Shown here piece by piece: positions 1 through 64,000 of a stretch of DNA of 64,000 nt. Position 1 is the first letter of the stretch. Each line of letters starts with the position of its first letter. The DNA is from a virus. Location: the IMG/VR virus record IMGVR_UViG_3300034122_002094; one strand, given 5' to 3'. A program made the position numbers and the translations under genes. A model generated the notes under the pieces. That model saw nothing but the letters and a program-made list of their open reading frames with translations, did no database searches and had not been told where the DNA came from.

Positions 1-16
1 ACCGCTACTGGAGGCA

Positions 17-1195
17 TTGATGAGACTCGAAAAATACTTCGCTGAGTTCAGAAGCGAGATGGCTCGCTGCAAAGGCTATCTCTCGACAGATCTGATGCAG
101 CTCTTCAAGAATCTATCAAAAGAGGTCAAGAGGGACAACGGCCAACAGCAGGTCATGGAGGAGCTCGGGCCATACCTTGAGTCGCTCAACAGTGACTGGC
201 CCATCCTTTTTGGCCCCTCTGTGTCATACTACCAGGCGACAGGCGGTCAAAACGACGACAACCTCTTCTCTGATCTGCATGGTCGGCCTGAGCGCTGGGC
301 TCGTCATCTACGCTCTCGCATGAGGATGCCAGTGTTGTTCGACTGCCATCCTGTTCTCTCAAACGAGGCCAAGATCGCGGAGGAGAACGAAGCGCTCCCC
401 AAGTGCTACAACGCTGCCATTGTCGCTCACAGCTACGAAGAGCTCGCCAGAAAGCTTGCTCTGCTCCCAGAAGGCCTCCTGGCCCTCAAGCTGTCATGGA
501 GCAACGAGATGGCGCCCGAACTTCGGCGTCAATCAACTTCGCCTCGCGATTTTGACAGACGACAGGAACCTCGTGTCCTCGATCTGAGCCGCTTCAAGAG
601 ACTTCGCTACCTCAAGTTCGTCCCTGGATTCGTCGGCCCTACAAGCGTCTTTTACGCTGGCCACCAGCAATATGACGACAGGGCTCTTGTCACAAGAGAG
701 TGCTTGTTCAACAGACTTGTCCTGCCGAACAGCATCGAGATTCTGAATATGGGCGCCGAGCACGGCACAGGCTGTTTGTCGCGGATAAAACCGCAGGACA
801 GCGTGGCTGTGATCGACGGTCATGATATGAGCACAGGCTTTATCAGAGACTCACATCGACGCTGGCTCAGCAGCTTTGATGACGTGGTCTTAGAAAACCT
901 GGTTATCTACGAGGGCGATCCATTCCTGTGTCGTATGCCGAATGTTGAGCAGATTCTGTCACTTAACTATTCTCAGATGATGCTGAGTGCATCATTGCAA
1001 CTACACAAGGTTGAAGAGATCGCATCGAAAAATCCGAGCGTGACCTTCTCTCTGTGGAACTCTGAGAGCCAGTTCATGGTGCTGAATCCGACCTCTCCAA
1101 TGACTCACTTTGAGAATCGCGGAGACGCCTCGTCGTATCAGCGGTGGTGGCGCGATAATAGCAAAAAATGGTGTATCCTACCGGAGGATAAATGA
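17..1195 (+). CDS. Hypothetical protein with LRR/FNIP-like segment
   Basis: 392-aa ORF with GGAGG SD upstream. Contains LDLSRFKRLRYL...LVLPNSIEILNM, and its stop overlaps the next start. Confidence 0.55.
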   Translation: MMRLEKYFAEFRSEMARCKGYLSTDLMQLFKNLSKEVKRDNGQQQVMEELGPYLESLNSDWPILFGPSVSYYQATGGQNDDNLFSDLHGRPERWARHLRSRMRMPVLFDCHPVLSNEAKIAEENEALPKCYNAAIVAHSYEELARKLALLPEGLLALKLSWSNEMAPELRRQSTSPRDFDRRQEPRVLDLSRFKRLRYLKFVPGFVGPTSVFYAGHQQYDDRALVTRECLFNRLVLPNSIEILNMGAEHGTGCLSRIKPQDSVAVIDGHDMSTGFIRDSHRRWLSSFDDVVLENLVIYEGDPFLCRMPNVEQILSLNYSQMMLSASLQLHKVEEIASKNPSVTFSLWNSESQFMVLNPTSPMTHFENRGDASSYQRWWRDNSKKWCILPEDK

Positions 1196-2835
1196 TCTCG
1201 AAGATCAAGGACAAGATTGCAGCCAAGGCTGAGTCAGGATTGGAGTCTATCAACTCGGGGCTTGCGCATCTCTCAAGGATGAGGCACATCCGCTCCATTA
1301 TGACGGAGGAAGAGAAGTACCTGGACCAGCTCATGGTCTTCTTCGACAGCGCGAAGATCGCAACAGCAGCCAATGACCGCGCTGGTCACGAGCCCGAGCT
1401 TGTGGACTCGCCCAAAGGCCTGCACCTGTCAGAGCAAAATTATGGGCCTTTGCCGCTTGAGCCAAAGAAGGTCTTTGACAGGCCTCTTAATCTCAACAAG
1501 GGACTGGTTGATAAAGCCCATACAGTGGAAGAGATGGAAGAGATCCACGAATACTACCGTGGTCTTGCGAGAGCGTTTCTCAATCTGCACCGGCTTGTTC
1601 GACTGTGGACTGAAGAATATCTCAAGCAAAACAACGACGTAGAGGACACCATCTACAAGATCTTCTCTTCTTTCGGAGAGTATTTCGATGCCCTCGGCTA
1701 TCACGAGTGGTTCACGGCCAACCTCATGGCCGATGCAGCCAAAGCGATCGAGCGCAATGAGACGCTGTTAGAAGAGATCCGACCTGCTCTGCAAGGTTGG
1801 GCGCGCGAGCAGCACGTCGAGAAGGACGTCAGGCAGCTCGCCGACGACGCTGTCTGGATGTACGACCATCTCTACCGTGGCGGCAGCAAGGCCCACCCTG
1901 ACTTTCGGTTTCGTCTGGGCAGGGCGATGGCCAAGCTCGATGTCGTGAACAAAGAGATCCGCACTCGAAACAAGGTCCACGCAGAGATCGCGCTGTCCAG
2001 GTATCGAGCTGCGCAGGTGTTCGGCAAGATGGTAGACTCTGGCGAACAGAAGACCAATCTCAAAAAGAACGATCGGCTCTACAACGTCTGCAAAGACTGG
2101 GAGGCTGCTGTGAGCCAGAGCCAGACGAGCAAGATCGTGGGAGAGGTCATCTCTCTCTTCATGTCAAAAGCATCGAAGCACCAGGTCATCGTCTGGCAAA
2201 ACGACATGGGCCACCGCAGCAAGGCAGTGCTGCACTCGCACATTGACGTTCATGACAAAGTCTCTACATACAGATCCTATGTGCCTCAGCTAGAGCTCTT
2301 GAGCGCTCTTTCCGATAGGATGCAAGACAGATGCACTGCGCTACACCGACTCTTCGACGGTCCAACTGTTGCTGGTGAGCTGAGCCCTGTCGAAGCTTAT
2401 GGCCGATCACTTCTGTCGCAGCGGTTCTTCCGTCGCCGAGCCAAATGGGCCTATGGAGAGAATGATAGCATGGCGAGCACTCATCAGTCGTGGGACTGCA
2501 CGGCTGTCTTCTCGACCGGCTTTTACGATGGAAGCTACGAGAACATCGTGTCGACAGACAGCATGACGCCGATGGAGGTGTTCAAGAGCCACAAGCGTCT
2601 GGTTGTCCACGTCAAGCACCAGGCGCCGCTGAGGCTCGGCGATCTGATGTGGGCGATGGCGACCGTCGAGCTCATGTCGCCTGGGCTGAACAGGCGGCAC
2701 GCGGAGCGTGTCAAGCAGGTCCTCAACGCCATTCATCCTGGCGAGTATGGCCGTCTCATTGCTGCGCTGGAGCCTCTGCAAGGCAAGGATGGACCGCTTC
2801 TTGGCAAGATCTTCCGCTTGTCGGATGATCAATAA
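1192..2835 (+). CDS. Hypothetical helical protein
   Basis: 547-aa ORF with GGAGG SD, followed by a terminator. No recognisable motif. Confidence 0.7.
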   Translation: MISKIKDKIAAKAESGLESINSGLAHLSRMRHIRSIMTEEEKYLDQLMVFFDSAKIATAANDRAGHEPELVDSPKGLHLSEQNYGPLPLEPKKVFDRPLNLNKGLVDKAHTVEEMEEIHEYYRGLARAFLNLHRLVRLWTEEYLKQNNDVEDTIYKIFSSFGEYFDALGYHEWFTANLMADAAKAIERNETLLEEIRPALQGWAREQHVEKDVRQLADDAVWMYDHLYRGGSKAHPDFRFRLGRAMAKLDVVNKEIRTRNKVHAEIALSRYRAAQVFGKMVDSGEQKTNLKKNDRLYNVCKDWEAAVSQSQTSKIVGEVISLFMSKASKHQVIVWQNDMGHRSKAVLHSHIDVHDKVSTYRSYVPQLELLSALSDRMQDRCTALHRLFDGPTVAGELSPVEAYGRSLLSQRFFRRRAKWAYGENDSMASTHQSWDCTAVFSTGFYDGSYENIVSTDSMTPMEVFKSHKRLVVHVKHQAPLRLGDLMWAMATVELMSPGLNRRHAERVKQVLNAIHPGEYGRLIAALEPLQGKDGPLLGKIFRLSDDQ

Positions 2836-2856
2836 AATATCACTAAAATCTCGTTG

Positions 2857-2892
2857 CACAAAAAAGAGCCTCATTGTAGGCTCTTTTTTGTG
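2857..2892 (+). terminator. Intrinsic terminator (bidirectional type)
   Basis: Perfect 15-bp inverted repeat CACAAAAAAGAGCCT/AGGCTCTTTTTTGTG with a 6-nt loop and T-tract. Confidence 0.85.
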
Positions 2893-2924
2893 GCGAGCTG
2901 TCACCATAGCAAAAGGAAAAGAAG

Positions 2925-3647
2925 ATGCCGTACAAGAACGTGAATGAGATCGAGAGCTTGGAAGACGCAATGAAGCTGACCAAGCTTTACACTTACATGC
3001 GAGGCGAATCGATCCGGATCGACATCAGCCATCATCCAGTGGTCCGCAATGTGCTGAAGCTGGAGATCGAGTTGGAGTACGATAGCGCCAAGCCCCTTGA
3101 GATGGAGTCCATTCATCCTGGCGGCTGTCTACTGAGCGAGCTGGATCAGAGCTTCTCTCCGCAGGGCTCTGACTGCTTTGATGCCCTCAAAGATAGCAAG
3201 TTCGTCTCCTACGACGTCTCAGTCGGCAGCTACTCCAGCTCGGTCAATGTGATCGATGATCAGATGAGACTGCGAGCTGGCGAGGTCGGAGAGCTCTTGC
3301 GATTCGCTCTTGAAGACGCGATCACTGTTGACAGCGACGTGAGCTGCCACCTGGAGGCGCAAACGTCTGCGTCTGTCGATAACTGGCCGTTCGTCATCGA
3401 GATGGTGATCGGTGGTGTGCATCACAACTTCAGGTCTTCGGTTGTCGACAACTATGGCCAGAAGTCGTTCTTCCTCAAGAATGGCAAGCTGAACGCGCGC
3501 AGCGCAGATATGGTGAAGAGCCTCACCGAATACTTCCAACGCTGCAAGCTGAGTATGCGAGAAAAGCACAAGGCAACTCTGCGTGAGATCAACGAGATCG
3601 ACGCTCAGATCGCAAAGCTCGAAGAGAAGAAGAGGAAGCTGCTATGA
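2925..3647 (+). CDS. Hypothetical protein with C-terminal coiled coil
   Basis: 240-aa ORF ending LREINEIDAQIAKLEEKKRK, with ATGA overlap to the next gene. Confidence 0.7.
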   Translation: MPYKNVNEIESLEDAMKLTKLYTYMRGESIRIDISHHPVVRNVLKLEIELEYDSAKPLEMESIHPGGCLLSELDQSFSPQGSDCFDALKDSKFVSYDVSVGSYSSSVNVIDDQMRLRAGEVGELLRFALEDAITVDSDVSCHLEAQTSASVDNWPFVIEMVIGGVHHNFRSSVVDNYGQKSFFLKNGKLNARSADMVKSLTEYFQRCKLSMREKHKATLREINEIDAQIAKLEEKKRKLL

Positions 3648-4756
3648 GTAGAAAAATTGAGATGCGGATCGCGACGACCTCCATCTACTGGGCTTTGACC
3701 AGCGTAATCCAGGGAGATCTCGTGATCCCTGAGTTCCAACGCGAGTACGTCTGGACCAAGGACAATGTTGAGGAGCTCATCGACTCGCTGGTCAAGCAAT
3801 ACCCGATCGGAGCCATCACCACCATCGGCGCGGCAGGCCTCCCGCTTCTGCCGATCAAGAACGTGTGGCTGACCCAGGAAGGCGTTGATGCCTGCCACAA
3901 GCACGTCGTTGATCGTGGCATCAAGCCTGACTATCTGTATGTGCTGGATGGCGCCCAGCGGCTTCAGACGCTGTACAAGCTGTTCGTCAGCGGCGACTAC
4001 CGACTGCTCTACAATCCTATGACGGACCACTGGAAAGTTCTGACGGCTGAGCAGCAAGAGCGTGATGGTGATGTCTTCCCGTATATCAGCATCACTGAGA
4101 TCTACGCTTACCACTTCTCTCGCGATGGCAGAAAGCTCGGGGCCAACTGGCGTGATCTTGAGAAAGTCCAGGCCATGCTGTCAAAGCCCGCTCTGGCGCC
4201 CTGCAAAGATCCGCATCTCAACAGCATCTCTCGCAAGACCTCTTCACTGACCCTGTGGCGCTACCGTATGCACGAAGAGATGATGCGCTATCGCACCCGC
4301 GAGCGGCATGGTTCTCCTTTTGCTCGCGTGGAGAACGAGGACGAGCTGCTCGACCAGTACAATGAAGCCAATCAGCTCATCCGCGAGCTACCCGAGCCGC
4401 CCATGACGCTTCGGGGTGCCGAGTACACGGCCAAGCAGAAGAGCGATCGCAAGAAAGAGATCCAGAAGATCGAGCGGAGTAACGCCGCTGAGCTCCGCTC
4501 GATCCGAGAGCGCTTCAAGGAGGCGCTGGAGATCGGCGACAACAAGGAGGACGCGGATAAGATCTCGCACTTCACTGACATGATCGAGAGCTTTGAAGAG
4601 AAGCTGCTCAGCCGCTCCAACCTTGCAATGAATCGCTTCAGCCTTGGCGAAGGCGGCTCGCTCAAGGAGGCGGTCAAGGTGTTCAAGCGCATCAACATGG
4701 CTGGCGTGCCCGTCGATATGTCCTTCCTGGACAAGCTCGCAGAGGAAGAGAAATGA
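3644..4756 (+). CDS. DUF262 (GmrS/ParB-like fold) protein without a nuclease domain
   Basis: Motifs IPEFQREYVW, LIDSLVKQYPIG, VLDGAQRLQTL and FKRINxAG. The protein ends shortly after the last motif. Confidence 0.85.
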   Translation: MSRKIEMRIATTSIYWALTSVIQGDLVIPEFQREYVWTKDNVEELIDSLVKQYPIGAITTIGAAGLPLLPIKNVWLTQEGVDACHKHVVDRGIKPDYLYVLDGAQRLQTLYKLFVSGDYRLLYNPMTDHWKVLTAEQQERDGDVFPYISITEIYAYHFSRDGRKLGANWRDLEKVQAMLSKPALAPCKDPHLNSISRKTSSLTLWRYRMHEEMMRYRTRERHGSPFARVENEDELLDQYNEANQLIRELPEPPMTLRGAEYTAKQKSDRKKEIQKIERSNAAELRSIRERFKEALEIGDNKEDADKISHFTDMIESFEEKLLSRSNLAMNRFSLGEGGSLKEAVKVFKRINMAGVPVDMSFLDKLAEEEK

Positions 4757-5361
4757 CTGACAAAACAAGAAGTTATCCGATGGACGACACCGTCGCCATC
4801 TTTCACAAGACAAAAGAGAAGTGGGGTGGCCTGTCGAATATGGCAGGCGGATACCCCATCTCATGCGTCGGATTCCAGTGCTTCAGCTCCGAGGCTCTCT
4901 ATCAGGCGATGAAGCTGCCAGACCGCTCTGACGTCCAGGCCGCCATCCTCGCTGACAAGAACGCCTTCACCTCGAAGCTCAAGGCCAAGAGCTGTGTAGC
5001 CGATCACAGGGCAGACTGGGACAGTATCCGCGTCGAGGTGATGCGGTGGGTCATCAAGTGCAAGCTCATCTGCAATGAGAAGGCCTTTGGTGCTCTGCTT
5101 CTTGAGACAGGAGACCGTTACATCGTGGAGAGGTCTCACAAGGACACCTTCTGGGGCACAGTGCCCCAGCTCGACCGTCTGGTTGGCAGAAACATCCTTG
5201 GTCGCTTGCTTATGGAGCTGAGAGTGTGCTATAAAGAGGCTCTGGCACGCGAGGCGGCTGGTGGCCTGCGCGCAGACGATCAGTTCTGGTCTATGCAGCC
5301 GTTGTTTGAGGTCAAGCTCGTCGACAAGATCATCACCGCTGAGGAGTTCAAGAGAACATGA
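4753..5361 (+). CDS. NADAR (YbiA-like) family hydrolase
   Basis: Motifs LSNM, SSEALYQAMK, DWDSIRVEVM, LLETGDRYIVE, DTFWG and GRNILGRLLMELR. Confidence 0.9.
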   Translation: MTDKTRSYPMDDTVAIFHKTKEKWGGLSNMAGGYPISCVGFQCFSSEALYQAMKLPDRSDVQAAILADKNAFTSKLKAKSCVADHRADWDSIRVEVMRWVIKCKLICNEKAFGALLLETGDRYIVERSHKDTFWGTVPQLDRLVGRNILGRLLMELRVCYKEALAREAAGGLRADDQFWSMQPLFEVKLVDKIITAEEFKRT

Positions 5362-5627
5362 GAAAGCCCACAGAGACCGAGCAGCACTACATGAACGAGA
5401 ACCTGCTCTCCAAGGACAAGATCAAGGAGCTCCAGAAGATGAGCGGCGAGGAGAAGTCGCACTACTGCATCATCACGTCCTGCCAGGCCGCAAAGCTGCT
5501 GAACTCCTCTGATCCAGAATCGAGGGGCAAGGGCTTCGCGCTGATTGACGGCTTGAAGAAGGTGTCAGACAGCATGAAGCCTGAAGAGCGGTCTCAGATG
5601 TTCGACATCCTGTACGCGAGAGGCTGA
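5358..5627 (+). CDS. Hypothetical protein
   Basis: 89-aa ORF translationally coupled on both sides. Confidence 0.65.
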   Translation: MRKPTETEQHYMNENLLSKDKIKELQKMSGEEKSHYCIITSCQAAKLLNSSDPESRGKGFALIDGLKKVSDSMKPEERSQMFDILYARG

Positions 5628-5628
5628 T

Positions 5629-7029
5629 ATGAACATCAACACTTTGATGAGCGCCATCAGGCAGCACATGCAGAAGCGCTACATCATCACAGCGCAGACA
5701 GAGACACTGGTCTCTCAAATCGCGACGTCTGTCATCGAAGGTCATCTGTCGCCCGAGCAGTTCTTCGACGAGGTTGTGTCTGCCATTCAAGCATATGCCC
5801 ACCCCATGATGTTCGAGGAGGAGCGGCCCTTCGTCATCAAGCCAGCCTCATCTCACTACAACCCTGAGGCTCGTTTTGACTTCTTTCATGCCTGCTCGAA
5901 CGCAGAGGGCAATGGCTGGCACTATGGCTCCATCGATCAGTTAAAGAGGATCGATAAGACGAATGCCAAATCGATCATTATGGGCGGCATTTACGCCCTG
6001 ATGGGTGATCAGTGTATGCCTATCCGCAAATCTGATAACAGAGATAATGCGCTTGAAGGCAACACTGACATCCTCTTCGCGATGCGCCAGATCTGCCAGG
6101 TCACCTATCAGATCCAGAACGCCCAGAGCCTGAGGATCTTCAAGGAGGCATTGGCAGATCGAGATGTGATGCGCAACTGGCGCGGACTCTATATCGGCGT
6201 TGAGCTATCAGAGATCAAAGATGGCCTCGATCTGACCTCGTTGCGCAACCTGACGTGGCTGCGCATCCAGGCAGGCTACAATCACGACCTCTCGCGGATG
6301 CTGCTCGATGGCACAATCAAGCTGCCAGAGGGGGTTCAGTTCCTGTCCATCTCGCAGTCGATGAGCGACGTGCTGACCTGGCCACTGAATAGTGGAGAGG
6401 TAAGAGTCGGAGACAAGACAGCGCCCATCGGGTTCAGGCTGACCGAGGGAACGCTCAACGAGCAGGCTTTGCGCTACGCATCAGCCACAGACCGGCTCAA
6501 GACCTTCTATCGCATCGAAGACGAGGAGGTCGCGCGTTCTGCTGCCGCTGTCTTCGGAATGACGCCAAAACACACCGAGGAGCTGTACGGTCATTTTCAT
6601 GGCCTGTATAGCCCGCCGAGTTGGTGGCGTCACGCAAGCCTTGAGCACCATGTGCTGGCCTGGAACTTCCCAAGGCTGTCTCTACCCTCGCTGATCTCTT
6701 ACAAAGGCCCTGTGGAGCTCCTGGAGCCTTCTGGATGCCCTTCTCTCAGGATGCTCCAGCCCCACAATGGCATCTTCGGAGCAGCTTCCTGGCGTCCTCA
6801 AGCGCTGACGCTCCAGCGAACTCATTATTACTCGCCGCTCCCGAGCGCAGAAACCTCTGTGGGCCTCCTCAAGGCTCAGATCGCCAAAAGGTTCAAGAGC
6901 GTTGAGGCTGTTTCAACTGCCGGACTGGTCACAAAGAGCCGTCAGGAGCTCAATAAGACAATCTCGATGGTCGAGCTGCATCATGACTCGATCGAGTGCT
7001 ACCGCCGCTACTACCTCCAGGAGAGATGA
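5629..7029 (+). CDS. Hypothetical protein with LRR/FNIP-like segment (possible paralogue of 17..1195)
   Basis: 466-aa ORF containing LDLTSLRNLTWL...IKLPEGVQFLSI. Confidence 0.55.
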   Translation: MNINTLMSAIRQHMQKRYIITAQTETLVSQIATSVIEGHLSPEQFFDEVVSAIQAYAHPMMFEEERPFVIKPASSHYNPEARFDFFHACSNAEGNGWHYGSIDQLKRIDKTNAKSIIMGGIYALMGDQCMPIRKSDNRDNALEGNTDILFAMRQICQVTYQIQNAQSLRIFKEALADRDVMRNWRGLYIGVELSEIKDGLDLTSLRNLTWLRIQAGYNHDLSRMLLDGTIKLPEGVQFLSISQSMSDVLTWPLNSGEVRVGDKTAPIGFRLTEGTLNEQALRYASATDRLKTFYRIEDEEVARSAAAVFGMTPKHTEELYGHFHGLYSPPSWWRHASLEHHVLAWNFPRLSLPSLISYKGPVELLEPSGCPSLRMLQPHNGIFGAASWRPQALTLQRTHYYSPLPSAETSVGLLKAQIAKRFKSVEAVSTAGLVTKSRQELNKTISMVELHHDSIECYRRYYLQER

Positions 7030-7030
7030 T

Positions 7031-7417
7031 ATGAAGAACAAACACACCGACAGCAGTGACGAGATCGAGCTCCGTTTGACCGTAGAAGGGCGCGTGCAGA
7101 CGCTGTACAAGAAGATCATGAAGATCATCGGATCAGCGGTCGACAGCGTGCTCGCTGCCCTCATCCTCGTGGGCGGAGGTTTGTCCCTGGCCCTTGTCAC
7201 GGTGGTCACCTTCGTGCTGACCTTTGCGATCGCCTTCGGCATCAGGGCGCTCTTCTGGCTGCTGCTCACCTTCATGACGTTCGCGTGCTTCCTGAGCACC
7301 GACTCGACCATGACCATCGCTGGCAACGAGATCAAGCTCTGGCTCGCGCTTGGCCTCGGGCTCACGTTTGCAAGCATGGTGTTCTCCTCCAACGGAGGCT
7401 CTCGTGGAAAAAACTGA
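7031..7417 (+). CDS. Membrane protein
   Basis: ATG at 7031 lies just after the upstream stop; about three hydrophobic segments. Confidence 0.7.
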   Translation: MKNKHTDSSDEIELRLTVEGRVQTLYKKIMKIIGSAVDSVLAALILVGGGLSLALVTVVTFVLTFAIAFGIRALFWLLLTFMTFACFLSTDSTMTIAGNEIKLWLALGLGLTFASMVFSSNGGSRGKN

Positions 7418-8876
7418 TGAGCAAAAGATCCGCTTGCGATCGCTGCCTGTCCTGACGCACAGAGGCGAGCCCGCTCTCTTCGATTCAGATCTTGGCGGGT
7501 CCAGCATCCTCAGATCGAATCTGATCTCCTACAATGAGGATGCCGGTCGCTTCGAGATGATCTGGAGATACACCGGCAAGCTCAAGCCGACGATGGTCAA
7601 CGACTTTGACCTGCGGGATCCTGCTCGTCTCTGGCAAGAGAGAGTCGATGAATTTGCCCACCAGTGGCTGTCAAGTCACTTCTCAAAAGAGAATGGCCAC
7701 AACGAAGGGGAGCGCGGTTACTTCGGTCCGAAGCAGCGCAATCGCTCGCTCATCTCTGTCGTCATGGGCAATCGACGGACGCTTGCCTGGGTGGAGAACG
7801 AGCCGAGACACCCCGAGATTGAGTTCAGTCTGATCCGCATCCCGCACAATGATGATGCGATGGTGGTTGCCAAGCGCTGTGCTGATGCGGTCATCGCCGG
7901 AACCGATCCGTTCGGGATGCAGGCGAACATCGTGCTCGGCCACTGGATCATCGAAGGCTTGAGCCTGGCCATCGACAATAACGCCTTCATCGGAGAGTGG
8001 CGATCTCTGATGGCAGAGAGCAAGCCAAGCAAGGAGCGAGCTGGCCACCTGCTAAGCTTCTGGCCTCCGCATATGCAGACGTTTGCACAAGCAACAGGTC
8101 AGTTTGTTCAGCGCTGCGCCGAGCTCGATGAGCTGTATACTGCTCAGCATGTCCTCAGCGAGGTCAATCACCGCCGAATCTTCAACAGTGATGTTGGGCG
8201 GGAAGAGCTTCGGCGCTCTCTCAATGTGGTGTGTCAACCGTTTGCATATACGACCGCAGAGAGGCTCAACGAGCTCACAAGCTGGGAGGCCAAGCCAGAC
8301 ACTGACTCAAGCATCTCAAGCAGAATAGGGTTGGTATCAACTCCTTTCATGCTTGACGAGCTGTCATTTTTCAACACGACTCATATCCAAGGAGAGATCT
8401 CCGGCGCCATGAGGCCGTATGTTGAGCAGGTTCTTGGGAACACCAACATCGCCTGGCCTGACAGAACAGACGCTGTTCGCCGGATGAGTCAGACGATCGC
8501 TGAAGGCCAGTTAAGGATCCCGAATAGCCAGATCAACACGCCACGACCGACAAGACAGGAAGCTGTCTTCAGCCCTGACTCGTCTGGAATCCATCCGGCA
8601 GACCTGACAGGACGGCTCGTGAGGGTGAGGCGCCAAAATGATGCCGCCGACTCTGCCAGCTTTGCCAACGAGGTCATGGGCGTCATCATGGACAGCACGG
8701 CAACGGAAAACCCCTGGCAAAGTCCCAGCCGATCGGGCGCTCAGATTCTCGAAGACCTGAGACGTGTCATGGCCGGTCCAGAGCGCTCCTCGCCCGAGGT
8801 GACCTTCCAGTCGTTCTATGCTGGGACGTATCCAAAAGACGAACAAAACAAGAAGGAAGATGATGAAAAGCCCTAG
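7404..8876 (+). CDS. Hypothetical protein
   Basis: Long ORF; GTG at 7404 preceded by GGAGG was chosen as start. Confidence 0.65.
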   Translation: MEKTDEQKIRLRSLPVLTHRGEPALFDSDLGGSSILRSNLISYNEDAGRFEMIWRYTGKLKPTMVNDFDLRDPARLWQERVDEFAHQWLSSHFSKENGHNEGERGYFGPKQRNRSLISVVMGNRRTLAWVENEPRHPEIEFSLIRIPHNDDAMVVAKRCADAVIAGTDPFGMQANIVLGHWIIEGLSLAIDNNAFIGEWRSLMAESKPSKERAGHLLSFWPPHMQTFAQATGQFVQRCAELDELYTAQHVLSEVNHRRIFNSDVGREELRRSLNVVCQPFAYTTAERLNELTSWEAKPDTDSSISSRIGLVSTPFMLDELSFFNTTHIQGEISGAMRPYVEQVLGNTNIAWPDRTDAVRRMSQTIAEGQLRIPNSQINTPRPTRQEAVFSPDSSGIHPADLTGRLVRVRRQNDAADSASFANEVMGVIMDSTATENPWQSPSRSGAQILEDLRRVMAGPERSSPEVTFQSFYAGTYPKDEQNKKEDDEKP

Positions 8877-9858
8877 CAATACCATCAAGTTATGGCGAAT
8901 GATCCTGTGGTCATATCTTGAGTGGCCGCTGATCAAAGCTGGCAAATTTGCGTTCGTCACGCTGGCGCCGTTCGCAGGCAACTGGATCGCGGCTTTCTTT
9001 GTCACTATCTTTGGTCCTCCAAGAGAGCCCCTCCCTACGCTGTACTGGCCGAACTTGCACCAACCACCCTCTCACCTGGTCTGGATCTGGAACGCATTCC
9101 TCTGGTCCTTCTTTGGCCTGATCATGGCTGTCACGGCTGTTGCCGGACTGATCGCAGCGGCAATGTTTATCGCACTCGTCTACGAGTTTTCGATCAAGGC
9201 CGTGAAGTGGGTGGCCAGTCAAGTCTACAAGGCGCCCTCTCTGGCTCGGGAGCTCCTGGAGAAAGAGCGGCAGGCACTGCGGGACAAGAGAGAGGCCGCT
9301 GAGAAGCGTTTGGCTCGCCGAGAACAAGCCGAGAGGGACCGAGCTCAGCGATCTCAGGAGTGGCAAGACAGGAAGGGCCGAATCTCCGCTGTTGGCGATA
9401 CAGCGGGTCCTGGCGACATCCAGGAGGCTCAGGAAGGCCCCAAAGAGCTCTCTGGAGACGTTTCTGGCGCCAAGCCAGACTCAGCCTGGTACTTCCCCAA
9501 TGGATACGACTGGAGAGCTCCTATGGACAATTGGGTAGGCCTGGATGGTGTGGCGAGACGCCCTTCTGAGATTCGTCGGCAGCGTCGAGCGCAATGGCTT
9601 TCGAGTCAGACCACCATTACTCGTCAAGAGCCCGATCTGACCGATGGCTGGAATGCGCAGATCGAAGAGTATGAGCGCCAGATTGATGCCGATGCAAGAA
9701 AAAGAGAGCTTGACATCGAGGAGCTGATGAACTCGACAAAGCACCTGCCAAGCGTTGACAAGATCATCCAGTCGATCCTTGACGCAGGCGACGAGCAGGC
9801 GCGAGCCGAGAAGAAGCTCCCACACGAACAAGACCGCTCTATTGAGCGAAAGGGCTGA
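8860..9858 (+). CDS. Membrane-anchored coiled-coil protein
   Basis: Two N-terminal hydrophobic stretches followed by a charged coiled coil. Confidence 0.65.
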   Translation: MMKSPSNTIKLWRMILWSYLEWPLIKAGKFAFVTLAPFAGNWIAAFFVTIFGPPREPLPTLYWPNLHQPPSHLVWIWNAFLWSFFGLIMAVTAVAGLIAAAMFIALVYEFSIKAVKWVASQVYKAPSLARELLEKERQALRDKREAAEKRLARREQAERDRAQRSQEWQDRKGRISAVGDTAGPGDIQEAQEGPKELSGDVSGAKPDSAWYFPNGYDWRAPMDNWVGLDGVARRPSEIRRQRRAQWLSSQTTITRQEPDLTDGWNAQIEEYERQIDADARKRELDIEELMNSTKHLPSVDKIIQSILDAGDEQARAEKKLPHEQDRSIERKG

Positions 9859-9876
9859 TCCTTCTTCTGATGATAT

Positions 9877-9911
9877 AAAAAGACCCTGGCATACTCTGCC
9901 AGGGTCTTTTT
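9877..9911. terminator. Bidirectional terminator between the convergent blocks
   Basis: Perfect 15-bp inverted repeat AAAAAGACCCTGGCA/TGCCAGGGTCTTTTT. Confidence 0.9.
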
Positions 9912-9927
9912 GTGTTTCATCTGTCGA

Positions 9928-10596
9928 TCACTTCTTCCAGCGAGCGCAGAACAGGAACTCATTGCCCTTTCCGCGCGAAGGATCGCTCTTCTTGTTGATG
10001 AAGACTCGTGTTGGAGCTGGATACCTGCCGACGTTGAAGCCGATCGTGAACACGATGTCATCTGTGACATGCACAGTCACCTCGACGTGACCTGTGCCGG
10101 GAGTGGATGTCTCTCGGTTCCAGATCAGCAGGTCATCAGGCTTCGCGTGCTGGATGCTGTGTTGCCCAGCACCCTTTGCTGCGACCGCTCTGCCCAGGCG
10201 CTGCGCTCCCAGGAGATAGGGCGTGCCCTCTCCTGGGTAACCCTCTCTCAGGCAGTAAGAAGCTCCACCGGCGCAGAAGGCACCTGCGTTCTTTGTTGGC
10301 AGCTTCTTCATCCTGAAGTATTTCTGAACGAATGGACCCATATTGGATCCACCCACCTCCTGGCTCATCGCGACGAGCTCATTGAGCGCGATCTTTGCGG
10401 CGGGCGTTGTGATGAGGTCGATGTCGAGGAACTTGCCGCCGAGCGTCTTTGGCCCGAGCTTGCCGTCCACCGACAGTCGTGTCAAGTCGCTGGTGAAGCC
10501 CAGGCGCTGGATCACGTTGGTCTTGTGGCTGTCGCTCAAGCCCTTGAAGTCATCTCGGAGCATGAGCTTTGCCATGATCTGCTGATAGCTGAGCAT
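9928..10596 (-). CDS. Putative endolysin: peptidoglycan-binding motif plus CHAP-like Cys/His domain
   Basis: LSVDGKLGPKT (PG_binding_1-like), AFCAGG (Cys), PDDLLIW and GHVEV (His). Confidence 0.7.
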   Translation of the reverse strand: MLSYQQIMAKLMLRDDFKGLSDSHKTNVIQRLGFTSDLTRLSVDGKLGPKTLGGKFLDIDLITTPAAKIALNELVAMSQEVGGSNMGPFVQKYFRMKKLPTKNAGAFCAGGASYCLREGYPGEGTPYLLGAQRLGRAVAAKGAGQHSIQHAKPDDLLIWNRETSTPGTGHVEVTVHVTDDIVFTIGFNVGRYPAPTRVFINKKSDPSRGKGNEFLFCARWKK

Positions 10597-10605
10597 TCTC
10601 TATCC

Positions 10606-11718
10606 TTACGCTGCGACAACGTCTGCTGTCGGGTTGGTCTCAAGGACATCGGTGCCCTCGGTGTTGGTCGCTGTGACGACGCAGCTCAGGGCCTTGCCGA
10701 TGTCAGCCAAACGAGCTGTGAAGGTGCGGCTGGTTGCGCCGCCAATGGCGACTCCATCTGTCTCCCACTGGTAGCTGATGGTTGGCGCTGGGTAGCCGAT
10801 CGCGTCGATCCCCTCTACACGCAGAACCTCACCCACGACTGGAGCGTCAGGCAGCGACCCACCTTCGAGGAACGGTGTCATCAGGAACTCGGGGACCTCG
10901 TCGACAGGTGTGACTGTGGCGAACGTCTCTGCTCGGTTGGTCAGCTTCAGGCGGTTGACCAGACACGAGAGCTGGTCATCGCTGACAGCAACATCGTAGA
11001 TCGCGAACATGGCCAGCTTGCCCTCGAACACGCTGTCGACCGAAGACGAACCTTGACGACCACCGATGAGACCCTGGAAGATGTTGAGCGGCACCTCGCC
11101 CTCAAAAACCTTCGTGCCCACGACATCGCCGTTGACGATCAGCTCGATACGGTCGTCGCTCTTCTTGATGCAGATGTAGACGTTCTCTCCGACGTCAAGC
11201 ACGTTGGACACGAACTGCTCAGCGCCCAGGTCGCTGCCCTTGAAGCGTACTCGGACCTGTGCCGTCTCCGTGATGTCCACGCGCACACCACCAGTGTTCG
11301 CGTCATTGAAGTCGAGCAGCGACGTCTCATTGCTCTGGTTCTCCAGCGCGACTGTCGCGAGGAAGACTGTCCACTCAGATCCGCCGAAGACATCATCCAT
11401 TCGGTCAGCAGCGTCGCCCTCCAAGGTCAGGAGACGAGCAGGGATCTCATCCTCCAGGATCGCTGGAGCGCACAGGAGATGGCCTCCAAGCAGTCCAACC
11501 TCAACGCCAGGCATCTCGGCACCCGAAGGCGCTTCAAAGGCCAGGCCCTCAGGGAACGTAGCGAAGACATCGCCATCGACCTGATCCTGAAGGATCGGTC
11601 GGTACATGGTGTTGTCGAAGTACATGACCAGCGATGGATCATTGACGATGAGAGCGACCGATGGCTTCTTGGTGTAGAGGCGGCTCTTTTGCTTGATCAG
11701 AAACGATGTGATTTCCAT
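10606..11718 (-). CDS. Virion protein with LamG-like and Ig-like domains
   Basis: LamG-like IELIVNG...FEGKLAMFAIYDVAVSDDQL, then Ig-like YQWETDGVAIGGATSRTF...LSCVVTATN. Confidence 0.7.
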   Translation of the reverse strand: MEITSFLIKQKSRLYTKKPSVALIVNDPSLVMYFDNTMYRPILQDQVDGDVFATFPEGLAFEAPSGAEMPGVEVGLLGGHLLCAPAILEDEIPARLLTLEGDAADRMDDVFGGSEWTVFLATVALENQSNETSLLDFNDANTGGVRVDITETAQVRVRFKGSDLGAEQFVSNVLDVGENVYICIKKSDDRIELIVNGDVVGTKVFEGEVPLNIFQGLIGGRQGSSSVDSVFEGKLAMFAIYDVAVSDDQLSCLVNRLKLTNRAETFATVTPVDEVPEFLMTPFLEGGSLPDAPVVGEVLRVEGIDAIGYPAPTISYQWETDGVAIGGATSRTFTARLADIGKALSCVVTATNTEGTDVLETNPTADVVAA

Positions 11719-11729
11719 TCTTCAGTTCC

Positions 11730-12626
11730 TTATATTGTTGGTGAAGGTACGCCCTTCTCCCATGCGACGACGTTCTTGGATGTTGATGGCTCATACGTCG
11801 AGTCTGTGACGTGCAGCCAAGCCTCTTGCTCAGTGGGATGCTGGATCACCACCGTGTTTGCTCTGGCAACGCCTGCCCTGCCGACATAACGGAGGTTGCC
11901 GATCTCAGAGAAGTTTGTGCTTGCGTCGTGATATACGCCGATCTTGATCGGGATGACGAGCTCAAGCGACGGATTCGGTGTGCGTGGAATGGGGTTGTTG
12001 CCTGGGCTTGTCACGAGAGCATACACTGCCCTCGAACCTCCGTTTGAGCGCAGGCGACTCGCAGCGGTTGTGCCGCCGATAAAGCCCTGCGCCACCAATT
12101 GGTGGTTCAGCGCGCCAACCAGACATCCAACACCATTGAAGGCCAGCGGCTCTGAGCGGTAGATCTCTCGGTCAGGGTTCGCTACTCGGCCAGCGTGAAT
12201 GATCTGTGCCACGGTCGACATCGTGTTCCCGTAGAACAGCGGCAGCATCGCGTCAGCCATCTCACTGAGGCCGATCGCTGCTGTGGCGATATTTGTCTGG
12301 GGCATTGTGACCTCGGACAAAACCAACGCAGAGCCACCTGATGGCGGTGTGGTCGCGTTGCCCGCTGTCGTGAAGCTGTTCAGTGGATCGACCTGGACTC
12401 TGATGTCAGAGGTGCCGTTGCGGCGGATCGAGACGCCGATGTTGTAGCCAGGCAACGCGACCTTCGGCTCGATGATGAACCCGTTGACGCCGCTTGTTGT
12501 GCCAGCCTTGACACGCCAGAGGCCTGGCGCTGCATCAAAGTGTGTCCAAAGAGCAAACATCAGCTCTGTCACAGACGTGTTGACCGCCGCCAGCGTGTAG
12601 CTCTTCACATTAGAATAATCACTCAT
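11730..12626 (-). CDS. Putative virion/tail protein
   Basis: G/T/S-rich, beta-type composition, located in the tail-fibre cluster. Confidence 0.55.
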   Translation of the reverse strand: MSDYSNVKSYTLAAVNTSVTELMFALWTHFDAAPGLWRVKAGTTSGVNGFIIEPKVALPGYNIGVSIRRNGTSDIRVQVDPLNSFTTAGNATTPPSGGSALVLSEVTMPQTNIATAAIGLSEMADAMLPLFYGNTMSTVAQIIHAGRVANPDREIYRSEPLAFNGVGCLVGALNHQLVAQGFIGGTTAASRLRSNGGSRAVYALVTSPGNNPIPRTPNPSLELVIPIKIGVYHDASTNFSEIGNLRYVGRAGVARANTVVIQHPTEQEAWLHVTDSTYEPSTSKNVVAWEKGVPSPTI

Positions 12627-12814
12627 GGCGCTTCCTCGAAGCCGACGACACTGTCAGGCGCTGTGTGTTCAGGGATGTCTGTCAGCTCAGGTGCAGACAC
12701 GAATGTTGCAATCTGTGCCGACATATAGTTTGAGTCTGGCAGTGCATTGGAACACGAGCCTGTGTCTTCGCAGATGGCTCCTCGTGTTCCAATGATAGGG
12801 ATGATGCGTCTCAC
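12623..12814 (-). CDS. Small hypothetical protein
   Basis: GTG start overlapping the upstream stop; fills the gap exactly. Confidence 0.5.
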   Translation of the reverse strand: MRRIIPIIGTRGAICEDTGSCSNALPDSNYMSAQIATFVSAPELTDIPEHTAPDSVVGFEEAP

Positions 12815-13185
12815 TTCGCCACTCCCTTGACTCGGGCGGTCGTGCTGCCAGCCGTCGACTTCTTGATGCCCAGACGAACGACGGAGCCCCACATCACATC
12901 GCCACGGCTCCAGTTCAGCTCCGGGACTGCTGGAACAGCCAGAGACTCTTCGACAGGGGACCAGGGGCCATCCATGTCGACTGCCTCATGCACGACGACG
13001 TCGAGCGTGTCTGCGCAGTCGTCGATGGTGAGCAGATAGCCGTATTCGCCACCGGAGTTGCCCTCGGTCATGCCGAGATAAAAGTAGACATACTCTGCGT
13101 CTGTGATCGTGACTGGCGTATTGGAATTGATCAGGTTTACCCTGCTCGATACGCGCTGGCCGACAGACTGTCTTCCACTGGTCAT
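12811..13185 (-). CDS. Hypothetical (probable virion) protein
   Basis: 124-aa ORF with overlapping start/stop codons on both sides. Confidence 0.6.
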   Translation of the reverse strand: MTSGRQSVGQRVSSRVNLINSNTPVTITDAEYVYFYLGMTEGNSGGEYGYLLTIDDCADTLDVVVHEAVDMDGPWSPVEESLAVPAVPELNWSRGDVMWGSVVRLGIKKSTAGSTTARVKGVAK

Positions 13186-13466
13186 TTTTGCACCTTGTAT
13201 TTGAAGCGAAGCCAGCCCAGGAACAAGACTGACAGAAGGTAGAGGATGGAGAGAGCGGACCAGGGGTATCTTATATACCAGCGCTCATTTTTCAGAGAAG
13301 CCAGACAGTCTTTGAACAGGATCCAGTCTGCCTCTATTCTATCTGGCTCAGTGCCGCCGATCTCGTATCGATCGTCATGATCGTTGCAGGGTTTCTTGAA
13401 GAGCTGCTTTGGTCCATCAGGGACCAGCCAGCCCCATCCTTCAGGGCCGCATCCGTTGGTGCTCAT
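13182..13466 (-). CDS. Phospholipase A2-like small protein
   Basis: NGCG...F..PCNDHDDRY..G....R..AD..F pattern plus a C-terminal hydrophobic helix. Confidence 0.6.
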   Translation of the reverse strand: MSTNGCGPEGWGWLVPDGPKQLFKKPCNDHDDRYEIGGTEPDRIEADWILFKDCLASLKNERWYIRYPWSALSILYLLSVLFLGWLRFKYKVQK

Positions 13467-13966
13467 TTCGCTGCTCTCAGGCTCAAGTTGATGTCAATGA
13501 GCGACTGCTCGACGATCTCTGCTGGCAGCTCCAGTCGCTGAGCGAGCGCCATGAAGATAGGCATGAGGTTCTCATCTCCAGCTCCGGCTGGACGGCCAGA
13601 CTCGGGCTGAGACAGCAGCTCCTGCATCGCAGCATAGGCGACGTGGAGGCGGCCTTGCACCAGAGAGCTGCTTACCTCTCGCAAGTAACGATCCAGAGCC
13701 AGCGCTGCTGCCGGGTGGGCGTTGATGCCACCCTCCATCGCGGCGGCCTCAAACGCTCTCACGATGGCTGAGCCCCATGCCTGCGCAGCTGCGATCTCAT
13801 CGGTGCCGTCGATGATGCCGAGATGGGCGTTGAGGGCGGCCTGCCCCTGCTGGATAGCGGATGCCTCGTCAGCAGCTGTGCCTCGGGCCACCTCTGTCCA
13901 CTCAAAACCGTCGCTCACCTCGGCGATCCAGTAAGGATCGCTCCATTGGATCTGTGTCTGCATCAC
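13463..13966 (-). CDS. Hypothetical protein (possible tail-fibre chaperone)
   Basis: 167-aa ORF directly downstream of the fibre-like genes. Confidence 0.5.
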   Translation of the reverse strand: MMQTQIQWSDPYWIAEVSDGFEWTEVARGTAADEASAIQQGQAALNAHLGIIDGTDEIAAAQAWGSAIVRAFEAAAMEGGINAHPAAALALDRYLREVSSSLVQGRLHVAYAAMQELLSQPESGRPAGAGDENLMPIFMALAQRLELPAEIVEQSLIDINLSLRAAK

Positions 13967-15135
13967 GCCTTCTCCTCAAGAGCGAGCTGATATGTGATCG
14001 CAGCAGCGGTGGTCGCCGAAGCGAGCATGACCGGGAGCGCGCAAACTCCGTCGTACAGTCTTGTGTTGACAGGCAGGGCCGTGAGTGCTCCACCTGTTCC
14101 TGCAACCTGCACGCCCTGCATCGCCAGAATACGATACATGACGAGGCTGATGGCGCCAGCAGCGAGCGTCGTGCCAAGCGTGATAGACTGGACAGAGCGG
14201 ACACCTTTGTCGCCAGCCTGGAGGTTGATCGGGACGATCGTTCCGAGCACGGCGGTGGCTGGGAAGCTCGGAATGTTCCCAGTGCGACCAGGTACGCCAT
14301 CGCTGTTCGTGTACGACACCGTGATTGTCGTGACTGCCGAAGCGTTTGTTGTCGCTGTCGTGACCAGCAGCGCCATATTGACGCCGACACCATCTGTCGT
14401 GCCAAAGAAGTCACGAGCTGGCAATGTCACAGTGTTTAGCGTCTGCGCTGTCGTCGTGGTGACAACAATGCCTGTGTTAACAAGCATATAGTCCCAGACA
14501 AAAGCCGTCGTTGCGACCGTGCTTGTCGCACCAAAGCCAGCGAGATACTTCGCGTTGCCAGGTGCCGCATTTGGAATGAAGATACATCCTGCGTCAGCCG
14601 CCAGCGTACCGTTAGTTGCGCGCCCAGAGAGACCGGGAGTACCTGGGGACCATGCGCCTGGAGCGCCGCCATCTTTGCTGAAGGAGTAGAACTGGCCAGC
14701 GGCCTCGGGAGCTGTGCCTGTCTTGTAGACAAAGGCTACCTCGGTAGCCACAACAGTCGTGCCCTGTGTTGCTCTGACAGTCCCTTGAGCTGTGATGACC
14801 TGCCAGGCATTTGTGGAGTCTCGATAGACAAGCTGCTCATCTGCCTTCAGAGTGATCTGAGGCGAGCGGGCGAACGAGGTTGTGCCATCGTGCTGATCGA
14901 TGCGCACCGTGATCGGAGCCACGCCTTCGTTCTGGACGCTGATCTGACGGATCTGTCGCTGGGTGGAGGCGGCTGGACCTGCGCAGATTGTACGCGAGCC
15001 TGCTGTCGTCTCGACGCCAAGTGCGCGATCGTCTGTTGCGCCAGATGTCGTGTGGTCTGTGAAGTCAACGGCATAGACCACGGATGGAGCTGTGCCAAGG
15101 AAGGCTCTCAGAGAGTCACCATTCTTGAGGATCAT
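13963..15135 (-). CDS. Virion structural/tail-associated protein
   Basis: T/A/G-rich 390-aa ORF coupled to the tail fibre gene. Confidence 0.65.
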   Translation of the reverse strand: MILKNGDSLRAFLGTAPSVVYAVDFTDHTTSGATDDRALGVETTAGSRTICAGPAASTQRQIRQISVQNEGVAPITVRIDQHDGTTSFARSPQITLKADEQLVYRDSTNAWQVITAQGTVRATQGTTVVATEVAFVYKTGTAPEAAGQFYSFSKDGGAPGAWSPGTPGLSGRATNGTLAADAGCIFIPNAAPGNAKYLAGFGATSTVATTAFVWDYMLVNTGIVVTTTTAQTLNTVTLPARDFFGTTDGVGVNMALLVTTATTNASAVTTITVSYTNSDGVPGRTGNIPSFPATAVLGTIVPINLQAGDKGVRSVQSITLGTTLAAGAISLVMYRILAMQGVQVAGTGGALTALPVNTRLYDGVCALPVMLASATTAAAITYQLALEEKA

Positions 15136-16736
15136 GAACGCCTCACTGCGCTTAGTGCTTGTCTATATGTTAGGCCACTACCACCGCCCGAAGGGGTCTC
15201 CCATGCGTAATCACCGCTGTTTGCAGTGAGCACCTTGCCATCATCGGCTGGGCTGGCAGGAGTGGGTACTGCGTTGATTGCTTGCCAGGAAGACGTTCCT
15301 CCAGAGGCCTGGAGGACCTTGAGGTCATCGGCTGGGTTCGCGGGAGTCGGGACCTGGTTGATCGTCTGCCAAGCTGCTGCGCCAGCATTGGCTCTCAGGA
15401 ACTTGTTGTTGTCGGCGGGATTCGATGGGACTGGCATCTGGCTGATAGTCTGCCAGGAAGACGTGCCGCCAGACGCTTGCAGCACCTTGCTGTTGTCCGC
15501 CGGATTCGCTGCGACGGGGACTTCTCGAAGAGTCGCCCATGACGTCGCATAGTTCGTACCGCTTGTCTTGACGAGGGCCTGACCAGTCGTGCCACCGACA
15601 GGGAGATCATTCGGGATCGTTGTCCACGCGACAGCGTAGTTGGCACCGCTCGTCTTCAGCAGCGCTTGGCCTGTTGTGCCGCCCGTAGGCAGATCGTTTG
15701 GCACTGTGTACCATGTCACAGCGTAGTCGGTCGCGCTCGACTTGGCAAGGACCTGGTTCGTTGTGCCGCCAGCAGGCAGATCGTTTGGAACTGGCGACCA
15801 GTCGATGTCGCCAGGAGCCGCCGACTGCTGCGTCAGCACGAAGCCGCTGTTAGATGTTGTCGGCAGCGGCGAAGGCATATCAGCCCAGCTCACTGCGTAG
15901 TCAGTGGCGCTCGTCTTGACGAGGGCTTGACCAGTCGTGCCACCCACAGGGAGATCGTTGACCGGAGCCGTCCACTCTGGCAAACCAGCGACGATGGAGA
16001 GAATATCGCCATCCGTCGCTGTAAACAGCTCTGGTAGCTCTCTGACGGGCGCCCAGCCATGATCATAAGGGCCGCTGCCTGTCTGACGGTAGACATAGTC
16101 CACAGCCGATCCTGGTGGCACAAGACCGGTAGACTTCCAGATCATATCTCCGTCGATGCCGTCGCGCGCCAGATAATCGCCGTCCGTGCCACCATCAGGG
16201 ACTCCTACGATCGTCTGCCATGTCAGATCGACGTTGTCGTCGCTCGCCTTTGCGAGTACCTGGCCTGTGGTGCCGCCATCAGGGACCTCTGCGATGTCTC
16301 CAAACCCTGTGTCGAAGTCAGGTGTGCCGATCTTGCGCAGCACCTGACCAATCGAGCCACCTGTCGGCACTGTGCCAAGCGCGCTCCACTGAGGCGAGCC
16401 CGAGGATGCAGACAGGATCTTGCCGTTGTCCGCCGGATTCGCTGCGACGGGGACCTCTCGCATCGTCAGCCAGCTTACGTCGCCGTCAGTCGAGCTGTTC
16501 TTGCCGAGCACTTGTCTTATTGTGCCGCCCGTTGGCAGATCTGATCCGCCACCGAATGGCACCGAGCTGCCCCAGTTGCCAGCCGTCTTAGGCCCGTACA
16601 GCTCGTTGTTCAGCGTATCAATAAAAAAGTCACCATCTCTACCCAGGGACGGTGATGGAACGCCTTCGCCATTTAGAACGCCGTTTCCTGGTGTGCCTAC
16701 ACCGACGAAAGCAAATGGATAACTTCTCGAAGTCAT
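15132..16736 (-). CDS. Repeat-rich tail fibre protein
   Basis: N-terminal GVPSPSLGRDGDFFID...LYGPK motif; repeats LPxGGTTGQALVKTSATDYAVSW and VPxxANPADNxKVLQASGGTSSWQ; AGGAGA SD before ATG 16736. Confidence 0.8.
   Translation of the reverse strand: MTSRSYPFAFVGVGTPGNGVLNGEGVPSPSLGRDGDFFIDTLNNELYGPKTAGNWGSSVPFGGGSDLPTGGTIRQVLGKNSSTDGDVSWLTMREVPVAANPADNGKILSASSGSPQWSALGTVPTGGSIGQVLRKIGTPDFDTGFGDIAEVPDGGTTGQVLAKASDDNVDLTWQTIVGVPDGGTDGDYLARDGIDGDMIWKSTGLVPPGSAVDYVYRQTGSGPYDHGWAPVRELPELFTATDGDILSIVAGLPEWTAPVNDLPVGGTTGQALVKTSATDYAVSWADMPSPLPTTSNSGFVLTQQSAAPGDIDWSPVPNDLPAGGTTNQVLAKSSATDYAVTWYTVPNDLPTGGTTGQALLKTSGANYAVAWTTIPNDLPVGGTTGQALVKTSGTNYATSWATLREVPVAANPADNSKVLQASGGTSSWQTISQMPVPSNPADNNKFLRANAGAAAWQTINQVPTPANPADDLKVLQASGGTSSWQAINAVPTPASPADDGKVLTANSGDYAWETPSGGGSGLTYRQALSAVRRS
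15492..16454. repeat. Intragenic direct repeats of the tail fibre gene
   Basis: Exact 30-bp copies at 15492-15521 and 16425-16454; 44-bp copies with 2 mismatches at 15565-15608 and 15913-15956. Confidence 0.85.
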
Positions 16737-16747
16737 GGGTCTTCTCC

Positions 16748-17038
16748 TCATATGAGGACCTCGTTGCCCTCCACAGATATAGCATGGGAGCGGGCGGTCG
16801 TCGTTTGCCGGATCAGGATAGCCAGGTCTTCTTCAGACAAATGGTTCCAGGTCGGATGTTGCTTTAGAAGCTCAACGAGAGCAGCCAATTCAATCCGACC
16901 ATCTGTTCCAAGCCCAAAGCAATATAATATAGAGAAGATTTCGTTGGCCATCTTCTCCACAACCACCTGCATGAACTGGCCTTTACGCACCCCTTGTTTG
17001 CGTTTGACGATGTAAGATTTTCCGAAGCGGTAGGTCAA
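16748..17038 (-). CDS. Hypothetical protein
   Basis: 96-aa ORF with TTG start that fills the gap in the operon. Confidence 0.5.
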   Translation of the reverse strand: MTYRFGKSYIVKRKQGVRKGQFMQVVVEKMANEIFSILYCFGLGTDGRIELAALVELLKQHPTWNHLSEEDLAILIRQTTTARSHAISVEGNEVLI

Positions 17039-17041
17039 AAT

Positions 17042-17566
17042 CTAAATCCTTAGCAGGTCCTCGGGGATGCTGTGGCCTTCTTCGATCATCTGCTCCAGCA
17101 GGCTGACAGCGAGCGCCATCGGCGTGAGGTTCATGATCTTTGGCTCCTGACCAGCTTCAAGAGTCTTCTTTTTGTAGTATTCTCTGGTCTGGTATGTCCC
17201 GCCCTTCTCCTTGCCATCGAAGATTGAGATCAGCACAACCCTGTCGGCGCCGAGCTCGGAGCCATAGGCAAGATCAACCATCAGCTTGTTGCGGATGAGA
17301 GGGGCGACCCAGGGCTTGGCGGAGCCCGAGTAGTCAGGGAGGTGGCGCTGGACGAGGTGCTTGTATCGTGATTGAAGAGCCCACCTGTCAAACGCTGTAT
17401 CAGCTCCAACAGCCCCTCCGTGCTTGATAGAGATGATCTCACAACCAGCAGCCTCCATCTTCTCGAACATCAGGTCAAACTGGTGATTGAGCCACTCCTG
17501 TGCTCGGGGGCTCGTCAGCAAGAGCAGGCGGTGGCCCGTAAAGACCACCGCCACCTTCTTGCTCAT
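17042..17566 (-). CDS. SLOG superfamily (YspA/YpsA-like) protein
   Basis: Motifs VVFTGHR, HGGAVGAD, LIRNKLMVD and DGKEKGGT. Confidence 0.8.
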   Translation of the reverse strand: MSKKVAVVFTGHRLLLLTSPRAQEWLNHQFDLMFEKMEAAGCEIISIKHGGAVGADTAFDRWALQSRYKHLVQRHLPDYSGSAKPWVAPLIRNKLMVDLAYGSELGADRVVLISIFDGKEKGGTYQTREYYKKKTLEAGQEPKIMNLTPMALAVSLLEQMIEEGHSIPEDLLRI

Positions 17567-18873
17567 TGCTCATCCAGGGCGAACGGACCGTAGATCTCGT
17601 CGTCCTGCTTCGTGGAGAGGAAGAAGACGGCCTCTGCGCGCTGCTCACGCAGAAGGTTCATGGATGACCAGTCGTCAGCGCCACAGAAGGCTGGCAGCGT
17701 CACAGAGCGCCACTTGAAGCCGCTCTCGACCTTGAAGCTGTGGTAGTGCCCCTGCATGACAAGCTTGCGCTTGGTGGTCTTGCCGTGGACCTCGATGAGC
17801 CGCCTCGTGGCGTTCTCGTTGACGTTGCGGCTGCGATGGCCGTGCTGCATGAGGATCTCGGTATGCGGGAGCTCCAGAGACTGGATCGGCTCGCAAGCAG
17901 TGATGGTCCAGTCGCCCTGCTTGATCTGTCTGACCAGAGAGCCGATGTTGTCAGCCAGGAGCTGCATCATCATGTCTTCGGTGTTCTGATCCTTCTCCAT
18001 CGTCAAGCGATCATGATTGCCGCCCACCAGATAGATCGAGACGTTCTTGTACTGCTCAAACGAGCTGATAAACCACAGCAGCAGATCGCGGGTGTTCTTG
18101 TACTGCTCGAAGCCTGACGACTCCAGACCGATGCCCTGTCCTGCGCGCATGTTACCGAGCAGAGACTCGAACACGTCGCCGAGGACAGCGATGACCACAG
18201 GGGTCTCATAGCTGAAGTTGCCCTGATAGCGCTTGCGATCGATGATCGTCATGAGGCGCTGGAGCCGGGGGACCGCATACTCGATACCGTATTGCAGCGA
18301 CTTCTTCTTGTACTGGCTCTTCTTGCCGACGTGGATGTCGCTGATTGGGACGATGAGGACGGGGCTGCCAGAGTCGATGACAGGCTTGGCGATCTTGAGA
18401 TCGCGCGGGGCGATCGCCAGATGCTGGTGCGCGAGCTTCTGCTTGACCATCCAGTCGGAGGTGACATTCTCGATCGTCGTGATGTCTTTAGCTGCTCGGC
18501 GCAGCTCACGCTTGACAGCGTACTCCTCCAGATGCTCTCGCACCATGTCTTCGAGCTCGTCGGTGATGACGAGTCCCTGGCGGGCAGCGAGGCTCTTCTG
18601 ATTCGGCTTGCTCATCCCGAGGCCGTCATCTGCTTTGGGGCGAGTAGCTACCGCCAGCTCAGCAGCAGGACGGACCAGGTTCTGGAGGGTATAGTCCTTC
18701 GGCTTCATCTTGCCTGCGCGACGGAAGGCCTCTCGCAGCTTCTCGAAGGTGATCCGGCTGTCGACCTCCTTGGTGATCTGGTCGAGCGCGCTCGGATAAT
18801 GAGAATGCTTTCTCAGGATGGCGATACAGGGCTCGATGCAGTTTTCCCAGTCGATCTGTGAGGATGCTGTCAT
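17563..18873 (-). CDS. Calcineurin-like metallophosphoesterase with N-terminal helical extension
   Basis: Motifs SDIHVG, LGDVFE, GGNHDR, QHGH and GHYH. ATG 18873 overlaps the upstream stop (GTG 18906 is an alternative start). Confidence 0.85.
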   Translation of the reverse strand: MTASSQIDWENCIEPCIAILRKHSHYPSALDQITKEVDSRITFEKLREAFRRAGKMKPKDYTLQNLVRPAAELAVATRPKADDGLGMSKPNQKSLAARQGLVITDELEDMVREHLEEYAVKRELRRAAKDITTIENVTSDWMVKQKLAHQHLAIAPRDLKIAKPVIDSGSPVLIVPISDIHVGKKSQYKKKSLQYGIEYAVPRLQRLMTIIDRKRYQGNFSYETPVVIAVLGDVFESLLGNMRAGQGIGLESSGFEQYKNTRDLLLWFISSFEQYKNVSIYLVGGNHDRLTMEKDQNTEDMMMQLLADNIGSLVRQIKQGDWTITACEPIQSLELPHTEILMQHGHRSRNVNENATRRLIEVHGKTTKRKLVMQGHYHSFKVESGFKWRSVTLPAFCGADDWSSMNLLREQRAEAVFFLSTKQDDEIYGPFALDEQ

Positions 18874-19490
18874 GTCTTCTTGATCTCGATTCTTCGGGAG
18901 AGCCACTCAATACCTTCATCTCCGAAGGTATTGATATAAAAGATCTTTGCGAACTTCTCGTTCCGCTTTGGCAGTGCAAATGTTTCGGCGAGAGTCGCTG
19001 CGATCGTGGCCTCGGTGCTTGTGTGATAGGCGGTGTATGGCGCATATGCCATCAGGCGGCCTGTGATGCCCTCTGGAGGGCCGATGGTGACGATGCAGAT
19101 GGTGGAAGCTGGGTTTGCTGTCTCACGGCTCCTGAGCGTACTGTTGAGCCCCGAGACCGCCTTGACGATGACCGGGTTCTGGTACATCAGTCGAGAGTGC
19201 TCCACCACCTCGCTCTCAATTCTTCTTACTCTACCCAGCAACCTTTCGTCAAGCAATTTCCGACCAAAGATGTGCTCAAGCACTTTACCCAGGTCCCATT
19301 TTACGATCGACCGCTCAGCTATCGTATGCGGCAGCTCGTCGAGCATCGTCGTCTTGCCACACATGGTCGGGCCGATCAACAGCACGGTGTCGATCTCTGG
19401 CTGGATCAGGTATCGCGTAAGTAACTTGGAGAGCAAGCCTGGCTGGTAGTTATAGAGCCCGTCAGACGGGGCGAGAACATTGAAGGTCAT
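18870..19490 (-). CDS. P-loop kinase/NTPase
   Basis: Walker A LLIGPTMCGKTT; ATGA-coupled on both sides. Confidence 0.7.
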   Translation of the reverse strand: MTFNVLAPSDGLYNYQPGLLSKLLTRYLIQPEIDTVLLIGPTMCGKTTMLDELPHTIAERSIVKWDLGKVLEHIFGRKLLDERLLGRVRRIESEVVEHSRLMYQNPVIVKAVSGLNSTLRSRETANPASTICIVTIGPPEGITGRLMAYAPYTAYHTSTEATIAATLAETFALPKRNEKFAKIFYINTFGDEGIEWLSRRIEIKKT

Positions 19491-20326
19491 GTCAACGCTG
19501 GGAGGTTGGTGATCAAGACAAGCCCATCTGTCTCGGTCTTCACGCATCTGACAGCGCCCCATGTGTTGCCGACCGATGTGCCGTAGGCTGCGAGCACGTC
19601 CTCATCCTCTGGTGCAATCGTGAGGATCTTTGCGCCCGAGGCCAGCAGAGTTGGCGCATGGTCGAGGTGGAATGGCCACATGAGGTCCTGGTCCTGTTGT
19701 GCTGGCATGACGCACCACAGTGTGTCTTCGCTACAAAAGCTTCCTTCGCTCTCTGTTCGTGCGCGCCAGATGAACGAGATGGGATCGAGATCGGCGAGGC
19801 TCGCACCGTTTAGCAGTTTGGAGGCTGCGCCGAGATCAGCCGCACTTGCTCGGGCCTCTGCCCTGGGGCGCATCTCGTTGCGAAGCTCAAGGCCTACGTT
19901 GCGAAGACCGTGGGTCATGTCACACGTCTGCGTGATCGCATAAAAGTTTTTGACGAACTGCTCGATGTCCTCCTGGCTCGACACCCCTCGCTCCTCCTCG
20001 TCTCTGGAGGCCACGAAGCGCTTCGCCAGGAGGTTGTACTGGCCCAACATGGCATCGTACTCATCCTGGCTGAAAGAACCTGTCAGCGGGGCTGTGCTGA
20101 GGCGACGTGGCCTGTCCCGAATCATCCACAGGAGCAGCGTCCATGCTGACAGATCGTTTGATAGCCAGCCGCCCTTGATCCTCGGGTTTGCTCGCCGAGC
20201 ACACAGCCAGTCCGTAGCATCGTAGGTGAGTGGAGAGATAAAGTAGGAGATCTTGGAGAGGTCCAGCCCGCTGAAGATCGCCTTGATCTCTGCCTGTGGT
20301 GCCGGGGTCTTGGTGATGTGTCGCAT
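19487..20326 (-). CDS. Degenerate Dam-like (D12 class) methyltransferase homologue
   Basis: Motif order and spacing resemble Dam (YFISP.., LSNDL..LLWMIRDRP, FYAITQT, ASKLLNGASLADLD, DTLWCVMP), but FxGxG and DPPY are absent. Confidence 0.5.
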   Translation of the reverse strand: MRHITKTPAPQAEIKAIFSGLDLSKISYFISPLTYDATDWLCARRANPRIKGGWLSNDLSAWTLLLWMIRDRPRRLSTAPLTGSFSQDEYDAMLGQYNLLAKRFVASRDEEERGVSSQEDIEQFVKNFYAITQTCDMTHGLRNVGLELRNEMRPRAEARASAADLGAASKLLNGASLADLDPISFIWRARTESEGSFCSEDTLWCVMPAQQDQDLMWPFHLDHAPTLLASGAKILTIAPEDEDVLAAYGTSVGNTWGAVRCVKTETDGLVLITNLPALT

Positions 20327-20356
20327 GGTTGTCCGTGAGCGTCGAGCTCTGGATAT

Positions 20357-20391
20357 AAGAAGGGCTCCGATCACTGATCGGAGCCCTTCTT
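20357..20391 (-). terminator. Palindromic terminator downstream of RNR
   Basis: Perfect 17-bp arms AAGAAGGGCTCCGATCA/TGATCGGAGCCCTTCTT. Confidence 0.8.
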
Positions 20392-20397
20392 GTTTAA

Positions 20398-23300
20398 TCA
20401 GCGCTCACACGAGCCGCCCGCACAGGCAGCCTCTTGCTGTCTCGTCGTGGTGTCCGTTGACTCGATGATCTTTGTGAGATCCAGGTCAGTCGGAACCGCT
20501 GCGAGCAGTTCGTGGTATCGCTCTTCGCTGATCGATTGGAAGGGGGCTTGGTCGTAGTTGCCGCCGTCATATGGCAAAACACTCAAGCCAGCATAATCAT
20601 TCCGCTCGCTCCACAAGCGATCGCACAGGTAGTCCCACTCATCTTCCTTGACAAAGATGGTGGCGGATACGTTGTGGTGGTGAGGGCCAGACACATGGCC
20701 TGGTGTCACCCACTCACGCTGGTACAGCATCACCCTGTCGATGAAGGTCGCCAGTGTCTCATCAGCACGAGTTGTTGCACCCTCGGGCGCACGACAGGGG
20801 ATCGACAGCACTGTCTTCGTGAGTGGGCTGCCCTTCTCAGGCTCGCACATGTGCGGAGCGTTGGCTAGCAGATACTGGCAAAGCGGTGTCACGTTCTCCA
20901 GGCGTACAGTGCGGATGAAGAACTTGTCGTACCACGCATGGATGCCGCTGGAGCATCCGAGCACACAGGATGTCGATCCAGCAGGCTTCACACAGGTCAG
21001 ACGAGCGGCAGGCTTGATGCCCAGGACAGCGGCCCACTCACGGTTGACCTCGATCGCATACTCGGCGCCCTTGCGCAGCCATGCTGGATCGATCTTGTTG
21101 CCAGCGATTCCGGTGATGCCCAGGCCGAGAAGCGCCTCTTCCTTGCAGTTCTTCTCCCACTCGGGGCGCAGATAGTGGAAGTCTGTCCAGGACGCCTGGA
21201 TGGTGCCGATGATGGTCGCGGCCTTGACGATCTCCATGAAGTGATCGTAGCTCTTGATGGACTCAGCATTGATCTCGCACAAGTTGCAGAACTGCATGTC
21301 CCTCAGGGCGATCTCCACGCAGTTCGACACGTTGAGGCCGCCTGTCCAGAACGTGTGCGTGCTGTTGTCGACAGTGATGTCCCAGACCTCTTGCAGTCCC
21401 AGATCTTCACGGCTGACCACCTGCGCCTGCTTGTTGCCATGACCAAGTGTCGTCACATCGATCTTCTGGTTCTTGTAGTCCTGGATGAAGCCGATCTGGC
21501 GAGCGAACTCTGCCCGACCAACAGTGACATTCAGGTCATAAGACTCGCGCGACGTGTACTCACCATTGGCGTGAGTGATCGTGCTGGGCTTGTTCGTCGT
21601 GTAGTACGACGGGATCCCCAGCGAGCTGAGGGCAACCTGGACGTCGCTGATCATCTGGAACGAGGTCGCCTTGAGCGTGATGCGATTCCTCACAACGGAA
21701 CCGTTTGCGGAGAACAGCCCACGAAGCAAAGATCTGAGCTTGTTCGTCTCCAAGCCAAGGAACTGGCCGAGGCAGCGGTCGTAGGTGTGAGGCAGATGCT
21801 CAGCGGTGATCTCGGGACAGATAACCTGATAGCCGCCCTTGTCGGCATACGCCGGGTGAATCCGGCCAATCAGAGGAGCCACCTCGCTGGCGAAGTAAGA
21901 CTCATCATCCTGGCCGATGAACAACGCGATCTTGTTCTTGCTCGTCTTGTGGACCGTGCCATCGCCCAGCAGCAAGCCAGCCATGACCCAGTTGCGGTCA
22001 TGCTCAACATTACGCATCCGAGTCGGGCCAACCACGAGATCGATCGCCTCGACCTCGTCGACAGGAGTCTTGATGCCGCTGGACAGGACCTTGTGGTCTG
22101 CGGTGCCAAGGAAGTGGCCCTGTGTCGTGTTGTACCTGAATGTGTCCTTGATGCCGTTCGACCACTTGGCCGTGACTGTCGTCCAGCCCTCAGCGGACCA
22201 GATCTTGTCACCGACCTGGATCTCTCCCATCGTCGTCAGGCCGTTGGGCGTGAGCAGGGTAGCATCGGCAGTCAGACATGGATTGACACCAAAGTCAAGA
22301 TCATCGAGCCAGACAAAGCCAGGCTCGCCACGCCCCGAGCGACGACAGAAGTCGTAGACCCACTCAAACTCTGCACGAGTTGTCGTCGGGCGATGGAGCA
22401 CCACGGAATTGTTGGAGCGAGCGCGCTGCGGCTCGATGAGGTCAGAGAAGACCTTGCCGGTGCTGAGAGCATACTGGCGCTGACCCTCTGCGCTGCTCCA
22501 GCTCTGATCTTCCAGCACGACAGTGGCGATCTTCTTGCTGCCTGTGCAGTCGTCGTACTCGATCTTCCAGAGCCCACCCTTGGGCAGCTTTGTGTACGAC
22601 AGCTCGGTGAAGGCCCACTGGCTCTTGGCCATGAGCATCGGGATCGAGCTCTTGTCGAAGATGCAGATCGTGGCCGAGCGACGGATGCCGCCCGAGACAA
22701 CACAGTCGGCGAGGTGCATGATGATGTCATACGCCTCGATGTCCATGAGCTTGCGCCCAACGGCTGACTGAAGGATCTTCTCGACGCGCTCAAGGGCCTT
22801 GCGCAGACCATCAGGGCCTGGAGCCAGACCGCCCGAGGTCTTGAGCGGTGTGCCCTTCTTGCGGATGTCGGAATAGTTGAAGACGGGGCGACGCTTGCCA
22901 TAGTAGTAGCTTTGGATAAGCTCGTCGAGCGCCTGACACCAGCCGATCGCATCGTCCTGGATCATGAAGCGCTGCTCGATGATCTTGCCGTCCTCATCAA
23001 GCCTCGGCCCCTGAAGCACAGGGAGCTGAGAGATATGGCGATTCTGGACTGAGAAGCCTACGCCGCTGCCCTTGATCGACAAAAACAAAATCTCTCTGAA
23101 AGCTCGGGTGTCTTTCAGAGAGAGGAATGCGCAATTATACAGAGAGTTTGGTGACTTGCGAATTGCGTCACCAGCAAACTGCATCGATCGCATCGACGGC
23201 AGCACAGCGTGATCGCGGACGTGGTCGTATGCCTTTGCAAGGTCCGCCTGATACCGTGCAGCATCAGGATGTGCGCTGATCGTGTCTGCGGTCTTCTCAA

Positions 23301-23424
23301 GGTTCATCGACTCGTTGCGACCCACCAGCTCTCGCCAGTTCTCGCGACGGAGCTGCTCCGGCAGATACCGGTAATACTTGTCATATGTCACTACTTCAGA
23401 GAGGAGCTTCAATCCGCTGTCCAT
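20398..23424 (-). CDS. nrdJ: Class II (B12-dependent, monomeric RTPR-like) ribonucleotide reductase, intein-containing
   Basis: Motifs PSMR, YNCAF, GSGVGFS, GGIRRSA, NP[intein]CVE, CNL, TCVKPAGS and C-terminal ACAGGSCE. Start placed at MDSGLK. Confidence 0.92.
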   Translation of the reverse strand: MDSGLKLLSEVVTYDKYYRYLPEQLRRENWRELVGRNESMNLEKTADTISAHPDAARYQADLAKAYDHVRDHAVLPSMRSMQFAGDAIRKSPNSLYNCAFLSLKDTRAFREILFLSIKGSGVGFSVQNRHISQLPVLQGPRLDEDGKIIEQRFMIQDDAIGWCQALDELIQSYYYGKRRPVFNYSDIRKKGTPLKTSGGLAPGPDGLRKALERVEKILQSAVGRKLMDIEAYDIIMHLADCVVSGGIRRSATICIFDKSSIPMLMAKSQWAFTELSYTKLPKGGLWKIEYDDCTGSKKIATVVLEDQSWSSAEGQRQYALSTGKVFSDLIEPQRARSNNSVVLHRPTTTRAEFEWVYDFCRRSGRGEPGFVWLDDLDFGVNPCLTADATLLTPNGLTTMGEIQVGDKIWSAEGWTTVTAKWSNGIKDTFRYNTTQGHFLGTADHKVLSSGIKTPVDEVEAIDLVVGPTRMRNVEHDRNWVMAGLLLGDGTVHKTSKNKIALFIGQDDESYFASEVAPLIGRIHPAYADKGGYQVICPEITAEHLPHTYDRCLGQFLGLETNKLRSLLRGLFSANGSVVRNRITLKATSFQMISDVQVALSSLGIPSYYTTNKPSTITHANGEYTSRESYDLNVTVGRAEFARQIGFIQDYKNQKIDVTTLGHGNKQAQVVSREDLGLQEVWDITVDNSTHTFWTGGLNVSNCVEIALRDMQFCNLCEINAESIKSYDHFMEIVKAATIIGTIQASWTDFHYLRPEWEKNCKEEALLGLGITGIAGNKIDPAWLRKGAEYAIEVNREWAAVLGIKPAARLTCVKPAGSTSCVLGCSSGIHAWYDKFFIRTVRLENVTPLCQYLLANAPHMCEPEKGSPLTKTVLSIPCRAPEGATTRADETLATFIDRVMLYQREWVTPGHVSGPHHHNVSATIFVKEDEWDYLCDRLWSERNDYAGLSVLPYDGGNYDQAPFQSISEERYHELLAAVPTDLDLTKIIESTDTTTRQQEAACAGGSCER
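21322..22278 (-). mobile_element. Intein with LAGLIDADG homing endonuclease in RNR (319 aa)
   Basis: Begins CLTADAT and ends WDITVD...GLNVSN|C; internal MAGLLLGDG and LRGLFSANG motifs. Confidence 0.92.
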
Positions 23425-23558
23425 GTATAACTCTTCAGAATCTTTGGTTAAAAATGGCGCACAAGACAAAGCCTGTGCGCCATTTGTTGTCAGCCTGTGG
23501 GCGGGAGAGGTTCTGACGACTCTTGGATGCGAGCCGTTCAGTTCAGAAGCAAGATAGG

Positions 23559-23885
23559 TTATCTGTCGGAATCGTCTGAGTCGACAGTGTCGAGCTCTTC
23601 TGTTGGCCACGTCTCGGGCCAGATGAGCGCCGCCTGGGAGTCGTGAGCTCTCCCGTTGAGGGCCTTCGGGAAGTTGAAGCGCGAGTCAGCTCCGCGACAA
23701 GGCACGAGGTTCACCTTGTACTTATCGTGCTCTTGCTTGCAGTGAGGGCACTTCGCCGTGACATAGCGATAGACTCTGCCCTGGCGGTAGGTGACGATGT
23801 ACCATGATGCTGGCGACATCACCTTCGCACATTCTGGGTTCTTGCAGCGCAGCTTGAACGGCTCATAGCCTGTCTCGTTGATCAT
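23559..23885 (-). CDS. Zinc-ribbon protein
   Basis: CKNPEC...CPHC. Confidence 0.65.
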   Translation of the reverse strand: MINETGYEPFKLRCKNPECAKVMSPASWYIVTYRQGRVYRYVTAKCPHCKQEHDKYKVNLVPCRGADSRFNFPKALNGRAHDSQAALIWPETWPTEELDTVDSDDSDR

Positions 23886-24172
23886 CTTTGCTGGCCTCCT
23901 GCGGCCTTGACGTTGCGGGCCGTCACGCTCTCGCGGATTCGGACCCAGTTATGGAAGCGACTGTATCGATCATTGTACTTTGCGAACAGGACGTGGATGA
24001 GGCGGATCAGCATGAGGTACTTCTCTCGATCCTCTCGCTCACAGTACGCCATGCTGGTGAAGAGCCCGCATGGCGTGTTACATCTTAGACAACATGTCGA
24101 GATCTTTGTCAACCGATTCTTGCGGCGATAGCACTTTAGCTGTGGCAGCTTTTCGACCCCGAGGGCGTCCAT
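23882..24172 (-). CDS. Small Cys-rich hypothetical protein
   Basis: AAGGAG SD before ATG 24172; CCLRCNTPC motif; overlaps the 3' end of the resolvase gene. Confidence 0.55.
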   Translation of the reverse strand: MDALGVEKLPQLKCYRRKNRLTKISTCCLRCNTPCGLFTSMAYCEREDREKYLMLIRLIHVLFAKYNDRYSRFHNWVRIRESVTARNVKAAGGQQR

Positions 24173-25040
24173 GCTCTCCTTCAGCAGCAGCGAGTTCAGC
24201 CTTGATGGCTTTGATGACCTTGTTATGCTCGACGGTCTCATTCTCATGCCTCGTTGTCGGAGAGATCAAGATGGAGTCGATGACGCTGTGGACCGCTCGC
24301 TCTCGTGGCAGCGGACGGGCGGCGTTACCCTTCTGCCACTGGAAGGCTATGTCGTCAGAGAAGGGCTGATCGAGCCAGGTGGACATCTCCAGCAGATGCT
24401 TCGACAGATAGCCGTTGATGATCAGCAGCGCCAGTGCGTCCGCCTCGTCATCAGTCTGGATCTTGAGCTTGTCACACAATCCATTGTAGTGGTAATTCAG
24501 GCCCTCGATCACCTCCTGCTTGGACTTGGCTACCTGCTTGCCAGTGACTTCGTCCTTCTTTGAGCTCTGGCCAGTGGCGACCTTCTTGACCTGGCTCGTA
24601 TAGACGGGGACGATCAAGGTGTCGAGTGGCTGCGTTCCGTAGAGCATCGCGTTACACATGGCGAGGGCTTTGAAAGACGCTGGGTTGTCCATGACGGTCA
24701 CAGCCTCATACACGATAGAGAAAGCGGCCTGCTTGCTTGTCAGCTCGGCCATCTCAACGCTGAGGCGGCGCACCTTCTCTCTTGCCGCCATCGACTTGCT
24801 CAGATCGACGCTTGCCGTCTTGATCGCAGACGGATCTTCCCAGCCGCCAGCGTCGATCGCAATGAAGTCAGCCAGAGTACACCATGCCATTCCCGTTGAC
24901 GTAAGCGAGAGGTCGAGGCCGACCATGAGGTCTCCACCTGTCTTGGCCTGCGCCTCTTCTCGGGCCTTGAGAAGCCATCTGGCTGTCTCGACCATGTGCC
25001 GTCTATCAAAATAGACGCTCGTCGCTTTCTTCTTCGCCAT
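24078..25040 (-). CDS. RuvC-like Holliday junction resolvase
   Basis: Acidic RNase H-fold motifs VGLDLSLTSTG, IVYE, SQVKK and DDEADA. Confidence 0.8.
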   Translation of the reverse strand: MAKKKATSVYFDRRHMVETARWLLKAREEAQAKTGGDLMVGLDLSLTSTGMAWCTLADFIAIDAGGWEDPSAIKTASVDLSKSMAAREKVRRLSVEMAELTSKQAAFSIVYEAVTVMDNPASFKALAMCNAMLYGTQPLDTLIVPVYTSQVKKVATGQSSKKDEVTGKQVAKSKQEVIEGLNYHYNGLCDKLKIQTDDEADALALLIINGYLSKHLLEMSTWLDQPFSDDIAFQWQKGNAARPLPRERAVHSVIDSILISPTTRHENETVEHNKVIKAIKAELAAAEGEHGRPRGRKAATAKVLSPQESVDKDLDMLSKM

Positions 25041-26890
25041 CAGCTCATCCGCAGGGTCGCCTTGCCGCCGCGCTTCTCGACAAGGATCTGCCGGGTGTCG
25101 CTCTTACGGTCAAAGTAGTCCTCAAGGGACTTGTTGTGGAACACGAGGAGGCGAGTGTCTGTCGCGTCCTCGAACAGGAAGTCTACTAGCGCGCGCGACC
25201 CTGTGCTGTCAAGAGAAGCGAGCGCCTCATCGTCGATGTACAGGCCGATCTGGAACACCCCGTTCAAAGCGAGCGTGACTGCCTTGTCGATGCGCGCCGC
25301 CTCGCCACCAGAGAAGACACCATACGGGTAGTAGACTCCCTGCTTGCTCGTATTGTGGAACAGCAAGTCGAGTTTGTCGCCATCAAGCACGGCCTTGACG
25401 GTCAGGTCGGTGTCCATCTTCTCGAAGTAGCGCTGGATCTGCTGCTCAAGAGATGAGATGAATCCGAACAGGATCTCCTGCTTGGTCTTGCGCAGGATCT
25501 TCAGCGTCGTCTTGAGCGCTGACATCTCGTCTTCGAGCTGGCTGATCTTGCGCGCCATGCCATCGAACTTCTTGAGCTGACCATCGACGATGAGGCGCTC
25601 CTTCTCAAGCTGTGCCTGAAGCGAATCTGAACTCTCGGCGCGATGAAGCTCCAGCATCTTCTCAGCGTTCGAGAGCTGCGTCTGCGCCATCTGGCAAGCA
25701 TGGACCTCTCGCTCGTAGGCCTGGAGCTTCAGGGCCAGAGAGCTGCGCAAGCCATTGAGGCGATCGATCTCCTTCTCGTCTGGTGCCTCGGGCATGACGA
25801 AGTCGAGGATCTGTTGGCGCAAATCGTCTGCACCAGCCTTGACGAGCGCCTGTCGGATACAGACCTGCTCGCGCTCACTGGAGAATGCGTGCAAGAGCTT
25901 CGTGTTGACCTCTGTGCGGTGGCTTCCACAGTATGCGCACTCTCCACCACCCACCAGCAAGACGTTGTCGATCTTGTCCTGGAGATCAGAGAGGAGCTGC
26001 TCGATCCCCTTCTGCTCGTCCAGGTTCTTCTCCAGACGCTTCTCAAGCAGCGCTTTCTTCGGGGCCTGCTGCGAATACTCCCTCTGAGACCGCCGCAGAG
26101 CCTCCAGGCTCGCTTCGATCTCGGCGAGCTGCTGTGGGTATGCCACAGGGTCTGGCGCCGGTCTGAAGGCCTGCCTGAGGCTCTCAATGAGGGCTGTCGA
26201 CTGGGCCAGCTTGGCTGCTTTCTGCGCCTCGAATTGTGATAACTGATTCTCAAGAGCGGCGATGCGCTGGTCCTGCTGCGCGATGCCTTGCTCAAGGGTG
26301 TTGGCGAGCGATACAAGGCTCTCGCACTCGGTCTTGCGACGCATCCCCTCTGCCTTGAGATCGTCGATCATTCGGTCGTAGGGCGTCAGGTCCAGCACCT
26401 CTGTCAGCACCTCCAGCTTCTTGGCCGGGGTAAGCTCACAGAAGCTCGCGCGCTTGGATGCGGCGTAGCCAGCGAGCATGAAGGCCTGACGGCTGAAACC
26501 GAGCGTCTGCTCAATGAGCTTGTCGTTACCCTTGTGGAGCGAGACGTCCTCGCCATCGATCTTGACGATAGGCTCGCTGTTGCGACGACCCGGCACCTTG
26601 CGGCCACGGTCGATCTCGATGCGGCGGCCCGCGTGGGTGAAGGTCAAGACCACCCTGACGTGATCGCCATTGGGTCCGATGACACCATCAGAGAGCAGGC
26701 CCTCGCGTGGCGTCGTGCCGAAGAGGCACCAGATGATCGCGTGCAGCAGGGCGCTCTTGCCAGCACCATTGGAGCTTGAGCCCTGGTCATCATGATTGAT
26801 GCCAAAGACCGCATACTTGACGTGGTTGAAAGTCAAAAACTCCTCCCCCAAAGGGAAGAAGTTCTCGATCTTGATTGACTCAAGCTTCAC
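25040..26890 (-). CDS. Rad50/SbcC (gp46-like) ATPase
   Basis: Walker A NGAGKS, coiled coils with a CAYC hook, signature FSGGE and Walker B YIDDE. Confidence 0.92.
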   Translation of the reverse strand: MKLESIKIENFFPLGEEFLTFNHVKYAVFGINHDDQGSSSNGAGKSALLHAIIWCLFGTTPREGLLSDGVIGPNGDHVRVVLTFTHAGRRIEIDRGRKVPGRRNSEPIVKIDGEDVSLHKGNDKLIEQTLGFSRQAFMLAGYAASKRASFCELTPAKKLEVLTEVLDLTPYDRMIDDLKAEGMRRKTECESLVSLANTLEQGIAQQDQRIAALENQLSQFEAQKAAKLAQSTALIESLRQAFRPAPDPVAYPQQLAEIEASLEALRRSQREYSQQAPKKALLEKRLEKNLDEQKGIEQLLSDLQDKIDNVLLVGGGECAYCGSHRTEVNTKLLHAFSSEREQVCIRQALVKAGADDLRQQILDFVMPEAPDEKEIDRLNGLRSSLALKLQAYEREVHACQMAQTQLSNAEKMLELHRAESSDSLQAQLEKERLIVDGQLKKFDGMARKISQLEDEMSALKTTLKILRKTKQEILFGFISSLEQQIQRYFEKMDTDLTVKAVLDGDKLDLLFHNTSKQGVYYPYGVFSGGEAARIDKAVTLALNGVFQIGLYIDDEALASLDSTGSRALVDFLFEDATDTRLLVFHNKSLEDYFDRKSDTRQILVEKRGGKATLRMS

Positions 26891-27555
26891 TTACGGGGCT
26901 CCGTCGCACCCATCTGTCCGAAGTAGCGAGAGCCAAGACTCGGATCGCCATAGGCCTTCTCCGCTGGCTCTGCGAGCATTGACATCACGATCTGGCAGAT
27001 TGGGATGTGATCGAGGAACGTGACCATCTCAGGCCCAAGGTTCTTGATCTCCAAAGTGATCTGGCCCTGGAAGCCTGGATCCAAGAAGCCCGCTGTGGCA
27101 TGGACCACGACGAACACGCGCCCGATGGAGGACTTGCCTGAGACATGCCCCGATAGACCGCGCCCGATCTCGATTCGCTCCAGCGTGGTTGCCAGCACAC
27201 AGTCTCCAGGTCGGAGACGGAGCAGCTTCGCGCCTGACACTCCAACACAGTCATCGTGCGTATAGCGTGGCAGGTTGCGCACACCCGGACCCATGATGGT
27301 CTCGCCAGCGTTCTTCTTGAGGCGCTGGACACCGTTCGACAGATCAAGACGCAGGTCGACCGAAGCTGGCTGGATGGCGCTTGGTTCGGGGAGCGGGTCG
27401 AGCTTGAGGTGGAGAGCTTCGCGGCGCCTCTTGCTGACCTCAAGCTCGACCGAGTTCATGGACGCGGCCTCCTCGAAGGTTGGCAGGGAGAGTGCTGGCG
27501 AGACACGCGGGTCGATACCGAGGAGCTGGCGGATGTAGAAGTCGGGGAGGATCAT
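26887..27555 (-). CDS. dcd: dCTP deaminase
   Basis: Motifs IQPASVDLRL, GKSSIGR, HATAGFLDPGFQGQITLE and ICQ. Confidence 0.92.
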   Translation of the reverse strand: MILPDFYIRQLLGIDPRVSPALSLPTFEEAASMNSVELEVSKRRREALHLKLDPLPEPSAIQPASVDLRLDLSNGVQRLKKNAGETIMGPGVRNLPRYTHDDCVGVSGAKLLRLRPGDCVLATTLERIEIGRGLSGHVSGKSSIGRVFVVVHATAGFLDPGFQGQITLEIKNLGPEMVTFLDHIPICQIVMSMLAEPAEKAYGDPSLGSRYFGQMGATEPRK

Positions 27556-28490
27556 CGGTTGTCACCTGAGCCGTTGAGGACGTTGCGCTCCTTGCGATCC
27601 TGGAGCTTCTGGATGTTATCAGCCATGATTCGAGAGAGGGGGATGCCGAGCTCATGGGCCAGCGCAGCGCAGTACCATGTGACGTCACCGAGCTCCTTCG
27701 CGAGCTTGTTACGACCCTCAGCGGTCAACTCACCACCCTCGTCGCGGATGATCTTCTTGAGCACGCCAGCAACCTCGCCAGACTCGGAGCACAGGCCCAG
27801 CACAGCGTACTCTACGTTGCTGCCACGGTTGGGATAGATCGCTGTCTCACCGGCGAGCTGCTGGTAGCGGTTCACCGACATGTCGGGTTGCGAAACGAGC
27901 TGAGTCCCGAAGTCGAAGTTGAGGAGCGTCCCGTAGTTGAATTTGAGCGAAGTATCAAGCTCGTATCGGGTGCTGAGACGAGAGATCGAGGACATGTCGC
28001 GAGCTGGGATGGTCCGCTCCCCGTCAGAAGCCTCGACACGGTAGAGGTCGATCTTGTCTGCCTTGATGTGAGGTGGGATGGCGCCTCGACCAACATGGTA
28101 GTCGTTGTTCGGAATCGTTGCGCCTGTGTTCGTGAACACCCAGTAGTCGTCAACCTGGAAGGCGACGATGGTGCCATTGGCGATCATCGTCTCGAATGAC
28201 AGGTGGAGGATCTTGTTGTGCTTCAGGATCTGCTGGTTGCGGATGAAGTGCAGCAGAGAGATCACGTTGCTGCCGTTCGGTCCGAACACGACACCCATGT
28301 CACCGTGGCGCTCGATGGGGATCTTGACGCGGAGGCACCGGGGGTCCTCGGTGATCTTGACGGGCGTCTTCGGGAGGTCTGCGAAGCCACCAAAGGCGCA
28401 GACCATGTCCTCGACGAACTCGGCGAGGTCCTTCGTGGCCTGCTCGCGCTCCTCGGGGGTGTAATGGAACTTCTTCTGCTTGTCGATCAT
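27552..28490 (-). CDS. KhpA-like KH domain fused to a MazG-like NTP pyrophosphohydrolase
   Basis: N-terminal DMGVVFGPNGSNVISL; C-terminal LGLCSESGEVA..KK..RD...KELGDVTWY...NIQKL. Confidence 0.8.
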   Translation of the reverse strand: MIDKQKKFHYTPEEREQATKDLAEFVEDMVCAFGGFADLPKTPVKITEDPRCLRVKIPIERHGDMGVVFGPNGSNVISLLHFIRNQQILKHNKILHLSFETMIANGTIVAFQVDDYWVFTNTGATIPNNDYHVGRGAIPPHIKADKIDLYRVEASDGERTIPARDMSSISRLSTRYELDTSLKFNYGTLLNFDFGTQLVSQPDMSVNRYQQLAGETAIYPNRGSNVEYAVLGLCSESGEVAGVLKKIIRDEGGELTAEGRNKLAKELGDVTWYCAALAHELGIPLSRIMADNIQKLQDRKERNVLNGSGDNR

Positions 28491-29575
28491 TTTGTTTTTC
28501 CTATGATTGTCTTGACCATGCCCTCGTGCTTCTTGAGGGGATCGTCGGGGTCGCACGCCTCAACGTGCTTGTCAATGGCGAGCAGAGCGTTCTGCTCGGG
28601 GCTGAGCGTCGGAGAGTATGCAATCAGGCTCTCCTCTGTCTCCACAACTTGAGATGGCATCATGGCGATGTGGTAGCTATACAGCTCCAGGGCGATGAGC
28701 TGATCGATGAGATCGGTCTTGAGTTCGTGGTTCGGTACGTCCCGGACCTTCAGTGTGATTCGGCTGGAGTCATCTGGTAATTCGAGCTGTGACAGCTCGT
28801 CGTATCGCCTTGTGATAATTGGGTAATCCAGCACACACTCATGAAATTCACAGGTCTTGTCTACGACAGACATATGGCCTTTTTTGTACTCTTGACCGCC
28901 CTTGAGGGTGAAGGGAGCACCGCAGTAATAGACCTGCTTGCCAGCGACATCGAAGCATTGGTGGCGATGGAAGTCGCCACCAATGATCGTGTCATACTGT
29001 GAAACCTCTCGGGCTGTCAACTCGATTCCCCTGTCATTTGGGAACCCGTTGTCGAGCAGGGCGTTGCGCACAGCCGCATGAAAGAAGAGCAGCTTCGGGA
29101 TCTCGTACCCTGGGATCGGCTCTGCCATCGCATCGAGCATGGCCTTGTGATCGTCCATGTACGGCACCGCACGGATCGCGACCATCTTACCACAGTCCTC
29201 CAGCATGAGAGTCTGGGGATGGTTGACGCACACCAGCGCCTCAAGACCCATCCTGGAGAGTCCACCGACCACAGAGAAGACATTCTTGCTGTCGGTGATA
29301 CAGTGGTTGCCCTCAAGCAGCACGACGCGACCACCACGCTCTCCGTGGCGCCTGACGAGCTTTGCAAAGTGCATGACCGCACCAAAGACATAGCTGTCGA
29401 GCAGGTTGTCATCTGTCAGATCGCCTGCGCACACGATCAGCTCGCCGTAGGCCGCTGAATCAAACAGATCTGTCAGAAACTGCTCTTGTGCTGCGAGCAG
29501 GTCGCTCTTCCCGTCGTTACGTCTTCTGAAGTATTTGTTATTGTTGTCTAAATGCAGATCTGAGAAGACTTTCAT
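28487..29575 (-). CDS. Mre11/SbcD (gp47-like) nuclease
   Basis: Motifs FSDLH, AGDL, EGNH, FFH, GDFH and YYCGAP; lies close to the Rad50 gene. Confidence 0.9.
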   Translation of the reverse strand: MKVFSDLHLDNNNKYFRRRNDGKSDLLAAQEQFLTDLFDSAAYGELIVCAGDLTDDNLLDSYVFGAVMHFAKLVRRHGERGGRVVLLEGNHCITDSKNVFSVVGGLSRMGLEALVCVNHPQTLMLEDCGKMVAIRAVPYMDDHKAMLDAMAEPIPGYEIPKLLFFHAAVRNALLDNGFPNDRGIELTAREVSQYDTIIGGDFHRHQCFDVAGKQVYYCGAPFTLKGGQEYKKGHMSVVDKTCEFHECVLDYPIITRRYDELSQLELPDDSSRITLKVRDVPNHELKTDLIDQLIALELYSYHIAMMPSQVVETEESLIAYSPTLSPEQNALLAIDKHVEACDPDDPLKKHEGMVKTIIGKTK

Positions 29576-29591
29576 GGTGACTCCAAAAGAA

Positions 29592-29617
29592 AGGGATGGG
29601 TGCTGCCACCCATCCCT
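29592..29617 (-). terminator. Intrinsic terminator after SSB
   Basis: 11-bp stem AGGGATGGGTG/CACCCATCCCT followed by TTCTTTT on the - strand. Confidence 0.75.
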
Positions 29618-29640
29618 GTCATGCCCTCAGGCGACCTTGC

Positions 29641-30864
29641 TCACTCGAACGAGTTATCGTCCAGGGACGGCTTCTCGCGCTTCATACGATTGCGGAGGGC
29701 AGAACCATCGGCTGGCTGGACCTCGGGCGGGTTCTGCTGAGCCGCGCGCTCGGCAGCCTTCGCAGCCAGGTTGGCTGCCGCCTTGTTGAAGTCCACGCCC
29801 TTGGTCGGAGCAGGGGCGTAGCGATCGGCATCCGGGTCATAGCCAGGATCCTCGTCATCCCGATCAGGCGGCGACTGACCACCGTCAGGGCCAGACATCA
29901 CCCAGGCTTTCTCAGCCAGGTAGGCCGACAGCATGTCCGCAGGCATCGGCGCCAGCACCGCATTGTAGTCGTCCGCCGTGGCACCCTCGGGCACGCTCGG
30001 CTTGTGGAGGTTCATGAGACGCTCCATCATGACGTCGTAGAAGCGGTCAGACACGGTCCAGCCAGCCTTGGAGTGATCGACGTAGTTGCAGCCCCACTCC
30101 AGCTTGTCGTTGCCCTGGTACTCGCCGGTCTTGGTCAGGGTGAGCTCCAGCAGTACCTTGTCAGGGTACTCCAGCGGCTCAAGATCATTGTCCTTGTGCT
30201 CACGGCGGAAGGACGCGGTCTTCTTCTTGTGGGCAGACACGAGGCGCTTGAGGTTCGTCTGCGCACCTGTCAGGTAGGTGATGCCCTGCTTGGCAGCCTC
30301 GACGAAGTCCTTGGGGAGCTTGTCGATGGGCGTCTTCGGCGTCTCGCCAGCCATGATGGACACGAAGTCATCCATCAGCGCCATGCGCTCATCGCTGGGC
30401 GTCATCATCATCTCATCGCCCTCGCCCTCGATCGTGAAGAACGGCGTCACGTCGATGACCTGAGCGACGCCCTTGATCTTCGACTTCTCCTCGCCGATCT
30501 GCTTGCGGCGGGCGTCCAGCGGATGGTTGACGTACTCCTCCCAGGACGTGCCAGTGAAGCCCTCAGCGCGCCAGGCAGCCCAGACAGGCTTGCAGCGCGG
30601 GCAGTCGTCAAACGACAGGCTGGTCTTGAACTTGGTGCCCACATCCACAGCGTCGCCCGTCAGGCAGACATGGAAGGGCTTGTGGTGGACCTGAAGGAAG
30701 CGCACAGGATCATGGATCTGGGGATCCGTCGAGGGGAGGTGCATCAGCAGGAGGGTCTGGCCAGCTCGCAGATCGATGCTGCGAGAGTTGTCTCCCGTCA
30801 GCTCGTCAGCGCGCTCCTGAGCGGTCTTGGCCTTTCCACGGTTGATGTTCATACGGCTTTTCAT
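29641..30864 (-). CDS. Putative gp32-like ssDNA-binding protein
   Basis: H..C...CPRC zinc-type ligands, acidic low-complexity tail ending DDNSFE, own terminator, replication context. Confidence 0.55.
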   Translation of the reverse strand: MKSRMNINRGKAKTAQERADELTGDNSRSIDLRAGQTLLLMHLPSTDPQIHDPVRFLQVHHKPFHVCLTGDAVDVGTKFKTSLSFDDCPRCKPVWAAWRAEGFTGTSWEEYVNHPLDARRKQIGEEKSKIKGVAQVIDVTPFFTIEGEGDEMMMTPSDERMALMDDFVSIMAGETPKTPIDKLPKDFVEAAKQGITYLTGAQTNLKRLVSAHKKKTASFRREHKDNDLEPLEYPDKVLLELTLTKTGEYQGNDKLEWGCNYVDHSKAGWTVSDRFYDVMMERLMNLHKPSVPEGATADDYNAVLAPMPADMLSAYLAEKAWVMSGPDGGQSPPDRDDEDPGYDPDADRYAPAPTKGVDFNKAAANLAAKAAERAAQQNPPEVQPADGSALRNRMKREKPSLDDNSFE

Positions 30865-30893
30865 TTTTGTGCCTTTGGGACTTTTGGGTTGTG

Positions 30894-31406
30894 TCAGTCT
30901 TCGGTCGAGAAGACCTTGTGTACATCCGACTTGTCGTCGTCTGTGTCCTCGAAATCGAGGGGGCTCTCCGCAATAGAGAGCAGCATTCTGAGATACGCCA
31001 GACACTCACGCAGGACAGCGGAGCGCTGGTTGATGACTTTGCGCGCCAGCGTCAGCGCATCGATCCGGCTTTGGAGGGCCGTCGAGACCTGGCCGCCAGT
31101 GATGTAAGCCTCGATGGCTTTCTCAGTCGGCTTTGCGGCTGTGTCGGCCATCAGCGGGTTCGCAGGATCTTCAGTCTTGCGAAGCTTCAGGTACATCGCG
31201 CCTCGATGTTGCTCAAGCTCTTGTTTGGCTTGCATCAGCGCTTCTGCGCAGTCGCAACCTTGCTCACTGAGCACTGACAGCCTGAGCAACGTCTGCTCAT
31301 ATACAGCGTGCGGCTCCTGCTTTGCAACTGGAATCAGGTCCAGGATGTCGTTTATTTCGACGACCGAAAACCTGTTAAAATTCAATTGCGACGACGTGTA
31401 TGACAC
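30894..31406 (-). CDS. Possible UvsY-like recombination mediator
   Basis: Helical protein with KPTEKAIEAYI, adjacent to the SSB-like gene. Confidence 0.45.
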   Translation of the reverse strand: MSYTSSQLNFNRFSVVEINDILDLIPVAKQEPHAVYEQTLLRLSVLSEQGCDCAEALMQAKQELEQHRGAMYLKLRKTEDPANPLMADTAAKPTEKAIEAYITGGQVSTALQSRIDALTLARKVINQRSAVLRECLAYLRMLLSIAESPLDFEDTDDDKSDVHKVFSTED

Positions 31407-31422
31407 AGGAACTCCTTGTTAT

Positions 31423-31674
31423 CTATGCTGTTTCTGATTGATCGTATACGACAAACTTTAGCGGTCCGCCAAAGGTGTGACTGACGTCGAGCTTGTTCTT
31501 GACGTGGAGCAGAAGCTGGGCTTCGTTCAGAAGCTGCACCATGTCTCTCATCGCAGAAGCCGTCAGCCTTGCGCCTCCAGTGAGGCGATCCATGACGCGC
31601 TGCTTCACCTCGTAGTAGGTGCCCTGGTTCCTGGCCTCTTCGAGCAGGATCGTCGTGACTTCTTCTCTGGTCAT
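31423..31674 (-). CDS. Hypothetical protein
   Basis: 83-aa coupled ORF. Confidence 0.6.
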   Translation of the reverse strand: MTREEVTTILLEEARNQGTYYEVKQRVMDRLTGGARLTASAMRDMVQLLNEAQLLLHVKNKLDVSHTFGGPLKFVVYDQSETA

Positions 31675-31985
31675 GGCGTGGGCTCCAGCTCGAAGCGAAT
31701 ACCATAGGCGTTTCTTGACCTCGGAGCATTGGGCATGATGTATGGCACAGACGATCCCGTCCAGCCAGCGATGGTTAGTCGCGCCTGCACGAGGCTGACC
31801 ATCCTGGCATCGAACAGGGCGTATGTCTCTCCCTCGATGTCGAAGTCAAAGTTAATTCTACCTGGCTCATACAACCAGGTCAGCTTCTTGTTGATCTTGA
31901 GGTCGAGCTCGTCGAGGAGGATGGTCTCCTCGGCGGTCTCAGCAGAGCTGTACGCTGTGACCAGCGCTGTGGGTGTTGTGATCAT
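31671..31985 (-). CDS. Hypothetical protein
   Basis: 104-aa ORF overlapping the dnaE stop. Confidence 0.6.
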   Translation of the reverse strand: MITTPTALVTAYSSAETAEETILLDELDLKINKKLTWLYEPGRINFDFDIEGETYALFDARMVSLVQARLTIAGWTGSSVPYIMPNAPRSRNAYGIRFELEPTP

Positions 31986-34900
31986 CTGGCGACAATCCGG
32001 CAGTAGTCAGTGGGTTTATTGAGCGCGATGTAGCTCCTTCCATTGAAGGACTCCTTGATTCCGCGCAGCTCGATGAGATCTCCTTGAGAGGGGCGCCGTC
32101 TGGTGCGGTCGAGTGCAGGATTATCCCAGAACTCATTCCAGCACTTGACAACGTAACGCTCTGATCCGTCTTCGATGACGAGCTGCGCCCAGTTCTTGCC
32201 AGCGTTTCGGCCAGACTTGTACTTGTAATAAGACACCTGCTTGACCTCGCCGCCGATGAACACGAGCTTGCCGTCATCGATCTTGTTGAACTGAGCCTCA
32301 GTGAACGTCTGGATGTTCTCGTGGTCGAAACCAGCGATCTCCTTCCATCTGCCGACCTGGCAGTTGAGCGTCTCGTTGCGGAGCTTCGCCCAGTAGAACT
32401 GAGAAGCAGTATGGTCGAAGTTGCCCTTGCCGTCAACGAAAGTCTTGAGAAACTCGGGCGGCAGCTCGTCTGCGACCTTCTTCTTGTTCAAGACCCTCAT
32501 GTACTCTCGATAGCGTTTCATCGCCTCGATCGGTGTGTACTCAGGCGCAAAGAAGCCAGCTCCGATGAGAGCAGTCATGACGCGCGAGTTCATGACCTGA
32601 CCCGTCGACTCCTGGACTGTCACACCGTCGATCACCTCCTTCTTGCGGATGAGCGTCGACATGAAGCTGTCCATGTCAGGGAAGCTGTTGATCGTGCCGT
32701 TGTTGGTGATGAGCGCGGCGGCCTTGTCGCCGACGCCCTTGATGGCGCTGATCTTCCAGAAGACCTGATTGCCAGCTCCAGCAGGCTTGAAGTCCTGTGA
32801 GAAGCCATGCACGGTCGGGAACAGGAACTCGATACCCTCTTCCTCTGCATACCGCTTGAGCTCGTACACGTTGTTCGGATGCTTGAGATCATCCTTCGCA
32901 AACCGCATCTTGGCTGCCCAGAAGTAGAGCGGGTAGCGCGACTTGATCCAGGCCTGATAGAACGAGGTCAGGGTGTACGCAACGCTGTGGCTGTTGTGAG
33001 AGACGATGCCGTTGGCGATGAAGTTGTGCTCCTCCTCGACCATCTCGATGTCATACGTCATCTCCTCGCCAGCAGGCTCGATCGAGACGATCTTGCTCGT
33101 GACTGTCGGCAGTCCCTGACTCCATGCCTTCTTGCGCTCGCCCTTCTGGTAGTCGAGGCTCTTGTGGCATGAGTTGCAGAGGTAGCGCACGTTCCCGATC
33201 GCGTGGAACTTGAGGAAGTCTCCACCACACTCCTCGAAGGTGTCCATGTGGGCTACCTCGAATCGTGCATCATCGCGCTCGATGAGATTACATGACTCAC
33301 ACTTGCCCTGAGCCCGCTCGATACAGGCCTCCCGAGCTTCTTTCAGAGCCTTGGTTCTGCCATCAAGGAAAGCGGGATTCGCTGCGCCCGTCCTGTCGTA
33401 ACCGGCCTCTGTCATCTCACCCTGCCACGCGCGGCCCTTGTGATAGCCAGATGGCAGCGCCCTCTCAATGTACTGGCTGGTCGCCTTCTCTTTGACGCCC
33501 ATCACGAGCAGCTCGTCGCCAACCTCCAGATCGTCGATACACACATACCCGGTGGAAGCGAGCAGACGGTGGTTGTATGTGCCGGTGATGCTCATGCCGT
33601 TCTGAAGCGTGACCTTGATGACCGGCTGAACGCCGTTCTGCGTGATCGCCTTGATGTGGCCGAGGCGGATGCGGCCATCAGCGCTCATCATCCGGATCTT
33701 CTGCCGACCAGCGAGGATCTTCTCGCCCCAGTGTGTGCGTGAGCGCCCGTTCGGACCTTGCTTGAGCGTCTCCTGATAGAGCTCCTCGATCGTCATCTCG
33801 ACAGTGTCACAGAATCTGTTGCGACCACCTCGATAGACAATCGTATTACCGATCAAGCACTTGTTGAAGCTGTACGATGCAAACTCAACGATCTGAGACC
33901 ACATCTTGTTCGTGACGTCTTCCGTATAGCCCCGCTTGCGCGAGCCGGTCTTGAAGTGGGCCTCCCACTTTGCCATCTCCTCTGGCTTCTTCTTGCCGCA
34001 GGCCTTGCGCAGCTTCTCGGCCTCCTCGCCGGTGAAGCCCGCCATGACCTGTGACAGCTTCATCATCTGCTCCTGATAGATCATCAGGCCATGACTCTCC
34101 GACAGCACCTCACTGATCGAGGCGTGATCATCGGGACGCTTCTCGCGACCATGCTTGATGTCGATGAAGAGCTTGTCGGTTCCAGCCTGCATGGGGCCTG
34201 GGCGCACGAGCGCGACAGCAGCGACGAGCTCCTCGAAGGAATCCACCGCCAGCGGGCGAAGGAAGCGGCGCTGGCTCCATGTGCCGAACTGGAAGATCGG
34301 GTGGGTCTGCACGTTACGGAACGTCAGCAGAGCCTGCTTGTCCTGGAGGTTGATCTCCTCGACGCCAGGGATCGTGATACCCTCGTAGTCCTTGAGCATC
34401 TGCTTCGCAGCGGTCACAACGTCCACCGCCTCGATGACCAGCAGATCGAGCTTTGGGCGGCCAGCATCGTCGACAGCGTCCATCTCATACTGCGTGACGT
34501 AGCCTTCCAGCGTGCTGTTGTAGAGCACTGGCAGCTCGCTCATGGCGTCACCAAGACAGATCACGATGCCCGCAGCGTGCATCCCGTTGGAGGTGATCGA
34601 CTCCAGCAGCGGCATCACCTTGGTCATGAAGAAGCGGCTGTGCTTGGCGTAGAACTCCATGAAGCGATCGTTGGTGAGCATCTCATCGAGCTCATCCTGG
34701 CCGCGCGAGGTCTGCGTCGTATGCACGTCGAGGATCTGATTCAGGAAGTAGGGATCGTAGGGGACCTCTTCTCCATCATTGTCCGTGATCGTGTACGCCG
34801 CAGCAGCAGCCAGAGCCTTCACAGCCGACTTGACCTTCATGCGGTTGTAGGTGCCGATGTTGAGCAAGCGCTGACGCCCATACACGCTGGCGAGGTAGCG

Positions 34901-36205
34901 GTGGACCTCTCGACGAGCGATGTCCGAGAAGTCAAGATCGATGTCCGGGAGGTCCGTTCGTGCGCTCGACAGGAATCGAGAGAAGGACAGTCCGTGGCGC
35001 AGCGGATCGCATTGGGTAATGTTGGTCAGATAGTTGAAGATAGAGCCTGCGCCCGATCCGCGACCCACACCACGATCCAGACCCACGCGATCGATGTGCG
35101 CGCAGATGTCGTCGATGATGTAGAAGTAGGGCAGGAACTTCTTGGACACGATGAGCGGGATCTCCTCGTTCAAGAGCTGATCCATGTACTCCTTGAGCGT
35201 GTGCTTGTTGGCATACTTATCACCAGCTTTCTCAAGGAGATATGAGAACTTCTTGTCGAGATCTGGGTCTTGCGCGATCTGACGAAGAGTCGTGCCTGGC
35301 TTGACGGTCGGGTCGAGCTTCTGGCGCCAGCCGTCAGCCAGCCGCTGCTCCATATAAGCCAGCAGGTCAGGGACGGGAGGCTCGGGCAGCTTGTAGTCGC
35401 CCACGACGAAGAAGTCAGTCACCATGTCGAACAGGCGCTTCATGCCGAAATCGAACTTCTGGAGAGCTGGTTCGCCAAGCCGTGACTCAGCCAGCGCCTG
35501 AGTTGGCAAAGAGTAGACGCCGCCGTTATTGCAGATCGGCTTGTCCTCCTTCATCAGCGACATGAGGGTGCGAGATGCCTCGGCGGCCTCTGTGGTGGGG
35601 CCGGTGCAGTTGAAGCTGTACACGACGTCATAGGGCATCGTGCCACGGTCGAGCAGCGCCTCGATCTCTTCTGGGTTCTCCAGCGGATTGCAGCCGATGA
35701 AGAAGCGCGTCTCGAACATGCTGTGGAGCTGGCTGACGATGCCTGAGAACTTGCCCTTGGAGCCCTCAAAGACCGCCGTAGAGAGCTTCCCGCCGCCGTT
35801 GTAGGGCAACACACAGGCCACATCCTTGCAAGCGCCCAGAAGGGCCTCCATCGTGACGCGAGGGCGGAAGTAGAACAGCCCCTCGCGGTCCTGAGAGCGG
35901 TTGTTGAGCTTGACCAGACGCTGATAGCCGTCGTCGTTCAGAGCGAACAGCAGCAGGCGGGCGATGGGCTTGTTGTTCTCATCTCGCTCATCTGACTCGT
36001 GGAGGTAGACGTCCATGCCGAGCAGGGGCTTGATACCAGCCTCACGACAAGCCTTGACGAGACGGGGCGCACCGGCAAGCGTGGTACGATCGCAGACGCC
36101 GAGAGCAGGGTAGCCAAGCTTCTTGGCTGCCTTCGCCCAGTCCTTGATGTTTGCCGTGCCGAAGCCGCGAGAGTATGCAGTGTAGTTCTGAAGCGAGTAC
36201 ATCAT
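31982..36205 (-). CDS. dnaE: DNA polymerase III alpha (family C), intein-containing
   Basis: PHP-like N-terminus; motifs GRGSGAGS, PDIDLDF, HAAG, KLDLL, YQEQ and FNK[intein]SH; C-terminal OB fold. Confidence 0.95.
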   Translation of the reverse strand: MMYSLQNYTAYSRGFGTANIKDWAKAAKKLGYPALGVCDRTTLAGAPRLVKACREAGIKPLLGMDVYLHESDERDENNKPIARLLLFALNDDGYQRLVKLNNRSQDREGLFYFRPRVTMEALLGACKDVACVLPYNGGGKLSTAVFEGSKGKFSGIVSQLHSMFETRFFIGCNPLENPEEIEALLDRGTMPYDVVYSFNCTGPTTEAAEASRTLMSLMKEDKPICNNGGVYSLPTQALAESRLGEPALQKFDFGMKRLFDMVTDFFVVGDYKLPEPPVPDLLAYMEQRLADGWRQKLDPTVKPGTTLRQIAQDPDLDKKFSYLLEKAGDKYANKHTLKEYMDQLLNEEIPLIVSKKFLPYFYIIDDICAHIDRVGLDRGVGRGSGAGSIFNYLTNITQCDPLRHGLSFSRFLSSARTDLPDIDLDFSDIARREVHRYLASVYGRQRLLNIGTYNRMKVKSAVKALAAAAAYTITDNDGEEVPYDPYFLNQILDVHTTQTSRGQDELDEMLTNDRFMEFYAKHSRFFMTKVMPLLESITSNGMHAAGIVICLGDAMSELPVLYNSTLEGYVTQYEMDAVDDAGRPKLDLLVIEAVDVVTAAKQMLKDYEGITIPGVEEINLQDKQALLTFRNVQTHPIFQFGTWSQRRFLRPLAVDSFEELVAAVALVRPGPMQAGTDKLFIDIKHGREKRPDDHASISEVLSESHGLMIYQEQMMKLSQVMAGFTGEEAEKLRKACGKKKPEEMAKWEAHFKTGSRKRGYTEDVTNKMWSQIVEFASYSFNKCLIGNTIVYRGGRNRFCDTVEMTIEELYQETLKQGPNGRSRTHWGEKILAGRQKIRMMSADGRIRLGHIKAITQNGVQPVIKVTLQNGMSITGTYNHRLLASTGYVCIDDLEVGDELLVMGVKEKATSQYIERALPSGYHKGRAWQGEMTEAGYDRTGAANPAFLDGRTKALKEAREACIERAQGKCESCNLIERDDARFEVAHMDTFEECGGDFLKFHAIGNVRYLCNSCHKSLDYQKGERKKAWSQGLPTVTSKIVSIEPAGEEMTYDIEMVEEEHNFIANGIVSHNSHSVAYTLTSFYQAWIKSRYPLYFWAAKMRFAKDDLKHPNNVYELKRYAEEEGIEFLFPTVHGFSQDFKPAGAGNQVFWKISAIKGVGDKAAALITNNGTINSFPDMDSFMSTLIRKKEVIDGVTVQESTGQVMNSRVMTALIGAGFFAPEYTPIEAMKRYREYMRVLNKKKVADELPPEFLKTFVDGKGNFDHTASQFYWAKLRNETLNCQVGRWKEIAGFDHENIQTFTEAQFNKIDDGKLVFIGGEVKQVSYYKYKSGRNAGKNWAQLVIEDGSERYVVKCWNEFWDNPALDRTRRRPSQGDLIELRGIKESFNGRSYIALNKPTDYCRIVAR
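32993..33859 (-). mobile_element. Intein with HNH endonuclease in DnaE (289 aa)
   Basis: Begins CLIGNT, has block B GTYNHRL, and ends TYDIEM...HNFIANGIVSHN|S. Internal CESC...EVAH...N...LCNSCH. Confidence 0.92.
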
Positions 36206-36420
36206 GTTGTTTTCTTTCCGTATTTGGTTTCTAACCGTGCAGCTTGGAGCTTGAACATGTTGCACACTCTCTGGTGTGCGAGGTCACATGTTTGACACTC
36301 GGGATGCGCTTGGTCGAACAGCCCATCAGCAGGCTCGCAGCTTCTGATGGAGTCGGTGGTTTGGAGAGTAGATTCGTCGGCTGTTGAAGGCTTCGACGAA
36401 CTCGTCTTCTGAGCAGTCAT
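36202..36420 (-). CDS. Possible small Cys-rich protein (start uncertain)
   Basis: C...ECQTC.....C pattern; stop overlaps the dnaE start. Confidence 0.35.
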   Translation of the reverse strand: MTAQKTSSSKPSTADESTLQTTDSIRSCEPADGLFDQAHPECQTCDLAHQRVCNMFKLQAARLETKYGKKTT

Positions 36421-37357
36421 CGGGATCCTTGTCCTCGGGGAGCCTCATGACGGAGATGACCTTGCCACAGTCGGTGGCGTTCGTCAACGCGAACCACTCG
36501 TCCTTGTGGAACTGCTTGCCCGTCGAGGTCTCGTGTTTCTTGAACTTGGCGGTCACGATGTCACCATCCAGGCAGATACAGATCTCTTTTGCTGGAAGAT
36601 CAGCGAGGAGTTGGCGCTGCGTCTCTGAGATGTTGGTGCCAAAGATGGCGACTGCGGCGAGCTCCCGCTGGGTGGATCTGATCACGTCGAAGATACCCTC
36701 ATGGACAAAGACCACGTCTGGCTCGGTCAGGACGTTGTTGTAGTTGAAGAGGTGCTGAGACAGGATCTCAGCCTTCGGGTTGAGCGTCTTCCTCTCGTGT
36801 CGCCCGGTATATGAGTAGAGCTGGTAGGCCTGGTTGTCGTGTGTCGTGACGTAAAAGCCGACGCGCCCAAAGTGCTCCGGGGGCAAGAAGCAGGGAAAGT
36901 TCTGAATGACCCAGGTAGGGTCAAAGCCTCTCGACTCTATCCACTTGGCCATCGGCGGCGTAAAGTAGGAGAGCGAGATGGCGCCAGGGATCTCCACGTT
37001 CGGATCGTGGTAGACGTATTCAGGCAGGACTGGCTCTCGAAGATGGGAGCGCATCGTTGCAAGCTCGGACGGCTGCTCCGATGCAGAGTCTCCGCTATAA
37101 GGCTGGCCAGTGATCTGCTGATACAGCGCTGGGAACTTGCCGGACCAGCCGCAGGTTGCTCGGTGGCACAGGCCGTATCCGTATGTAATATTGAAGTAAA
37201 AGTTTGATACGCGCTTTGATCCTCCATCGCAGAACGGACAACGGGCAGTGAAGTGCTGCCCGTTTGAGGATCCTTCGCGGGCGTTCTCGACGTATTCATC
37301 GAAGAATGCCCGGATGTCAGCCTGTGTCTGCTCTGGCAATGGAAGGTTACGGCTCAT
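36326..37357 (-). CDS. DNA primase (Zn finger plus TOPRIM)
   Basis: CPFC...CHRATC zinc finger; HEGIFD, CLDGD and KDPD motifs. Confidence 0.85.
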   Translation of the reverse strand: MSRNLPLPEQTQADIRAFFDEYVENAREGSSNGQHFTARCPFCDGGSKRVSNFYFNITYGYGLCHRATCGWSGKFPALYQQITGQPYSGDSASEQPSELATMRSHLREPVLPEYVYHDPNVEIPGAISLSYFTPPMAKWIESRGFDPTWVIQNFPCFLPPEHFGRVGFYVTTHDNQAYQLYSYTGRHERKTLNPKAEILSQHLFNYNNVLTEPDVVFVHEGIFDVIRSTQRELAAVAIFGTNISETQRQLLADLPAKEICICLDGDIVTAKFKKHETSTGKQFHKDEWFALTNATDCGKVISVMRLPEDKDPDDCSEDEFVEAFNSRRIYSPNHRLHQKLRAC

Positions 37358-38711
37358 CAAACAGCTCTTCTGCGGTCTTCTCTTTGCTGCCGAACTGGCG
37401 GGCGAAGTCATCCTCGTGGATGAACCTCAGCGAAGAGGTTACTAGCAGACGAATGCGCTCGTTGTCAACCTGACCGCCATCACGAAGCTTGGTGATGGTC
37501 GCGATGCGGTGGTTACTTGTTGCTGTCTCAAGGTCATCGACGTGGAACGCAATCTCTGCGTCGAGCAGTCGGGTGATCTTCTGGCCGTTGGCGCCCGAGC
37601 TGGCGGTCAGCTTCTCGACGTCGTTCTTCTTCTTGGCCACACGGAACTTCTCGTCCATCGGGCGCGTCCCGATCACGCCCACGTCCAGGTCCTCAGCCAG
37701 CACCTTGAGGTCGATCCAGGCCTGTGTCTTGTCCAGGTAGTAGTCTTCTCGCGCCGTGCTGCCTGTCATGTGGTCAGGGCTGTCGACGAACACATAATCG
37801 ATCTTGATCTTGTGCTCATGGTGGATGCGCGAGATCGCCTCCCTGATGTCGGTCGCACTGAACTTGTCGAGCTGGAGGCGACAGTAGAAGATCTCCGAAT
37901 GCTCCTTTGTAGATGTCAGATCTTGCATCTCGTCAACTGTCAGATTTGATGTGTACAGCGACAGATACGGCTTGTTGAGCAGCACAGCATCCAGTCGCCC
38001 GATCGCCTCCTCTGCACGGTTTTCGGAGAAAACATACAGTACGGTGTGTCGGTTTGCTGGCAGGGTCGCCATTCGGATCATGTTCGTCATGAAGATCGAC
38101 TTGCCGAGGTTGGTCGGCGCTGTGATGGCCACGGTCGTCTTCTTCTGAATCCCGAACGGAAAATACTTCTGGAAGTATGCCAGGTTGTCGATGAATTGAA
38201 GCCCTGGTGCAAGCTCCATTCTCTCTCGCCGATCACGATCGCGAGCCATCACTGTGTTGCGATACTGGTGGACCTCCACCTCTACTCGACCGCTCGTGAG
38301 CTCATCCACCCGATTCTTGAGCTCATCCAGCACCTGATCGATCGGGTCACCCTTCCAGACGCGGTCCACAGTCTCTTGCAGGACCTCACGAGTCCGAGCC
38401 TGACGCTGCTTGGACCGGAAGAAGTTGATGGTGAACTCCTTCTCTGGAAGAGGCATCTTCTCCATAGAGGAGATCGAGTTGTGCAGCAGGGTCTTCTGCT
38501 GGCTGTCGATGCTGTCACTTGTGATCAGCGCTCTGATGGCGTTGGGAGATGTGTCTCCCAAATCATGCGCTCTCAAGCAATACTCGAACAGCGCTTTGGG
38601 CACCGCTTCGCTGAGGTCGTTTGCTGTCAGATTGGCGAGCACCGCCATCTCGATCAGATCTGTCTCGCCCTGGAGGATCGATGCGATCAGCAATTTTTCA
38701 CTTGACATCAC
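37347..38711 (-). CDS. DnaB-like replicative helicase
   Basis: Motifs APTNLGKS, FSE, VFVDSPDHM, LKVLAEDLDV and TKLRDG. Confidence 0.85.
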   Translation of the reverse strand: MMSSEKLLIASILQGETDLIEMAVLANLTANDLSEAVPKALFEYCLRAHDLGDTSPNAIRALITSDSIDSQQKTLLHNSISSMEKMPLPEKEFTINFFRSKQRQARTREVLQETVDRVWKGDPIDQVLDELKNRVDELTSGRVEVEVHQYRNTVMARDRDRRERMELAPGLQFIDNLAYFQKYFPFGIQKKTTVAITAPTNLGKSIFMTNMIRMATLPANRHTVLYVFSENRAEEAIGRLDAVLLNKPYLSLYTSNLTVDEMQDLTSTKEHSEIFYCRLQLDKFSATDIREAISRIHHEHKIKIDYVFVDSPDHMTGSTAREDYYLDKTQAWIDLKVLAEDLDVGVIGTRPMDEKFRVAKKKNDVEKLTASSGANGQKITRLLDAEIAFHVDDLETATSNHRIATITKLRDGGQVDNERIRLLVTSSLRFIHEDDFARQFGSKEKTAEELFDEP

Positions 38712-39541
38712 CAGCCTCCTGTCTTCTTGCGAAACTCGCCTTCGCGATTGAAGCCATACACTCTATATTTTTCATGCAGCAGGTTGGTGAGCGACGAACC
38801 GTAGCGATTGTCGAACTCTTGCTTCGCCATGTCGAGGTTGGTCACGATGATCGTGGCTCGATTCTCTGTTGTTCGCTTCTTGAGGAGGAGCTCGAACAGC
38901 GACAGCGCATTCTCAGTCAAGGACTCCTTGCCGAGCTCGTCGAGCACCAGCAGATCGCAGTTCTCGATATGCTCGATCTCCAGGCGCTCATAGAACGATA
39001 CGTCCTTTGAGAACAAGACCTTGTTCATCAGGATCTGGAGATCCTTTGCGTTGATGTAGTAGGTGTCATAGTTCTGACGTGTCGCCTCATACTGGATGAG
39101 GAGCGCGCTGAAGGTCTTCCCAGAGCCGTTGAAGCCGAAGAAGACAAAGCTGTGCCCAAACCCGAGGTGCTCATCGAGCGCAGCGAAGTAGGGCATCAGA
39201 ATGTGCTTTGTCGCCGACAGCTCTCGCTTCTCAAGCTTCTTGGCTGCGTGAGAGTATTGGTAGACCGTCTTCGGCAGGGGGCGCATCTCACCACTGAGCA
39301 AGCCCCAGGTGTAGGTCGATGGGATTCCCTGAGCGATATACTTTTTGCCGAGCTCAAGATAGACCGAGCGCTCGGCAGGGTTGGCCACCTTGAGCTTGAG
39401 CAGACGCTCATAATGCTCGTACTCTCGCTCGTGCTGGACCAGCAGCTTGTAGACAACCTCGTTGACACGCTTCAGCAGGAGTACGTCTCCTTGCTCTTCT
39501 TGCCTGTTATCTCCGGCGTCACGTCTTTGCGTCTCTGCCAT
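38708..39541 (-). CDS. DnaC/IstB-like AAA+ helicase loader
   Basis: Motifs GFNGSGKT, DLLVLDELGKE and TIIVTN; directly upstream of the helicase. Confidence 0.88.
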   Translation of the reverse strand: MAETQRRDAGDNRQEEQGDVLLLKRVNEVVYKLLVQHEREYEHYERLLKLKVANPAERSVYLELGKKYIAQGIPSTYTWGLLSGEMRPLPKTVYQYSHAAKKLEKRELSATKHILMPYFAALDEHLGFGHSFVFFGFNGSGKTFSALLIQYEATRQNYDTYYINAKDLQILMNKVLFSKDVSFYERLEIEHIENCDLLVLDELGKESLTENALSLFELLLKKRTTENRATIIVTNLDMAKQEFDNRYGSSLTNLLHEKYRVYGFNREGEFRKKTGGW

Positions 39542-39831
39542 TTTCTCATCCTGTCTGCGTTCTCAAGATACCCTAGCCAGTTATCAGAGCACGCCTCGCT
39601 CCACCTGCCAAACGCCTGAGCGCTGGTCTCGCAGTATTCGATGAAGGCGGCCAGAGACCCGTCAGGATCTCGATCAGTGTCGTACCCGCCGATCACAAAA
39701 AACGCAACGAGAATTTTGGACGCGCGCGTCTTCTTCCCGGTGAGGTTGAGCGGCTGCTTGATGGCCTCCCAGCAGCAGCGCTCGATCGCCTCGTACACGA
39801 TCTCCTTCTGCTCACTCTTGATCTTGCTCAT
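39472..39831 (-). CDS. Hypothetical protein
   Basis: 119-aa ORF overlapping the loader start. Confidence 0.55.
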   Translation of the reverse strand: MSKIKSEQKEIVYEAIERCCWEAIKQPLNLTGKKTRASKILVAFFVIGGYDTDRDPDGSLAAFIEYCETSAQAFGRWSEACSDNWLGYLENADRMRKWQRRKDVTPEITGKKSKETYSC

Positions 39832-39834
39832 GGA

Positions 39835-40143
39835 TCAGTCCTCAAACACTGAGTCGCCTGGATCTGCCTGGATGATACGCGGCTGGTTCATCGCCTTGTT
39901 GATCGCCTCGTCGTTGGCGGCCTGCTCAGCCTTGACGCGCTCACACGCGCAGGCGATGTTGTTGCCGCAGATGATCAGCGTGGCTGTCTTCTCGCCCTGA
40001 TCCTGCCAGTTGTCAAGCACTCCTTGACAGACCTTGTAGCCCTTGCTGGCATAGGCGTCCCCGAGCAGGTTGATGATCTCCTCCTCGTTGAGGATCTGTC
40101 TGATTGGATCTTTGAAATCGATCTTTGGCTTCTCTTCACTCAT
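39835..40143 (-). CDS. Hypothetical protein
   Basis: 102-aa coupled ORF. Confidence 0.6.
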   Translation of the reverse strand: MSEEKPKIDFKDPIRQILNEEEIINLLGDAYASKGYKVCQGVLDNWQDQGEKTATLIICGNNIACACERVKAEQAANDEAINKAMNQPRIIQADPGDSVFED

Positions 40144-41705
40144 ATTGAGTAGTCTCCATTTGATGCAACGCTTGGCTGCAACATGATGATCTGATGGCCT
40201 TCTTGCTCGTAGCGCTCACGTCTCAAGCGGCCATGCTTTCGGAACATTGGGTGGTGGACCACGCCCTTGGGGGCTCGGCCAACGTGACCGCTGTCAAGCA
40301 TATCATAGAACGCGACGTGACGCACGTCACTTTTCACAACATCTTGACCCTCGCTCTTTGGCTTGCGGAGGACGCGCCCGAGCGCCTGCACGATGTACCT
40401 GCCGGAGCGGCCACCACCCAGGTTCACGCCCGTTGAGACGACAAAGTTCAAGCCTTCCGTCAAGACAGTGCCGATGAGGATCTTGGTCGTGCCCTGCTTG
40501 AAGTTTTCGATCGCCTCTGACCTCTTGCTGCCCTCGGTGGTGCCGTTGATGTAGGCGACCTGGTCTTTGTGGACGCCCATATCAATCAGCATGTCTCTGA
40601 CGATCAGGCCGTGGGCCACGCGCTTGACGAAGATGATGACGTTCTCGCCCTTGTGGTAAGCCTCAAGCGCGATCTGACACCCCATGCGGTTGCGGGCCTC
40701 GCCATTGACGAGGTGCAGCTCGGTCTCAAGCCCATAGTCCGTGGTGAAGTCTGTGACGATGATCTCGTTCTGGATGAGCTTGATGACCGGGCGGGAGAGC
40801 CAGCCCTGCTCGATGAGATGCTTCATCTTGAGCTCATAGATCACAGGACCGATGTTCGCTTTGATGAGGATCGTATTGGAGGCCAGATCTTCATCGCCGT
40901 CGTAAGAGGATCCCTCTGGCGTAGCAGTGAAGCCAAAGCGATATGTCGCGTTTGGCAGCGATGAGAAGATCTTGTCATACCCATCACTTGTCGCGTGATG
41001 GCACTCGTCAACGATAATGCAGCCGATCGTCTTGGCCCACTTGCTCATGGGTGCATTGTCGCCAGCGATGCGGTTGACAAGCGTCTGTCGCAGACACACG
41101 ACAAACTGACACTCGGTCTCTTTGGCGGGTGTGCCTGTCCAGAGGCGCCCGGTGGAGACACCTGTGGCCTCTTCGATCTCGCGCTTGAGCTGCTTGGCGA
41201 GATCCTCTGAGTCTACCACGATCAGGGTCTTGAGGTTGAGCGCGGCTGCGACGCCAGCCAGCACGACGGACTTACCACCACCCGTAGGAATGGCGATGAC
41301 GCCACGGCCCTGCTCGATCGCAGTGAAGATCGCGTCATACTGGTAATCGCGCGGCACGAACGGGATCGCCTCAAGCCTCTTGGCTGCCGCATCAACGTCC
41401 AGAGGAGGATGAGGCACGAGGTTGTCGATCTCATACTCGTAGTTGGCCAGCCGTGGGTCTGTGTTCAGGACCTCGACGGCCTGGCTGAGCAGACCAGTCT
41501 TGAAGCTGCCTGTGCCATGCACCAGCGACTGGCGATCAGGTGGTGGAGCGAAGCCCTTTGCCTTGGCCATCTGGCGCGCGAAGACGCGACCCTTCTTCGG
41601 AGTCTCGTAGCTCAGCACCTCCGAGAGCACCTCTTTGAGCGTGCTGTCCCAGGGCCTGATCTTCGTCCTGGACGGATCGACATGCAGTGTAATCTTCTTT
41701 TTCAT
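40140..41705 (-). CDS. Superfamily 2 helicase (UvsW/XPB-like)
   Basis: Motifs PRDYQ, PTGGGKS, DECHH, TATP and QALGRVLR. Confidence 0.92.
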   Translation of the reverse strand: MKKKITLHVDPSRTKIRPWDSTLKEVLSEVLSYETPKKGRVFARQMAKAKGFAPPPDRQSLVHGTGSFKTGLLSQAVEVLNTDPRLANYEYEIDNLVPHPPLDVDAAAKRLEAIPFVPRDYQYDAIFTAIEQGRGVIAIPTGGGKSVVLAGVAAALNLKTLIVVDSEDLAKQLKREIEEATGVSTGRLWTGTPAKETECQFVVCLRQTLVNRIAGDNAPMSKWAKTIGCIIVDECHHATSDGYDKIFSSLPNATYRFGFTATPEGSSYDGDEDLASNTILIKANIGPVIYELKMKHLIEQGWLSRPVIKLIQNEIIVTDFTTDYGLETELHLVNGEARNRMGCQIALEAYHKGENVIIFVKRVAHGLIVRDMLIDMGVHKDQVAYINGTTEGSKRSEAIENFKQGTTKILIGTVLTEGLNFVVSTGVNLGGGRSGRYIVQALGRVLRKPKSEGQDVVKSDVRHVAFYDMLDSGHVGRAPKGVVHHPMFRKHGRLRRERYEQEGHQIIMLQPSVASNGDYSI

Positions 41706-44700
41706 TCAATCTCCAGGGCCATGAGCTTGAGCTCGTTTCGCTCGTTCTCCTGTGAACGTAGACCCATAACAACGCATGGAAGTTCTGTTATTCCAAGCTC
41801 TGCACATGTGAATGGGATGCGATCTCCCACTTGCGCGTCACGCTCATCACCAAAGCGCTTGACCTCAATCTCATACTGACGGCGCTTCGAGCAGAATACC
41901 TTCACGATGCGGCTGGTGACATCGCGCGCTGTGCGCTGGTCCAGCACCCAGTCTGCGTCGACGATCAGAGGCTCCTTACCCTGGAAGGCGCGACTCGTGC
42001 GGGCGAGCTGGGCGTTGTTGGCTGAGTGCTTGTGGATCGTCTTGCTGAGCTTGTCGTTGACGCGGTTCAGCGCAAAATTGTACACCACCTCAGTGTAGTT
42101 TGGACGGTAGCCGTCCTCGATCTCCTTGGGTTCGCCGAGCAGATTGTAGTTGTCGGAGATTTTTTTGGTCCATTCGATCCTGTCGGTGTCGATACGATGG
42201 AACGTGATCTTGCCATCCTTGAAAGATCTGAAGAGGCAGAACTGCTTGCAGATCTTCTCAAGGAACTCCTCGATCTTCATCGGCTGATCGATCAGGATGC
42301 TCGCTCGATAGAACGAGGTCGAGGCCTTGACAAATGCGATCGAGTCAAGGTCCAGGATCGACAGATTGTACGGATAGCGCCCATACTGCGCGAAGTAGTG
42401 GATCACCACGTCGAGAGGGTGCTCGATCATGCGACCAACCTCTCCCGTAATCAGTCCATTGCTGTCCGTGTAGCCCGAGAAAGAGCCGTAGAGAGGCGTT
42501 GTGCCAAAGCCGTTGCGTACAGGGTAGCGCTTGTCTGCTACGCCTGCTGTGGGCTCCCATAGAGCGCCCTGGAGCCTGATCCCATAATAGGTCCGGTTGT
42601 CCAATGAGACCGCCTCCTCCAGGGCATGATACGGTGTCTGGATCTGACCTCTGAAGGTTGGCTGGCCGTTGAACAGCTCAACGTGCCCATCCTCAAAGTT
42701 CGGGAACGGGTTCTTGGCGATCTTGCCGTACAAGCCTCCTCTCGTTCTCTGAAACTCCTGCTCATCAGACTTCACGCCGTCGCTGTTGTCCTCGAAGTGC
42801 TCAATGACGATGTCCTGCGCGCTTCTCACCGCACATGGGTGCGAAGCATAGATGTAGAGATCGTCTCCCGCTGTGGTCTTGTCCTCCATCAGGGTCTTCT
42901 TCGAGATCACCTGCATCAGCGGCGCGCGCCAGATGTTGCCGTAGCAAATCGGGAAGTAGCGGCCAAGATCGTCAGAGTTCTCGGGCACAGGATCATAGAT
43001 GATGCGATAACGGTTCTGGAGGAAGAACCGCTCAGCGTCACGGCGTCTGTGATCGCGGTTAATGAAGAACTCTGGTGACTCTTGATCTGATGCAGAGTCA
43101 AAAGACGGCTTATATGTCATGTAGTTAGAATACTGCTTGTATTGCGATTTGGTGATTGCAATACGATATGGGCTTGAAGCCTCAGCCTCAGTCGTCGAGT
43201 CATACTTCGGGCTGTCGCTCAGGACTGTGAGGGACGACTCACCTGGCACGAAGAATGTCAAGCGCTCGATGACGCGGTCATAATCGTCAGCAGGCTCCAC
43301 CACGATCTCAGAGGACTGGATCACTGCGAAGCGAGAAGTTGCGTTGTTGACGATTGCAGCGTTCTCCTGGCTTGCCGAAGAAGTGTCCCCTCCGCGACTG
43401 GCGCGCGTGATGTCGACGGCGAGCTGCTGGTAGTCCTTGATCATGTCAAGTCTCAGCCCTCTGAGACGGTTCTTGAGCTGGTCTCGCAAGGAGGAGCTCG
43501 CGATCAAAGCCTGTCGAGTCGACTCATCGAGGTTGTCGACGAACACATCCATCTGACCCACCATCCATTGGAACGTGAAGATCTCAACAGGGTGCTCTCT
43601 GAACTTCGACATGAGGTCGAACGGCTTGAGGTTTGTATTCGTCCGATCACTGATCGTGAAGTCTGGCAGGCTACCAGAGGTCTCGGGTGGGCCTGCAAAA
43701 GAGAAGGGCTGGTTGTAGTCGAAGAAGCGATCCTGGATGGACAGCCGCGCCACCGCGACAGTCTGTACAAGAGGAGGCGTGGACGGGTCGTTGGGATCAG
43801 GGGTAAAGGTGCCCTTGAAGACTGGGTTGGACAGATCACCGACGTTGAAAGCATCAACGACCTCAACGTAGTCTTCGATCTTGAATCGAGTGAACAGCTT
43901 GTAGAAGAGCGGATCGAGGAATGTGATCTCGGTCCCGTCCTCAAGAATCTGGGTGCGCATCGGCAGCTTCTGACCGAGGTACATGAAGCCCGCCCCGAAC
44001 TCCGGGTCCTCTGGATCTGGAGTGAAGCCGTTAGCCTTGACGTACAAGGTGTCAACGGTGTCCGTAGGCGCGTTCGGCTGCGTCTCGCTGATGCGACATG
44101 GCGCAACGCTCTCGCCGATGCCGTGGGGCCTCTTCAGAGCGTATGGCGTCGTGTCAATGGCCGCTGACAGTGGGTTGGCGAGCGCTGGGATCGCGTTCAG
44201 GATTGGGATCCCCGAGAGGTAGTGGCTGGTCTCAATCTGCCAGCAATGGCGATCTGGCGTTGGGCTCAAGCTGTAAAAGAAGCGGCCCTTCCCTGAGACG
44301 GAGTAAGCCACAACCTCAGCGTTCTCGGTCAGGCATGGATCGCCCACCTGAGCATAGGCATAGTCCGACAGGCCTTGCACAAGACGCTCCTGCCCTGTTG
44401 TCGTCTCGACCAGATCCAGCAGCACGTCGCCCGTCGCTGGCGTGTAGCTGGCTTCAGCGATCAGGCTAAAGGGTCCTCGGCCCTCGTTGGCGCTATCTAC
44501 ATAGTAGTGTGTCACACCGTTTGTGGTGATCTTCTGATTCGTCAAGAAGTTCCAGTGATCACTTGTGTAGTTTTGGAAGAGGTATTCGCTGGTCTGATCG
44601 GTCTCTGGAAGCTCATAGAGATAGACCTGGTTGTTGACCGCATTGAAGTCAAAATCAGACTCGATGATTGTGTTTCGATACGGATGCGTCACCTTGATGC

Positions 44701-45376
44701 GAGCCACTCCTTTGCCACCATTGGCATAGGCGTTCGGGTCAAGAGAGTCGTAGTTTGGCGGATTGTCCAGCGGCGATCCGAAGCCGACAACAGGCGCGAT
44801 CGCCCCGTTGTAGTTCTGGTTGCCCGCGATCGCGGCCTTTCGGAACGCGGCATGGTAGATCTGCCACTTGACATCGGGGCCTCTATCAAAGGAAGCGGAC
44901 ATCCTGACAGATCTTGGCGTCAATGCCTTGACATACTGGAAGCTTGATGCAGTGAAGAACCGCATGAAGTCCTGCTGGAGCAGATCCTCTGGCAGGCGGA
45001 TGTCAGCGGTTGCGACACCGTCGCTCCACTTCACATCGCTGATGACTGCGTCGAAGCGGTACAGCGGCTGGTTGTTCACGAGAGCGTAGACATTGACGAG
45101 CACCTGTCCTGTCGTGGTCTGCTGAGCAAAGTCCTGGAACAGCTTCTCAGGATCGGAGATCTGGACTGCGGCAGATGGGATCGGAGGGGCCGCCTCAAAG
45201 CCGATCTCGAACATCATGGGATCGAAGGCGATGACGCGAGGCTCGTAAGAGAGCTGGATCAGATCTCCCGAGATGTCTTCCAGGATCTGCGCTCGGCGTG
45301 TGGCGATCCTCACAGCGTTGTAGCCATTGTCAAACTTGAATGCGTATGTGATGATGTCTCTTGTCATGTTTGTCAT
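41702..45376 (-). CDS. Tail tip/baseplate hub-like protein
   Basis: 1224 aa, downstream of the tape measure gene. PICYG, LEKICKQF..DGKI and QVGDRI segments are typical of hub proteins. Confidence 0.6.
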   Translation of the reverse strand: MTNMTRDIITYAFKFDNGYNAVRIATRRAQILEDISGDLIQLSYEPRVIAFDPMMFEIGFEAAPPIPSAAVQISDPEKLFQDFAQQTTTGQVLVNVYALVNNQPLYRFDAVISDVKWSDGVATADIRLPEDLLQQDFMRFFTASSFQYVKALTPRSVRMSASFDRGPDVKWQIYHAAFRKAAIAGNQNYNGAIAPVVGFGSPLDNPPNYDSLDPNAYANGGKGVARIKVTHPYRNTIIESDFDFNAVNNQVYLYELPETDQTSEYLFQNYTSDHWNFLTNQKITTNGVTHYYVDSANEGRGPFSLIAEASYTPATGDVLLDLVETTTGQERLVQGLSDYAYAQVGDPCLTENAEVVAYSVSGKGRFFYSLSPTPDRHCWQIETSHYLSGIPILNAIPALANPLSAAIDTTPYALKRPHGIGESVAPCRISETQPNAPTDTVDTLYVKANGFTPDPEDPEFGAGFMYLGQKLPMRTQILEDGTEITFLDPLFYKLFTRFKIEDYVEVVDAFNVGDLSNPVFKGTFTPDPNDPSTPPLVQTVAVARLSIQDRFFDYNQPFSFAGPPETSGSLPDFTISDRTNTNLKPFDLMSKFREHPVEIFTFQWMVGQMDVFVDNLDESTRQALIASSSLRDQLKNRLRGLRLDMIKDYQQLAVDITRASRGGDTSSASQENAAIVNNATSRFAVIQSSEIVVEPADDYDRVIERLTFFVPGESSLTVLSDSPKYDSTTEAEASSPYRIAITKSQYKQYSNYMTYKPSFDSASDQESPEFFINRDHRRRDAERFFLQNRYRIIYDPVPENSDDLGRYFPICYGNIWRAPLMQVISKKTLMEDKTTAGDDLYIYASHPCAVRSAQDIVIEHFEDNSDGVKSDEQEFQRTRGGLYGKIAKNPFPNFEDGHVELFNGQPTFRGQIQTPYHALEEAVSLDNRTYYGIRLQGALWEPTAGVADKRYPVRNGFGTTPLYGSFSGYTDSNGLITGEVGRMIEHPLDVVIHYFAQYGRYPYNLSILDLDSIAFVKASTSFYRASILIDQPMKIEEFLEKICKQFCLFRSFKDGKITFHRIDTDRIEWTKKISDNYNLLGEPKEIEDGYRPNYTEVVYNFALNRVNDKLSKTIHKHSANNAQLARTSRAFQGKEPLIVDADWVLDQRTARDVTSRIVKVFCSKRRQYEIEVKRFGDERDAQVGDRIPFTCAELGITELPCVVMGLRSQENERNELKLMALEIE

Positions 45377-48300
45377 GGCGTCACCGTGATGAGGATAGAT
45401 CTTGTCTCGATATAATTTTCGCCGAAGTCAACCGTTGCGACGACCCTGTAACGACCTGGGTTCGTCCAGGTGTGGATCACTGAAGAGCCAGAACCCGTTG
45501 AACCGTCGCCAAAGTCCCAGGCGATCGTTGAGGTGTTCGTCGTGATCACGTTGATCGACAAAGTGTAGCTCTCACCGACCTCAAACAGCTCGGAGGGTGC
45601 TGACAGTTCGATGTAAGCCTGATCCGGCTCCAGTGGCAGCCGCTGGAGCTGATAGTCTTGAGAGGTGAACGTGAGGCGCCCCGTCTTGTCATACGCGATG
45701 CTTGAGATGTCGAGCTCGGTGAGCTGGCCAAAGCTCGTGTAGTCTTGCTCTGAGTCTTGATAGACCAGCGCAGTATAGACAGACCGCTGCTTGAGATCTG
45801 CAAGCGCAGACAGCGTTCTATGGATAGAGGTCGTCGGCAGGTACATGTCGAACGAAGTCTTGTACTGGAGCGGCTTGTCGCTGACAGACCTTGTGTGAGA
45901 GAAGTTGTTCGCAGAGGTCACGATCTTTGATGAAGAGTCGATCGCCTCTGACAGTCCCATAGCTGTTTGGCTGATCTCCAGAAAATCGCCAAAGACCACG
46001 CTGCCGATCGTCACGAGCTGCAAGCCTGTGTCGTCAGGCGCCTCCATCACGAGGCCGATGTGTGGAGCTCGCGCGCGGCCAACCTCGTCTGGGACCGAGA
46101 ATGTGAAGCTGTGATAGGTCAGCGCGATCGTCTCGTTGGCCAGAAGAACTGGCGAGTAATCGAGAACGATGACGTCATCAAAGTTGTCGATCACTCGATA
46201 TTGCGGTGTCCTGAACGCGCCAGTATCGGTGTTGTAGACGTAGGCATACTGGTTGAGTAGGCGATGCGTCTCCAGTGGCAGCTCCTGCACCGTCAGGATC
46301 GCGCCATCCTGCTCCGCGATGATGAGCGGCATGAATGGGGCCTGCATGACCTGGCTCGCCACGATGCTGGAGAAGGTGTTCGTTGTCGTGTCAAAAGTCC
46401 CGGCTGCGATGGAGAACTTGGTGACGCCCACGACGTTGCTCAAGCCGATGGCGTTGAAGCTCTGTCGCCTTGTGTTCTCAAAGACATAGAACGGCGGGTT
46501 CAAGCTGTCGTAGAGAGGCGTCACGTCGTGGACAAGGTTGGAGATTGGCACCAGCAGGTTGGACGCAATGTTGTTGGCGCTCACCCGATCATACGAGAAG
46601 TCAGCGGGTGCGCGCTCAGTGATCAAGCCACCGTAGAAGCTCAGCGCGACTCCATCTGGCAGCTCGATCTTGTTTGAATAGGCCCTCAGTGGTCTTGACG
46701 GCAGCTTGGTCTCATCAAGCACCTGACCCAGTGGCTCCTCCGGCGCGTCAGCCAGTTCAGCAGAGCGCATGAATGGACGATAGCCCTGCCCCAGCGAGGA
46801 GAGCCGAACGTCTGCCACCGTGGCAGTATGACCTGTGCCGTGAATGTCATAGCTGACCACGCCCACAGCGAACTGCGTCGACGCTGGTGAGCTGGAGCTG
46901 ATCGTGTCGACCACCCACGGCCCGACCCAGGTACGGTCGCCCTCCGCTCTCACAAAGACCCACGCTCCGTATGTCTGTGAGCTATTGCTCAAACGGCCAA
47001 ACCCATTGTAGATCAAGAACTCGACCATGCCCTCTGGCACCACAAAGCTGCCAGTCGAGGTCAAAGTGGTCCCTGCTGAGTCCGTGAAAGACAGGTCTCT
47101 GGTAGAGGTGAGTGACAGCCTCAGCGAGATACCAGCGCTCTCGCCAAGCAGGTGCAGCCGCCAAAACTCAAGCAATCCGCTCGGTGTGGTGAGCTCCAGC
47201 TTGATCCTTGACTTGAACGAGAAGAAATCGTCTCTATTGAGAACAATACGCTCTGGCACAGACAGCAGCACTTCTACCGACTCAAAATAGCCAGTGTCAC
47301 CGTCAACCGAGGTGTCGAACTCGTAGCCTTCTCCAGTGAGCGTCGTGTCCATCGATCCTGTCGATGTTACATCGAGTCCTCCCAGCGTTGGATCGCCCGC
47401 ATAGTGCGTCCATGACATCTCGTACCCATAGTCCTCACCGAGCGCAGACTGAGCGCCATGCACAATGAAACACGGAACCTGTTCCTCGAACAAAGGGAAG
47501 TCGGGGTCGGCGAAACGCACCGTCGACCACACCTCATGGTTGTGCATTGCCAAGGCAGGGTCTTCAAGGTTCAACAGGTTGCTTGTGCTGCGATAGTCTC
47601 CGGCATGATAGACGCCTGACTGCGCTGCGTCGAAGGCATCGCAGACAAAAGAGAAGTCAGCGTGGACAGACGAACCGTAGGCCATGATCTTGTCATGGAA
47701 ACCCTTTGGGAGCTGCTGAACTGGCGTCATCTGGAAGCGCGTAAACACACTCTCTGAGCTCCTCAAGCCATCACGATTCGTGGACTGGCCAGTCATCATG
47801 ATGAAGCTCTCAGTGCCATTTGTGCAGACAGCCAGATCATAGATCCAGAAGTTGTAGTCGCGATCCGTATCACCTGGGTCGGTGACCGCAGGCACATCGT
47901 ATGGATCTTCGCTCACCTGGTATCCCATCGTCGTGGCGTCGAGGTTCAGGGCGATGCAAGCGGACCATGTGTTCGGATCCTCGGGGGAGGCGCAGATACC
48001 GATCAGCCTGTTGTTGCCAGAAGAAGCTGGCGGCAGATCGGCATCACCGATCAGGAAGGTCGGATCTCCTCCCTTGAGGATGATGAACTGGCCCATGATC
48101 TGGTCAAAGTAGAGATCAAAGTTGACCGTGGCGCGCAAAAAGTCATCCTCGTCGACGCCATCTGATGCCATGAAAAACATCGCTGAGAAGTTTGCGTCAG
48201 ATCTCTTTGCGTAGATAGATCCCTGGCTTTCAACGATAAATGGCCTGTGATCATTCGATGCAGACTCGAAAAGGAAGCCATCGTTGTAGGAGATGTACAC

Positions 48301-49170
48301 GCGAGCGTCACGAACGCGATACAGGTTCGAGAGACCATCGCGGGTCACAGGTGCCACGCCGTAGCTCACAAGCATGATCGTATCGCCCGAGCTGGCCAGA
48401 CGCAGCCGGTAGGAGGCGTAGTTGCCCTGTGGATCTGGGTGGTTTGGCAACTGGATCTTTGCGATCATCTCAAATGTCAAGCCATTGTCGTCTGATCGCC
48501 AGACAAGCAGCCTGTTCTCACTGGTGCTCGCCTCAACCGATCTGTAAGCCAGATACAGACGGCCCTCATGCACGCACATGGCTGGACTGCCAACCTCGTT
48601 GTCAAAGTTCCTGGTCGAGATCGGCTCGTCATCAAAGCGGCGAACGAGCTCAAGATTCCCGGCGTCGTTGCGACGATAGATTACCGCGTGGGAAGACACG
48701 CCCTGAGAGCCAGCGGTGACCCTCTCGCCGCTCATATAGATCCTGCCATTGAAGCTCTGGATGCGCGGGCTGATCAGGCCGATCGTGGAGCTCGCATCAC
48801 CAGTATCCGCCATCTTGAGCGCGACATACTCCTTGACTGCGTAGCTGTGCTGGCCGATCAAGTGGCCATTGCCATCTGGCGGCGTGGAGTCAAAGCTGTG
48901 GTAAAGCTCAAACGGCTCCAGAAGATCCGATGGTGTGATGCCAGACTGTGGCGGGCGTGTGATGGTGCGGCCAGAGTTCCCTCCCACCGGCCCAGACAGA
49001 ACAACCGTATGCAGGTGCGTCTGGCTGCTATTAAGCGACAGCCCCTGCCTTGTGACCTCGATCTGATAGCCAGGATCGACAGACGTGACCATGCTGCGCT
49101 TGCCACCCGTCACCAGGTTGGCGTAGAGTAGCGAGAAGGAGATCGGGTTAATCAGTGCTGTTCTGGCCAT
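45373..49170 (-). CDS. Large tail protein with Asp-box repeats and C-terminal PKD domain
   Basis: Asp-boxes SDDNGLTF and SYNDGFLF; PKD motif WDFGDGSTGSG..V.HTW..PGRY.V. Confidence 0.7.
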   Translation of the reverse strand: MARTALINPISFSLLYANLVTGGKRSMVTSVDPGYQIEVTRQGLSLNSSQTHLHTVVLSGPVGGNSGRTITRPPQSGITPSDLLEPFELYHSFDSTPPDGNGHLIGQHSYAVKEYVALKMADTGDASSTIGLISPRIQSFNGRIYMSGERVTAGSQGVSSHAVIYRRNDAGNLELVRRFDDEPISTRNFDNEVGSPAMCVHEGRLYLAYRSVEASTSENRLLVWRSDDNGLTFEMIAKIQLPNHPDPQGNYASYRLRLASSGDTIMLVSYGVAPVTRDGLSNLYRVRDARVYISYNDGFLFESASNDHRPFIVESQGSIYAKRSDANFSAMFFMASDGVDEDDFLRATVNFDLYFDQIMGQFIILKGGDPTFLIGDADLPPASSGNNRLIGICASPEDPNTWSACIALNLDATTMGYQVSEDPYDVPAVTDPGDTDRDYNFWIYDLAVCTNGTESFIMMTGQSTNRDGLRSSESVFTRFQMTPVQQLPKGFHDKIMAYGSSVHADFSFVCDAFDAAQSGVYHAGDYRSTSNLLNLEDPALAMHNHEVWSTVRFADPDFPLFEEQVPCFIVHGAQSALGEDYGYEMSWTHYAGDPTLGGLDVTSTGSMDTTLTGEGYEFDTSVDGDTGYFESVEVLLSVPERIVLNRDDFFSFKSRIKLELTTPSGLLEFWRLHLLGESAGISLRLSLTSTRDLSFTDSAGTTLTSTGSFVVPEGMVEFLIYNGFGRLSNSSQTYGAWVFVRAEGDRTWVGPWVVDTISSSSPASTQFAVGVVSYDIHGTGHTATVADVRLSSLGQGYRPFMRSAELADAPEEPLGQVLDETKLPSRPLRAYSNKIELPDGVALSFYGGLITERAPADFSYDRVSANNIASNLLVPISNLVHDVTPLYDSLNPPFYVFENTRRQSFNAIGLSNVVGVTKFSIAAGTFDTTTNTFSSIVASQVMQAPFMPLIIAEQDGAILTVQELPLETHRLLNQYAYVYNTDTGAFRTPQYRVIDNFDDVIVLDYSPVLLANETIALTYHSFTFSVPDEVGRARAPHIGLVMEAPDDTGLQLVTIGSVVFGDFLEISQTAMGLSEAIDSSSKIVTSANNFSHTRSVSDKPLQYKTSFDMYLPTTSIHRTLSALADLKQRSVYTALVYQDSEQDYTSFGQLTELDISSIAYDKTGRLTFTSQDYQLQRLPLEPDQAYIELSAPSELFEVGESYTLSINVITTNTSTIAWDFGDGSTGSGSSVIHTWTNPGRYRVVATVDFGENYIETRSILITVTP

Positions 49171-52100
49171 TATTCTACTGCCTTGAGCTTCAGAGTGATC
49201 GAGTATGCTCTGGCCTCGACCTTGTCGACCAGTAGCTCTCTTGTCGCCTCGCCGTCACACAGACACAAGCGGCATGAGTCTGGATCATTGACATCTTCAA
49301 TAACCCAGATCGGTTTTGCATTCAACGAGATCTTGGACAGGATCGCCTCGATCTTGTGGGCTGTCGAGCTCTTTGTCACGCCGTAGCTCAGGTTGTACTG
49401 CTTGCTGACGTTCTTGACGTTGGACTCAGACACCTGGTTGTTCAGCACATACTGCACGTCAGAGGCGTACTCGTACTGGAAACCTCTGCCGTTGTCTGGC
49501 AGTGTATCAATCAGATCCGAAGCGTATCCAAGGTCAAAGCTCTCAAGCTCGACCGCGCCGCCTGGTAGAGGCGTGGAGGATGAGACTCTAATGCCAGCGT
49601 ACCGCGCACGCAGAGGCTCGCTGAGGCGATGGAAGTGGTCAGACGAGTATACCTGTGCATCGAAGTCAAACGAGCTTCCTGGGGCGTCTGGGACGTCCTG
49701 GTAGCGTACTGGCAGCGCCAGTGTCGGCGTGGGCAGCCTGATGGACTCGGTGAAGGGCGACAGGATCTGGTTGATGACCTGTGTTGTCGGAGGAGCGCAG
49801 ACCATCGCCTCGTCGTCGAGCGCGAGCAGCTCCAACGTGTCCAGCGACTGAACCCATGATCTGCGATCAAGCATGGCGTGGTGATCTGGATAGATCTTCA
49901 TGTCCGCCTCAAGGATCCTTGAGTTTGGGAAGGACAGATTGGCCAGCGCGCGGTATCTCGTGTGCGAGCTGTTGACGGTCGCGACCACCTGCCAGGGATC
50001 ACTCACGCTGTCTCGCACGATCACCTGGTAGTCCTTGAAATTCTTGCCCTTCAAGAGGATGGTGTCAAAGACAAAGCTCGTCAGCCCGCTGTCCTGTGCG
50101 TCAGCCCAGATGACTGCGGTGGAGCTTGAGGCTCGCCAAAAGCCATGCAGCTTGCTTGACAGCATGTTGTTGGGGCTCGTGACGACCGATCGCGTCAGCG
50201 TCAAAGAGTCGCCTGTGAGGTTGCTCGTCCCGGTAAACCTTGTCTTGAAGCCCTGGGGGTAGTAGAGTTCGCACGACACGTTGCCAGACGTCGCTGCAAG
50301 CATCCACTGGGTGCGCGCGTGACCATCCTGAAGCGCGAACGTCGGGGTGTCGTTGCGTGGCATCGAAGAGCTTCCGATGAATGGGTTTGCTCCATAGTCC
50401 ACAAATGCTCCATCGACAGGCTCCCTTGGGCCATTGTCAAAGATGAGGTCGCCGAGCTGGACCTCCCAGACATCCATCGTCATATCACCGCCAAAGCTGC
50501 TGATCCGATAGTAGAGCTCGATGTCGCCGTCTGAGAGCGAAGCCTTGGCGCTGGCGTTGAACATGAGAGATGCTGGCGCATACGACTGGCTGTAAACCAC
50601 TCCAGTCTCGCTGAGGCGCGGCTTGATGATCACCATATAGTCAGATTTGCCCTGGGCCGCCTGCTTGCAAGCAAGGTCGAGATCGTAGAGAACTCCCGGT
50701 AGAAGCTCTGTTGTGGCGAACGTCACATACGCCAGCGTGCCTGCGTCCATGTACTGTGCGCGCAGCTCATAGACGTCGGCTGTCGTCGGCTTTGTGATTC
50801 GAGCCCTGAGCAGGCTCTCAAGCGTCGTGCCAGAGCCATCAGGATTGCTTGTGTTGTCATGCAACACAATCTCCATCCCGTCTTCATCGACAGAAGAAGA
50901 GAGGCTTGGCAGGACGAAGCTAAAGCGTGCGCGACAGCCTCTATTGCCCTCAAAGTTTCTCAGTCGAAGCTTCTTTGATACACCCAGCGCGTCAATGAGG
51001 AAACCGCTGGAGTTGATGGTTGTGGCACCTGTCGAGCTGTTGGTGACGAGATCTGATTGCACAAGAGCTGGTGTGGTGTTCAGGAAGCTCGGGTGGTAGA
51101 CTGTGTGCGCAGGGATCCCGAACGGGAACGAATCGGCAAACTGAGAGTGGTAGAAGGCTGGCTCCTCATAAGCGCTGCCTGAAGCGCTGACGCGCAGGAA
51201 GTGCTTGTCGCGCGTCAGCGACAGATTGTCCATGAAGCGCGCTGGCATCTCGGGGCGATCCTCATAAGTGTTGAAGGTCACCTCTGGCACAATGTTGTAT
51301 GAGTAAGTGAAAGTCCTCAGCGCTTTGTCGTGATGGGCGTTGAAGACAGGCACCGCCTCGAAGCGACGCGCAGGCTGATAGGCATTGACCAGTTGCCAGT
51401 TGCCAACCCAGTTGGAGCCCATATCAAACTCAAAGAATCGATCTCTGTTGGAGCGGAGGATCGATGCGTCGAGGCTCATGAGCTCAGCATGAGGCTGATC
51501 TGGCTGACTGGCGAAGTCTTGCATGTTCTCAAGCTGGATCGTCGTCGCGAGCGCCACGATGTCGCCGTCGATGTTCCAGCACGCCTCAAGGCTCTCGATG
51601 GGGCGCATCTGGTTGATGTCGTTGTAAGCGATGTCGAAGAATGGCGGCAGGCACACCTCTTTCAGCGTCTTGCCAGAACCTGCGAGGATGAAGGGCAGGC
51701 GCCTCGACTGCTCGATGACCGATACGACGATCGAGTTGTGATCAGAGCTTGCCTGGCACTTGATCTCCTGAGCGCCAGCATAGTAGCCAAACTCTCGATA
51801 CGCGACCGTCGCGAGCTCAGCCTCGTTGAAGGTCCAGAACTCTCGCATCTGAAGCGCGACCTCCAGCGACGAGACCGCGTAGTCCACGGCGTTGGACATG
51901 TAGCATCTTGAGAGACCATTGGCGAACAGCGTCACCTCATTGAGTGGCAACGTCGCAATCTTGAGCGTTCTCGTCAGGTGCGGGAAGCTGGAGATGGCGA
52001 GCGGAACGTCGACATACTCGTTGGTCGAGCGACCATAGATGTCCCTGTCCGCCACCTGGAGCGCCTTCCTTGTGTAGCGGTTGTTGCGCTTCTGAGCGAC

Positions 52101-54059
52101 CGTGTAGTAGACGTGAAGCTGGCTGTTGAGAACGCAAGCGTCAAACGACCAGATCTGATCGCCCTGAGCGACAGACGGCAGGTGCAGCTCGTTACCACGC
52201 TGGATGACATCCGTCTCGGGGTCGTATGTTGACACCATGATCGGCTGGTTCACAGGTCTCAGGCTGTCCCTCAGATCCAGGTTGGTCTCAAGATAGCAGA
52301 AGTGCAACAAGCCGCTCGCGCCCTCAAATGCGCTGATAGACTTGGTTGTCAGATCTGCAAGGCGCTCAGATCCTGACACGTCGATAGCTACAAAAGAATT
52401 TGCGCTTACGTCATGCAAGTAGGCGAAAAACTTGCCTTTTGCAAAATAGTTGTAGTCAAAGTAAAGTCGAGTCAGACCTGGATCTGCTCTATCAGCCAGG
52501 CTTTGTTTGTTTACATACGCGACAGGATACTCGAATGAAGAGATTGGATCGACATAGTCAATCTGACACTCGAAGTCAGCCCCTCGACCTGCGTTGTAGT
52601 TGGTGACCTCGTGCTCAACGTAGTAGTGGCCGCGCGGCATGGTCAACAGGAGGTTGCCTGTCTCGCTTGACGATGGCGCTGTTACAAAGCTTTGAGAGTA
52701 GATCGGGGTGTCGTCCCCAATTCGGAAGACTCTCAGGCGGTGGGCCATGTCAGGCACACCAGGTCCGCCAGGTTGTACAAAAATTGTAAACTGGAGACGA
52801 TGCTGAGCGCTCTCATCATAATCGTCGACTCCGGCGCCGCCCTCTACGCCATAGTAGAGAACGTCTCCATTGGTCAGCGCCAGCGTCCTGCTATAAGCTG
52901 TGCGCAATGGACTCAGCAGCTCTGATGTCAGGCTGATGTTCTTCTGGAACACATGGTTGCAGCCGAGACGGGCTCCGTCAATGCGCATGGAGAAGCCTGG
53001 AAGAGCCGCCTCGGGCTGGATCGAGCCAGCCGTGCGCACCTCATATGTGGCTGTCGTCAAGTCCTGAGGCGAACCATCATCAAAGCAAGTGTTGTAAGCT
53101 TCTGTATTGCCTCTGTTATTTTCTGATGGAAGACCTCTGAGCGGGCAGACGGCAGGAGGGTTGCTGTCAGAATAGATCTGCGTTGTGAGAGACGTGACGA
53201 GAGCGAGCTCATCTCCATTGCGATCAGGGCGAAGGCTCGTGAAGTCCTCGATCACCGCCGTATCGCCAAGACCAGCGCCACAACCATAGAGGAGCGCGCC
53301 TGTGAACTCTCCATAGCACAGGTTGTCGGACATGAAGACGGCTGCACGATCTGTCATCGACAGGCAGATAGGCAGGGTCGAAGGGTGTCCGTCGTACCAG
53401 TGCGGATGCCAGAAGACCGGGAAGGTGTGCAGATGGATCGGCGTCACCTCTCCATTGCCAGGAGCGGTGGACGTCCCTGCCAAACGAACGGTCAGCGAGA
53501 AGGCGCCTGTTTGGCTGATGCCTGCTGTGGGGGTGCTCAGGCCGGAGATCCAGCGACCCTCGTGGAAGAGGCATGGCACAAGTTGATCGTCTGGCGTTCT
53601 CGTGAAGCGGAACACAAGTGTGTCTGGCAACGAGAGCGTCATCGCCACCGCTGGATCGCTGTATGTAAAGAATGTGACTGTGTACTTGCCTGAAGCCAGC
53701 TTGGCGATCCGCACCTCCGCATCCGAGACGAGGACCCTCAGGACCTGCCCTGATGTTGACAGCTCATTCAAGTTGTGGCGAAGCGCATACTCAACGGACA
53801 GGATTCGTGTCTCGTCACCAGCGAAGGTGTAGCGCTCCTGGTGAACGCCCGAGCCAGTCCCCTCCAGCGCAAAGCGATGCGGACCTGTCTTGACCACAGC
53901 ATTCGTTGTCACGTCGGTCACGAAAGGCGTCTGCTCGGAGAGACCGTAGCACTCGGTCTGGTCGAAGACTGGCGTGCCTTGCGCCTCAATGGCAAAGCCT
54001 GCGCTGCGCCCCTGGATGATGTTCGTCGAGGGATTCGTCAAAGACTTAAATTTGTACAT
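49170..54059 (-). CDS. Large tail/virion protein
   Basis: ~1630-aa beta-rich ORF with AAGGAG SD before ATG 54059; follows the tape measure gene. Confidence 0.65.
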   Translation of the reverse strand: MYKFKSLTNPSTNIIQGRSAGFAIEAQGTPVFDQTECYGLSEQTPFVTDVTTNAVVKTGPHRFALEGTGSGVHQERYTFAGDETRILSVEYALRHNLNELSTSGQVLRVLVSDAEVRIAKLASGKYTVTFFTYSDPAVAMTLSLPDTLVFRFTRTPDDQLVPCLFHEGRWISGLSTPTAGISQTGAFSLTVRLAGTSTAPGNGEVTPIHLHTFPVFWHPHWYDGHPSTLPICLSMTDRAAVFMSDNLCYGEFTGALLYGCGAGLGDTAVIEDFTSLRPDRNGDELALVTSLTTQIYSDSNPPAVCPLRGLPSENNRGNTEAYNTCFDDGSPQDLTTATYEVRTAGSIQPEAALPGFSMRIDGARLGCNHVFQKNISLTSELLSPLRTAYSRTLALTNGDVLYYGVEGGAGVDDYDESAQHRLQFTIFVQPGGPGVPDMAHRLRVFRIGDDTPIYSQSFVTAPSSSETGNLLLTMPRGHYYVEHEVTNYNAGRGADFECQIDYVDPISSFEYPVAYVNKQSLADRADPGLTRLYFDYNYFAKGKFFAYLHDVSANSFVAIDVSGSERLADLTTKSISAFEGASGLLHFCYLETNLDLRDSLRPVNQPIMVSTYDPETDVIQRGNELHLPSVAQGDQIWSFDACVLNSQLHVYYTVAQKRNNRYTRKALQVADRDIYGRSTNEYVDVPLAISSFPHLTRTLKIATLPLNEVTLFANGLSRCYMSNAVDYAVSSLEVALQMREFWTFNEAELATVAYREFGYYAGAQEIKCQASSDHNSIVVSVIEQSRRLPFILAGSGKTLKEVCLPPFFDIAYNDINQMRPIESLEACWNIDGDIVALATTIQLENMQDFASQPDQPHAELMSLDASILRSNRDRFFEFDMGSNWVGNWQLVNAYQPARRFEAVPVFNAHHDKALRTFTYSYNIVPEVTFNTYEDRPEMPARFMDNLSLTRDKHFLRVSASGSAYEEPAFYHSQFADSFPFGIPAHTVYHPSFLNTTPALVQSDLVTNSSTGATTINSSGFLIDALGVSKKLRLRNFEGNRGCRARFSFVLPSLSSSVDEDGMEIVLHDNTSNPDGSGTTLESLLRARITKPTTADVYELRAQYMDAGTLAYVTFATTELLPGVLYDLDLACKQAAQGKSDYMVIIKPRLSETGVVYSQSYAPASLMFNASAKASLSDGDIELYYRISSFGGDMTMDVWEVQLGDLIFDNGPREPVDGAFVDYGANPFIGSSSMPRNDTPTFALQDGHARTQWMLAATSGNVSCELYYPQGFKTRFTGTSNLTGDSLTLTRSVVTSPNNMLSSKLHGFWRASSSTAVIWADAQDSGLTSFVFDTILLKGKNFKDYQVIVRDSVSDPWQVVATVNSSHTRYRALANLSFPNSRILEADMKIYPDHHAMLDRRSWVQSLDTLELLALDDEAMVCAPPTTQVINQILSPFTESIRLPTPTLALPVRYQDVPDAPGSSFDFDAQVYSSDHFHRLSEPLRARYAGIRVSSSTPLPGGAVELESFDLGYASDLIDTLPDNGRGFQYEYASDVQYVLNNQVSESNVKNVSKQYNLSYGVTKSSTAHKIEAILSKISLNAKPIWVIEDVNDPDSCRLCLCDGEATRELLVDKVEARAYSITLKLKAVE

Positions 54060-54104
54060 TTTTTCTCCTTGGTGGGCTGAAGTCAAACGACATGAGGCCT
54101 GGGT

Positions 54105-54287
54105 TCATTCCTTTTTCGCCAGACCGTCTGGCGTCGCTTCAGAGGCCTTCGGTGGCGTTGGACGGCTCTTCACTCGCAGTCGACGAACGAACGTCTCCTG
54201 AAGCCTGCTAGAGGCCTCCAAAGCGAGTGTCGTTGTGCTGGCCACAGTATGGCCTCTCCGTGGCGCTGGTCCGGCTGAGTCTTTCAT
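54105..54287 (-). CDS. Possible small basic protein
   Basis: 60-aa ORF on the operon strand; weak support. Confidence 0.25.
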   Translation of the reverse strand: MKDSAGPAPRRGHTVASTTTLALEASSRLQETFVRRLRVKSRPTPPKASEATPDGLAKKE

Positions 54288-54324
54288 TTTTTATTTTCAG
54301 ACCACCACTACACTGACCGAAGTG

Positions 54325-54807
54325 GTGACTCGCGAGTCAGTCGCTGTGTACCGATGGTGCCGACACACAGCGGAAAGGGAGGGCCGGTACACGCTTTTAC
54401 CTATTGGACTCAGGTGCTTAAACACCATCTGAGAGCTTCGGTGTACCGGGCCAATCAGGGTGTGTGCAAGCCGTGTGCAGCGGTGCCCGGTACACACTTA
54501 AATCAATATGGCGTATGTCTTTTATTCTCTTTGGAATGGGCGTGTACCGGGGGGCGTGCTCTTTTCTTGTTTTCTCTTAGAACATATAAAGAAAGAGACC
54601 AGAGTGGCGGTACACGCCATTGCTCTTGTCATTAAGTAGTTGGTAAATAAAGAGAAAAGCGTGTACCGGGCCTTGCCGACACACGCTTGCACACATACAC
54701 GGTCAGCGCCTGTAAAAACGAGCCGATTCAAATGTTTAAGTGTGTACCGGGCATCAAGGCCTTCCGACCCGTCCGCCCGGTACACACTTCACTGACTCAC
54801 GAGTCAC
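54325..54807. repeat. Dyad-symmetric non-coding element with nine GTGTACCG boxes (candidate origin or structured element)
   Basis: GTGTACCG at 54346, 54441, 54542, 54661 and 54742; CGGTACAC at 54385, 54488, 54608 and 54778; 16/17 terminal inverted repeats; AT-rich central spacers. Confidence 0.9.
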
Positions 54808-57800
54808 TCGCGGTTCTTGTCGGCCTGCTTCATCTTCTTGCGGAGCTCAGCCACCATCAGCCTGCTGTTGCGCAGCGTCTCATCTCTGCTTGTGCCGCTG
54901 GCGGCATTGACAGTGAGGTTGAACGTCTGCGTCTTCTGGTTGTTGGTGTTGTAGGTCTGAGGAGCCGCGCTGACGCGAGACGGCGCTGACATGGGAGTGG
55001 ACGATGTGGCTGCACGCTGGTAGTCAGGGATGAACTGACCGCCGTTGATGTTGTTGATGGCCTTGACGCCACCGAGCATCGCCACCGCCTCACGAGTGAG
55101 CACCGCCTCACCGCCGAGCAGCATCGCTGGTCGCTCACCTCTGCCCGGCACAAGACCACCCTCGTGGAACTTGTCCAGCCCGAGGGCACCGCCAAGCGCG
55201 TTGGTGATCGTCTTTGTGACCGAGAAGCCCTTGGTGATGTCCGTGCCTGTGAGCCCCTTCGAGATACCACCGATGGTGCGCAGGATGAGATCCGGCACGA
55301 TGCCGATGACGGCGCCGATGATAGCTGGGATGAGTCGAGCGATGAGCATTGGGAGGTTCTCCACAAGGCCAACGATCATGAGGACCGCCAGCGTTGGGAT
55401 GACCGCCGTGAGCTCAGCGATGAGGTTCGCCAGGTTGGGCAGCAGCGCGCCTGCCATCTCGAAGACCACACCAATGAGCGGGCGGATGAGCTGGAACAGG
55501 GCGCCGAGCATCATGGAGATGATCTCGGGGAACTTCTGAACCACCGTCACGATCACCTCGCTCAGGAGGCCTGGCAGCACCTCGACCAGCGCTGTCAGCA
55601 CGTTCGGCAAGACGTCGTCCACGAGGATCAGGAAGATCTCCTTGAACAGCGGTCCGACCTCCTTCATGACAGTCTTGATGGTGTTCGGCAGCTCACTTGC
55701 AAACTTCTTGATGAAGTCGATGAGATACTCGCTCTGGCCTGTCAACGCCGAGTTGAAGACCATACCGAACACTGTCCCGATCGCCGAGATCGTTGTCGTC
55801 GCGAGCGAGATGCCTCCTGCGCCGACAAGCCCGAGTCCAGCATCCAGCATATCCGATCCGCCAACCTGGGCTCCACCAGTGAGGCCATCGAACAACGTCC
55901 CGAGGTTGTTCTTGGTGTTGAGCGCGCCGAGGGGCGCAGTGAACACCTCAAGCTCCTGGAGACCAGCCAGCGCATTGCTGAATCCAGCGCCGATGTTCTC
56001 GACAGCAGGACCGAGGAAGTTGTCCTTGAAGACCTGACCAGTGCGCATGAGCGCATCCTGGTATGTCTTCTCAGCGGCCATCAGCGCCTCATATCGAGTA
56101 CGCTCAGCATCCTGAATCGAGTTGATGTAGTCGTAGTAGCTGTTCTCATTTCGAGCAAGACCATCGTTGGCCGTTTGAACGCTCGAAGCGAACTCCTGGC
56201 TTGCAGTCTTGATGTCCTCGATGAGCTGCTCGAACGACTGAGCATTGGAGACCGCATACTCGATGTTACCGATCGCCTCAAGCGCAGGCGTCAGCCCCGT
56301 TGTGATGGACGCGAACATCGACGGGATTCGCTTCACCAGCGCGGCTGCGAGGCCCTTCCATGAGCCCTCTGCCATCGCTGTGTTCATCATCTCATCGACA
56401 CCCTTCAGGAACGCCTCCCTGACAGCCAGAGGAGTGTTCTTGTAGGTGATCTCCATGAGCTTGGCCTCTCGCTCACGATCGACCTGCGACTGCTGAGCAC
56501 CGATCGCGGCATCAGCCACGGCCTTGCTCGTCGCACGCTCCATCGTGTTCTCGATGCCTACGCCGATGACGCGCGTGAGCATACGAGCCGCAGCCTGATC
56601 GCCTGCGAGCTTTGCAGCCTCCTCAGCCTTGCCAAGAGTGTAGTCTGCCGCGACCTTGAGGGCAGAGCTCATGGTCACAGCCTGCTCCTCATAGAGCTCG
56701 GCTGCTCGGCCAATGAATGTGCCAAGGCTTGCACCAGCTCCCGCCGCCGCAGCGACGCCACTGTTGCGCAGATCCGAGACATCAGGATTCGATCTGTAAC
56801 CACCTGTCTCAGTCTTGAGGTTCGCGGCAAGGTTCTTCTTGGCCGCCGCCCTACCAGACTTTGTAGTCTGACTCTGGAGCGCAGCGAAGCTGTCGACGAT
56901 GTTTTGGAGTCGAGTGATCTCGTTAGACAGGAAGTCAAGGTTGACCTCGAAGTCCTTCTCGATCTGAGGCAGACGGAACGACCCCTCGCCCTTGAGGGCA
57001 GCGGCCAGATCCATGTTACCATCGCCCATCATCGGGCCAAGGATGCTCATGATGGAGCGCAGCTCATCACGGATGAGCGCTGCGTCCCTCTTGAAGACAT
57101 CCATGTTGCGGAAGCCGACAGAGATCAGCATCTCGTTCTTGGCTGCCTTCTCCAGGCCTCTGACCTGCTCGTCCATCTGCATACGCAGCGTGTCAAGAGC
57201 TGCCAGGCCAGCCGCGTTTGTGCGGGAGGCCATCTCGACGAAGTCCTTGTCGAAGTCTGCCAGCGCCTTGTTCGCGCCCTCGTAGTCTCCCTCACGGATA
57301 GACTCGTTGAAGCGCGCCGCGTTGAGGTCCATGCGCTGCTGTGTCAGCTTGAGCAGCACTCTCTCGCGCTCAGCCTCCAGGTCATAGAGCTTCTTCGCCT
57401 CTCGGGCCGCGCGAGCGATGGGCTCGGGCAGTGCGTCAATGTTCACCTTGCCAGCGCGCAACGCATCGAGCAGTGTGTCGGCGAACTCACTGGTCTGTCC
57501 GACGACCTGTCCGAAAGACACGCCCAGAGCCTTGGAGAGCGTCAGAGAGGCCTTCAGAGGCGCTCTGGCGATGTCTGTCCCCATCGCGCTCTTGATGAAG
57601 CTCTCAAGCGGCGCACGGACCGTCTGGATCGCCTTGATGAAGTCCTTGCCGATCTCGGGGCGTCGATCATCGAACATGGCCTCAGCCATCTTCTTCTTGA
57701 TCTTGTCCAGCATGTCTGCTCGATCCTTGAGCAGCTTGACCTCCTTGTTCAACAGACGGATTGTCTCAGACTGCATCTGGAATGCAGTCGTCGCGCCGCT

Positions 57801-60800
57801 CGCGTAGGCCTTGTTGACCTCGTTGATCTGCTGACGGATGCGATTGATCGCTGGCAGCTTCGATGCGAGCGTCAGGATGTCGAGCGTCACCTCACGGAAG
57901 CCCTTCGGCGCCAGCATGGAAGCTGCGATGCCGTAGGTTTCCATCAGCATTTCATTCTCCTCGGCATAGGTGTCAAGGAGCTTGATGCGGTCCTTGAGGT
58001 ACGTCTGCTGGAGGTTGATGATCTGCGTGTACGCCGCGACCGACTCCTTTCCGTTGCCGAGCAGCTCACGGTCAAGCTTCATCTCGCGCAGCTTCTGCTC
58101 CACGATCAGTCGAGAGCGCTTCGCTGTGGACGAGAGGATAGCCAGACCATCAGTCTGGAATGTGTTGATCTGCTTTGCCGCAAAAGCTGCATCGTTGAAG
58201 GCATTCTTCTCCTTCTCGATCTGCGCAGCGATCTCGCGGTTCTGGCGGATGCGGTTCGCCTGTGACTCGAACAAGACCTTCGCAAGCTGGTTGATAAAAT
58301 CAAACTGCTGGCCTTGCTTGTCGAGCTGCTTGTTACCCTCCTCTCGCTGCTGCTGGGCCTCCTCCGACAGAGAAGACTGCGCAGCCTGCTCTGCAAAGCC
58401 CTTCTCCTGGAGCACGAGCTTGTCGCGCTCCATCTTGAGGATCGACTGAGCCATCGCCAGACGCTTCTGATCGGACAGGCCGATGCCGCCCGATGCCGCT
58501 GCACCGCCGTTCTGAGCTGCGTTCAAGTCCTCGACAGCGGCGATAGCCTCGCGGACCTTCTCCCTCGTCGTATCGAACTGCTGGGCGAACTCGTTGCGCT
58601 TGTAGATCTTCGACATCAGAGCATTGGACTCGACTGCGCGGATGGCGCCCTGCTCGATGTCCATGAAGAATCTCTCGAACTCTCTGGCCGTGTCCTCCAA
58701 GATCTTGTTCTGAGTGATGGCCATGATCGACGAGATGGTCTTGTCGAACGCCTCCGTGAATCCATCAGCGCTCGTGGATGCGTCCATCATCGACAGAGAC
58801 ATGACCTCGATGGCCTTGACGAACTGCTCGGAGCTCAGCGTCGCCATGCCGCTCTTCTCGTCATATGCCGAGAACAGTGACTCGATCGCAGCCTCCATAT
58901 CAGCGCCACCGAGAGACTCGATGAAGCGCTTCTGGAGATCCTTGTCGACCATCACGGCGTCCTCGATCAGACGACGAGTGCCCGCCTTGTCGACCTTCAG
59001 GCCACCAGGCATTGCGGCTGGCTGGAAGCCGCGCTCAGAGAAGTCGCGACCGCTCAGCTCTCCAGTCTTCCTCTGGTTGAGAGACTGCAAGCCCAGACGA
59101 CGGAACTCTGCAAAGTTCTGCTTCGATACAGCGACGCGAGCGTTGATGTCGCGCAGGTTGCTCATCACAGAGTTGAACATCTTCGGATCCAGAGGGACGC
59201 CAAACTGCTCACGCAGGTCATCGATCGAGCGGAAGGTCGCCGCGAAGGCATCCTGCGCTCCGACCTCCTGGATGTCAGCGATGGAGACCTTGAACTCATC
59301 GAGGCGGCCCTTGAGCCAGTCAAGGTTCTTGCCTGTCAGGCGCGTCATCTCGAAGACCTTCTCATCGATCTTCTTCAGACCCTCCAGATCTGTTGGCTTC
59401 ACCGCAAACGCTGTGCGCAGACGAGAGCGAGCCTTGATCACCGAGGAGACGAACTCCTCTGTTCTCTTGGTCGAAGTGATGATCTGGTCCTTGAAGGACT
59501 TGTCATCGATCAGAGAGAAGTCGCCTGAGCGGATACCAGCAGACATCTGCTCACGGCGCTTGTTGATGTCGTTGATGGCTGCCACCGCCTCAGCCATATT
59601 CTTCTCGTTGACCATCTGGCCACGACTGTCACCAGCGACCACGTCGTACTCGTTTTGACGCTGTGCGTCTGCGAGCTTCTTTGTCTGTACAGCGAGCTCG
59701 TCATCGAGCTTCTTGAACAGGCCCTTCATGCTCGATGGGTCGACGATGTTCGCGATGTCCTTCTCGATACTGTCCTTGAGACCGTCAGGCAGCCCCTGGA
59801 GCGCGCGCATGGGCACACGGATACCTGCCCACATGTCGCTCGACATCGAGGCCGCTGCGAGCGTCTGGAGCGATCCGATGAAGGTGTCCTCGTGCGACAT
59901 GATCGCTTCTGTGATCGCATCGTCGATCGACTTGCCGCCGCCGAACTGGAGGTCGAGATCGAGGGCGAGACCCTTGACGATCGCGACGCGCTGCTCGTCC
60001 TGCTCGATCTTGAGCGCCTTCTCGCGCTCCTTGGCGTAGCCGCGCACCTGTTGAGCCAGCAAGCGATAGCTCTCACCGATCTCCTTGTTGGACATCATGG
60101 TGATGCCTGAGACGGTCAGAGCCTCGTCGCCGAGCTTTGTGATCTGCTGACGGAGCGCTGCTCCGAAGTTCTCTGGATCTGTCTTGCCGAGGTTGGCGAT
60201 CTTGTCGAACTGGTCAAACGCCTCGCCAACTCCCTTCATGGCCGACTGCTTTGCAGAGGTCTTCGAGAGGGATGCGTTGAGATCATCAATGCGGCCCTGG
60301 AGGTTCTCCACAAACGATGCAGCCTCTGCCGCACCAGTCGAGAAGGCGTAGAAGACGGCGCCAGCGGCCACGATAGCGAGCATTGGAGCCATCAGGGCGT
60401 ACAGAGCCTTGACGTTTGTCCAGATTGCAGCTCCCATCGCCCTGAAACCAACCGTGTTGGTGACGCTGACGACGCCAAGAGCCGCCAGCGATGGCAAGCC
60501 TGCTGTGACAGACGTGTTGAGAGCTCCCTGCGCAGCCGCTGCTTGAGCTGTTGCATAAGCCTCTTGCTGCTGAGCAACAGTCTTCGTCTTGATCGCGATG
60601 ACGAACTTTGCGTAAGCCCCGATGGCGCCAACTGTCTGCTGGATGAGAACTCGGCTCTGGAGCGCTCCAAGACCGTACACAACAGCCGCGAGGACGCGGA
60701 GCGTATTGGCCAGCGTGATCACGCCGAAAGCGAAGATGGCCAGCTTGCCGATGATGCCGCCCGTCGCGTTGTTCATCTGGGTGATCGCCATCGCCGATCC

Positions 60801-63800
60801 CTTGATGAACTCCAGGAACTGGATCGCATACGGCGCGAGCTTGTCAAAGCCCTGACGGATCAGATCGAGGATGGCTTGACGCATCTGATTAAACTTGCGA
60901 TCAAGCGACTTTGTGACGAGCGAGGAGAGCTCGTCGTTCACGCCTGCCGACTCATCCTTGATGCGACGCAGCGCCTTCTGGACCTCTGGGAACTTCTGAG
61001 CGAGCGTCACGAAGCCACGAGCACCCTCGCGGTCGAAGATCTGGAAGACCTTGTTGAGCTCGCCAGCCGAGATGGCGCCCGTCGCGAGCTTCTTGTTCAT
61101 CTGCTCAAGGATCGACATGAACTGCTCAGCGAGCGGCATGTTTGGATCGATCTCGACGCCGAACATCTTCTTGAGCATCTCGCCCTTGCTGGAGAGCTGA
61201 GCGAAGATCGTCTGGAGGCCACGACCGGCCATACCGCTCTTGATCATGTTGTCGTTGAGGACAGCGAGGTACGTTCCCATCTCCTGGAACGTGAAGCCAG
61301 CAGCACGACCCGTACCGATCACGAACTTGTAGCCCTGGACCATCTCGTCCATCTCGGCCTGGTGATTACGGAATACGGCAACGAGCGTGTTGTTGATTGT
61401 CTCGAACTCCATGCCCTGCGCACCAGCATCAGCCATGTTCTTTTTGAACACGTTGTAGATACCGGCCACAGCTCGGGTGATCTGAGTCGTCTCAGCGTTC
61501 GTCGAGTTAATGGTCTTGAGCGTTGGGATAAGAGCGGACAGCGTCTCCTCAGTGGAGAGACCTGCCGAACCGAGCTCCTTGACGACGTCAGCGGCAGCCG
61601 CCAGAGGCAGACCGAAGCGGACAGCCGCCGAGCGGACAGCCTCGGTTGCAGCGACAGTGATCTCCTCAAAGCTCTTTGTGTCCGACTGGAGGACAGTGAA
61701 TGCTCGCGTCATATTGCGCGCCTCACTGATGACCTCTCGGAAGGCGATGCCTACCGATCCAAGCACAGCCGTCATGGCACCAGCGCCGATGGCGAAGTCG
61801 AGCTGCTGCTTGATACCCTCCACGAGCTGGAAGGCATAGTCCCTGAATGTCGTGCTGGTCGCGTTGACCACGAGGTCAGCGGTCTTCACAGACCCGGCCA
61901 TGTGGTTTGTCGTGGCGATCAGGCGCTCGGACTCAACCAGCGTGCGACGCAGCTCGTTGCGGTAGACCTGCTGCTCCTGCGTGAGCTCTCCCATGCTCAC
62001 CTCAAGAGCATCGAAGCTGCGCACGCCCTTGAGCGCTGCATTGTAGGCAGCCTGGAGCTCAGTCCTCAGAGACTTGAACTCGTTGGACGCCATCGCCAGG
62101 CGAGTCGTGTCCATCGAGCTGAGATCCTGGTTGATCTCAGCAAGCTGCTGGCGCATGGCGCCCGAGTCAAACGTCTGGGTGTTGAAGGCGGCCTGACGAC
62201 CACGATCAGCGAATCCAGCGTTGGTCTGCTGCTGCTGGAACTCAGGCGAGAAGCGCATGTCCGACAGCTTCTGAGCACGAGCCATGAAAGACGCAAGCGC
62301 CGCATCAGCGCGGTCGAGCTGCATCTGGAGCTGAGCTGTCTCCTCCGCGCCCGCGCCCATCGACTGCGCAAGGTTCAGACCAGCCTTGGCCTCGTTGCGG
62401 ATCTTGTTCAGGCTCTGGAAGAGCTGCTGAGCCTCCTGCACTGCATTCTTGGACTGCAACGACAGGATCTCAAGATCCTCGGGCGCAACCTTGGTCTTCG
62501 ACATGCGCTGGAAGCCAAGCTCAAGCAGGTCAATCTTCTGACGCGCCTGCTCGACCTGGTTCTCGATGTCGTTGTACCCCTCCGAGATCTTGATGTTGGC
62601 TGCGCTTGCAGATCTGGATACATCGGTGTTCTGCTGCTTGAGACGGCCAAGCAGATCCACCATGCCGTCAACGACCTTGACATCAGCCGAGCTCACAACA
62701 ACAGAGCCGTCAAGACCTCTGCGCTCTACGCGCTGAGACTCGACGACGCCCTTGATGGTGTCGTCATAATACTTGTTCTTGGCCTTGCGGGCCTCATCGG
62801 CAGCCTTAGCGATCAGGCGCAGACGCTGCTCCTCGCTCTCAGCGCCACGAGCGACCTCCGAGAAGATCGAGCTGCCGCCAGCGCGGGCGTTGGCCTCCTC
62901 TGTGTCGATGCCACCGATCTCACGGCGACGAGCGATCTCAAGACGCTTGACAAGCTGATCGCCCTGACGGACAAGGCCAGCCAGACGAGTGTCGAGGCTC
63001 TTGGCGATCTCCACCTGAGATGGATCGAGGATGAGGCCGTCCCAGCCCTGGACCTCTGCGATGGTGTCCTGAATCTCAAGGAAGGCAACACGGAAGCGCT
63101 CCGCGTCTCTGAGCGTCTTCTCAGTGATGCGAGCAGGCTCCTCCGTCACACGAGTCTTGGAGCGGATGTCAGCCAGTACAGCCGAGGTCTGCGTCGAGAT
63201 GCCACGCACATCGTTCTGACGAACACCAGCCTCCTCTCGCGCCTCCTTCACTCGGATGAGGTTGAAGAACAGCTCCTCCAGAGAAGCTGCGGCCTGCTCG
63301 GCCTGTGGCGCGATGGCGCTGATGCCCTGGGCAACGGCGACTCCTGCGCCAGACAGCAGGTCCTCGCGCGCGCTACCAGCACCAGCAAGAGCGCCAATGC
63401 GGCTCATCAGGGTAGAGATCGCCTGGATGACCTGCGAGGATGTCGCAGGATCCTGGATCGCCTCGTTGAGCTTTGTGACGAGCTCAGACTGGAACTGCGC
63501 GACCATCGAAGGTGGCAGGAACTGCGAGCGGTTGTTCTGAGAGAACAGGCGCTCGATCATCTGAGGGCCAATGATCCCAGACAGCGCCGGATCGGAGGCT
63601 GCCTCCTGGAGCTGTGCGATGAACGGAGCGAATGTCGCGCTGCCGCCCGAGCGCTGAGAGCGGCCATCAGCGGCCTGTGTCAGGGCGATGAACTCGCGCA
63701 GTCGCGGCATGACCTGAGCAAACTGTGTCGCAGTCTGCGTAGCGCGCTCACGGATCTGGCCCAGATAGCCAGTCTCAAGGTTCGAGGCGCGCTCCATAAC

Positions 63801-63998
63801 GACCTGCAACTCCTTGACAAGGTTCAGGTTCTTCTGGGCCTGTGTCTCATACTGGCGCTGAAGGCTCAACAGCTCCTTGAAGTTGCCAGTCGAGATGGCA
63901 GCGTTCAGGCTGTCGGAGGCCCCCACGAGGAGACCACGGTTCTGGGAGATGACAGAGTTGTATCTTGTGGAGACAGCATTGAGCTCCTTGGCAAGCGC
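54804..63998 (-). CDS. Tape measure protein (5'-truncated by the window edge, at least 3064 aa)
   Basis: Frame is open to the window end. Helical Ala-rich protein with a TP901-like core (LAVLNDNMIKSGMAGRGLQTIF) and hydrophobic periodic repeats near the C-terminus. Confidence 0.9.
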   Translation of the reverse strand, partial: ALAKELNAVSTRYNSVISQNRGLLVGASDSLNAAISTGNFKELLSLQRQYETQAQKNLNLVKELQVVMERASNLETGYLGQIRERATQTATQFAQVMPRLREFIALTQAADGRSQRSGGSATFAPFIAQLQEAASDPALSGIIGPQMIERLFSQNNRSQFLPPSMVAQFQSELVTKLNEAIQDPATSSQVIQAISTLMSRIGALAGAGSAREDLLSGAGVAVAQGISAIAPQAEQAAASLEELFFNLIRVKEAREEAGVRQNDVRGISTQTSAVLADIRSKTRVTEEPARITEKTLRDAERFRVAFLEIQDTIAEVQGWDGLILDPSQVEIAKSLDTRLAGLVRQGDQLVKRLEIARRREIGGIDTEEANARAGGSSIFSEVARGAESEEQRLRLIAKAADEARKAKNKYYDDTIKGVVESQRVERRGLDGSVVVSSADVKVVDGMVDLLGRLKQQNTDVSRSASAANIKISEGYNDIENQVEQARQKIDLLELGFQRMSKTKVAPEDLEILSLQSKNAVQEAQQLFQSLNKIRNEAKAGLNLAQSMGAGAEETAQLQMQLDRADAALASFMARAQKLSDMRFSPEFQQQQTNAGFADRGRQAAFNTQTFDSGAMRQQLAEINQDLSSMDTTRLAMASNEFKSLRTELQAAYNAALKGVRSFDALEVSMGELTQEQQVYRNELRRTLVESERLIATTNHMAGSVKTADLVVNATSTTFRDYAFQLVEGIKQQLDFAIGAGAMTAVLGSVGIAFREVISEARNMTRAFTVLQSDTKSFEEITVAATEAVRSAAVRFGLPLAAAADVVKELGSAGLSTEETLSALIPTLKTINSTNAETTQITRAVAGIYNVFKKNMADAGAQGMEFETINNTLVAVFRNHQAEMDEMVQGYKFVIGTGRAAGFTFQEMGTYLAVLNDNMIKSGMAGRGLQTIFAQLSSKGEMLKKMFGVEIDPNMPLAEQFMSILEQMNKKLATGAISAGELNKVFQIFDREGARGFVTLAQKFPEVQKALRRIKDESAGVNDELSSLVTKSLDRKFNQMRQAILDLIRQGFDKLAPYAIQFLEFIKGSAMAITQMNNATGGIIGKLAIFAFGVITLANTLRVLAAVVYGLGALQSRVLIQQTVGAIGAYAKFVIAIKTKTVAQQQEAYATAQAAAAQGALNTSVTAGLPSLAALGVVSVTNTVGFRAMGAAIWTNVKALYALMAPMLAIVAAGAVFYAFSTGAAEAASFVENLQGRIDDLNASLSKTSAKQSAMKGVGEAFDQFDKIANLGKTDPENFGAALRQQITKLGDEALTVSGITMMSNKEIGESYRLLAQQVRGYAKEREKALKIEQDEQRVAIVKGLALDLDLQFGGGKSIDDAITEAIMSHEDTFIGSLQTLAAASMSSDMWAGIRVPMRALQGLPDGLKDSIEKDIANIVDPSSMKGLFKKLDDELAVQTKKLADAQRQNEYDVVAGDSRGQMVNEKNMAEAVAAINDINKRREQMSAGIRSGDFSLIDDKSFKDQIITSTKRTEEFVSSVIKARSRLRTAFAVKPTDLEGLKKIDEKVFEMTRLTGKNLDWLKGRLDEFKVSIADIQEVGAQDAFAATFRSIDDLREQFGVPLDPKMFNSVMSNLRDINARVAVSKQNFAEFRRLGLQSLNQRKTGELSGRDFSERGFQPAAMPGGLKVDKAGTRRLIEDAVMVDKDLQKRFIESLGGADMEAAIESLFSAYDEKSGMATLSSEQFVKAIEVMSLSMMDASTSADGFTEAFDKTISSIMAITQNKILEDTAREFERFFMDIEQGAIRAVESNALMSKIYKRNEFAQQFDTTREKVREAIAAVEDLNAAQNGGAAASGGIGLSDQKRLAMAQSILKMERDKLVLQEKGFAEQAAQSSLSEEAQQQREEGNKQLDKQGQQFDFINQLAKVLFESQANRIRQNREIAAQIEKEKNAFNDAAFAAKQINTFQTDGLAILSSTAKRSRLIVEQKLREMKLDRELLGNGKESVAAYTQIINLQQTYLKDRIKLLDTYAEENEMLMETYGIAASMLAPKGFREVTLDILTLASKLPAINRIRQQINEVNKAYASGATTAFQMQSETIRLLNKEVKLLKDRADMLDKIKKKMAEAMFDDRRPEIGKDFIKAIQTVRAPLESFIKSAMGTDIARAPLKASLTLSKALGVSFGQVVGQTSEFADTLLDALRAGKVNIDALPEPIARAAREAKKLYDLEAERERVLLKLTQQRMDLNAARFNESIREGDYEGANKALADFDKDFVEMASRTNAAGLAALDTLRMQMDEQVRGLEKAAKNEMLISVGFRNMDVFKRDAALIRDELRSIMSILGPMMGDGNMDLAAALKGEGSFRLPQIEKDFEVNLDFLSNEITRLQNIVDSFAALQSQTTKSGRAAAKKNLAANLKTETGGYRSNPDVSDLRNSGVAAAAGAGASLGTFIGRAAELYEEQAVTMSSALKVAADYTLGKAEEAAKLAGDQAAARMLTRVIGVGIENTMERATSKAVADAAIGAQQSQVDREREAKLMEITYKNTPLAVREAFLKGVDEMMNTAMAEGSWKGLAAALVKRIPSMFASITTGLTPALEAIGNIEYAVSNAQSFEQLIEDIKTASQEFASSVQTANDGLARNENSYYDYINSIQDAERTRYEALMAAEKTYQDALMRTGQVFKDNFLGPAVENIGAGFSNALAGLQELEVFTAPLGALNTKNNLGTLFDGLTGGAQVGGSDMLDAGLGLVGAGGISLATTTISAIGTVFGMVFNSALTGQSEYLIDFIKKFASELPNTIKTVMKEVGPLFKEIFLILVDDVLPNVLTALVEVLPGLLSEVIVTVVQKFPEIISMMLGALFQLIRPLIGVVFEMAGALLPNLANLIAELTAVIPTLAVLMIVGLVENLPMLIARLIPAIIGAVIGIVPDLILRTIGGISKGLTGTDITKGFSVTKTITNALGGALGLDKFHEGGLVPGRGERPAMLLGGEAVLTREAVAMLGGVKAINNINGGQFIPDYQRAATSSTPMSAPSRVSAAPQTYNTNNQKTQTFNLTVNAASGTSRDETLRNSRLMVAELRKKMKQADKNRE

Positions 63999-64000
63999 GA

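What the first reader, a model, noticed from the sequence alone, without database searches (positions are those of the whole stretch)
27552..28490. KhpA-like RNA-binding domain fused to a MazG-like pyrophosphatase
Seen: one ORF whose N-terminal ~100 aa follow the KhpA pattern (helix-strand-strand-DMGxVxGxxG-helix-strand), then a ~110-aa unknown linker, then an intact MazG-like ExxE...ExxD domain. Known: KhpA is a bacterial RNA chaperone that partners KhpB/Jag, and phage MazG-like enzymes hydrolyse (d)NTPs or alarmones. I do not recognise this fusion. Inference: it may be an RNA-regulated or RNA-localised nucleotide hydrolase, or a host KhpA/B hijacker linked to counter-defence.
Basis: partly seen in the sequence, partly recalled or inferred. 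Interest (0 to 1): 0.75.

Follow-up and report, generated by a model that had tools for sequence, protein, structure and literature searches.

The report
Phage MazG fused to KH-like domain
An uncultured phage encodes a real but rare fusion of an ordinary MazG nucleotide pyrophosphatase with a small, unannotated phage domain predicted to fold like a KH (KhpA-type) nucleic-acid-binding domain; in a related phage the two halves are separate adjacent genes.

Summary
The ORF is real (window 27552-28490, minus strand, 312 aa). It overlaps by ATGA with an SbcD/Mre11-like gene upstream and a dCTP deaminase gene downstream.

- **MazG half:** residues 199-312 are a MazG-type NTP pyrophosphohydrolase with all four acidic metal ligands.
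- **Limits of the KH call:** sequence homology to KH is not demonstrable (hhalign probability below 1%). The second G of GxxG is not conserved in the family.
- **The "110-aa linker":** about 55 aa are conserved domain extension and about 40 aa are a variable linker.
- **Origin:** only three fused clusters exist. One relative has the N-domain and MazG as separate adjacent genes, and most relatives have no MazG nearby.

The likeliest reading is a lineage-specific fusion of neighbouring replication-module genes. It would place a dNTP pyrophosphatase on a KH-like module that binds nucleic acid or a partner protein. Hijacking of host KhpA/B and counter-defence are unsupported. Interest is moderate.

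The parts
27552..28490 (-). Whole ORF, 312 aa plus stop (P0001): KH-like domain fused to MazG
   Evidence: The identical protein is on 11 contigs. Orthologues P0002 (89%) and P0003 (49%) have the same architecture.
28179..28463 (-). Residues 10-104: predicted type II KH-like core (alpha-beta-beta-alpha-alpha-beta)
   Evidence: AlphaFold2 model, pLDDT mostly 80-92. Matches: Era, uS3 and KhpB KH domains; KhpA clusters at TM 0.75; ESM Atlas model also matches KhpA. No sequence-level KH match.
28212..28295 (-). Residues 66-93: the most conserved block of the N-domain family. It holds the G70-P71-N72-G73 turn, helix alpha2, and R84, Q86, Q87, H91, N92, K93.
   Evidence: 7 of the 10 invariant family columns lie here. 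In a KH domain this segment (GXXG loop, alpha2, variable loop) lines the nucleic-acid cleft (PMC11261784); mapping it onto this family is inference.
28020..28178 (-). Residues 105-157: conserved extension of the N-domain family (extra strands and short helices; invariant D130, G136, H141)
   Evidence: Alignments A2/A4. Model pLDDT 74-89. dN/dS 0.05 against P0002.
27897..28019 (-). Residues 158-198: variable linker
   Evidence: In-frame deletions of 6 aa in P0002 and 10 aa in P0003. dN/dS 0.27 (close pair) and about 1.1 (distant pair). Low pLDDT.
27555..27896 (-). Residues 199-312: MazG-type all-alpha NTP pyrophosphohydrolase domain
   Evidence: PF03819. phrog_229 E 2.2e-38. 50-55% identity to annotated Streptomyces phage MazG genes. 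A family profile hits YpjD-type MazG (5ie9, 2gta) and DCTPP1 in the PDB.
27774..27785 (-). E236-S-G-E239, first metal-binding EXXE motif
   Evidence: invariant in the three fused proteins
27684..27695 (-). E266-L-G-D269, second metal-binding EXXD motif
28487..29575 (-). Upstream SbcD/Mre11-like metallophosphoesterase gene; its stop overlaps the start of the fusion ORF (ATGA)
   Evidence: phrog_100 E 6.6e-21; overlap shown. This gene precedes the N-domain gene in the window and in all nine related contexts examined.
26887..27555 (-). Downstream dCTP deaminase gene; its start overlaps the stop of the fusion ORF (ATGA)
   Evidence: phrog_1663 E 6.3e-32; PF22769 DCD; overlap shown
25040..26890 (-). 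SbcC/Rad50-like ATPase gene (context)
   Evidence: phrog_77 E 1e-57
24078..25040 (-). RuvC-like resolvase gene (context)
   Evidence: phrog_159 E 4.1e-13

Best explanation
This is a two-domain protein of a phage DNA replication, recombination and nucleotide-metabolism module. It most likely arose in one lineage by fusion of two neighbouring genes.

The C-terminal half is a MazG-type all-alpha (d)NTP pyrophosphohydrolase that converts (d)NTP to (d)NMP plus PPi. Its gene is overlapped by a dCTP deaminase gene, and in the split relative MazG sits next to a dCMP deaminase. On that basis I infer that it works on pyrimidine dNTPs (dUTP and/or dCTP). It would feed dUMP production and keep unwanted dNTPs out of phage DNA, functionally like a dUTPase/dCTPase.

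The N-terminal half belongs to a rare phage-specific family of about 150 aa with a divergent type II KH-like fold. Its best-conserved residues lie where KH domains hold single-stranded nucleic acid. I infer that it binds ssDNA or RNA, or a replisome or recombination partner, and so places the pyrophosphatase where phage DNA is being made.

Shown here: the ORF, the MazG identity and its intact ligands, the rarity of the fusion, the existence of the split form, purifying selection on both halves, and the predicted KH-like fold. Inferred: substrate, ligand and tethering.
For: - MazG identity and intact EXXE...EXXD motifs.
- Conservation is concentrated on the GP turn, alpha2 and the following loop. 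This is the KH binding cleft according to PMC11261784.
- An exhaustive HMMER search of 1.84 billion representatives found only standalone relatives of the N-domain. They occupy the same slot after the SbcD-like gene.
- Split form in L013/L014: N-domain gene (196 aa), a terminator-like hairpin, then a separate 155-aa MazG gene that is 40% identical to residues 194-312.
- Both halves are under purifying selection: dN/dS 0.05-0.17, linker 0.27.
- The ATGA overlap with SbcD upstream and DCD downstream is kept in the 49%-identical orthologue.
- Phage MazG-like enzymes often carry N-terminal fusions (PMC8342488; diverse N-termini).
- A purified cyanophage MazG prefers dGTP and dCTP and does not hydrolyse (p)ppGpp (PMC6850273).
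Against: - No sequence-level link to KH: no Pfam hit in any of the 10 members, no PDB sequence hit, hhalign against KhpA at probability 0.8%.
- The GxxG second Gly is not conserved in the family (GPNK in most, GPGL in P0003).
- The N-domain core is not basic: pI 6.3-9.5, and net charge -2 in this protein.
- The whole module is syntenic across this lineage, so gene position alone does not prove functional linkage.
- Trees of the N-domain and of MazG do not resolve whether the fused MazG descends from the L013-type neighbour. The fused MazG is closer (55-61% identity) to MazGs of unrelated contigs than to L013's (40%).
- Substrate specificity cannot be read from the sequence.
Confidence: 0.5

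Rival explanations
1. The KH-like N-domain is a protein-protein interaction or assembly module, not a nucleic-acid binder. KhpA-KhpB dimerisation, DnaA domain I and DciA use KH-type folds this way. It would dock the MazG enzyme onto SbcCD, the deaminase or the replisome.
Against: The strongest conservation lies on the canonical KH ligand cleft. A DnaC/IstB-like loader and a DnaB-like helicase are already encoded nearby, so a DciA-like role is not needed. No partner has been identified.
Confidence: 0.25
2. The resemblance to KH is only a generic alpha+beta arrangement. The N-domain would then be a new family of unrelated function, for example a small enzyme or ligand sensor using the invariant R84, Q86, Q87, H91, N92, D130 and H141, that regulates or complements MazG.
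Against: Two independent predictors and four searches put KH domains first. Whole KhpA superposes at TM 0.75, rmsd 2.6-2.7. The Gly-Pro turn sits exactly between the two helices where GXXG lies. The best hhalign alignment, though not significant, is in the structurally expected register.
Confidence: 0.15
3. Counter-defence or host takeover. The KH domain would mimic KhpA to capture host KhpB/Jag or host RNAs, while MazG destroys alarmones or signalling nucleotides.
For: The KhpA-like fold. MazG enzymes have been proposed to lower (p)ppGpp; the proposal is cited in PMC6850273.
Against: The family is not derived from KhpA by any sequence measure. It was found only in phage-like contigs and not in 185,579 species genomes. 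The gene sits in the replication/recombination/nucleotide core, not in an accessory block. Most relatives have the domain without MazG nearby. The tested cyanophage MazG does not act on (p)ppGpp (PMC6850273).
Confidence: 0.07
4. The fusion is an artefact: a sequencing or assembly error has removed a stop codon between two genes.
For: A split arrangement exists in a relative.
Against: The identical 312-aa product was found on 11 contigs; the 5 places shown come from 5 samples and from different assemblers. Orthologues at 89% and 49% identity keep one frame through in-frame indels. The linker is coding-like, with dN/dS 0.27.
Confidence: 0.01

Closest known systems
Phage MazG-like nucleotide pyrophosphohydrolases (PHROG 229; Pfam PF03819), e.g. 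Streptomyces phage MazG genes, cyanophage MazG, S-2L MazZ
   Same: The C-terminal 114 aa match at E 2e-38 and are 50-55% identical to annotated phage MazGs. They have the same EXXE...EXXD ligands and the same ...GSGDNR end. The gene lies in a replication/nucleotide module. N-terminal fusions are frequent in MazZ-1 (PMC8342488).
   Different: None of the 96 near-length relatives or the 8 longer ones carries a Pfam KH domain, and only the two orthologues P0002 and P0003 share this N-domain. Substrate is unknown; no PurZ or DatZ lies next to it, so it is not a MazZ context.
Single-domain bacterial MazG YpjD (PDB 2gta, 5ie9) and dCTP pyrophosphatase DCTPP1/RS21-C6 (2oie, 7mu5)
   Same: These are the nearest solved structures by profile search (E 9e-7 to 5e-3). 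They share the all-alpha NTP-PPase fold and the metal-ligand motifs.
   Different: Those proteins are about 100-170 aa and have no KH-like N-domain. Identity is low, so specificity cannot be transferred.
KhpA (Pfam PF13083 KH_KhpA-B), bacterial and viral
   Same: Predicted fold: whole KhpA models superpose on residues 15-100/116 at TM 0.75, rmsd 2.6-2.7. The motif order is the same: helix, two strands, D-M-G-x-V-x-G-x-x-G, helix, strand.
   Different: There is no significant sequence similarity. The GxxG is degenerate in the family. There is a conserved 50-aa extension with invariant D/G/H. It is never a free 75-80-aa protein. No KhpB partner is known. Its context is DNA metabolism.
Type II KH domains of Era / ERAL1 and ribosomal protein uS3 (Pfam PF07650 KH_2)
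   Different: Those domains bind rRNA within ribosome biogenesis or the ribosome. There is no sequence relation, and the partner domains differ.
T4 gp56 dCTPase/dUTPase working with dCMP deaminase (from my own knowledge of T4 nucleotide metabolism)
   Same: A functional analogy only: a phage dNTP pyrophosphatase encoded alongside a cytosine-nucleotide deaminase, producing dUMP/dCMP and excluding unwanted dNTPs.
   Different: Homology was not tested here, and there is no evidence of modified bases in this phage. The analogy is inference.

Membership tests
MazG / all-alpha NTP pyrophosphohydrolase (PF03819, phrog_229) | Profile match above the curated threshold | tested here: met
   PF03819 27.5 bits against a cut-off of 22, residues 230-301. 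phrog_229 E 2.2e-38, residues 199-312.
MazG / all-alpha NTP pyrophosphohydrolase (PF03819, phrog_229) | Four acidic metal ligands, EXXE ... EXXD | tested here: met
   E236, E239, E266 and D269 are present and invariant in P0001-P0003. They align with the same motifs of YpjD-type MazG.
MazG / all-alpha NTP pyrophosphohydrolase (PF03819, phrog_229) | (d)NTP -> (d)NMP + PPi activity, in a dimer or tetramer | not testable with these tools
   Needs an enzyme assay. The full-length AF2 model was too poor to judge (pLDDT 43).
KH domain, type II (PF07650 KH_2 / PF13083 KH_KhpA-B) | alpha-beta-beta-alpha-alpha-beta topology | tested here: met
   AF2 model: H12-34, E45-48, E52-58, H62-69, H71-85, E94-102, pLDDT 80-92. 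This is a prediction, not an experimental structure.
KH domain, type II (PF07650 KH_2 / PF13083 KH_KhpA-B) | Structural superposition on known KH domains, standing above other folds | tested here: met
KH domain, type II (PF07650 KH_2 / PF13083 KH_KhpA-B) | GXXG loop between alpha1 and alpha2 | tested here: inconclusive
   G70-P-N-G73 lies at the right place in P0001 and P0002. Only G70-P71 is invariant in the family; position 73 is Lys in 7 of the 10 aligned members and Leu in P0003. Atypical KH domains with a modified GXXG exist, e.g. RbfA (PMC11261784).
KH domain, type II (PF07650 KH_2 / PF13083 KH_KhpA-B) | Sequence-profile match to a KH family | tested here: not met
   No KH Pfam hit at E<=1 in any of 10 members. 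The profile gives no PDB hit at E<=10. hhalign of A4 against 30 KhpA sequences: probability 0.8%, P 0.068.
KH domain, type II (PF07650 KH_2 / PF13083 KH_KhpA-B) | Binds single-stranded RNA or DNA | not testable with these tools
   Needs EMSA or anisotropy. The core is not basic, which neither supports nor excludes binding.
KhpA proper (partner of KhpB/Jag) | Free-standing single KH protein of about 75-80 aa matching PF13083 | tested here: not met
   The domain is about 150 aa with a conserved extension. It is fused to MazG or carries a long tail. There is no PF13083 match.
KhpA proper (partner of KhpB/Jag) | A cognate KhpB/Jag partner | not testable with these tools
   No whole genome is held for the window and the host is unknown.
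DciA / DnaA domain I-like KH-fold replication modules | Structural match and a role with the replicative helicase | tested here: inconclusive

The most novel reading that the evidence does not exclude
The N-domain family is a previously unrecognised KH-fold cofactor that binds ssDNA or RNA and works with phage Mre11-Rad50 (SbcCD) recombination and replication. It is encoded between the sbcD-like and sbcC-like genes throughout an uncultured PolIII-alpha phage lineage. In one branch it has captured a dNTP pyrophosphatase, so that dNTP sanitation or dUMP supply is physically coupled to recombination-dependent DNA synthesis.
Probability: 0.12. Interest if true: 0.65.

Novelty: new variant of a known kind. 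Interest (0 to 1): 0.4.

Why it matters
MazG-like enzymes are among the commonest phage nucleotide-metabolism genes, yet what directs them to substrates or sites is mostly unknown. Here one is fused to a KH-like module, and a natural split form exists in a relative. That pairing links the two proteins functionally and gives a tractable case for testing whether phage dNTP pyrophosphatases are localised to nucleic acid or to the replisome.

The result also defines a small unannotated phage protein family. It has a KH-like fold, the invariant motifs GP...R.QQ...HN and D...G...PH, and a fixed position next to the SbcD-like gene. No database currently names it.

The practical impact is modest. The family is very rare and its function remains inferred.

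Tried and rejected
- **Complex prediction**, SbcD-like protein (alignment A5) against the N-domain (A4): verdict 'no answer', score 0.18 against a mark of 0.32. This is not evidence either way.
- **More family members:** degenerate-pattern scans of viral contigs, metagenome contigs and genome contigs found none. tblastn of the N-domain against 50,697 phage records also found nothing at E<=1.
- **Read-level check of the junction:** I relied on independent contigs instead.
- **Whole genome:** none is held. I could not look for thymidylate synthase, dUTPase or a KhpB-like gene elsewhere in the phage.
- **Hypothesis that MazG co-occurs strictly with dCTP deaminase (DCD), and MazG-less relatives with dCMP deaminase:** rejected. 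The split-form contig L013 has MazG together with dCMP deaminase.
- **Idea that the N-termini of the 192-aa MazG proteins (P0012 group) are distant relatives of the N-domain:** hhalign probability 0.4%, rejected.
- **Trees** of the N-domain and of MazG domains: too poorly resolved to order the fusion, split and loss events.
- **Small ORFs** near standalone N-domain genes, scanned for hidden MazG: none found.
- **Atlas look-up** of the standalone member P0100: no model and no usable hit.
- **Earlier notes of this scan:** nothing on this gene.
- **Unpublished genome G026:** it appeared in the table, but none of its sequence was used.

Full report
**1. What is in the sequence**

On the minus strand, 27552-28490 is one open frame of 312 codons. 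Its ATG lies in an ATGA overlap with the stop of the upstream gene (28487-29575). Its TGA lies in an ATGA overlap with the start of the downstream gene (26887-27555). A longer GTG-started version (to 28556) is unlikely, because both orthologues start at the same Met with the same MI.K.KKF.YTPE N-terminus.

The neighbourhood is a phage replication, recombination and nucleotide module. In order it contains:
- an IstB/DnaC-like loader;
- a DnaB-like helicase;
- a primase;
- a PolIII-alpha-type polymerase that carries an insertion with HNH-endonuclease matches, absent from a relative's polymerase;
- three small ORFs and a 407-aa protein;
- an SbcD/Mre11-like gene;
- this ORF;
- a dCTP deaminase;
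- an SbcC/Rad50-like gene;
- a RuvC-like gene;
- a ribonucleotide reductase.

No cultured phage is close: SbcC is at most 24% identical to anything in 50,697 phage records.

**2. The C-terminal half is an ordinary, intact MazG**

Residues 199-312 match PF03819 above its threshold and phrog_229 at E 2.2e-38. They are 50-55% identical to annotated MazG genes of Streptomyces phages. Both metal-binding motifs, E236-x-x-E239 and E266-x-x-D269, are present and invariant in the orthologues.

A profile of 20 relatives finds the YpjD-type single-domain MazGs (5ie9, 2gta) and dCTP pyrophosphatase 1 as the nearest solved structures.

**3. The N-terminal half is a rare family of its own with a KH-like predicted fold**

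Residues 1-198 match nothing in Pfam, PHROGs, NCBIfam or the PDB by sequence.

An exhaustive phmmer search of 1.84 billion representatives with residues 1-200 found nine proteins at E<=0.001. Seven are genuine relatives: the fused orthologue P0003 and six proteins of 182-296 aa without MazG. The other two hits, P0102 and P0104, matched only short stretches of long repetitive proteins. A profile search of 5.8 billion clusters added one more member.

The family shares ten invariant residues: G70, P71, R84, Q86, Q87, H91, N92, D130, G136 and H141. The conserved region runs to about residue 157.

With three sequences AlphaFold2 failed (pLDDT 43). With ten family members it gave pLDDT 80.8 and pTM 0.76, with the order helix, strand, strand, helix, [G70-P-N-G73], helix, strand, plus extra strands. 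This is the type II KH topology, with the GXXG position between alpha1 and alpha2 as described in PMC11261784.

KH domains head every fold search:

| Search | Best KH matches |
|---|---|
| Foldseek, PDB | Era E 4.5e-4, probability 1.00; then uS3 |
| Atlas fold search | a viral KhpA/KhpB cluster and a bacterial KhpA cluster, TM 0.75 by target, rmsd 2.6-2.7 |
| ESM Atlas's own model of this protein | KhpA / KH_2 models |

**4. Limits of the KH assignment**

I built a KhpA alignment from 30 genomes. hhalign against the family profile gave probability 0.8% (P 0.068). The only aligned stretch is in the structurally expected register, with G70-P-N-K opposite G-K-Q-G.

The second Gly of GxxG is Lys in 7 of the 10 aligned members and Leu in P0003. 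The domain core is near neutral.

I therefore file it as "KH-like fold, homology unproven", and not as a KhpA.

**5. The fusion is genuine, rare, and has a split counterpart**

- **Genuine.** The identical protein was found on 11 contigs; the 5 places shown come from 5 samples across three data sources. Fused orthologues at 89% and 49% identity have the same neighbours and the same 4-nt gene overlaps.
- **Under selection.** Against the 89% orthologue, dN/dS is 0.17 (KH core), 0.05 (extension), 0.27 (linker) and 0.11 (MazG).
- **Rare.** Among MazG relatives of similar or greater length, none has a KH Pfam domain. N-termini are highly diverse (HNH-like, HTH, deoxyribosyltransferase-like, membrane). 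[quoted passage not shown]
- **Fixed position.** All the family members whose contigs I examined (six standalone clusters and the three fused ones) follow the SbcD-like gene in the same syntenic module.
- **Split form.** In contigs L013/L014 the 196-aa N-domain gene is followed by a strong terminator-like hairpin. A separate 155-aa MazG gene comes next, 40% identical to residues 194-312, and then a dCMP deaminase.
- **MazG-less relatives.** In the other five standalone contexts no MazG lies in the roughly 5-8 kb of flanking sequence examined.
- **Tail.** Most standalone members end in a conserved basic tail (..[SA]KLR..), which the fused proteins lack.

The fused forms are monophyletic (support 99/98). 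Neither the N-domain tree nor the MazG tree resolves the order of events.

**6. Mechanism**

Shown: an intact MazG catalytic core on the same chain as a conserved KH-like domain, in a replication/recombination/nucleotide module, with 4-nt overlaps to SbcD and to a dCTP deaminase.

Inferred:
- The enzyme hydrolyses dNTPs, most plausibly dUTP/dCTP, given the adjacent cytosine-nucleotide deaminase in both the fused and the split lineages.
- The only tested cyanophage MazG preferred dGTP/dCTP and did not touch (p)ppGpp (PMC6850273).
- The N-domain binds single-stranded nucleic acid or a partner protein through the conserved GP turn, alpha2 and following loop. KH domains bind ssRNA or ssDNA in this cleft (PMC11261784). 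This would localise the enzyme.

My odds:

| Reading | Probability |
|---|---|
| Tethered dNTP pyrophosphatase as stated | 0.5 |
| Same, but the N-domain is purely a protein-docking module | 0.25 |
| The fold resemblance is misleading and the N-domain has some other function | 0.15 |
| Counter-defence or KhpB hijack | 0.07 |
| Artefact | 0.01 |

**7. Verdict**

The functional ideas (RNA regulation, KhpA/B hijacking, counter-defence) have no support. The genomic context points to DNA metabolism instead.

This is a new variant of a known kind, a phage MazG with one more N-terminal partner. As a by-product it defines a small unannotated KH-like phage family. Interest is moderate (0.4).

Noticed in passing
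window 31982-36265 (-): The PolIII-alpha-type DNA polymerase gene is 1427 aa here but 1118 aa in the 89%-related contig L006. The extra part matches HNH endonuclease families (residues about 958-1084), which suggests an intein with a homing endonuclease. Two relatives' polymerases carry PF14890 Intein_splicing.
   Followed up: partly
window 20398-23610 (-): The 1070-aa ribonucleotide reductase matches the RNR profile in two stretches. Between them is a weak match (E 5.6e-4, no significant stretch) to a large-terminase PHROG (residues 446-494). This hints at an inserted element such as an intein.
   Followed up: no
L013:8591-8646 (related contig): Between the standalone N-domain gene and the separate MazG gene lies a perfect GC-rich hairpin followed by a T-run (GGAACGGG-TTAAGT-CCCGTTCC-TTTTTT). 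It looks like an intrinsic terminator separating the two genes that are fused in the window.
   Followed up: partly
P0097, P0098, P0100, P0101, P0103, P0105 (standalone relatives): These six standalone N-domain proteins end in a conserved basic tail (..[SA]KLR.K/T..) after a variable, probably disordered spacer; P0099 ends in a basic tail without the KLR motif. The tail is absent from the MazG-fused forms. It may be a docking peptide of unknown partner.
   Followed up: partly
window 29641-30861 (-): The 407-aa protein just upstream of the SbcD-like gene has no PHROG hit. Proteins of about 430-457 aa at the same position in relatives show weak RecA_N matches. It may be a divergent recombinase or ATPase.
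   Followed up: no
L010 / L013 (SRR35487351) and L011 / L014 (JGI 3300046028): The fused-type phage (this window's type) and the split-type phage (P0097 plus separate MazG) occur in the same two samples. The two architectures therefore coexist in one community.
   Followed up: no
P0004, P0006, P0008/P0015, P0010, P0017 (MazG relatives): Close relatives of this MazG domain carry very different N-terminal parts. By eye these look like an HNH-like, an HTH-like, a nucleoside-deoxyribosyltransferase-like and a hydrophobic, possibly membrane-spanning segment; P0017 has precomputed LAGLIDADG Pfam hits (PF00961, PF14528). This MazG clade appears to be a promiscuous fusion partner.
   Followed up: partly
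window 38708-39541 and 37347-38711 (-): An IstB/DnaC-like ATPase gene (PF01695, E 2.8e-11) overlaps by 4 nt the start of a DnaB-like helicase gene (PF03796). This looks like a phage helicase plus loader pair.
   Followed up: no

What the first reader, a model, noticed from the sequence alone, without database searches (positions are those of the whole stretch)
54325..54807. ~480-bp nested quasi-palindrome with nine GTGTACCG boxes inside the tail operon
Seen: nine exact 8-mers in near-alternating orientation (F,R,F,R,F,R,F,F,R). The element is symmetric about ~54565-54578: 54535-49 pairs with 54608-21, 54485-95 with 54661-71, 54461-77 with 54680-95, 54385-92 with 54742-49, and 54346-53 with 54778-85. 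Alternative perfect pairings also exist: 54484-54502/54735-53 (19 bp), 54384-98/54655-69 (15 bp) and 54738-52/54775-89 (15 bp). The central spacers are about one-third GC by my count, in an otherwise GC-rich genome. Inference: a bidirectional iteron-type origin with an unwinding centre fits best, given the DnaC/DnaB/primase/DnaE module. Alternatives are a partition or packaging site, a recombination-site array, or a switchable structured RNA. It is not CRISPR-like.
Basis: partly seen in the sequence, partly recalled or inferred. Interest (0 to 1): 0.85.

Follow-up and report, generated by a model that had tools for sequence, protein, structure and literature searches.

The report
Dispersed octamer-box arrays in giant-tailed phage
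A 480-bp non-coding stretch just after the tape-measure gene of an uncultured large phage is one of at least two copies of a rigidly spaced, mirror-symmetric array of an invariant 8-base box, most likely a docking platform for a phage DNA-binding protein such as a replication initiator, though its function is untested.

Summary
All nine exact GTGTACCG boxes of the 64-kb window lie in 54346-54785. This is the gap between the tape-measure gene (TMP, 3492 aa) and the next tail gene.

It is one member of a repeat family. I verified a second array of 10 exact boxes about 25 kb left of the window. It aligns colinearly with this one. Box positions agree to within 1 bp over 432 bp, although three spacers have diverged to near-random sequence. 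That shows selection on box identity and on spacing.

Distant relatives (TMP 31-38% identical) carry the same kind of array after their TMP gene, but with other octamers (CTGACACA, CTGACGCA). In one relative a sister array lies between the terS operon and an SF3 (D5/P4-type) helicase operon.

RNA folding shows no consistent strand bias. Rfam gives nothing above its gathering score. Skew at neutral (four-fold) codon sites does not flip at the array.

Best reading (about 0.4): an origin-type or auxiliary initiator-binding region, comparable to SPP1 oriL/oriR, P4 ori/crr, the SaPI ori or baculovirus hr. One box pair also forms an intrinsic terminator. Rivals are a transcription-boundary operator cassette, TerS sites, RNA, and a selfish repeat.

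Earlier notes of this scan reported arrays 2 and 3 in this same genome. I confirmed array 3 only.

The parts
54804..64000 (-). Tape-measure gene. It runs off the window and is 3492 aa in the public contig. Its stop codon is at 54804-54806, inside the right end palindrome.
   Evidence: PhageMin_Tail and PHROG tape-measure families; gene call in L120
54791..54807 (.). Right end palindrome (TGACTC-N2-GAGTCA type), an inverted copy of 54325-54341. It is specific to this array and absent from array 3.
   Evidence: Pair I3, 17 nt at 94%; alignment A2
54325..54341 (.). Left end palindrome.
54346..54785 (.). Array of nine exact GTGTACCG boxes (extended consensus AAG-Y-GTGTACCGGGC). Starts: 54346+, 54385-, 54441+, 54488-, 54542+, 54608-, 54661+, 54742+, 54778-.
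54358..54368 (.). Variant box TGCCGACACAC, which resembles the CTGACACA box of relatives. It pairs with box 54346 through G.U pairs on the minus (sense) strand.
   Evidence: (D11)
54674..54684 (.). Second variant box TGCCGACACAC, partner of box 54661 in the terminator hairpin.
54647..54688 (-). Intrinsic-terminator-like hairpin on the sense strand of the TMP transcript: 13-bp stem, 6-nt loop, U-rich tail. It is conserved in array 3.
54542..54615 (.). Central box pair enclosing a 58-bp polypyrimidine/AT-rich spacer. This is the best conserved part between arrays 1 and 3 (0.91 identity).
54494..54660 (.). AT-rich core, GC 0.40, the lowest-GC 165 bp of the window. It includes the 46-bp and 45-bp spacers between divergent boxes.
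54461..54477 (.). Secondary GTGTGCA-type boxes, mirrored at 54680-54695.
   Evidence: Pair I16
54060..54324 (-). Remaining non-coding leader before the next tail gene. The 60-aa ORF here is probably spurious.
49170..54086 (-). Next gene of the tail block (1629-1638 aa, no family hit). Its orthologue follows the TMP gene directly in relative L121.

Best explanation
What it is: the element is a DNA-level nucleoprotein assembly site. It is one copy of a dispersed family of about 450-bp quasi-palindromic 'homologous regions' whose invariant 8-bp boxes are docking sites for one phage-encoded sequence-specific DNA-binding protein.

Proposed binder and role: the most likely binder is the replication initiator. 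The leading candidate is the D5/P4-alpha-type SF3 helicase encoded beside the sister array. That makes this array a second origin or an auxiliary initiator-binding region, as oriR is to oriL in SPP1 or crr is to ori in P4.

Proposed mechanism (inferred): monomers bind the boxes. Divergent box pairs lie 53-56 bp centre to centre, about five helical turns, across AT-rich bendable spacers, so the partners face the same side of the helix. Oligomerisation over about 10 boxes wraps some 440 bp and stresses the AT-rich, polypyrimidine centre, where the duplex would open. Alternatively, the bound protein acts as a fork or transcription barrier.

Second function: one box pair forms the intrinsic terminator that ends the TMP transcript.

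What is shown and what is inferred: shown here are the box invariance, the spacing constraint, the multi-copy family, positional conservation with lineage-specific boxes, the AT-rich centre and the terminator-like hairpin. The identity of the binder and any role in replication are inferred.
For: 1. Non-random boxes. There are 9 exact boxes against 0.58 expected. A sister array at L135:2945-3384 has 10 exact boxes against 0.2 expected. No box lies outside the arrays in 92 kb.

2. Selection on identity and geometry. Arrays 1 and 3 align colinearly. Box frames are 0/36/101/117/170/236/290/337/393/417/432 in array 1 and 0/36/101/117/170/237/291/338/394/417/432 in array 3. Spacer lengths are the same (28/28, 57/57, 45/45, 58/59, 46/46, 39/39, 48/48). 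Yet the 28-nt, 46-nt and 48-nt spacers have only 0.33-0.46 ungapped identity, and their alignment scores lie within about 1.7 sd of shuffled sequence.

3. Boxes change with lineage while the arrays stay.
- In four of five TMP relatives (L124, L125, L126, L159) the contig ends 70-260 bp after the TMP stop, in a terminator followed by boxes in both orientations: CTGACACA (L124, L125, L126) or CTGACGCA (L159).
- The heptamer is concentrated in the arrays: 13 of 15 copies in L160 and 9 of 11 in L124.

4. Link to an initiator.
- In relative L156/L160 a homologous array fills the divergent gap between the terS operon and an operon that opens with an 81-aa gene and a 654-aa DUF5906 SF3 helicase, followed by ThyX.
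- In unrelated loci, GGTACAC arrays lie between a Bro-N/Toprim/DnaB-like primase-helicase and a MobA relaxase (L116), and just 3' of a DUF927+HTH_56 helicase (L087). The latter is the SaPI pri-rep-ori layout described in PMC9371898.

5. Origin-like anatomy. The boxes are opposed around the AT-richest 165 bp of the window. The centre is the best conserved spacer (0.91).

6. Precedents. SPP1 has two initiator-binding origins of similar organisation. Its oriR sits in an intergenic segment that interrupts the late structural genes, bracketed by transcription signals, and bound gp38 there is proposed to stall the fork (PMC6316719). P4 ori/crr is cited from my own knowledge (Ziegelin and Lanka 1995).

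7. DNA level rather than RNA. Both strands fold equally well (z -9.0 and -8.85). The favoured strand differs between the arrays.
Against: - Skew at four-fold sites shows no replication-type flip at the array.
- No coverage or read-end data could be obtained.
- This array is not adjacent to any initiator gene.
- The array next to the helicase is equally adjacent to terS, so adjacency does not separate the initiator from the small terminase.
- Box spacing of 36-66 bp is far looser than in classical iteron origins.
- Arrays 1 and 3 have the same orientation relative to the flanking transcription and share a terminator. Array 3 carries a TTGACA-N18-TATAAA motif with a box at about +5. All this fits a transcriptional role.
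- One relative (L121/L122) has only a 48-bp terminator gap after its TMP gene, so the post-TMP array is dispensable.
- The array 2 reported for this genome could not be fetched or checked.
Confidence: 0.4

Rival explanations
1. Transcription-unit boundary cassette. The arrays are terminator-plus-operator (and sometimes promoter) modules bound by a global phage regulator. They insulate or time the expression of the terS-to-TMP block and other operons, loosely like mycobacteriophage L5 'stoperators' or the T4-type PeSL promoter/stem-loop cassettes.
For: - Arrays 1 and 3 have the same orientation relative to the flanking genes, which are on the minus and plus strand respectively.
- Both contain the same terminator-like hairpin on the sense strand, with G.U pairs that work only on that strand.
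- Array 3 has a TTGACA-N18-TATAAA motif followed by a box at about +5 and a box hairpin before the ribosome-binding site.
- The arrays sit at operon borders: after the TMP gene, and in relatives upstream of terS.
Against: - Array 1 lacks the promoter-like motif.
- The motif in array 3 fails the scan's T6 rule.
- Ten boxes with rigid spacing over 440 bp is far more than an operator needs.
- In relatives the terminator lies outside the array.
- No regulator gene was identified beside arrays 1 or 3.
Confidence: 0.22
2. The arrays are recognition sites for the small terminase (pac-like or terminase-loading sites), duplicated at several places in the genome.
For: - In relatives the sister array lies directly upstream of a 249-259-aa protein that matches TerS PHROGs and has an HTH, followed by terL.
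- In the unrelated marine group with the same box, the array lies about 2 kb upstream of terL.
- The P1 pac site is also a two-sided cluster of short boxes (own knowledge).
Against: - At least two or three arrays per genome, one of them 36 kb from terS and one in an early-type gene cluster, is not how known pac or cos sites are organised.
- No data on genome termini were obtained.
- The same gap in the relative borders the helicase operon.
Confidence: 0.1
3. Function at the RNA level: a tandem set of hairpins in the read-through transcript, acting as processing sites, stabilisers or a switch.
For: - Very stable predicted folds (z about -9).
- Variant boxes keep pairing through G.U pairs on the sense strand in three hairpins.
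- The two arrays have the same orientation relative to transcription.
Against: - The opposite strand folds equally well, and the favoured strand differs between arrays: array 1 sense -216 against -207, array 3 sense -156 against -174 kcal/mol.
- The stems are invariant in sequence instead of covarying.
- Loop lengths are conserved while loop sequences are not.
- No Rfam match above the gathering score.
- The sister array in relatives lies in a divergent promoter gap, where no single transcript crosses it.
Confidence: 0.07
4. A selfish or recombinogenic repeat: a MITE-like insertion, or a hotspot for module exchange and inversion, with no dedicated function for the phage.
For: - Array 1 is bounded by 17-nt inverted palindromes.
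- The post-TMP array is absent in relative L121/L122.
- Within one relative genome, the 51-bp centre between 19-bp inverted repeats is flipped between the two arrays.
- The arrays break assemblies in four relatives.
Against: - The end palindromes are not shared by array 3.
- No target-site duplication and no transposase were seen.
- Exact box conservation and exact spacing despite near-random spacers point to purifying selection.
- The position is conserved in relatives with only 31-38% TMP identity.
Confidence: 0.08
5. Binding array for another DNA-organising protein, such as dispersed centromere-like sites (as in N15) or a genome-compaction or looping factor.
For: The arrays are dispersed and multi-copy, and they bracket the structural block. 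N15 has dispersed centromere sites, some of them in its late region (own knowledge).
Against: No ParA, ParB or SMC-loader gene was seen next to any array. Lysogeny or a plasmid lifestyle is not indicated in the 92 kb examined.
Confidence: 0.07

Closest known systems
Bacillus phage SPP1 oriL/oriR (gp38-binding origins)
   Same: - Two distant copies of an initiator-binding repeat cluster with an AT-rich unwinding region.
- One copy (oriR) lies in an intergenic segment that interrupts the late structural genes and is bracketed by transcription signals.
- The phage uses a DnaB-type helicase and a loader (PMC6316719).
   Different: - SPP1 uses a few direct repeats. This array has 9-10 boxes in alternating orientation, spread over 440-480 bp with rigid spacing of 36-66 bp.
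- There are two verified copies, and three according to unchecked notes.
- Binding by an initiator has not been shown here.
SaPI replication origin (Rep/Cch-type self-loading helicases)
   Same: - Six to twelve short iterons, half on each side of a central AT-rich region and pointing in opposite directions.
- Iteron sequence is specific to each element and its Rep (PMC9371898).
- An unrelated locus with the same heptamer (L087) has the array just 3' of a DUF927 helicase.
   Different: - SaPI iterons are 5-6 nt, closely packed, and lie immediately after rep.
- This array is three times longer, is not next to a helicase gene, and is repeated elsewhere in the genome.
Satellite phage P4 ori plus crr (alpha primase-helicase octamer iterons)
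   Same: An 8-bp box occurs in both orientations in two separate clusters of one genome. Both clusters are bound by an SF3 primase-helicase of the D5/P4 family (own knowledge; Ziegelin and Lanka 1995, listed in the references of PMC7145576).
   Different: The box sequence, the number of boxes and the spacing all differ. In P4 the two clusters are 4.5 kb apart, here they are tens of kb apart. The helicase of this phage could not be examined.
Baculovirus homologous regions (hr)
   Same: Dispersed, mutually homologous non-coding regions made of repeated imperfect palindromes. They are more alike within a genome than between genomes, and are proposed to act as origins and enhancers (own knowledge).
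   Different: The host domain and proteins are unrelated. hr units are about 30-bp palindromes within direct repeats. Here 8-bp asymmetric boxes form nested inverted pairs.
BIME/REP arrays of enterobacteria
   Same: Alternately inverted short repeats in intergenic DNA at the 3' ends of genes within operons. Some act as terminators or transcript stabilisers (own knowledge).
   Different: REPs are themselves about 35-bp palindromes, number in the hundreds per genome, and are mobilised by RAYT transposases. Nothing of that kind was seen here.

Membership tests
Iteron-type replication origin (phage, plasmid or island) | Cluster of repeated short initiator-binding sequences | tested here: met
   Nine exact boxes plus two variant boxes in 440 bp.
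Iteron-type replication origin (phage, plasmid or island) | Adjacent or central AT-rich unwinding element | tested here: met
   54494-54660 is the lowest-GC 165 bp of the window, GC 0.40 against 0.572.
Iteron-type replication origin (phage, plasmid or island) | Cognate initiator encoded nearby and binding the repeats | tested here: inconclusive
   No initiator gene lies beside this array. The homologous array of a relative borders an SF3 helicase operon, but also terS. Binding cannot be tested with these tools.
Iteron-type replication origin (phage, plasmid or island) | Replication starts there (skew, coverage, replicon activity) | tested here: not met
   Skew at four-fold sites does not flip across the array. 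The raw skew maximum comes from the first and second codon positions. Coverage data were unavailable. Phage skew is dominated by transcription, so this is weak negative evidence.
hr-like dispersed homologous regions | Several mutually homologous non-coding copies in one genome | tested here: met
   Arrays 1 and 3 show 79% column identity and are colinear. A third copy is reported only in unchecked notes.
hr-like dispersed homologous regions | Bound by a viral transactivator, with enhancer or origin activity | not testable with these tools
   Needs EMSA or DAP-seq and reporter or replicon assays.
Intrinsic terminator | GC-rich hairpin followed by a U tract on the sense strand downstream of a gene | tested here: met
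   54688-54657 on the minus strand: 13 pairs, 6-nt loop, U-rich tail. The same hairpin is present in array 3.
CRISPR array | Direct repeats of one orientation separated by unique spacers of uniform length | tested here: not met
   The boxes alternate in orientation and are only 8-15 bp long. The spacers are shared with array 3.
MITE or other non-autonomous transposon | Terminal inverted repeats shared by all copies, plus target-site duplication | tested here: not met
   The end palindromes are present only in array 1. No duplication flanks it.
Known structured RNA family | Match to a covariance model, or a strand-specific structure with covariation | tested here: not met
   Only noise hits far below the gathering scores. 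There is no consistent strand bias.
pac/cos terminase recognition site | Single site next to terS where packaging cuts occur | tested here: inconclusive
   This copy is about 36 kb from the reported terminase region. Sister arrays in relatives abut terS. No data on termini.
Protelomerase target (telRL) | Long perfect central palindrome next to a protelomerase gene | tested here: not met
   The centre is not a perfect palindrome. No such gene was found in the 92 kb examined.

The most novel reading that the evidence does not exclude
The arrays form a three-site 'hr' network specific to a whole uncultured clade of phages with 3200-3600-aa tape-measure proteins. One initiator-like protein would bind all sites, loop out and insulate the 36-kb terS-to-TMP block, and couple replication initiation or fork arrest with termination of late transcription.

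In addition, the GGTACAC/GTGTACC heptamer may be the target of a portable origin-recognition module shared by unrelated phages, plasmids and islands from marine, polar, gut and soil samples. The F-R-F pattern gave 75 metagenome, 6 genome and 19 viral loci, against 0, 2 and 0 viral loci for three control octamers.
Probability: 0.12. Interest if true: 0.8.

Novelty: new variant of a known kind. Interest (0 to 1): 0.55.

Why it matters
Cis-acting DNA elements of uncultured large phages are almost unknown, and their origins, packaging signals and regulatory hubs cannot be found by protein homology.

This element gives a testable case. It has an invariant octamer, spacing constrained to the base pair, at least two copies per genome, and a different octamer in each related lineage. 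That predicts a protein whose specificity co-evolves with its sites.

Finding the binder would show how a 177-kb siphovirus starts or organises replication. It would also explain why metagenome assemblies of this clade break at the same two places. If the GGTACAC heptamer marks one family of origin-binding domains, it could yield a simple sequence signature for origins in many mobile elements.

Tried and rejected
**Searches that found nothing**
- INPHARED phages, DNA and protein searches with the element, the next gene and the TMP. The only hits were remote DnaE and one archaeal-virus TMP.
- IMG/VR with the next tail gene.
- An exact 15-mer in IMG/VR gave only single chance hits.
- BLASTN found nothing at E 1e-5, and TBLASTN nothing better than E 0.008 when re-run at a cut-off of 10, between the window and the first 119 loci fetched by pattern up to then.
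- Rfam gave only noise.
- A full-text search for the octamer returned primers and shRNAs only.
- The marine group with the same box has no close cultured relative.
- Pfam and PHROGs found no DNA-binding family in the genes flanking array 3.

**Access problems**
- No whole genome is held for this window. The record behind L120 is not held either.
- The genome's own full-length TMP never appeared in two protein searches. I therefore could not walk across the 10.5-kb TMP gene to the array 2 reported at about +26 kb. Array 2 remains unverified.

**Ideas rejected**
- N4-like virion RNA polymerase with hairpin promoters: the giant gene is a tape measure.
- CRISPR.
- Protelomerase site.
- MITE: the end palindromes are not shared with array 3.
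- Replication-type skew inflection.
- A flip of spacers between arrays 1 and 3: only the 28-nt spacer scores slightly better when flipped.

**One script not run**
I repeated it from the stored files.

Full report
**1. The observation**

The window holds exactly nine copies of GTGTACCG. Shuffled sequence yields 0.58 copies on average and never more than 3.
- the perfect 19-bp pair 54484-54502/54735-54753;
- the perfect 15-bp pair 54738-52/54775-89;
- the 17-nt end palindromes 54325-41/54791-807.

The midpoints of the nested pairs fall at 54578 (inner three) and 54566-54567 (outer three). The element is therefore a nested quasi-palindrome.

The box extends to a 15-nt asymmetric consensus, AAG-Y-GTGTACCGGGC. 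The GTGT side of each box faces AT-rich DNA and the CCGG side faces GC-rich DNA. As a result:
- spacers between divergent boxes are 45-48 bp with GC 0.35-0.46;
- spacers between convergent boxes have GC 0.65-0.71, except the 58-bp central spacer, which has GC 0.43.

The stretch 54494-54660 is the lowest-GC 165 bp of the whole window.

**2. Setting**

The 3040+ aa minus-strand ORF to the right is a tape-measure protein. It is 3492 aa in a public contig identical to the window. The element fills most of the roughly 740-bp gap between its stop codon and the next giant gene. The 60-aa ORF in that gap looks spurious.

The genome is a novel large siphovirus-like phage. It encodes:
- DnaE with an intein;
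- a DnaB-like helicase, a DnaC/IstB-like loader and a Toprim primase;
- an SbcCD-like nuclease, a dCTP deaminase-like protein and MazG;
- ribonucleotide reductase with a LAGLIDADG intein;
- a GmrSD-N protein and a NADAR protein.

Nothing close exists in INPHARED or IMG/VR.

**3. It is one member of a repeat family**

Notes of earlier readers reported two more arrays of the same box in this genome. I treated these as leads.

I walked left from the window through public contigs that carry identical proteins. This reached a 485-bp gap between small plus-strand genes with ten exact boxes, at L135:2945-3384, against 0.2 expected. This length is an inference from the position of the Hen1/Pnkp-ligase pair.

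Array 1 read on the minus strand aligns colinearly with array 3 read on the plus strand, at 79% column identity. Both arrays therefore have the same orientation relative to the genes around them.

The box frames are:
- array 1: 0, 36, 101, 117, 170, 236, 290, 337, 393, 417, 432;
- array 3: 0, 36, 101, 117, 170, 237, 291, 338, 394, 417, 432.

Spacer lengths are the same to the base: 28/28, 57/57, 45/45, 58/59, 46/46, 39/39, 48/48. Spacer identity, in contrast, ranges from 0.91 at the centre down to 0.33-0.46. Three spacers are statistically close to shuffled sequence.

All 19 boxes are exact, and no box occurs outside the arrays in 92 kb. Selection therefore acts on the box sequence and on the geometry, not on most of the intervening sequence. 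That is the signature of a protein-DNA assembly.

The reported array 2 could not be reached. The genome's own TMP protein never surfaced in the protein searches, so the 10.5-kb gene could not be crossed.

**4. Relatives**

TMP homologues of 31-38% identity led to five related contig sets.

- L121/L122 has only a 48-bp terminator gap after its TMP gene.
- In the other four (L124, L125, L126, L159) the contig stops 70-260 bp after the TMP stop. Each stops in a terminator followed by short boxes in both orientations. The boxes are different octamers: CTGACACA in three relatives and CTGACGCA in one.
- The two variant boxes of our array (TGCCGACACAC) resemble that relative box.
- The 28-kb contig behind L125/L155 begins in another array of the same boxes. 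It lies directly upstream of a TerS-like gene and terL, so the terS-to-TMP block is bracketed by arrays.
- In the contig behind L124/L156/L160 the upstream array fills the 506-bp divergent gap between the terS operon and a second operon. That operon encodes an 81-aa protein, a 654-aa SF3 helicase (DUF5906, above the gathering score), ThyX and a PhoH-like protein.
- The two arrays of that relative are nearly identical in their flanks. The 51-bp AT-rich centre between perfect 19-bp inverted repeats is inverted in one array relative to the other.
- The heptamer is concentrated in the arrays: 13 of 15 copies in L160 and 9 of 11 in L124.

Arrays, their positions and their mirror architecture are conserved across the clade, while the octamer drifts by lineage. 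This is what one expects when sites co-evolve with their binding protein.

**5. The same heptamer elsewhere**

A 24-base pattern (box, gap, inverted box, gap, box) matched:
- 75 metagenome loci;
- 6 species-genome loci;
- 19 IMG/VR loci;
- 0, 2 and 0 IMG/VR loci for three control octamers.

The first 119 loci fetched up to then share no DNA or protein with the window; the 19 IMG/VR loci fetched later were not compared with it. The matching loci form several unrelated groups and often carry many extra GGTACAC/GTGTACC copies.

Where the context was readable:
- In a Ruminococcus MAG contig the array lies between a Bro-N/Toprim/DnaB-like primase-helicase and a MobA relaxase.
- In a soil contig it lies immediately 3' of a DUF927+HTH_56 helicase. 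This is the layout described for SaPI origins (PMC9371898).
- In a marine phage group it lies in a strand-switch gap about 2 kb upstream of terL.

The controls are few, and one of them contains the rare CTAG. The enrichment is therefore suggestive only.

**6. RNA or DNA**

Both strands of array 1 fold far better than shuffles, and equally well (z -9.0 and -8.85). Array 1 slightly favours the sense strand, whereas array 3 favours the antisense strand by 18 kcal/mol. The stems are invariant rather than covarying. Loop lengths are conserved while loop sequences are free. Rfam gives nothing. A general RNA function is therefore unlikely.

One hairpin is an exception. A box paired with a variant box forms a 13-bp stem, with two G.U pairs that exist only on the sense strand, followed by a U-rich tail. 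The terminator scan flags it in both arrays on the sense strand. It probably ends the TMP transcript, as the ordinary terminators do in the relatives.

**7.

The raw cumulative GC skew peaks at 54-55 kb. At four-fold degenerate sites the skew simply follows the coding strand, and it does not change sign between the TMP gene and the genes downstream. The raw peak therefore reflects amino-acid composition.

Read coverage could not be examined.

**8. Interpretation**

The best-supported statement, at about 0.75, is that the arrays are DNA-level docking platforms for one sequence-specific phage protein.

Which protein is open. I favour a replication initiator, at about 0.4, for four reasons:
- the anatomy: opposed boxes around the AT-richest, best-conserved centre;
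- the SF3 helicase next to the sister array in relatives;
- the helicase context of the same heptamer in unrelated elements;
- direct precedents for two distant initiator-binding clusters in one small genome.

The precedents are SPP1 oriL/oriR, where oriR interrupts the late genes and may act as a fork barrier (PMC6316719), and P4 ori/crr (own knowledge).

The main rival, at about 0.22, is a transcription-boundary cassette. It is supported by the shared orientation, the terminator, and a promoter-like motif with a box at about +5 in array 3. TerS sites, RNA, a selfish repeat and other DNA-organising roles share the remainder.

**9. Novelty**

The kind of element (iteron or hr-type arrays) is known. 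The variant is new in four respects:
- about 10 asymmetric octamers over about 450 bp;
- spacing fixed to the base pair;
- several copies per genome at conserved positions flanking the structural block;
- lineage-specific octamers across an uncultured clade with 3200-3600-aa tape measures.

No function has been shown.

Noticed in passing
L124:20735-20993 and L156:1735-2010 (same public contig): The two box arrays of one relative are nearly identical in their flanks. The 51-bp AT-rich centre between perfect 19-bp inverted repeats is present in opposite orientations (flip/flop). This suggests inversion by recombination or template switching.
   Followed up: partly
L125, L126, L124, L159 contig ends; L155 contig start: Assemblies of four relatives break 70-260 bp after the TMP stop, inside the box arrays. 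One 28-kb contig is bounded by arrays at both ends. The arrays therefore share long exact words, or are structurally heterogeneous.
   Followed up: partly
About 63.16 kb left of the window start (ends of the contigs behind L127, L128/L134 and L136): Three independent assemblies (JGI Ga0453912_0000012, Logan SRR27420222, Logan SRR27421186) all end within about 6 bp of the same position. This could be a physical genome end or another repeat.
   Followed up: no
L116:3036-3222 and L087:5392-5591: Dense GGTACAC/GTGTACC arrays in unrelated elements. One lies between a Bro-N/Toprim/DnaB-like primase-helicase and a MobA relaxase. The other lies just 3' of a DUF927+HTH_56 helicase.
   Followed up: partly
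L079:1-460: A series of units, each with a different heptamer repeated two or three times in tandem, followed by a conserved segment of about 25 nt. It lies next to an FtsK/SpoIIIE-type ATPase and is reminiscent of TraB-clt systems.
   Followed up: no
L056, L057, L098, L061 and others: Other metagenome contigs carry tandem arrays with periods of 21, 34, 37 or 38 bp that contain the box or the 14-bp palindrome made of two abutting boxes. Some have over 100 copies and may be coding repeats.
   Followed up: no
window 31982-36265 (-) and 20398-23610 (-): DnaE carries an intein splicing domain. The ribonucleotide reductase carries a LAGLIDADG domain.
   Followed up: no
window 3644-5361 (+): GmrSD N-terminal domain protein followed by a NADAR-domain protein.
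   Followed up: no
window 41702-41705: The 1224-aa gene of the presumed tail block overlaps the start of a ResIII/SNF2-type helicase gene by 4 nt. The giant 'tail' genes and the replication module therefore appear to be co-transcribed.
   Followed up: no
   Followed up: partly
window 49170-54086, 45373-49170, 41702-45376: The three giant genes after the array have four-fold-site GC and AT skews near zero, unlike the genes on either side.
   Followed up: no
one search hit list: Dozens of 50%-identity clusters of 3000-6100-aa tape-measure homologues exist in public metagenomes. They form a sizeable uncultured clade of very long-tailed phages.
   Followed up: no
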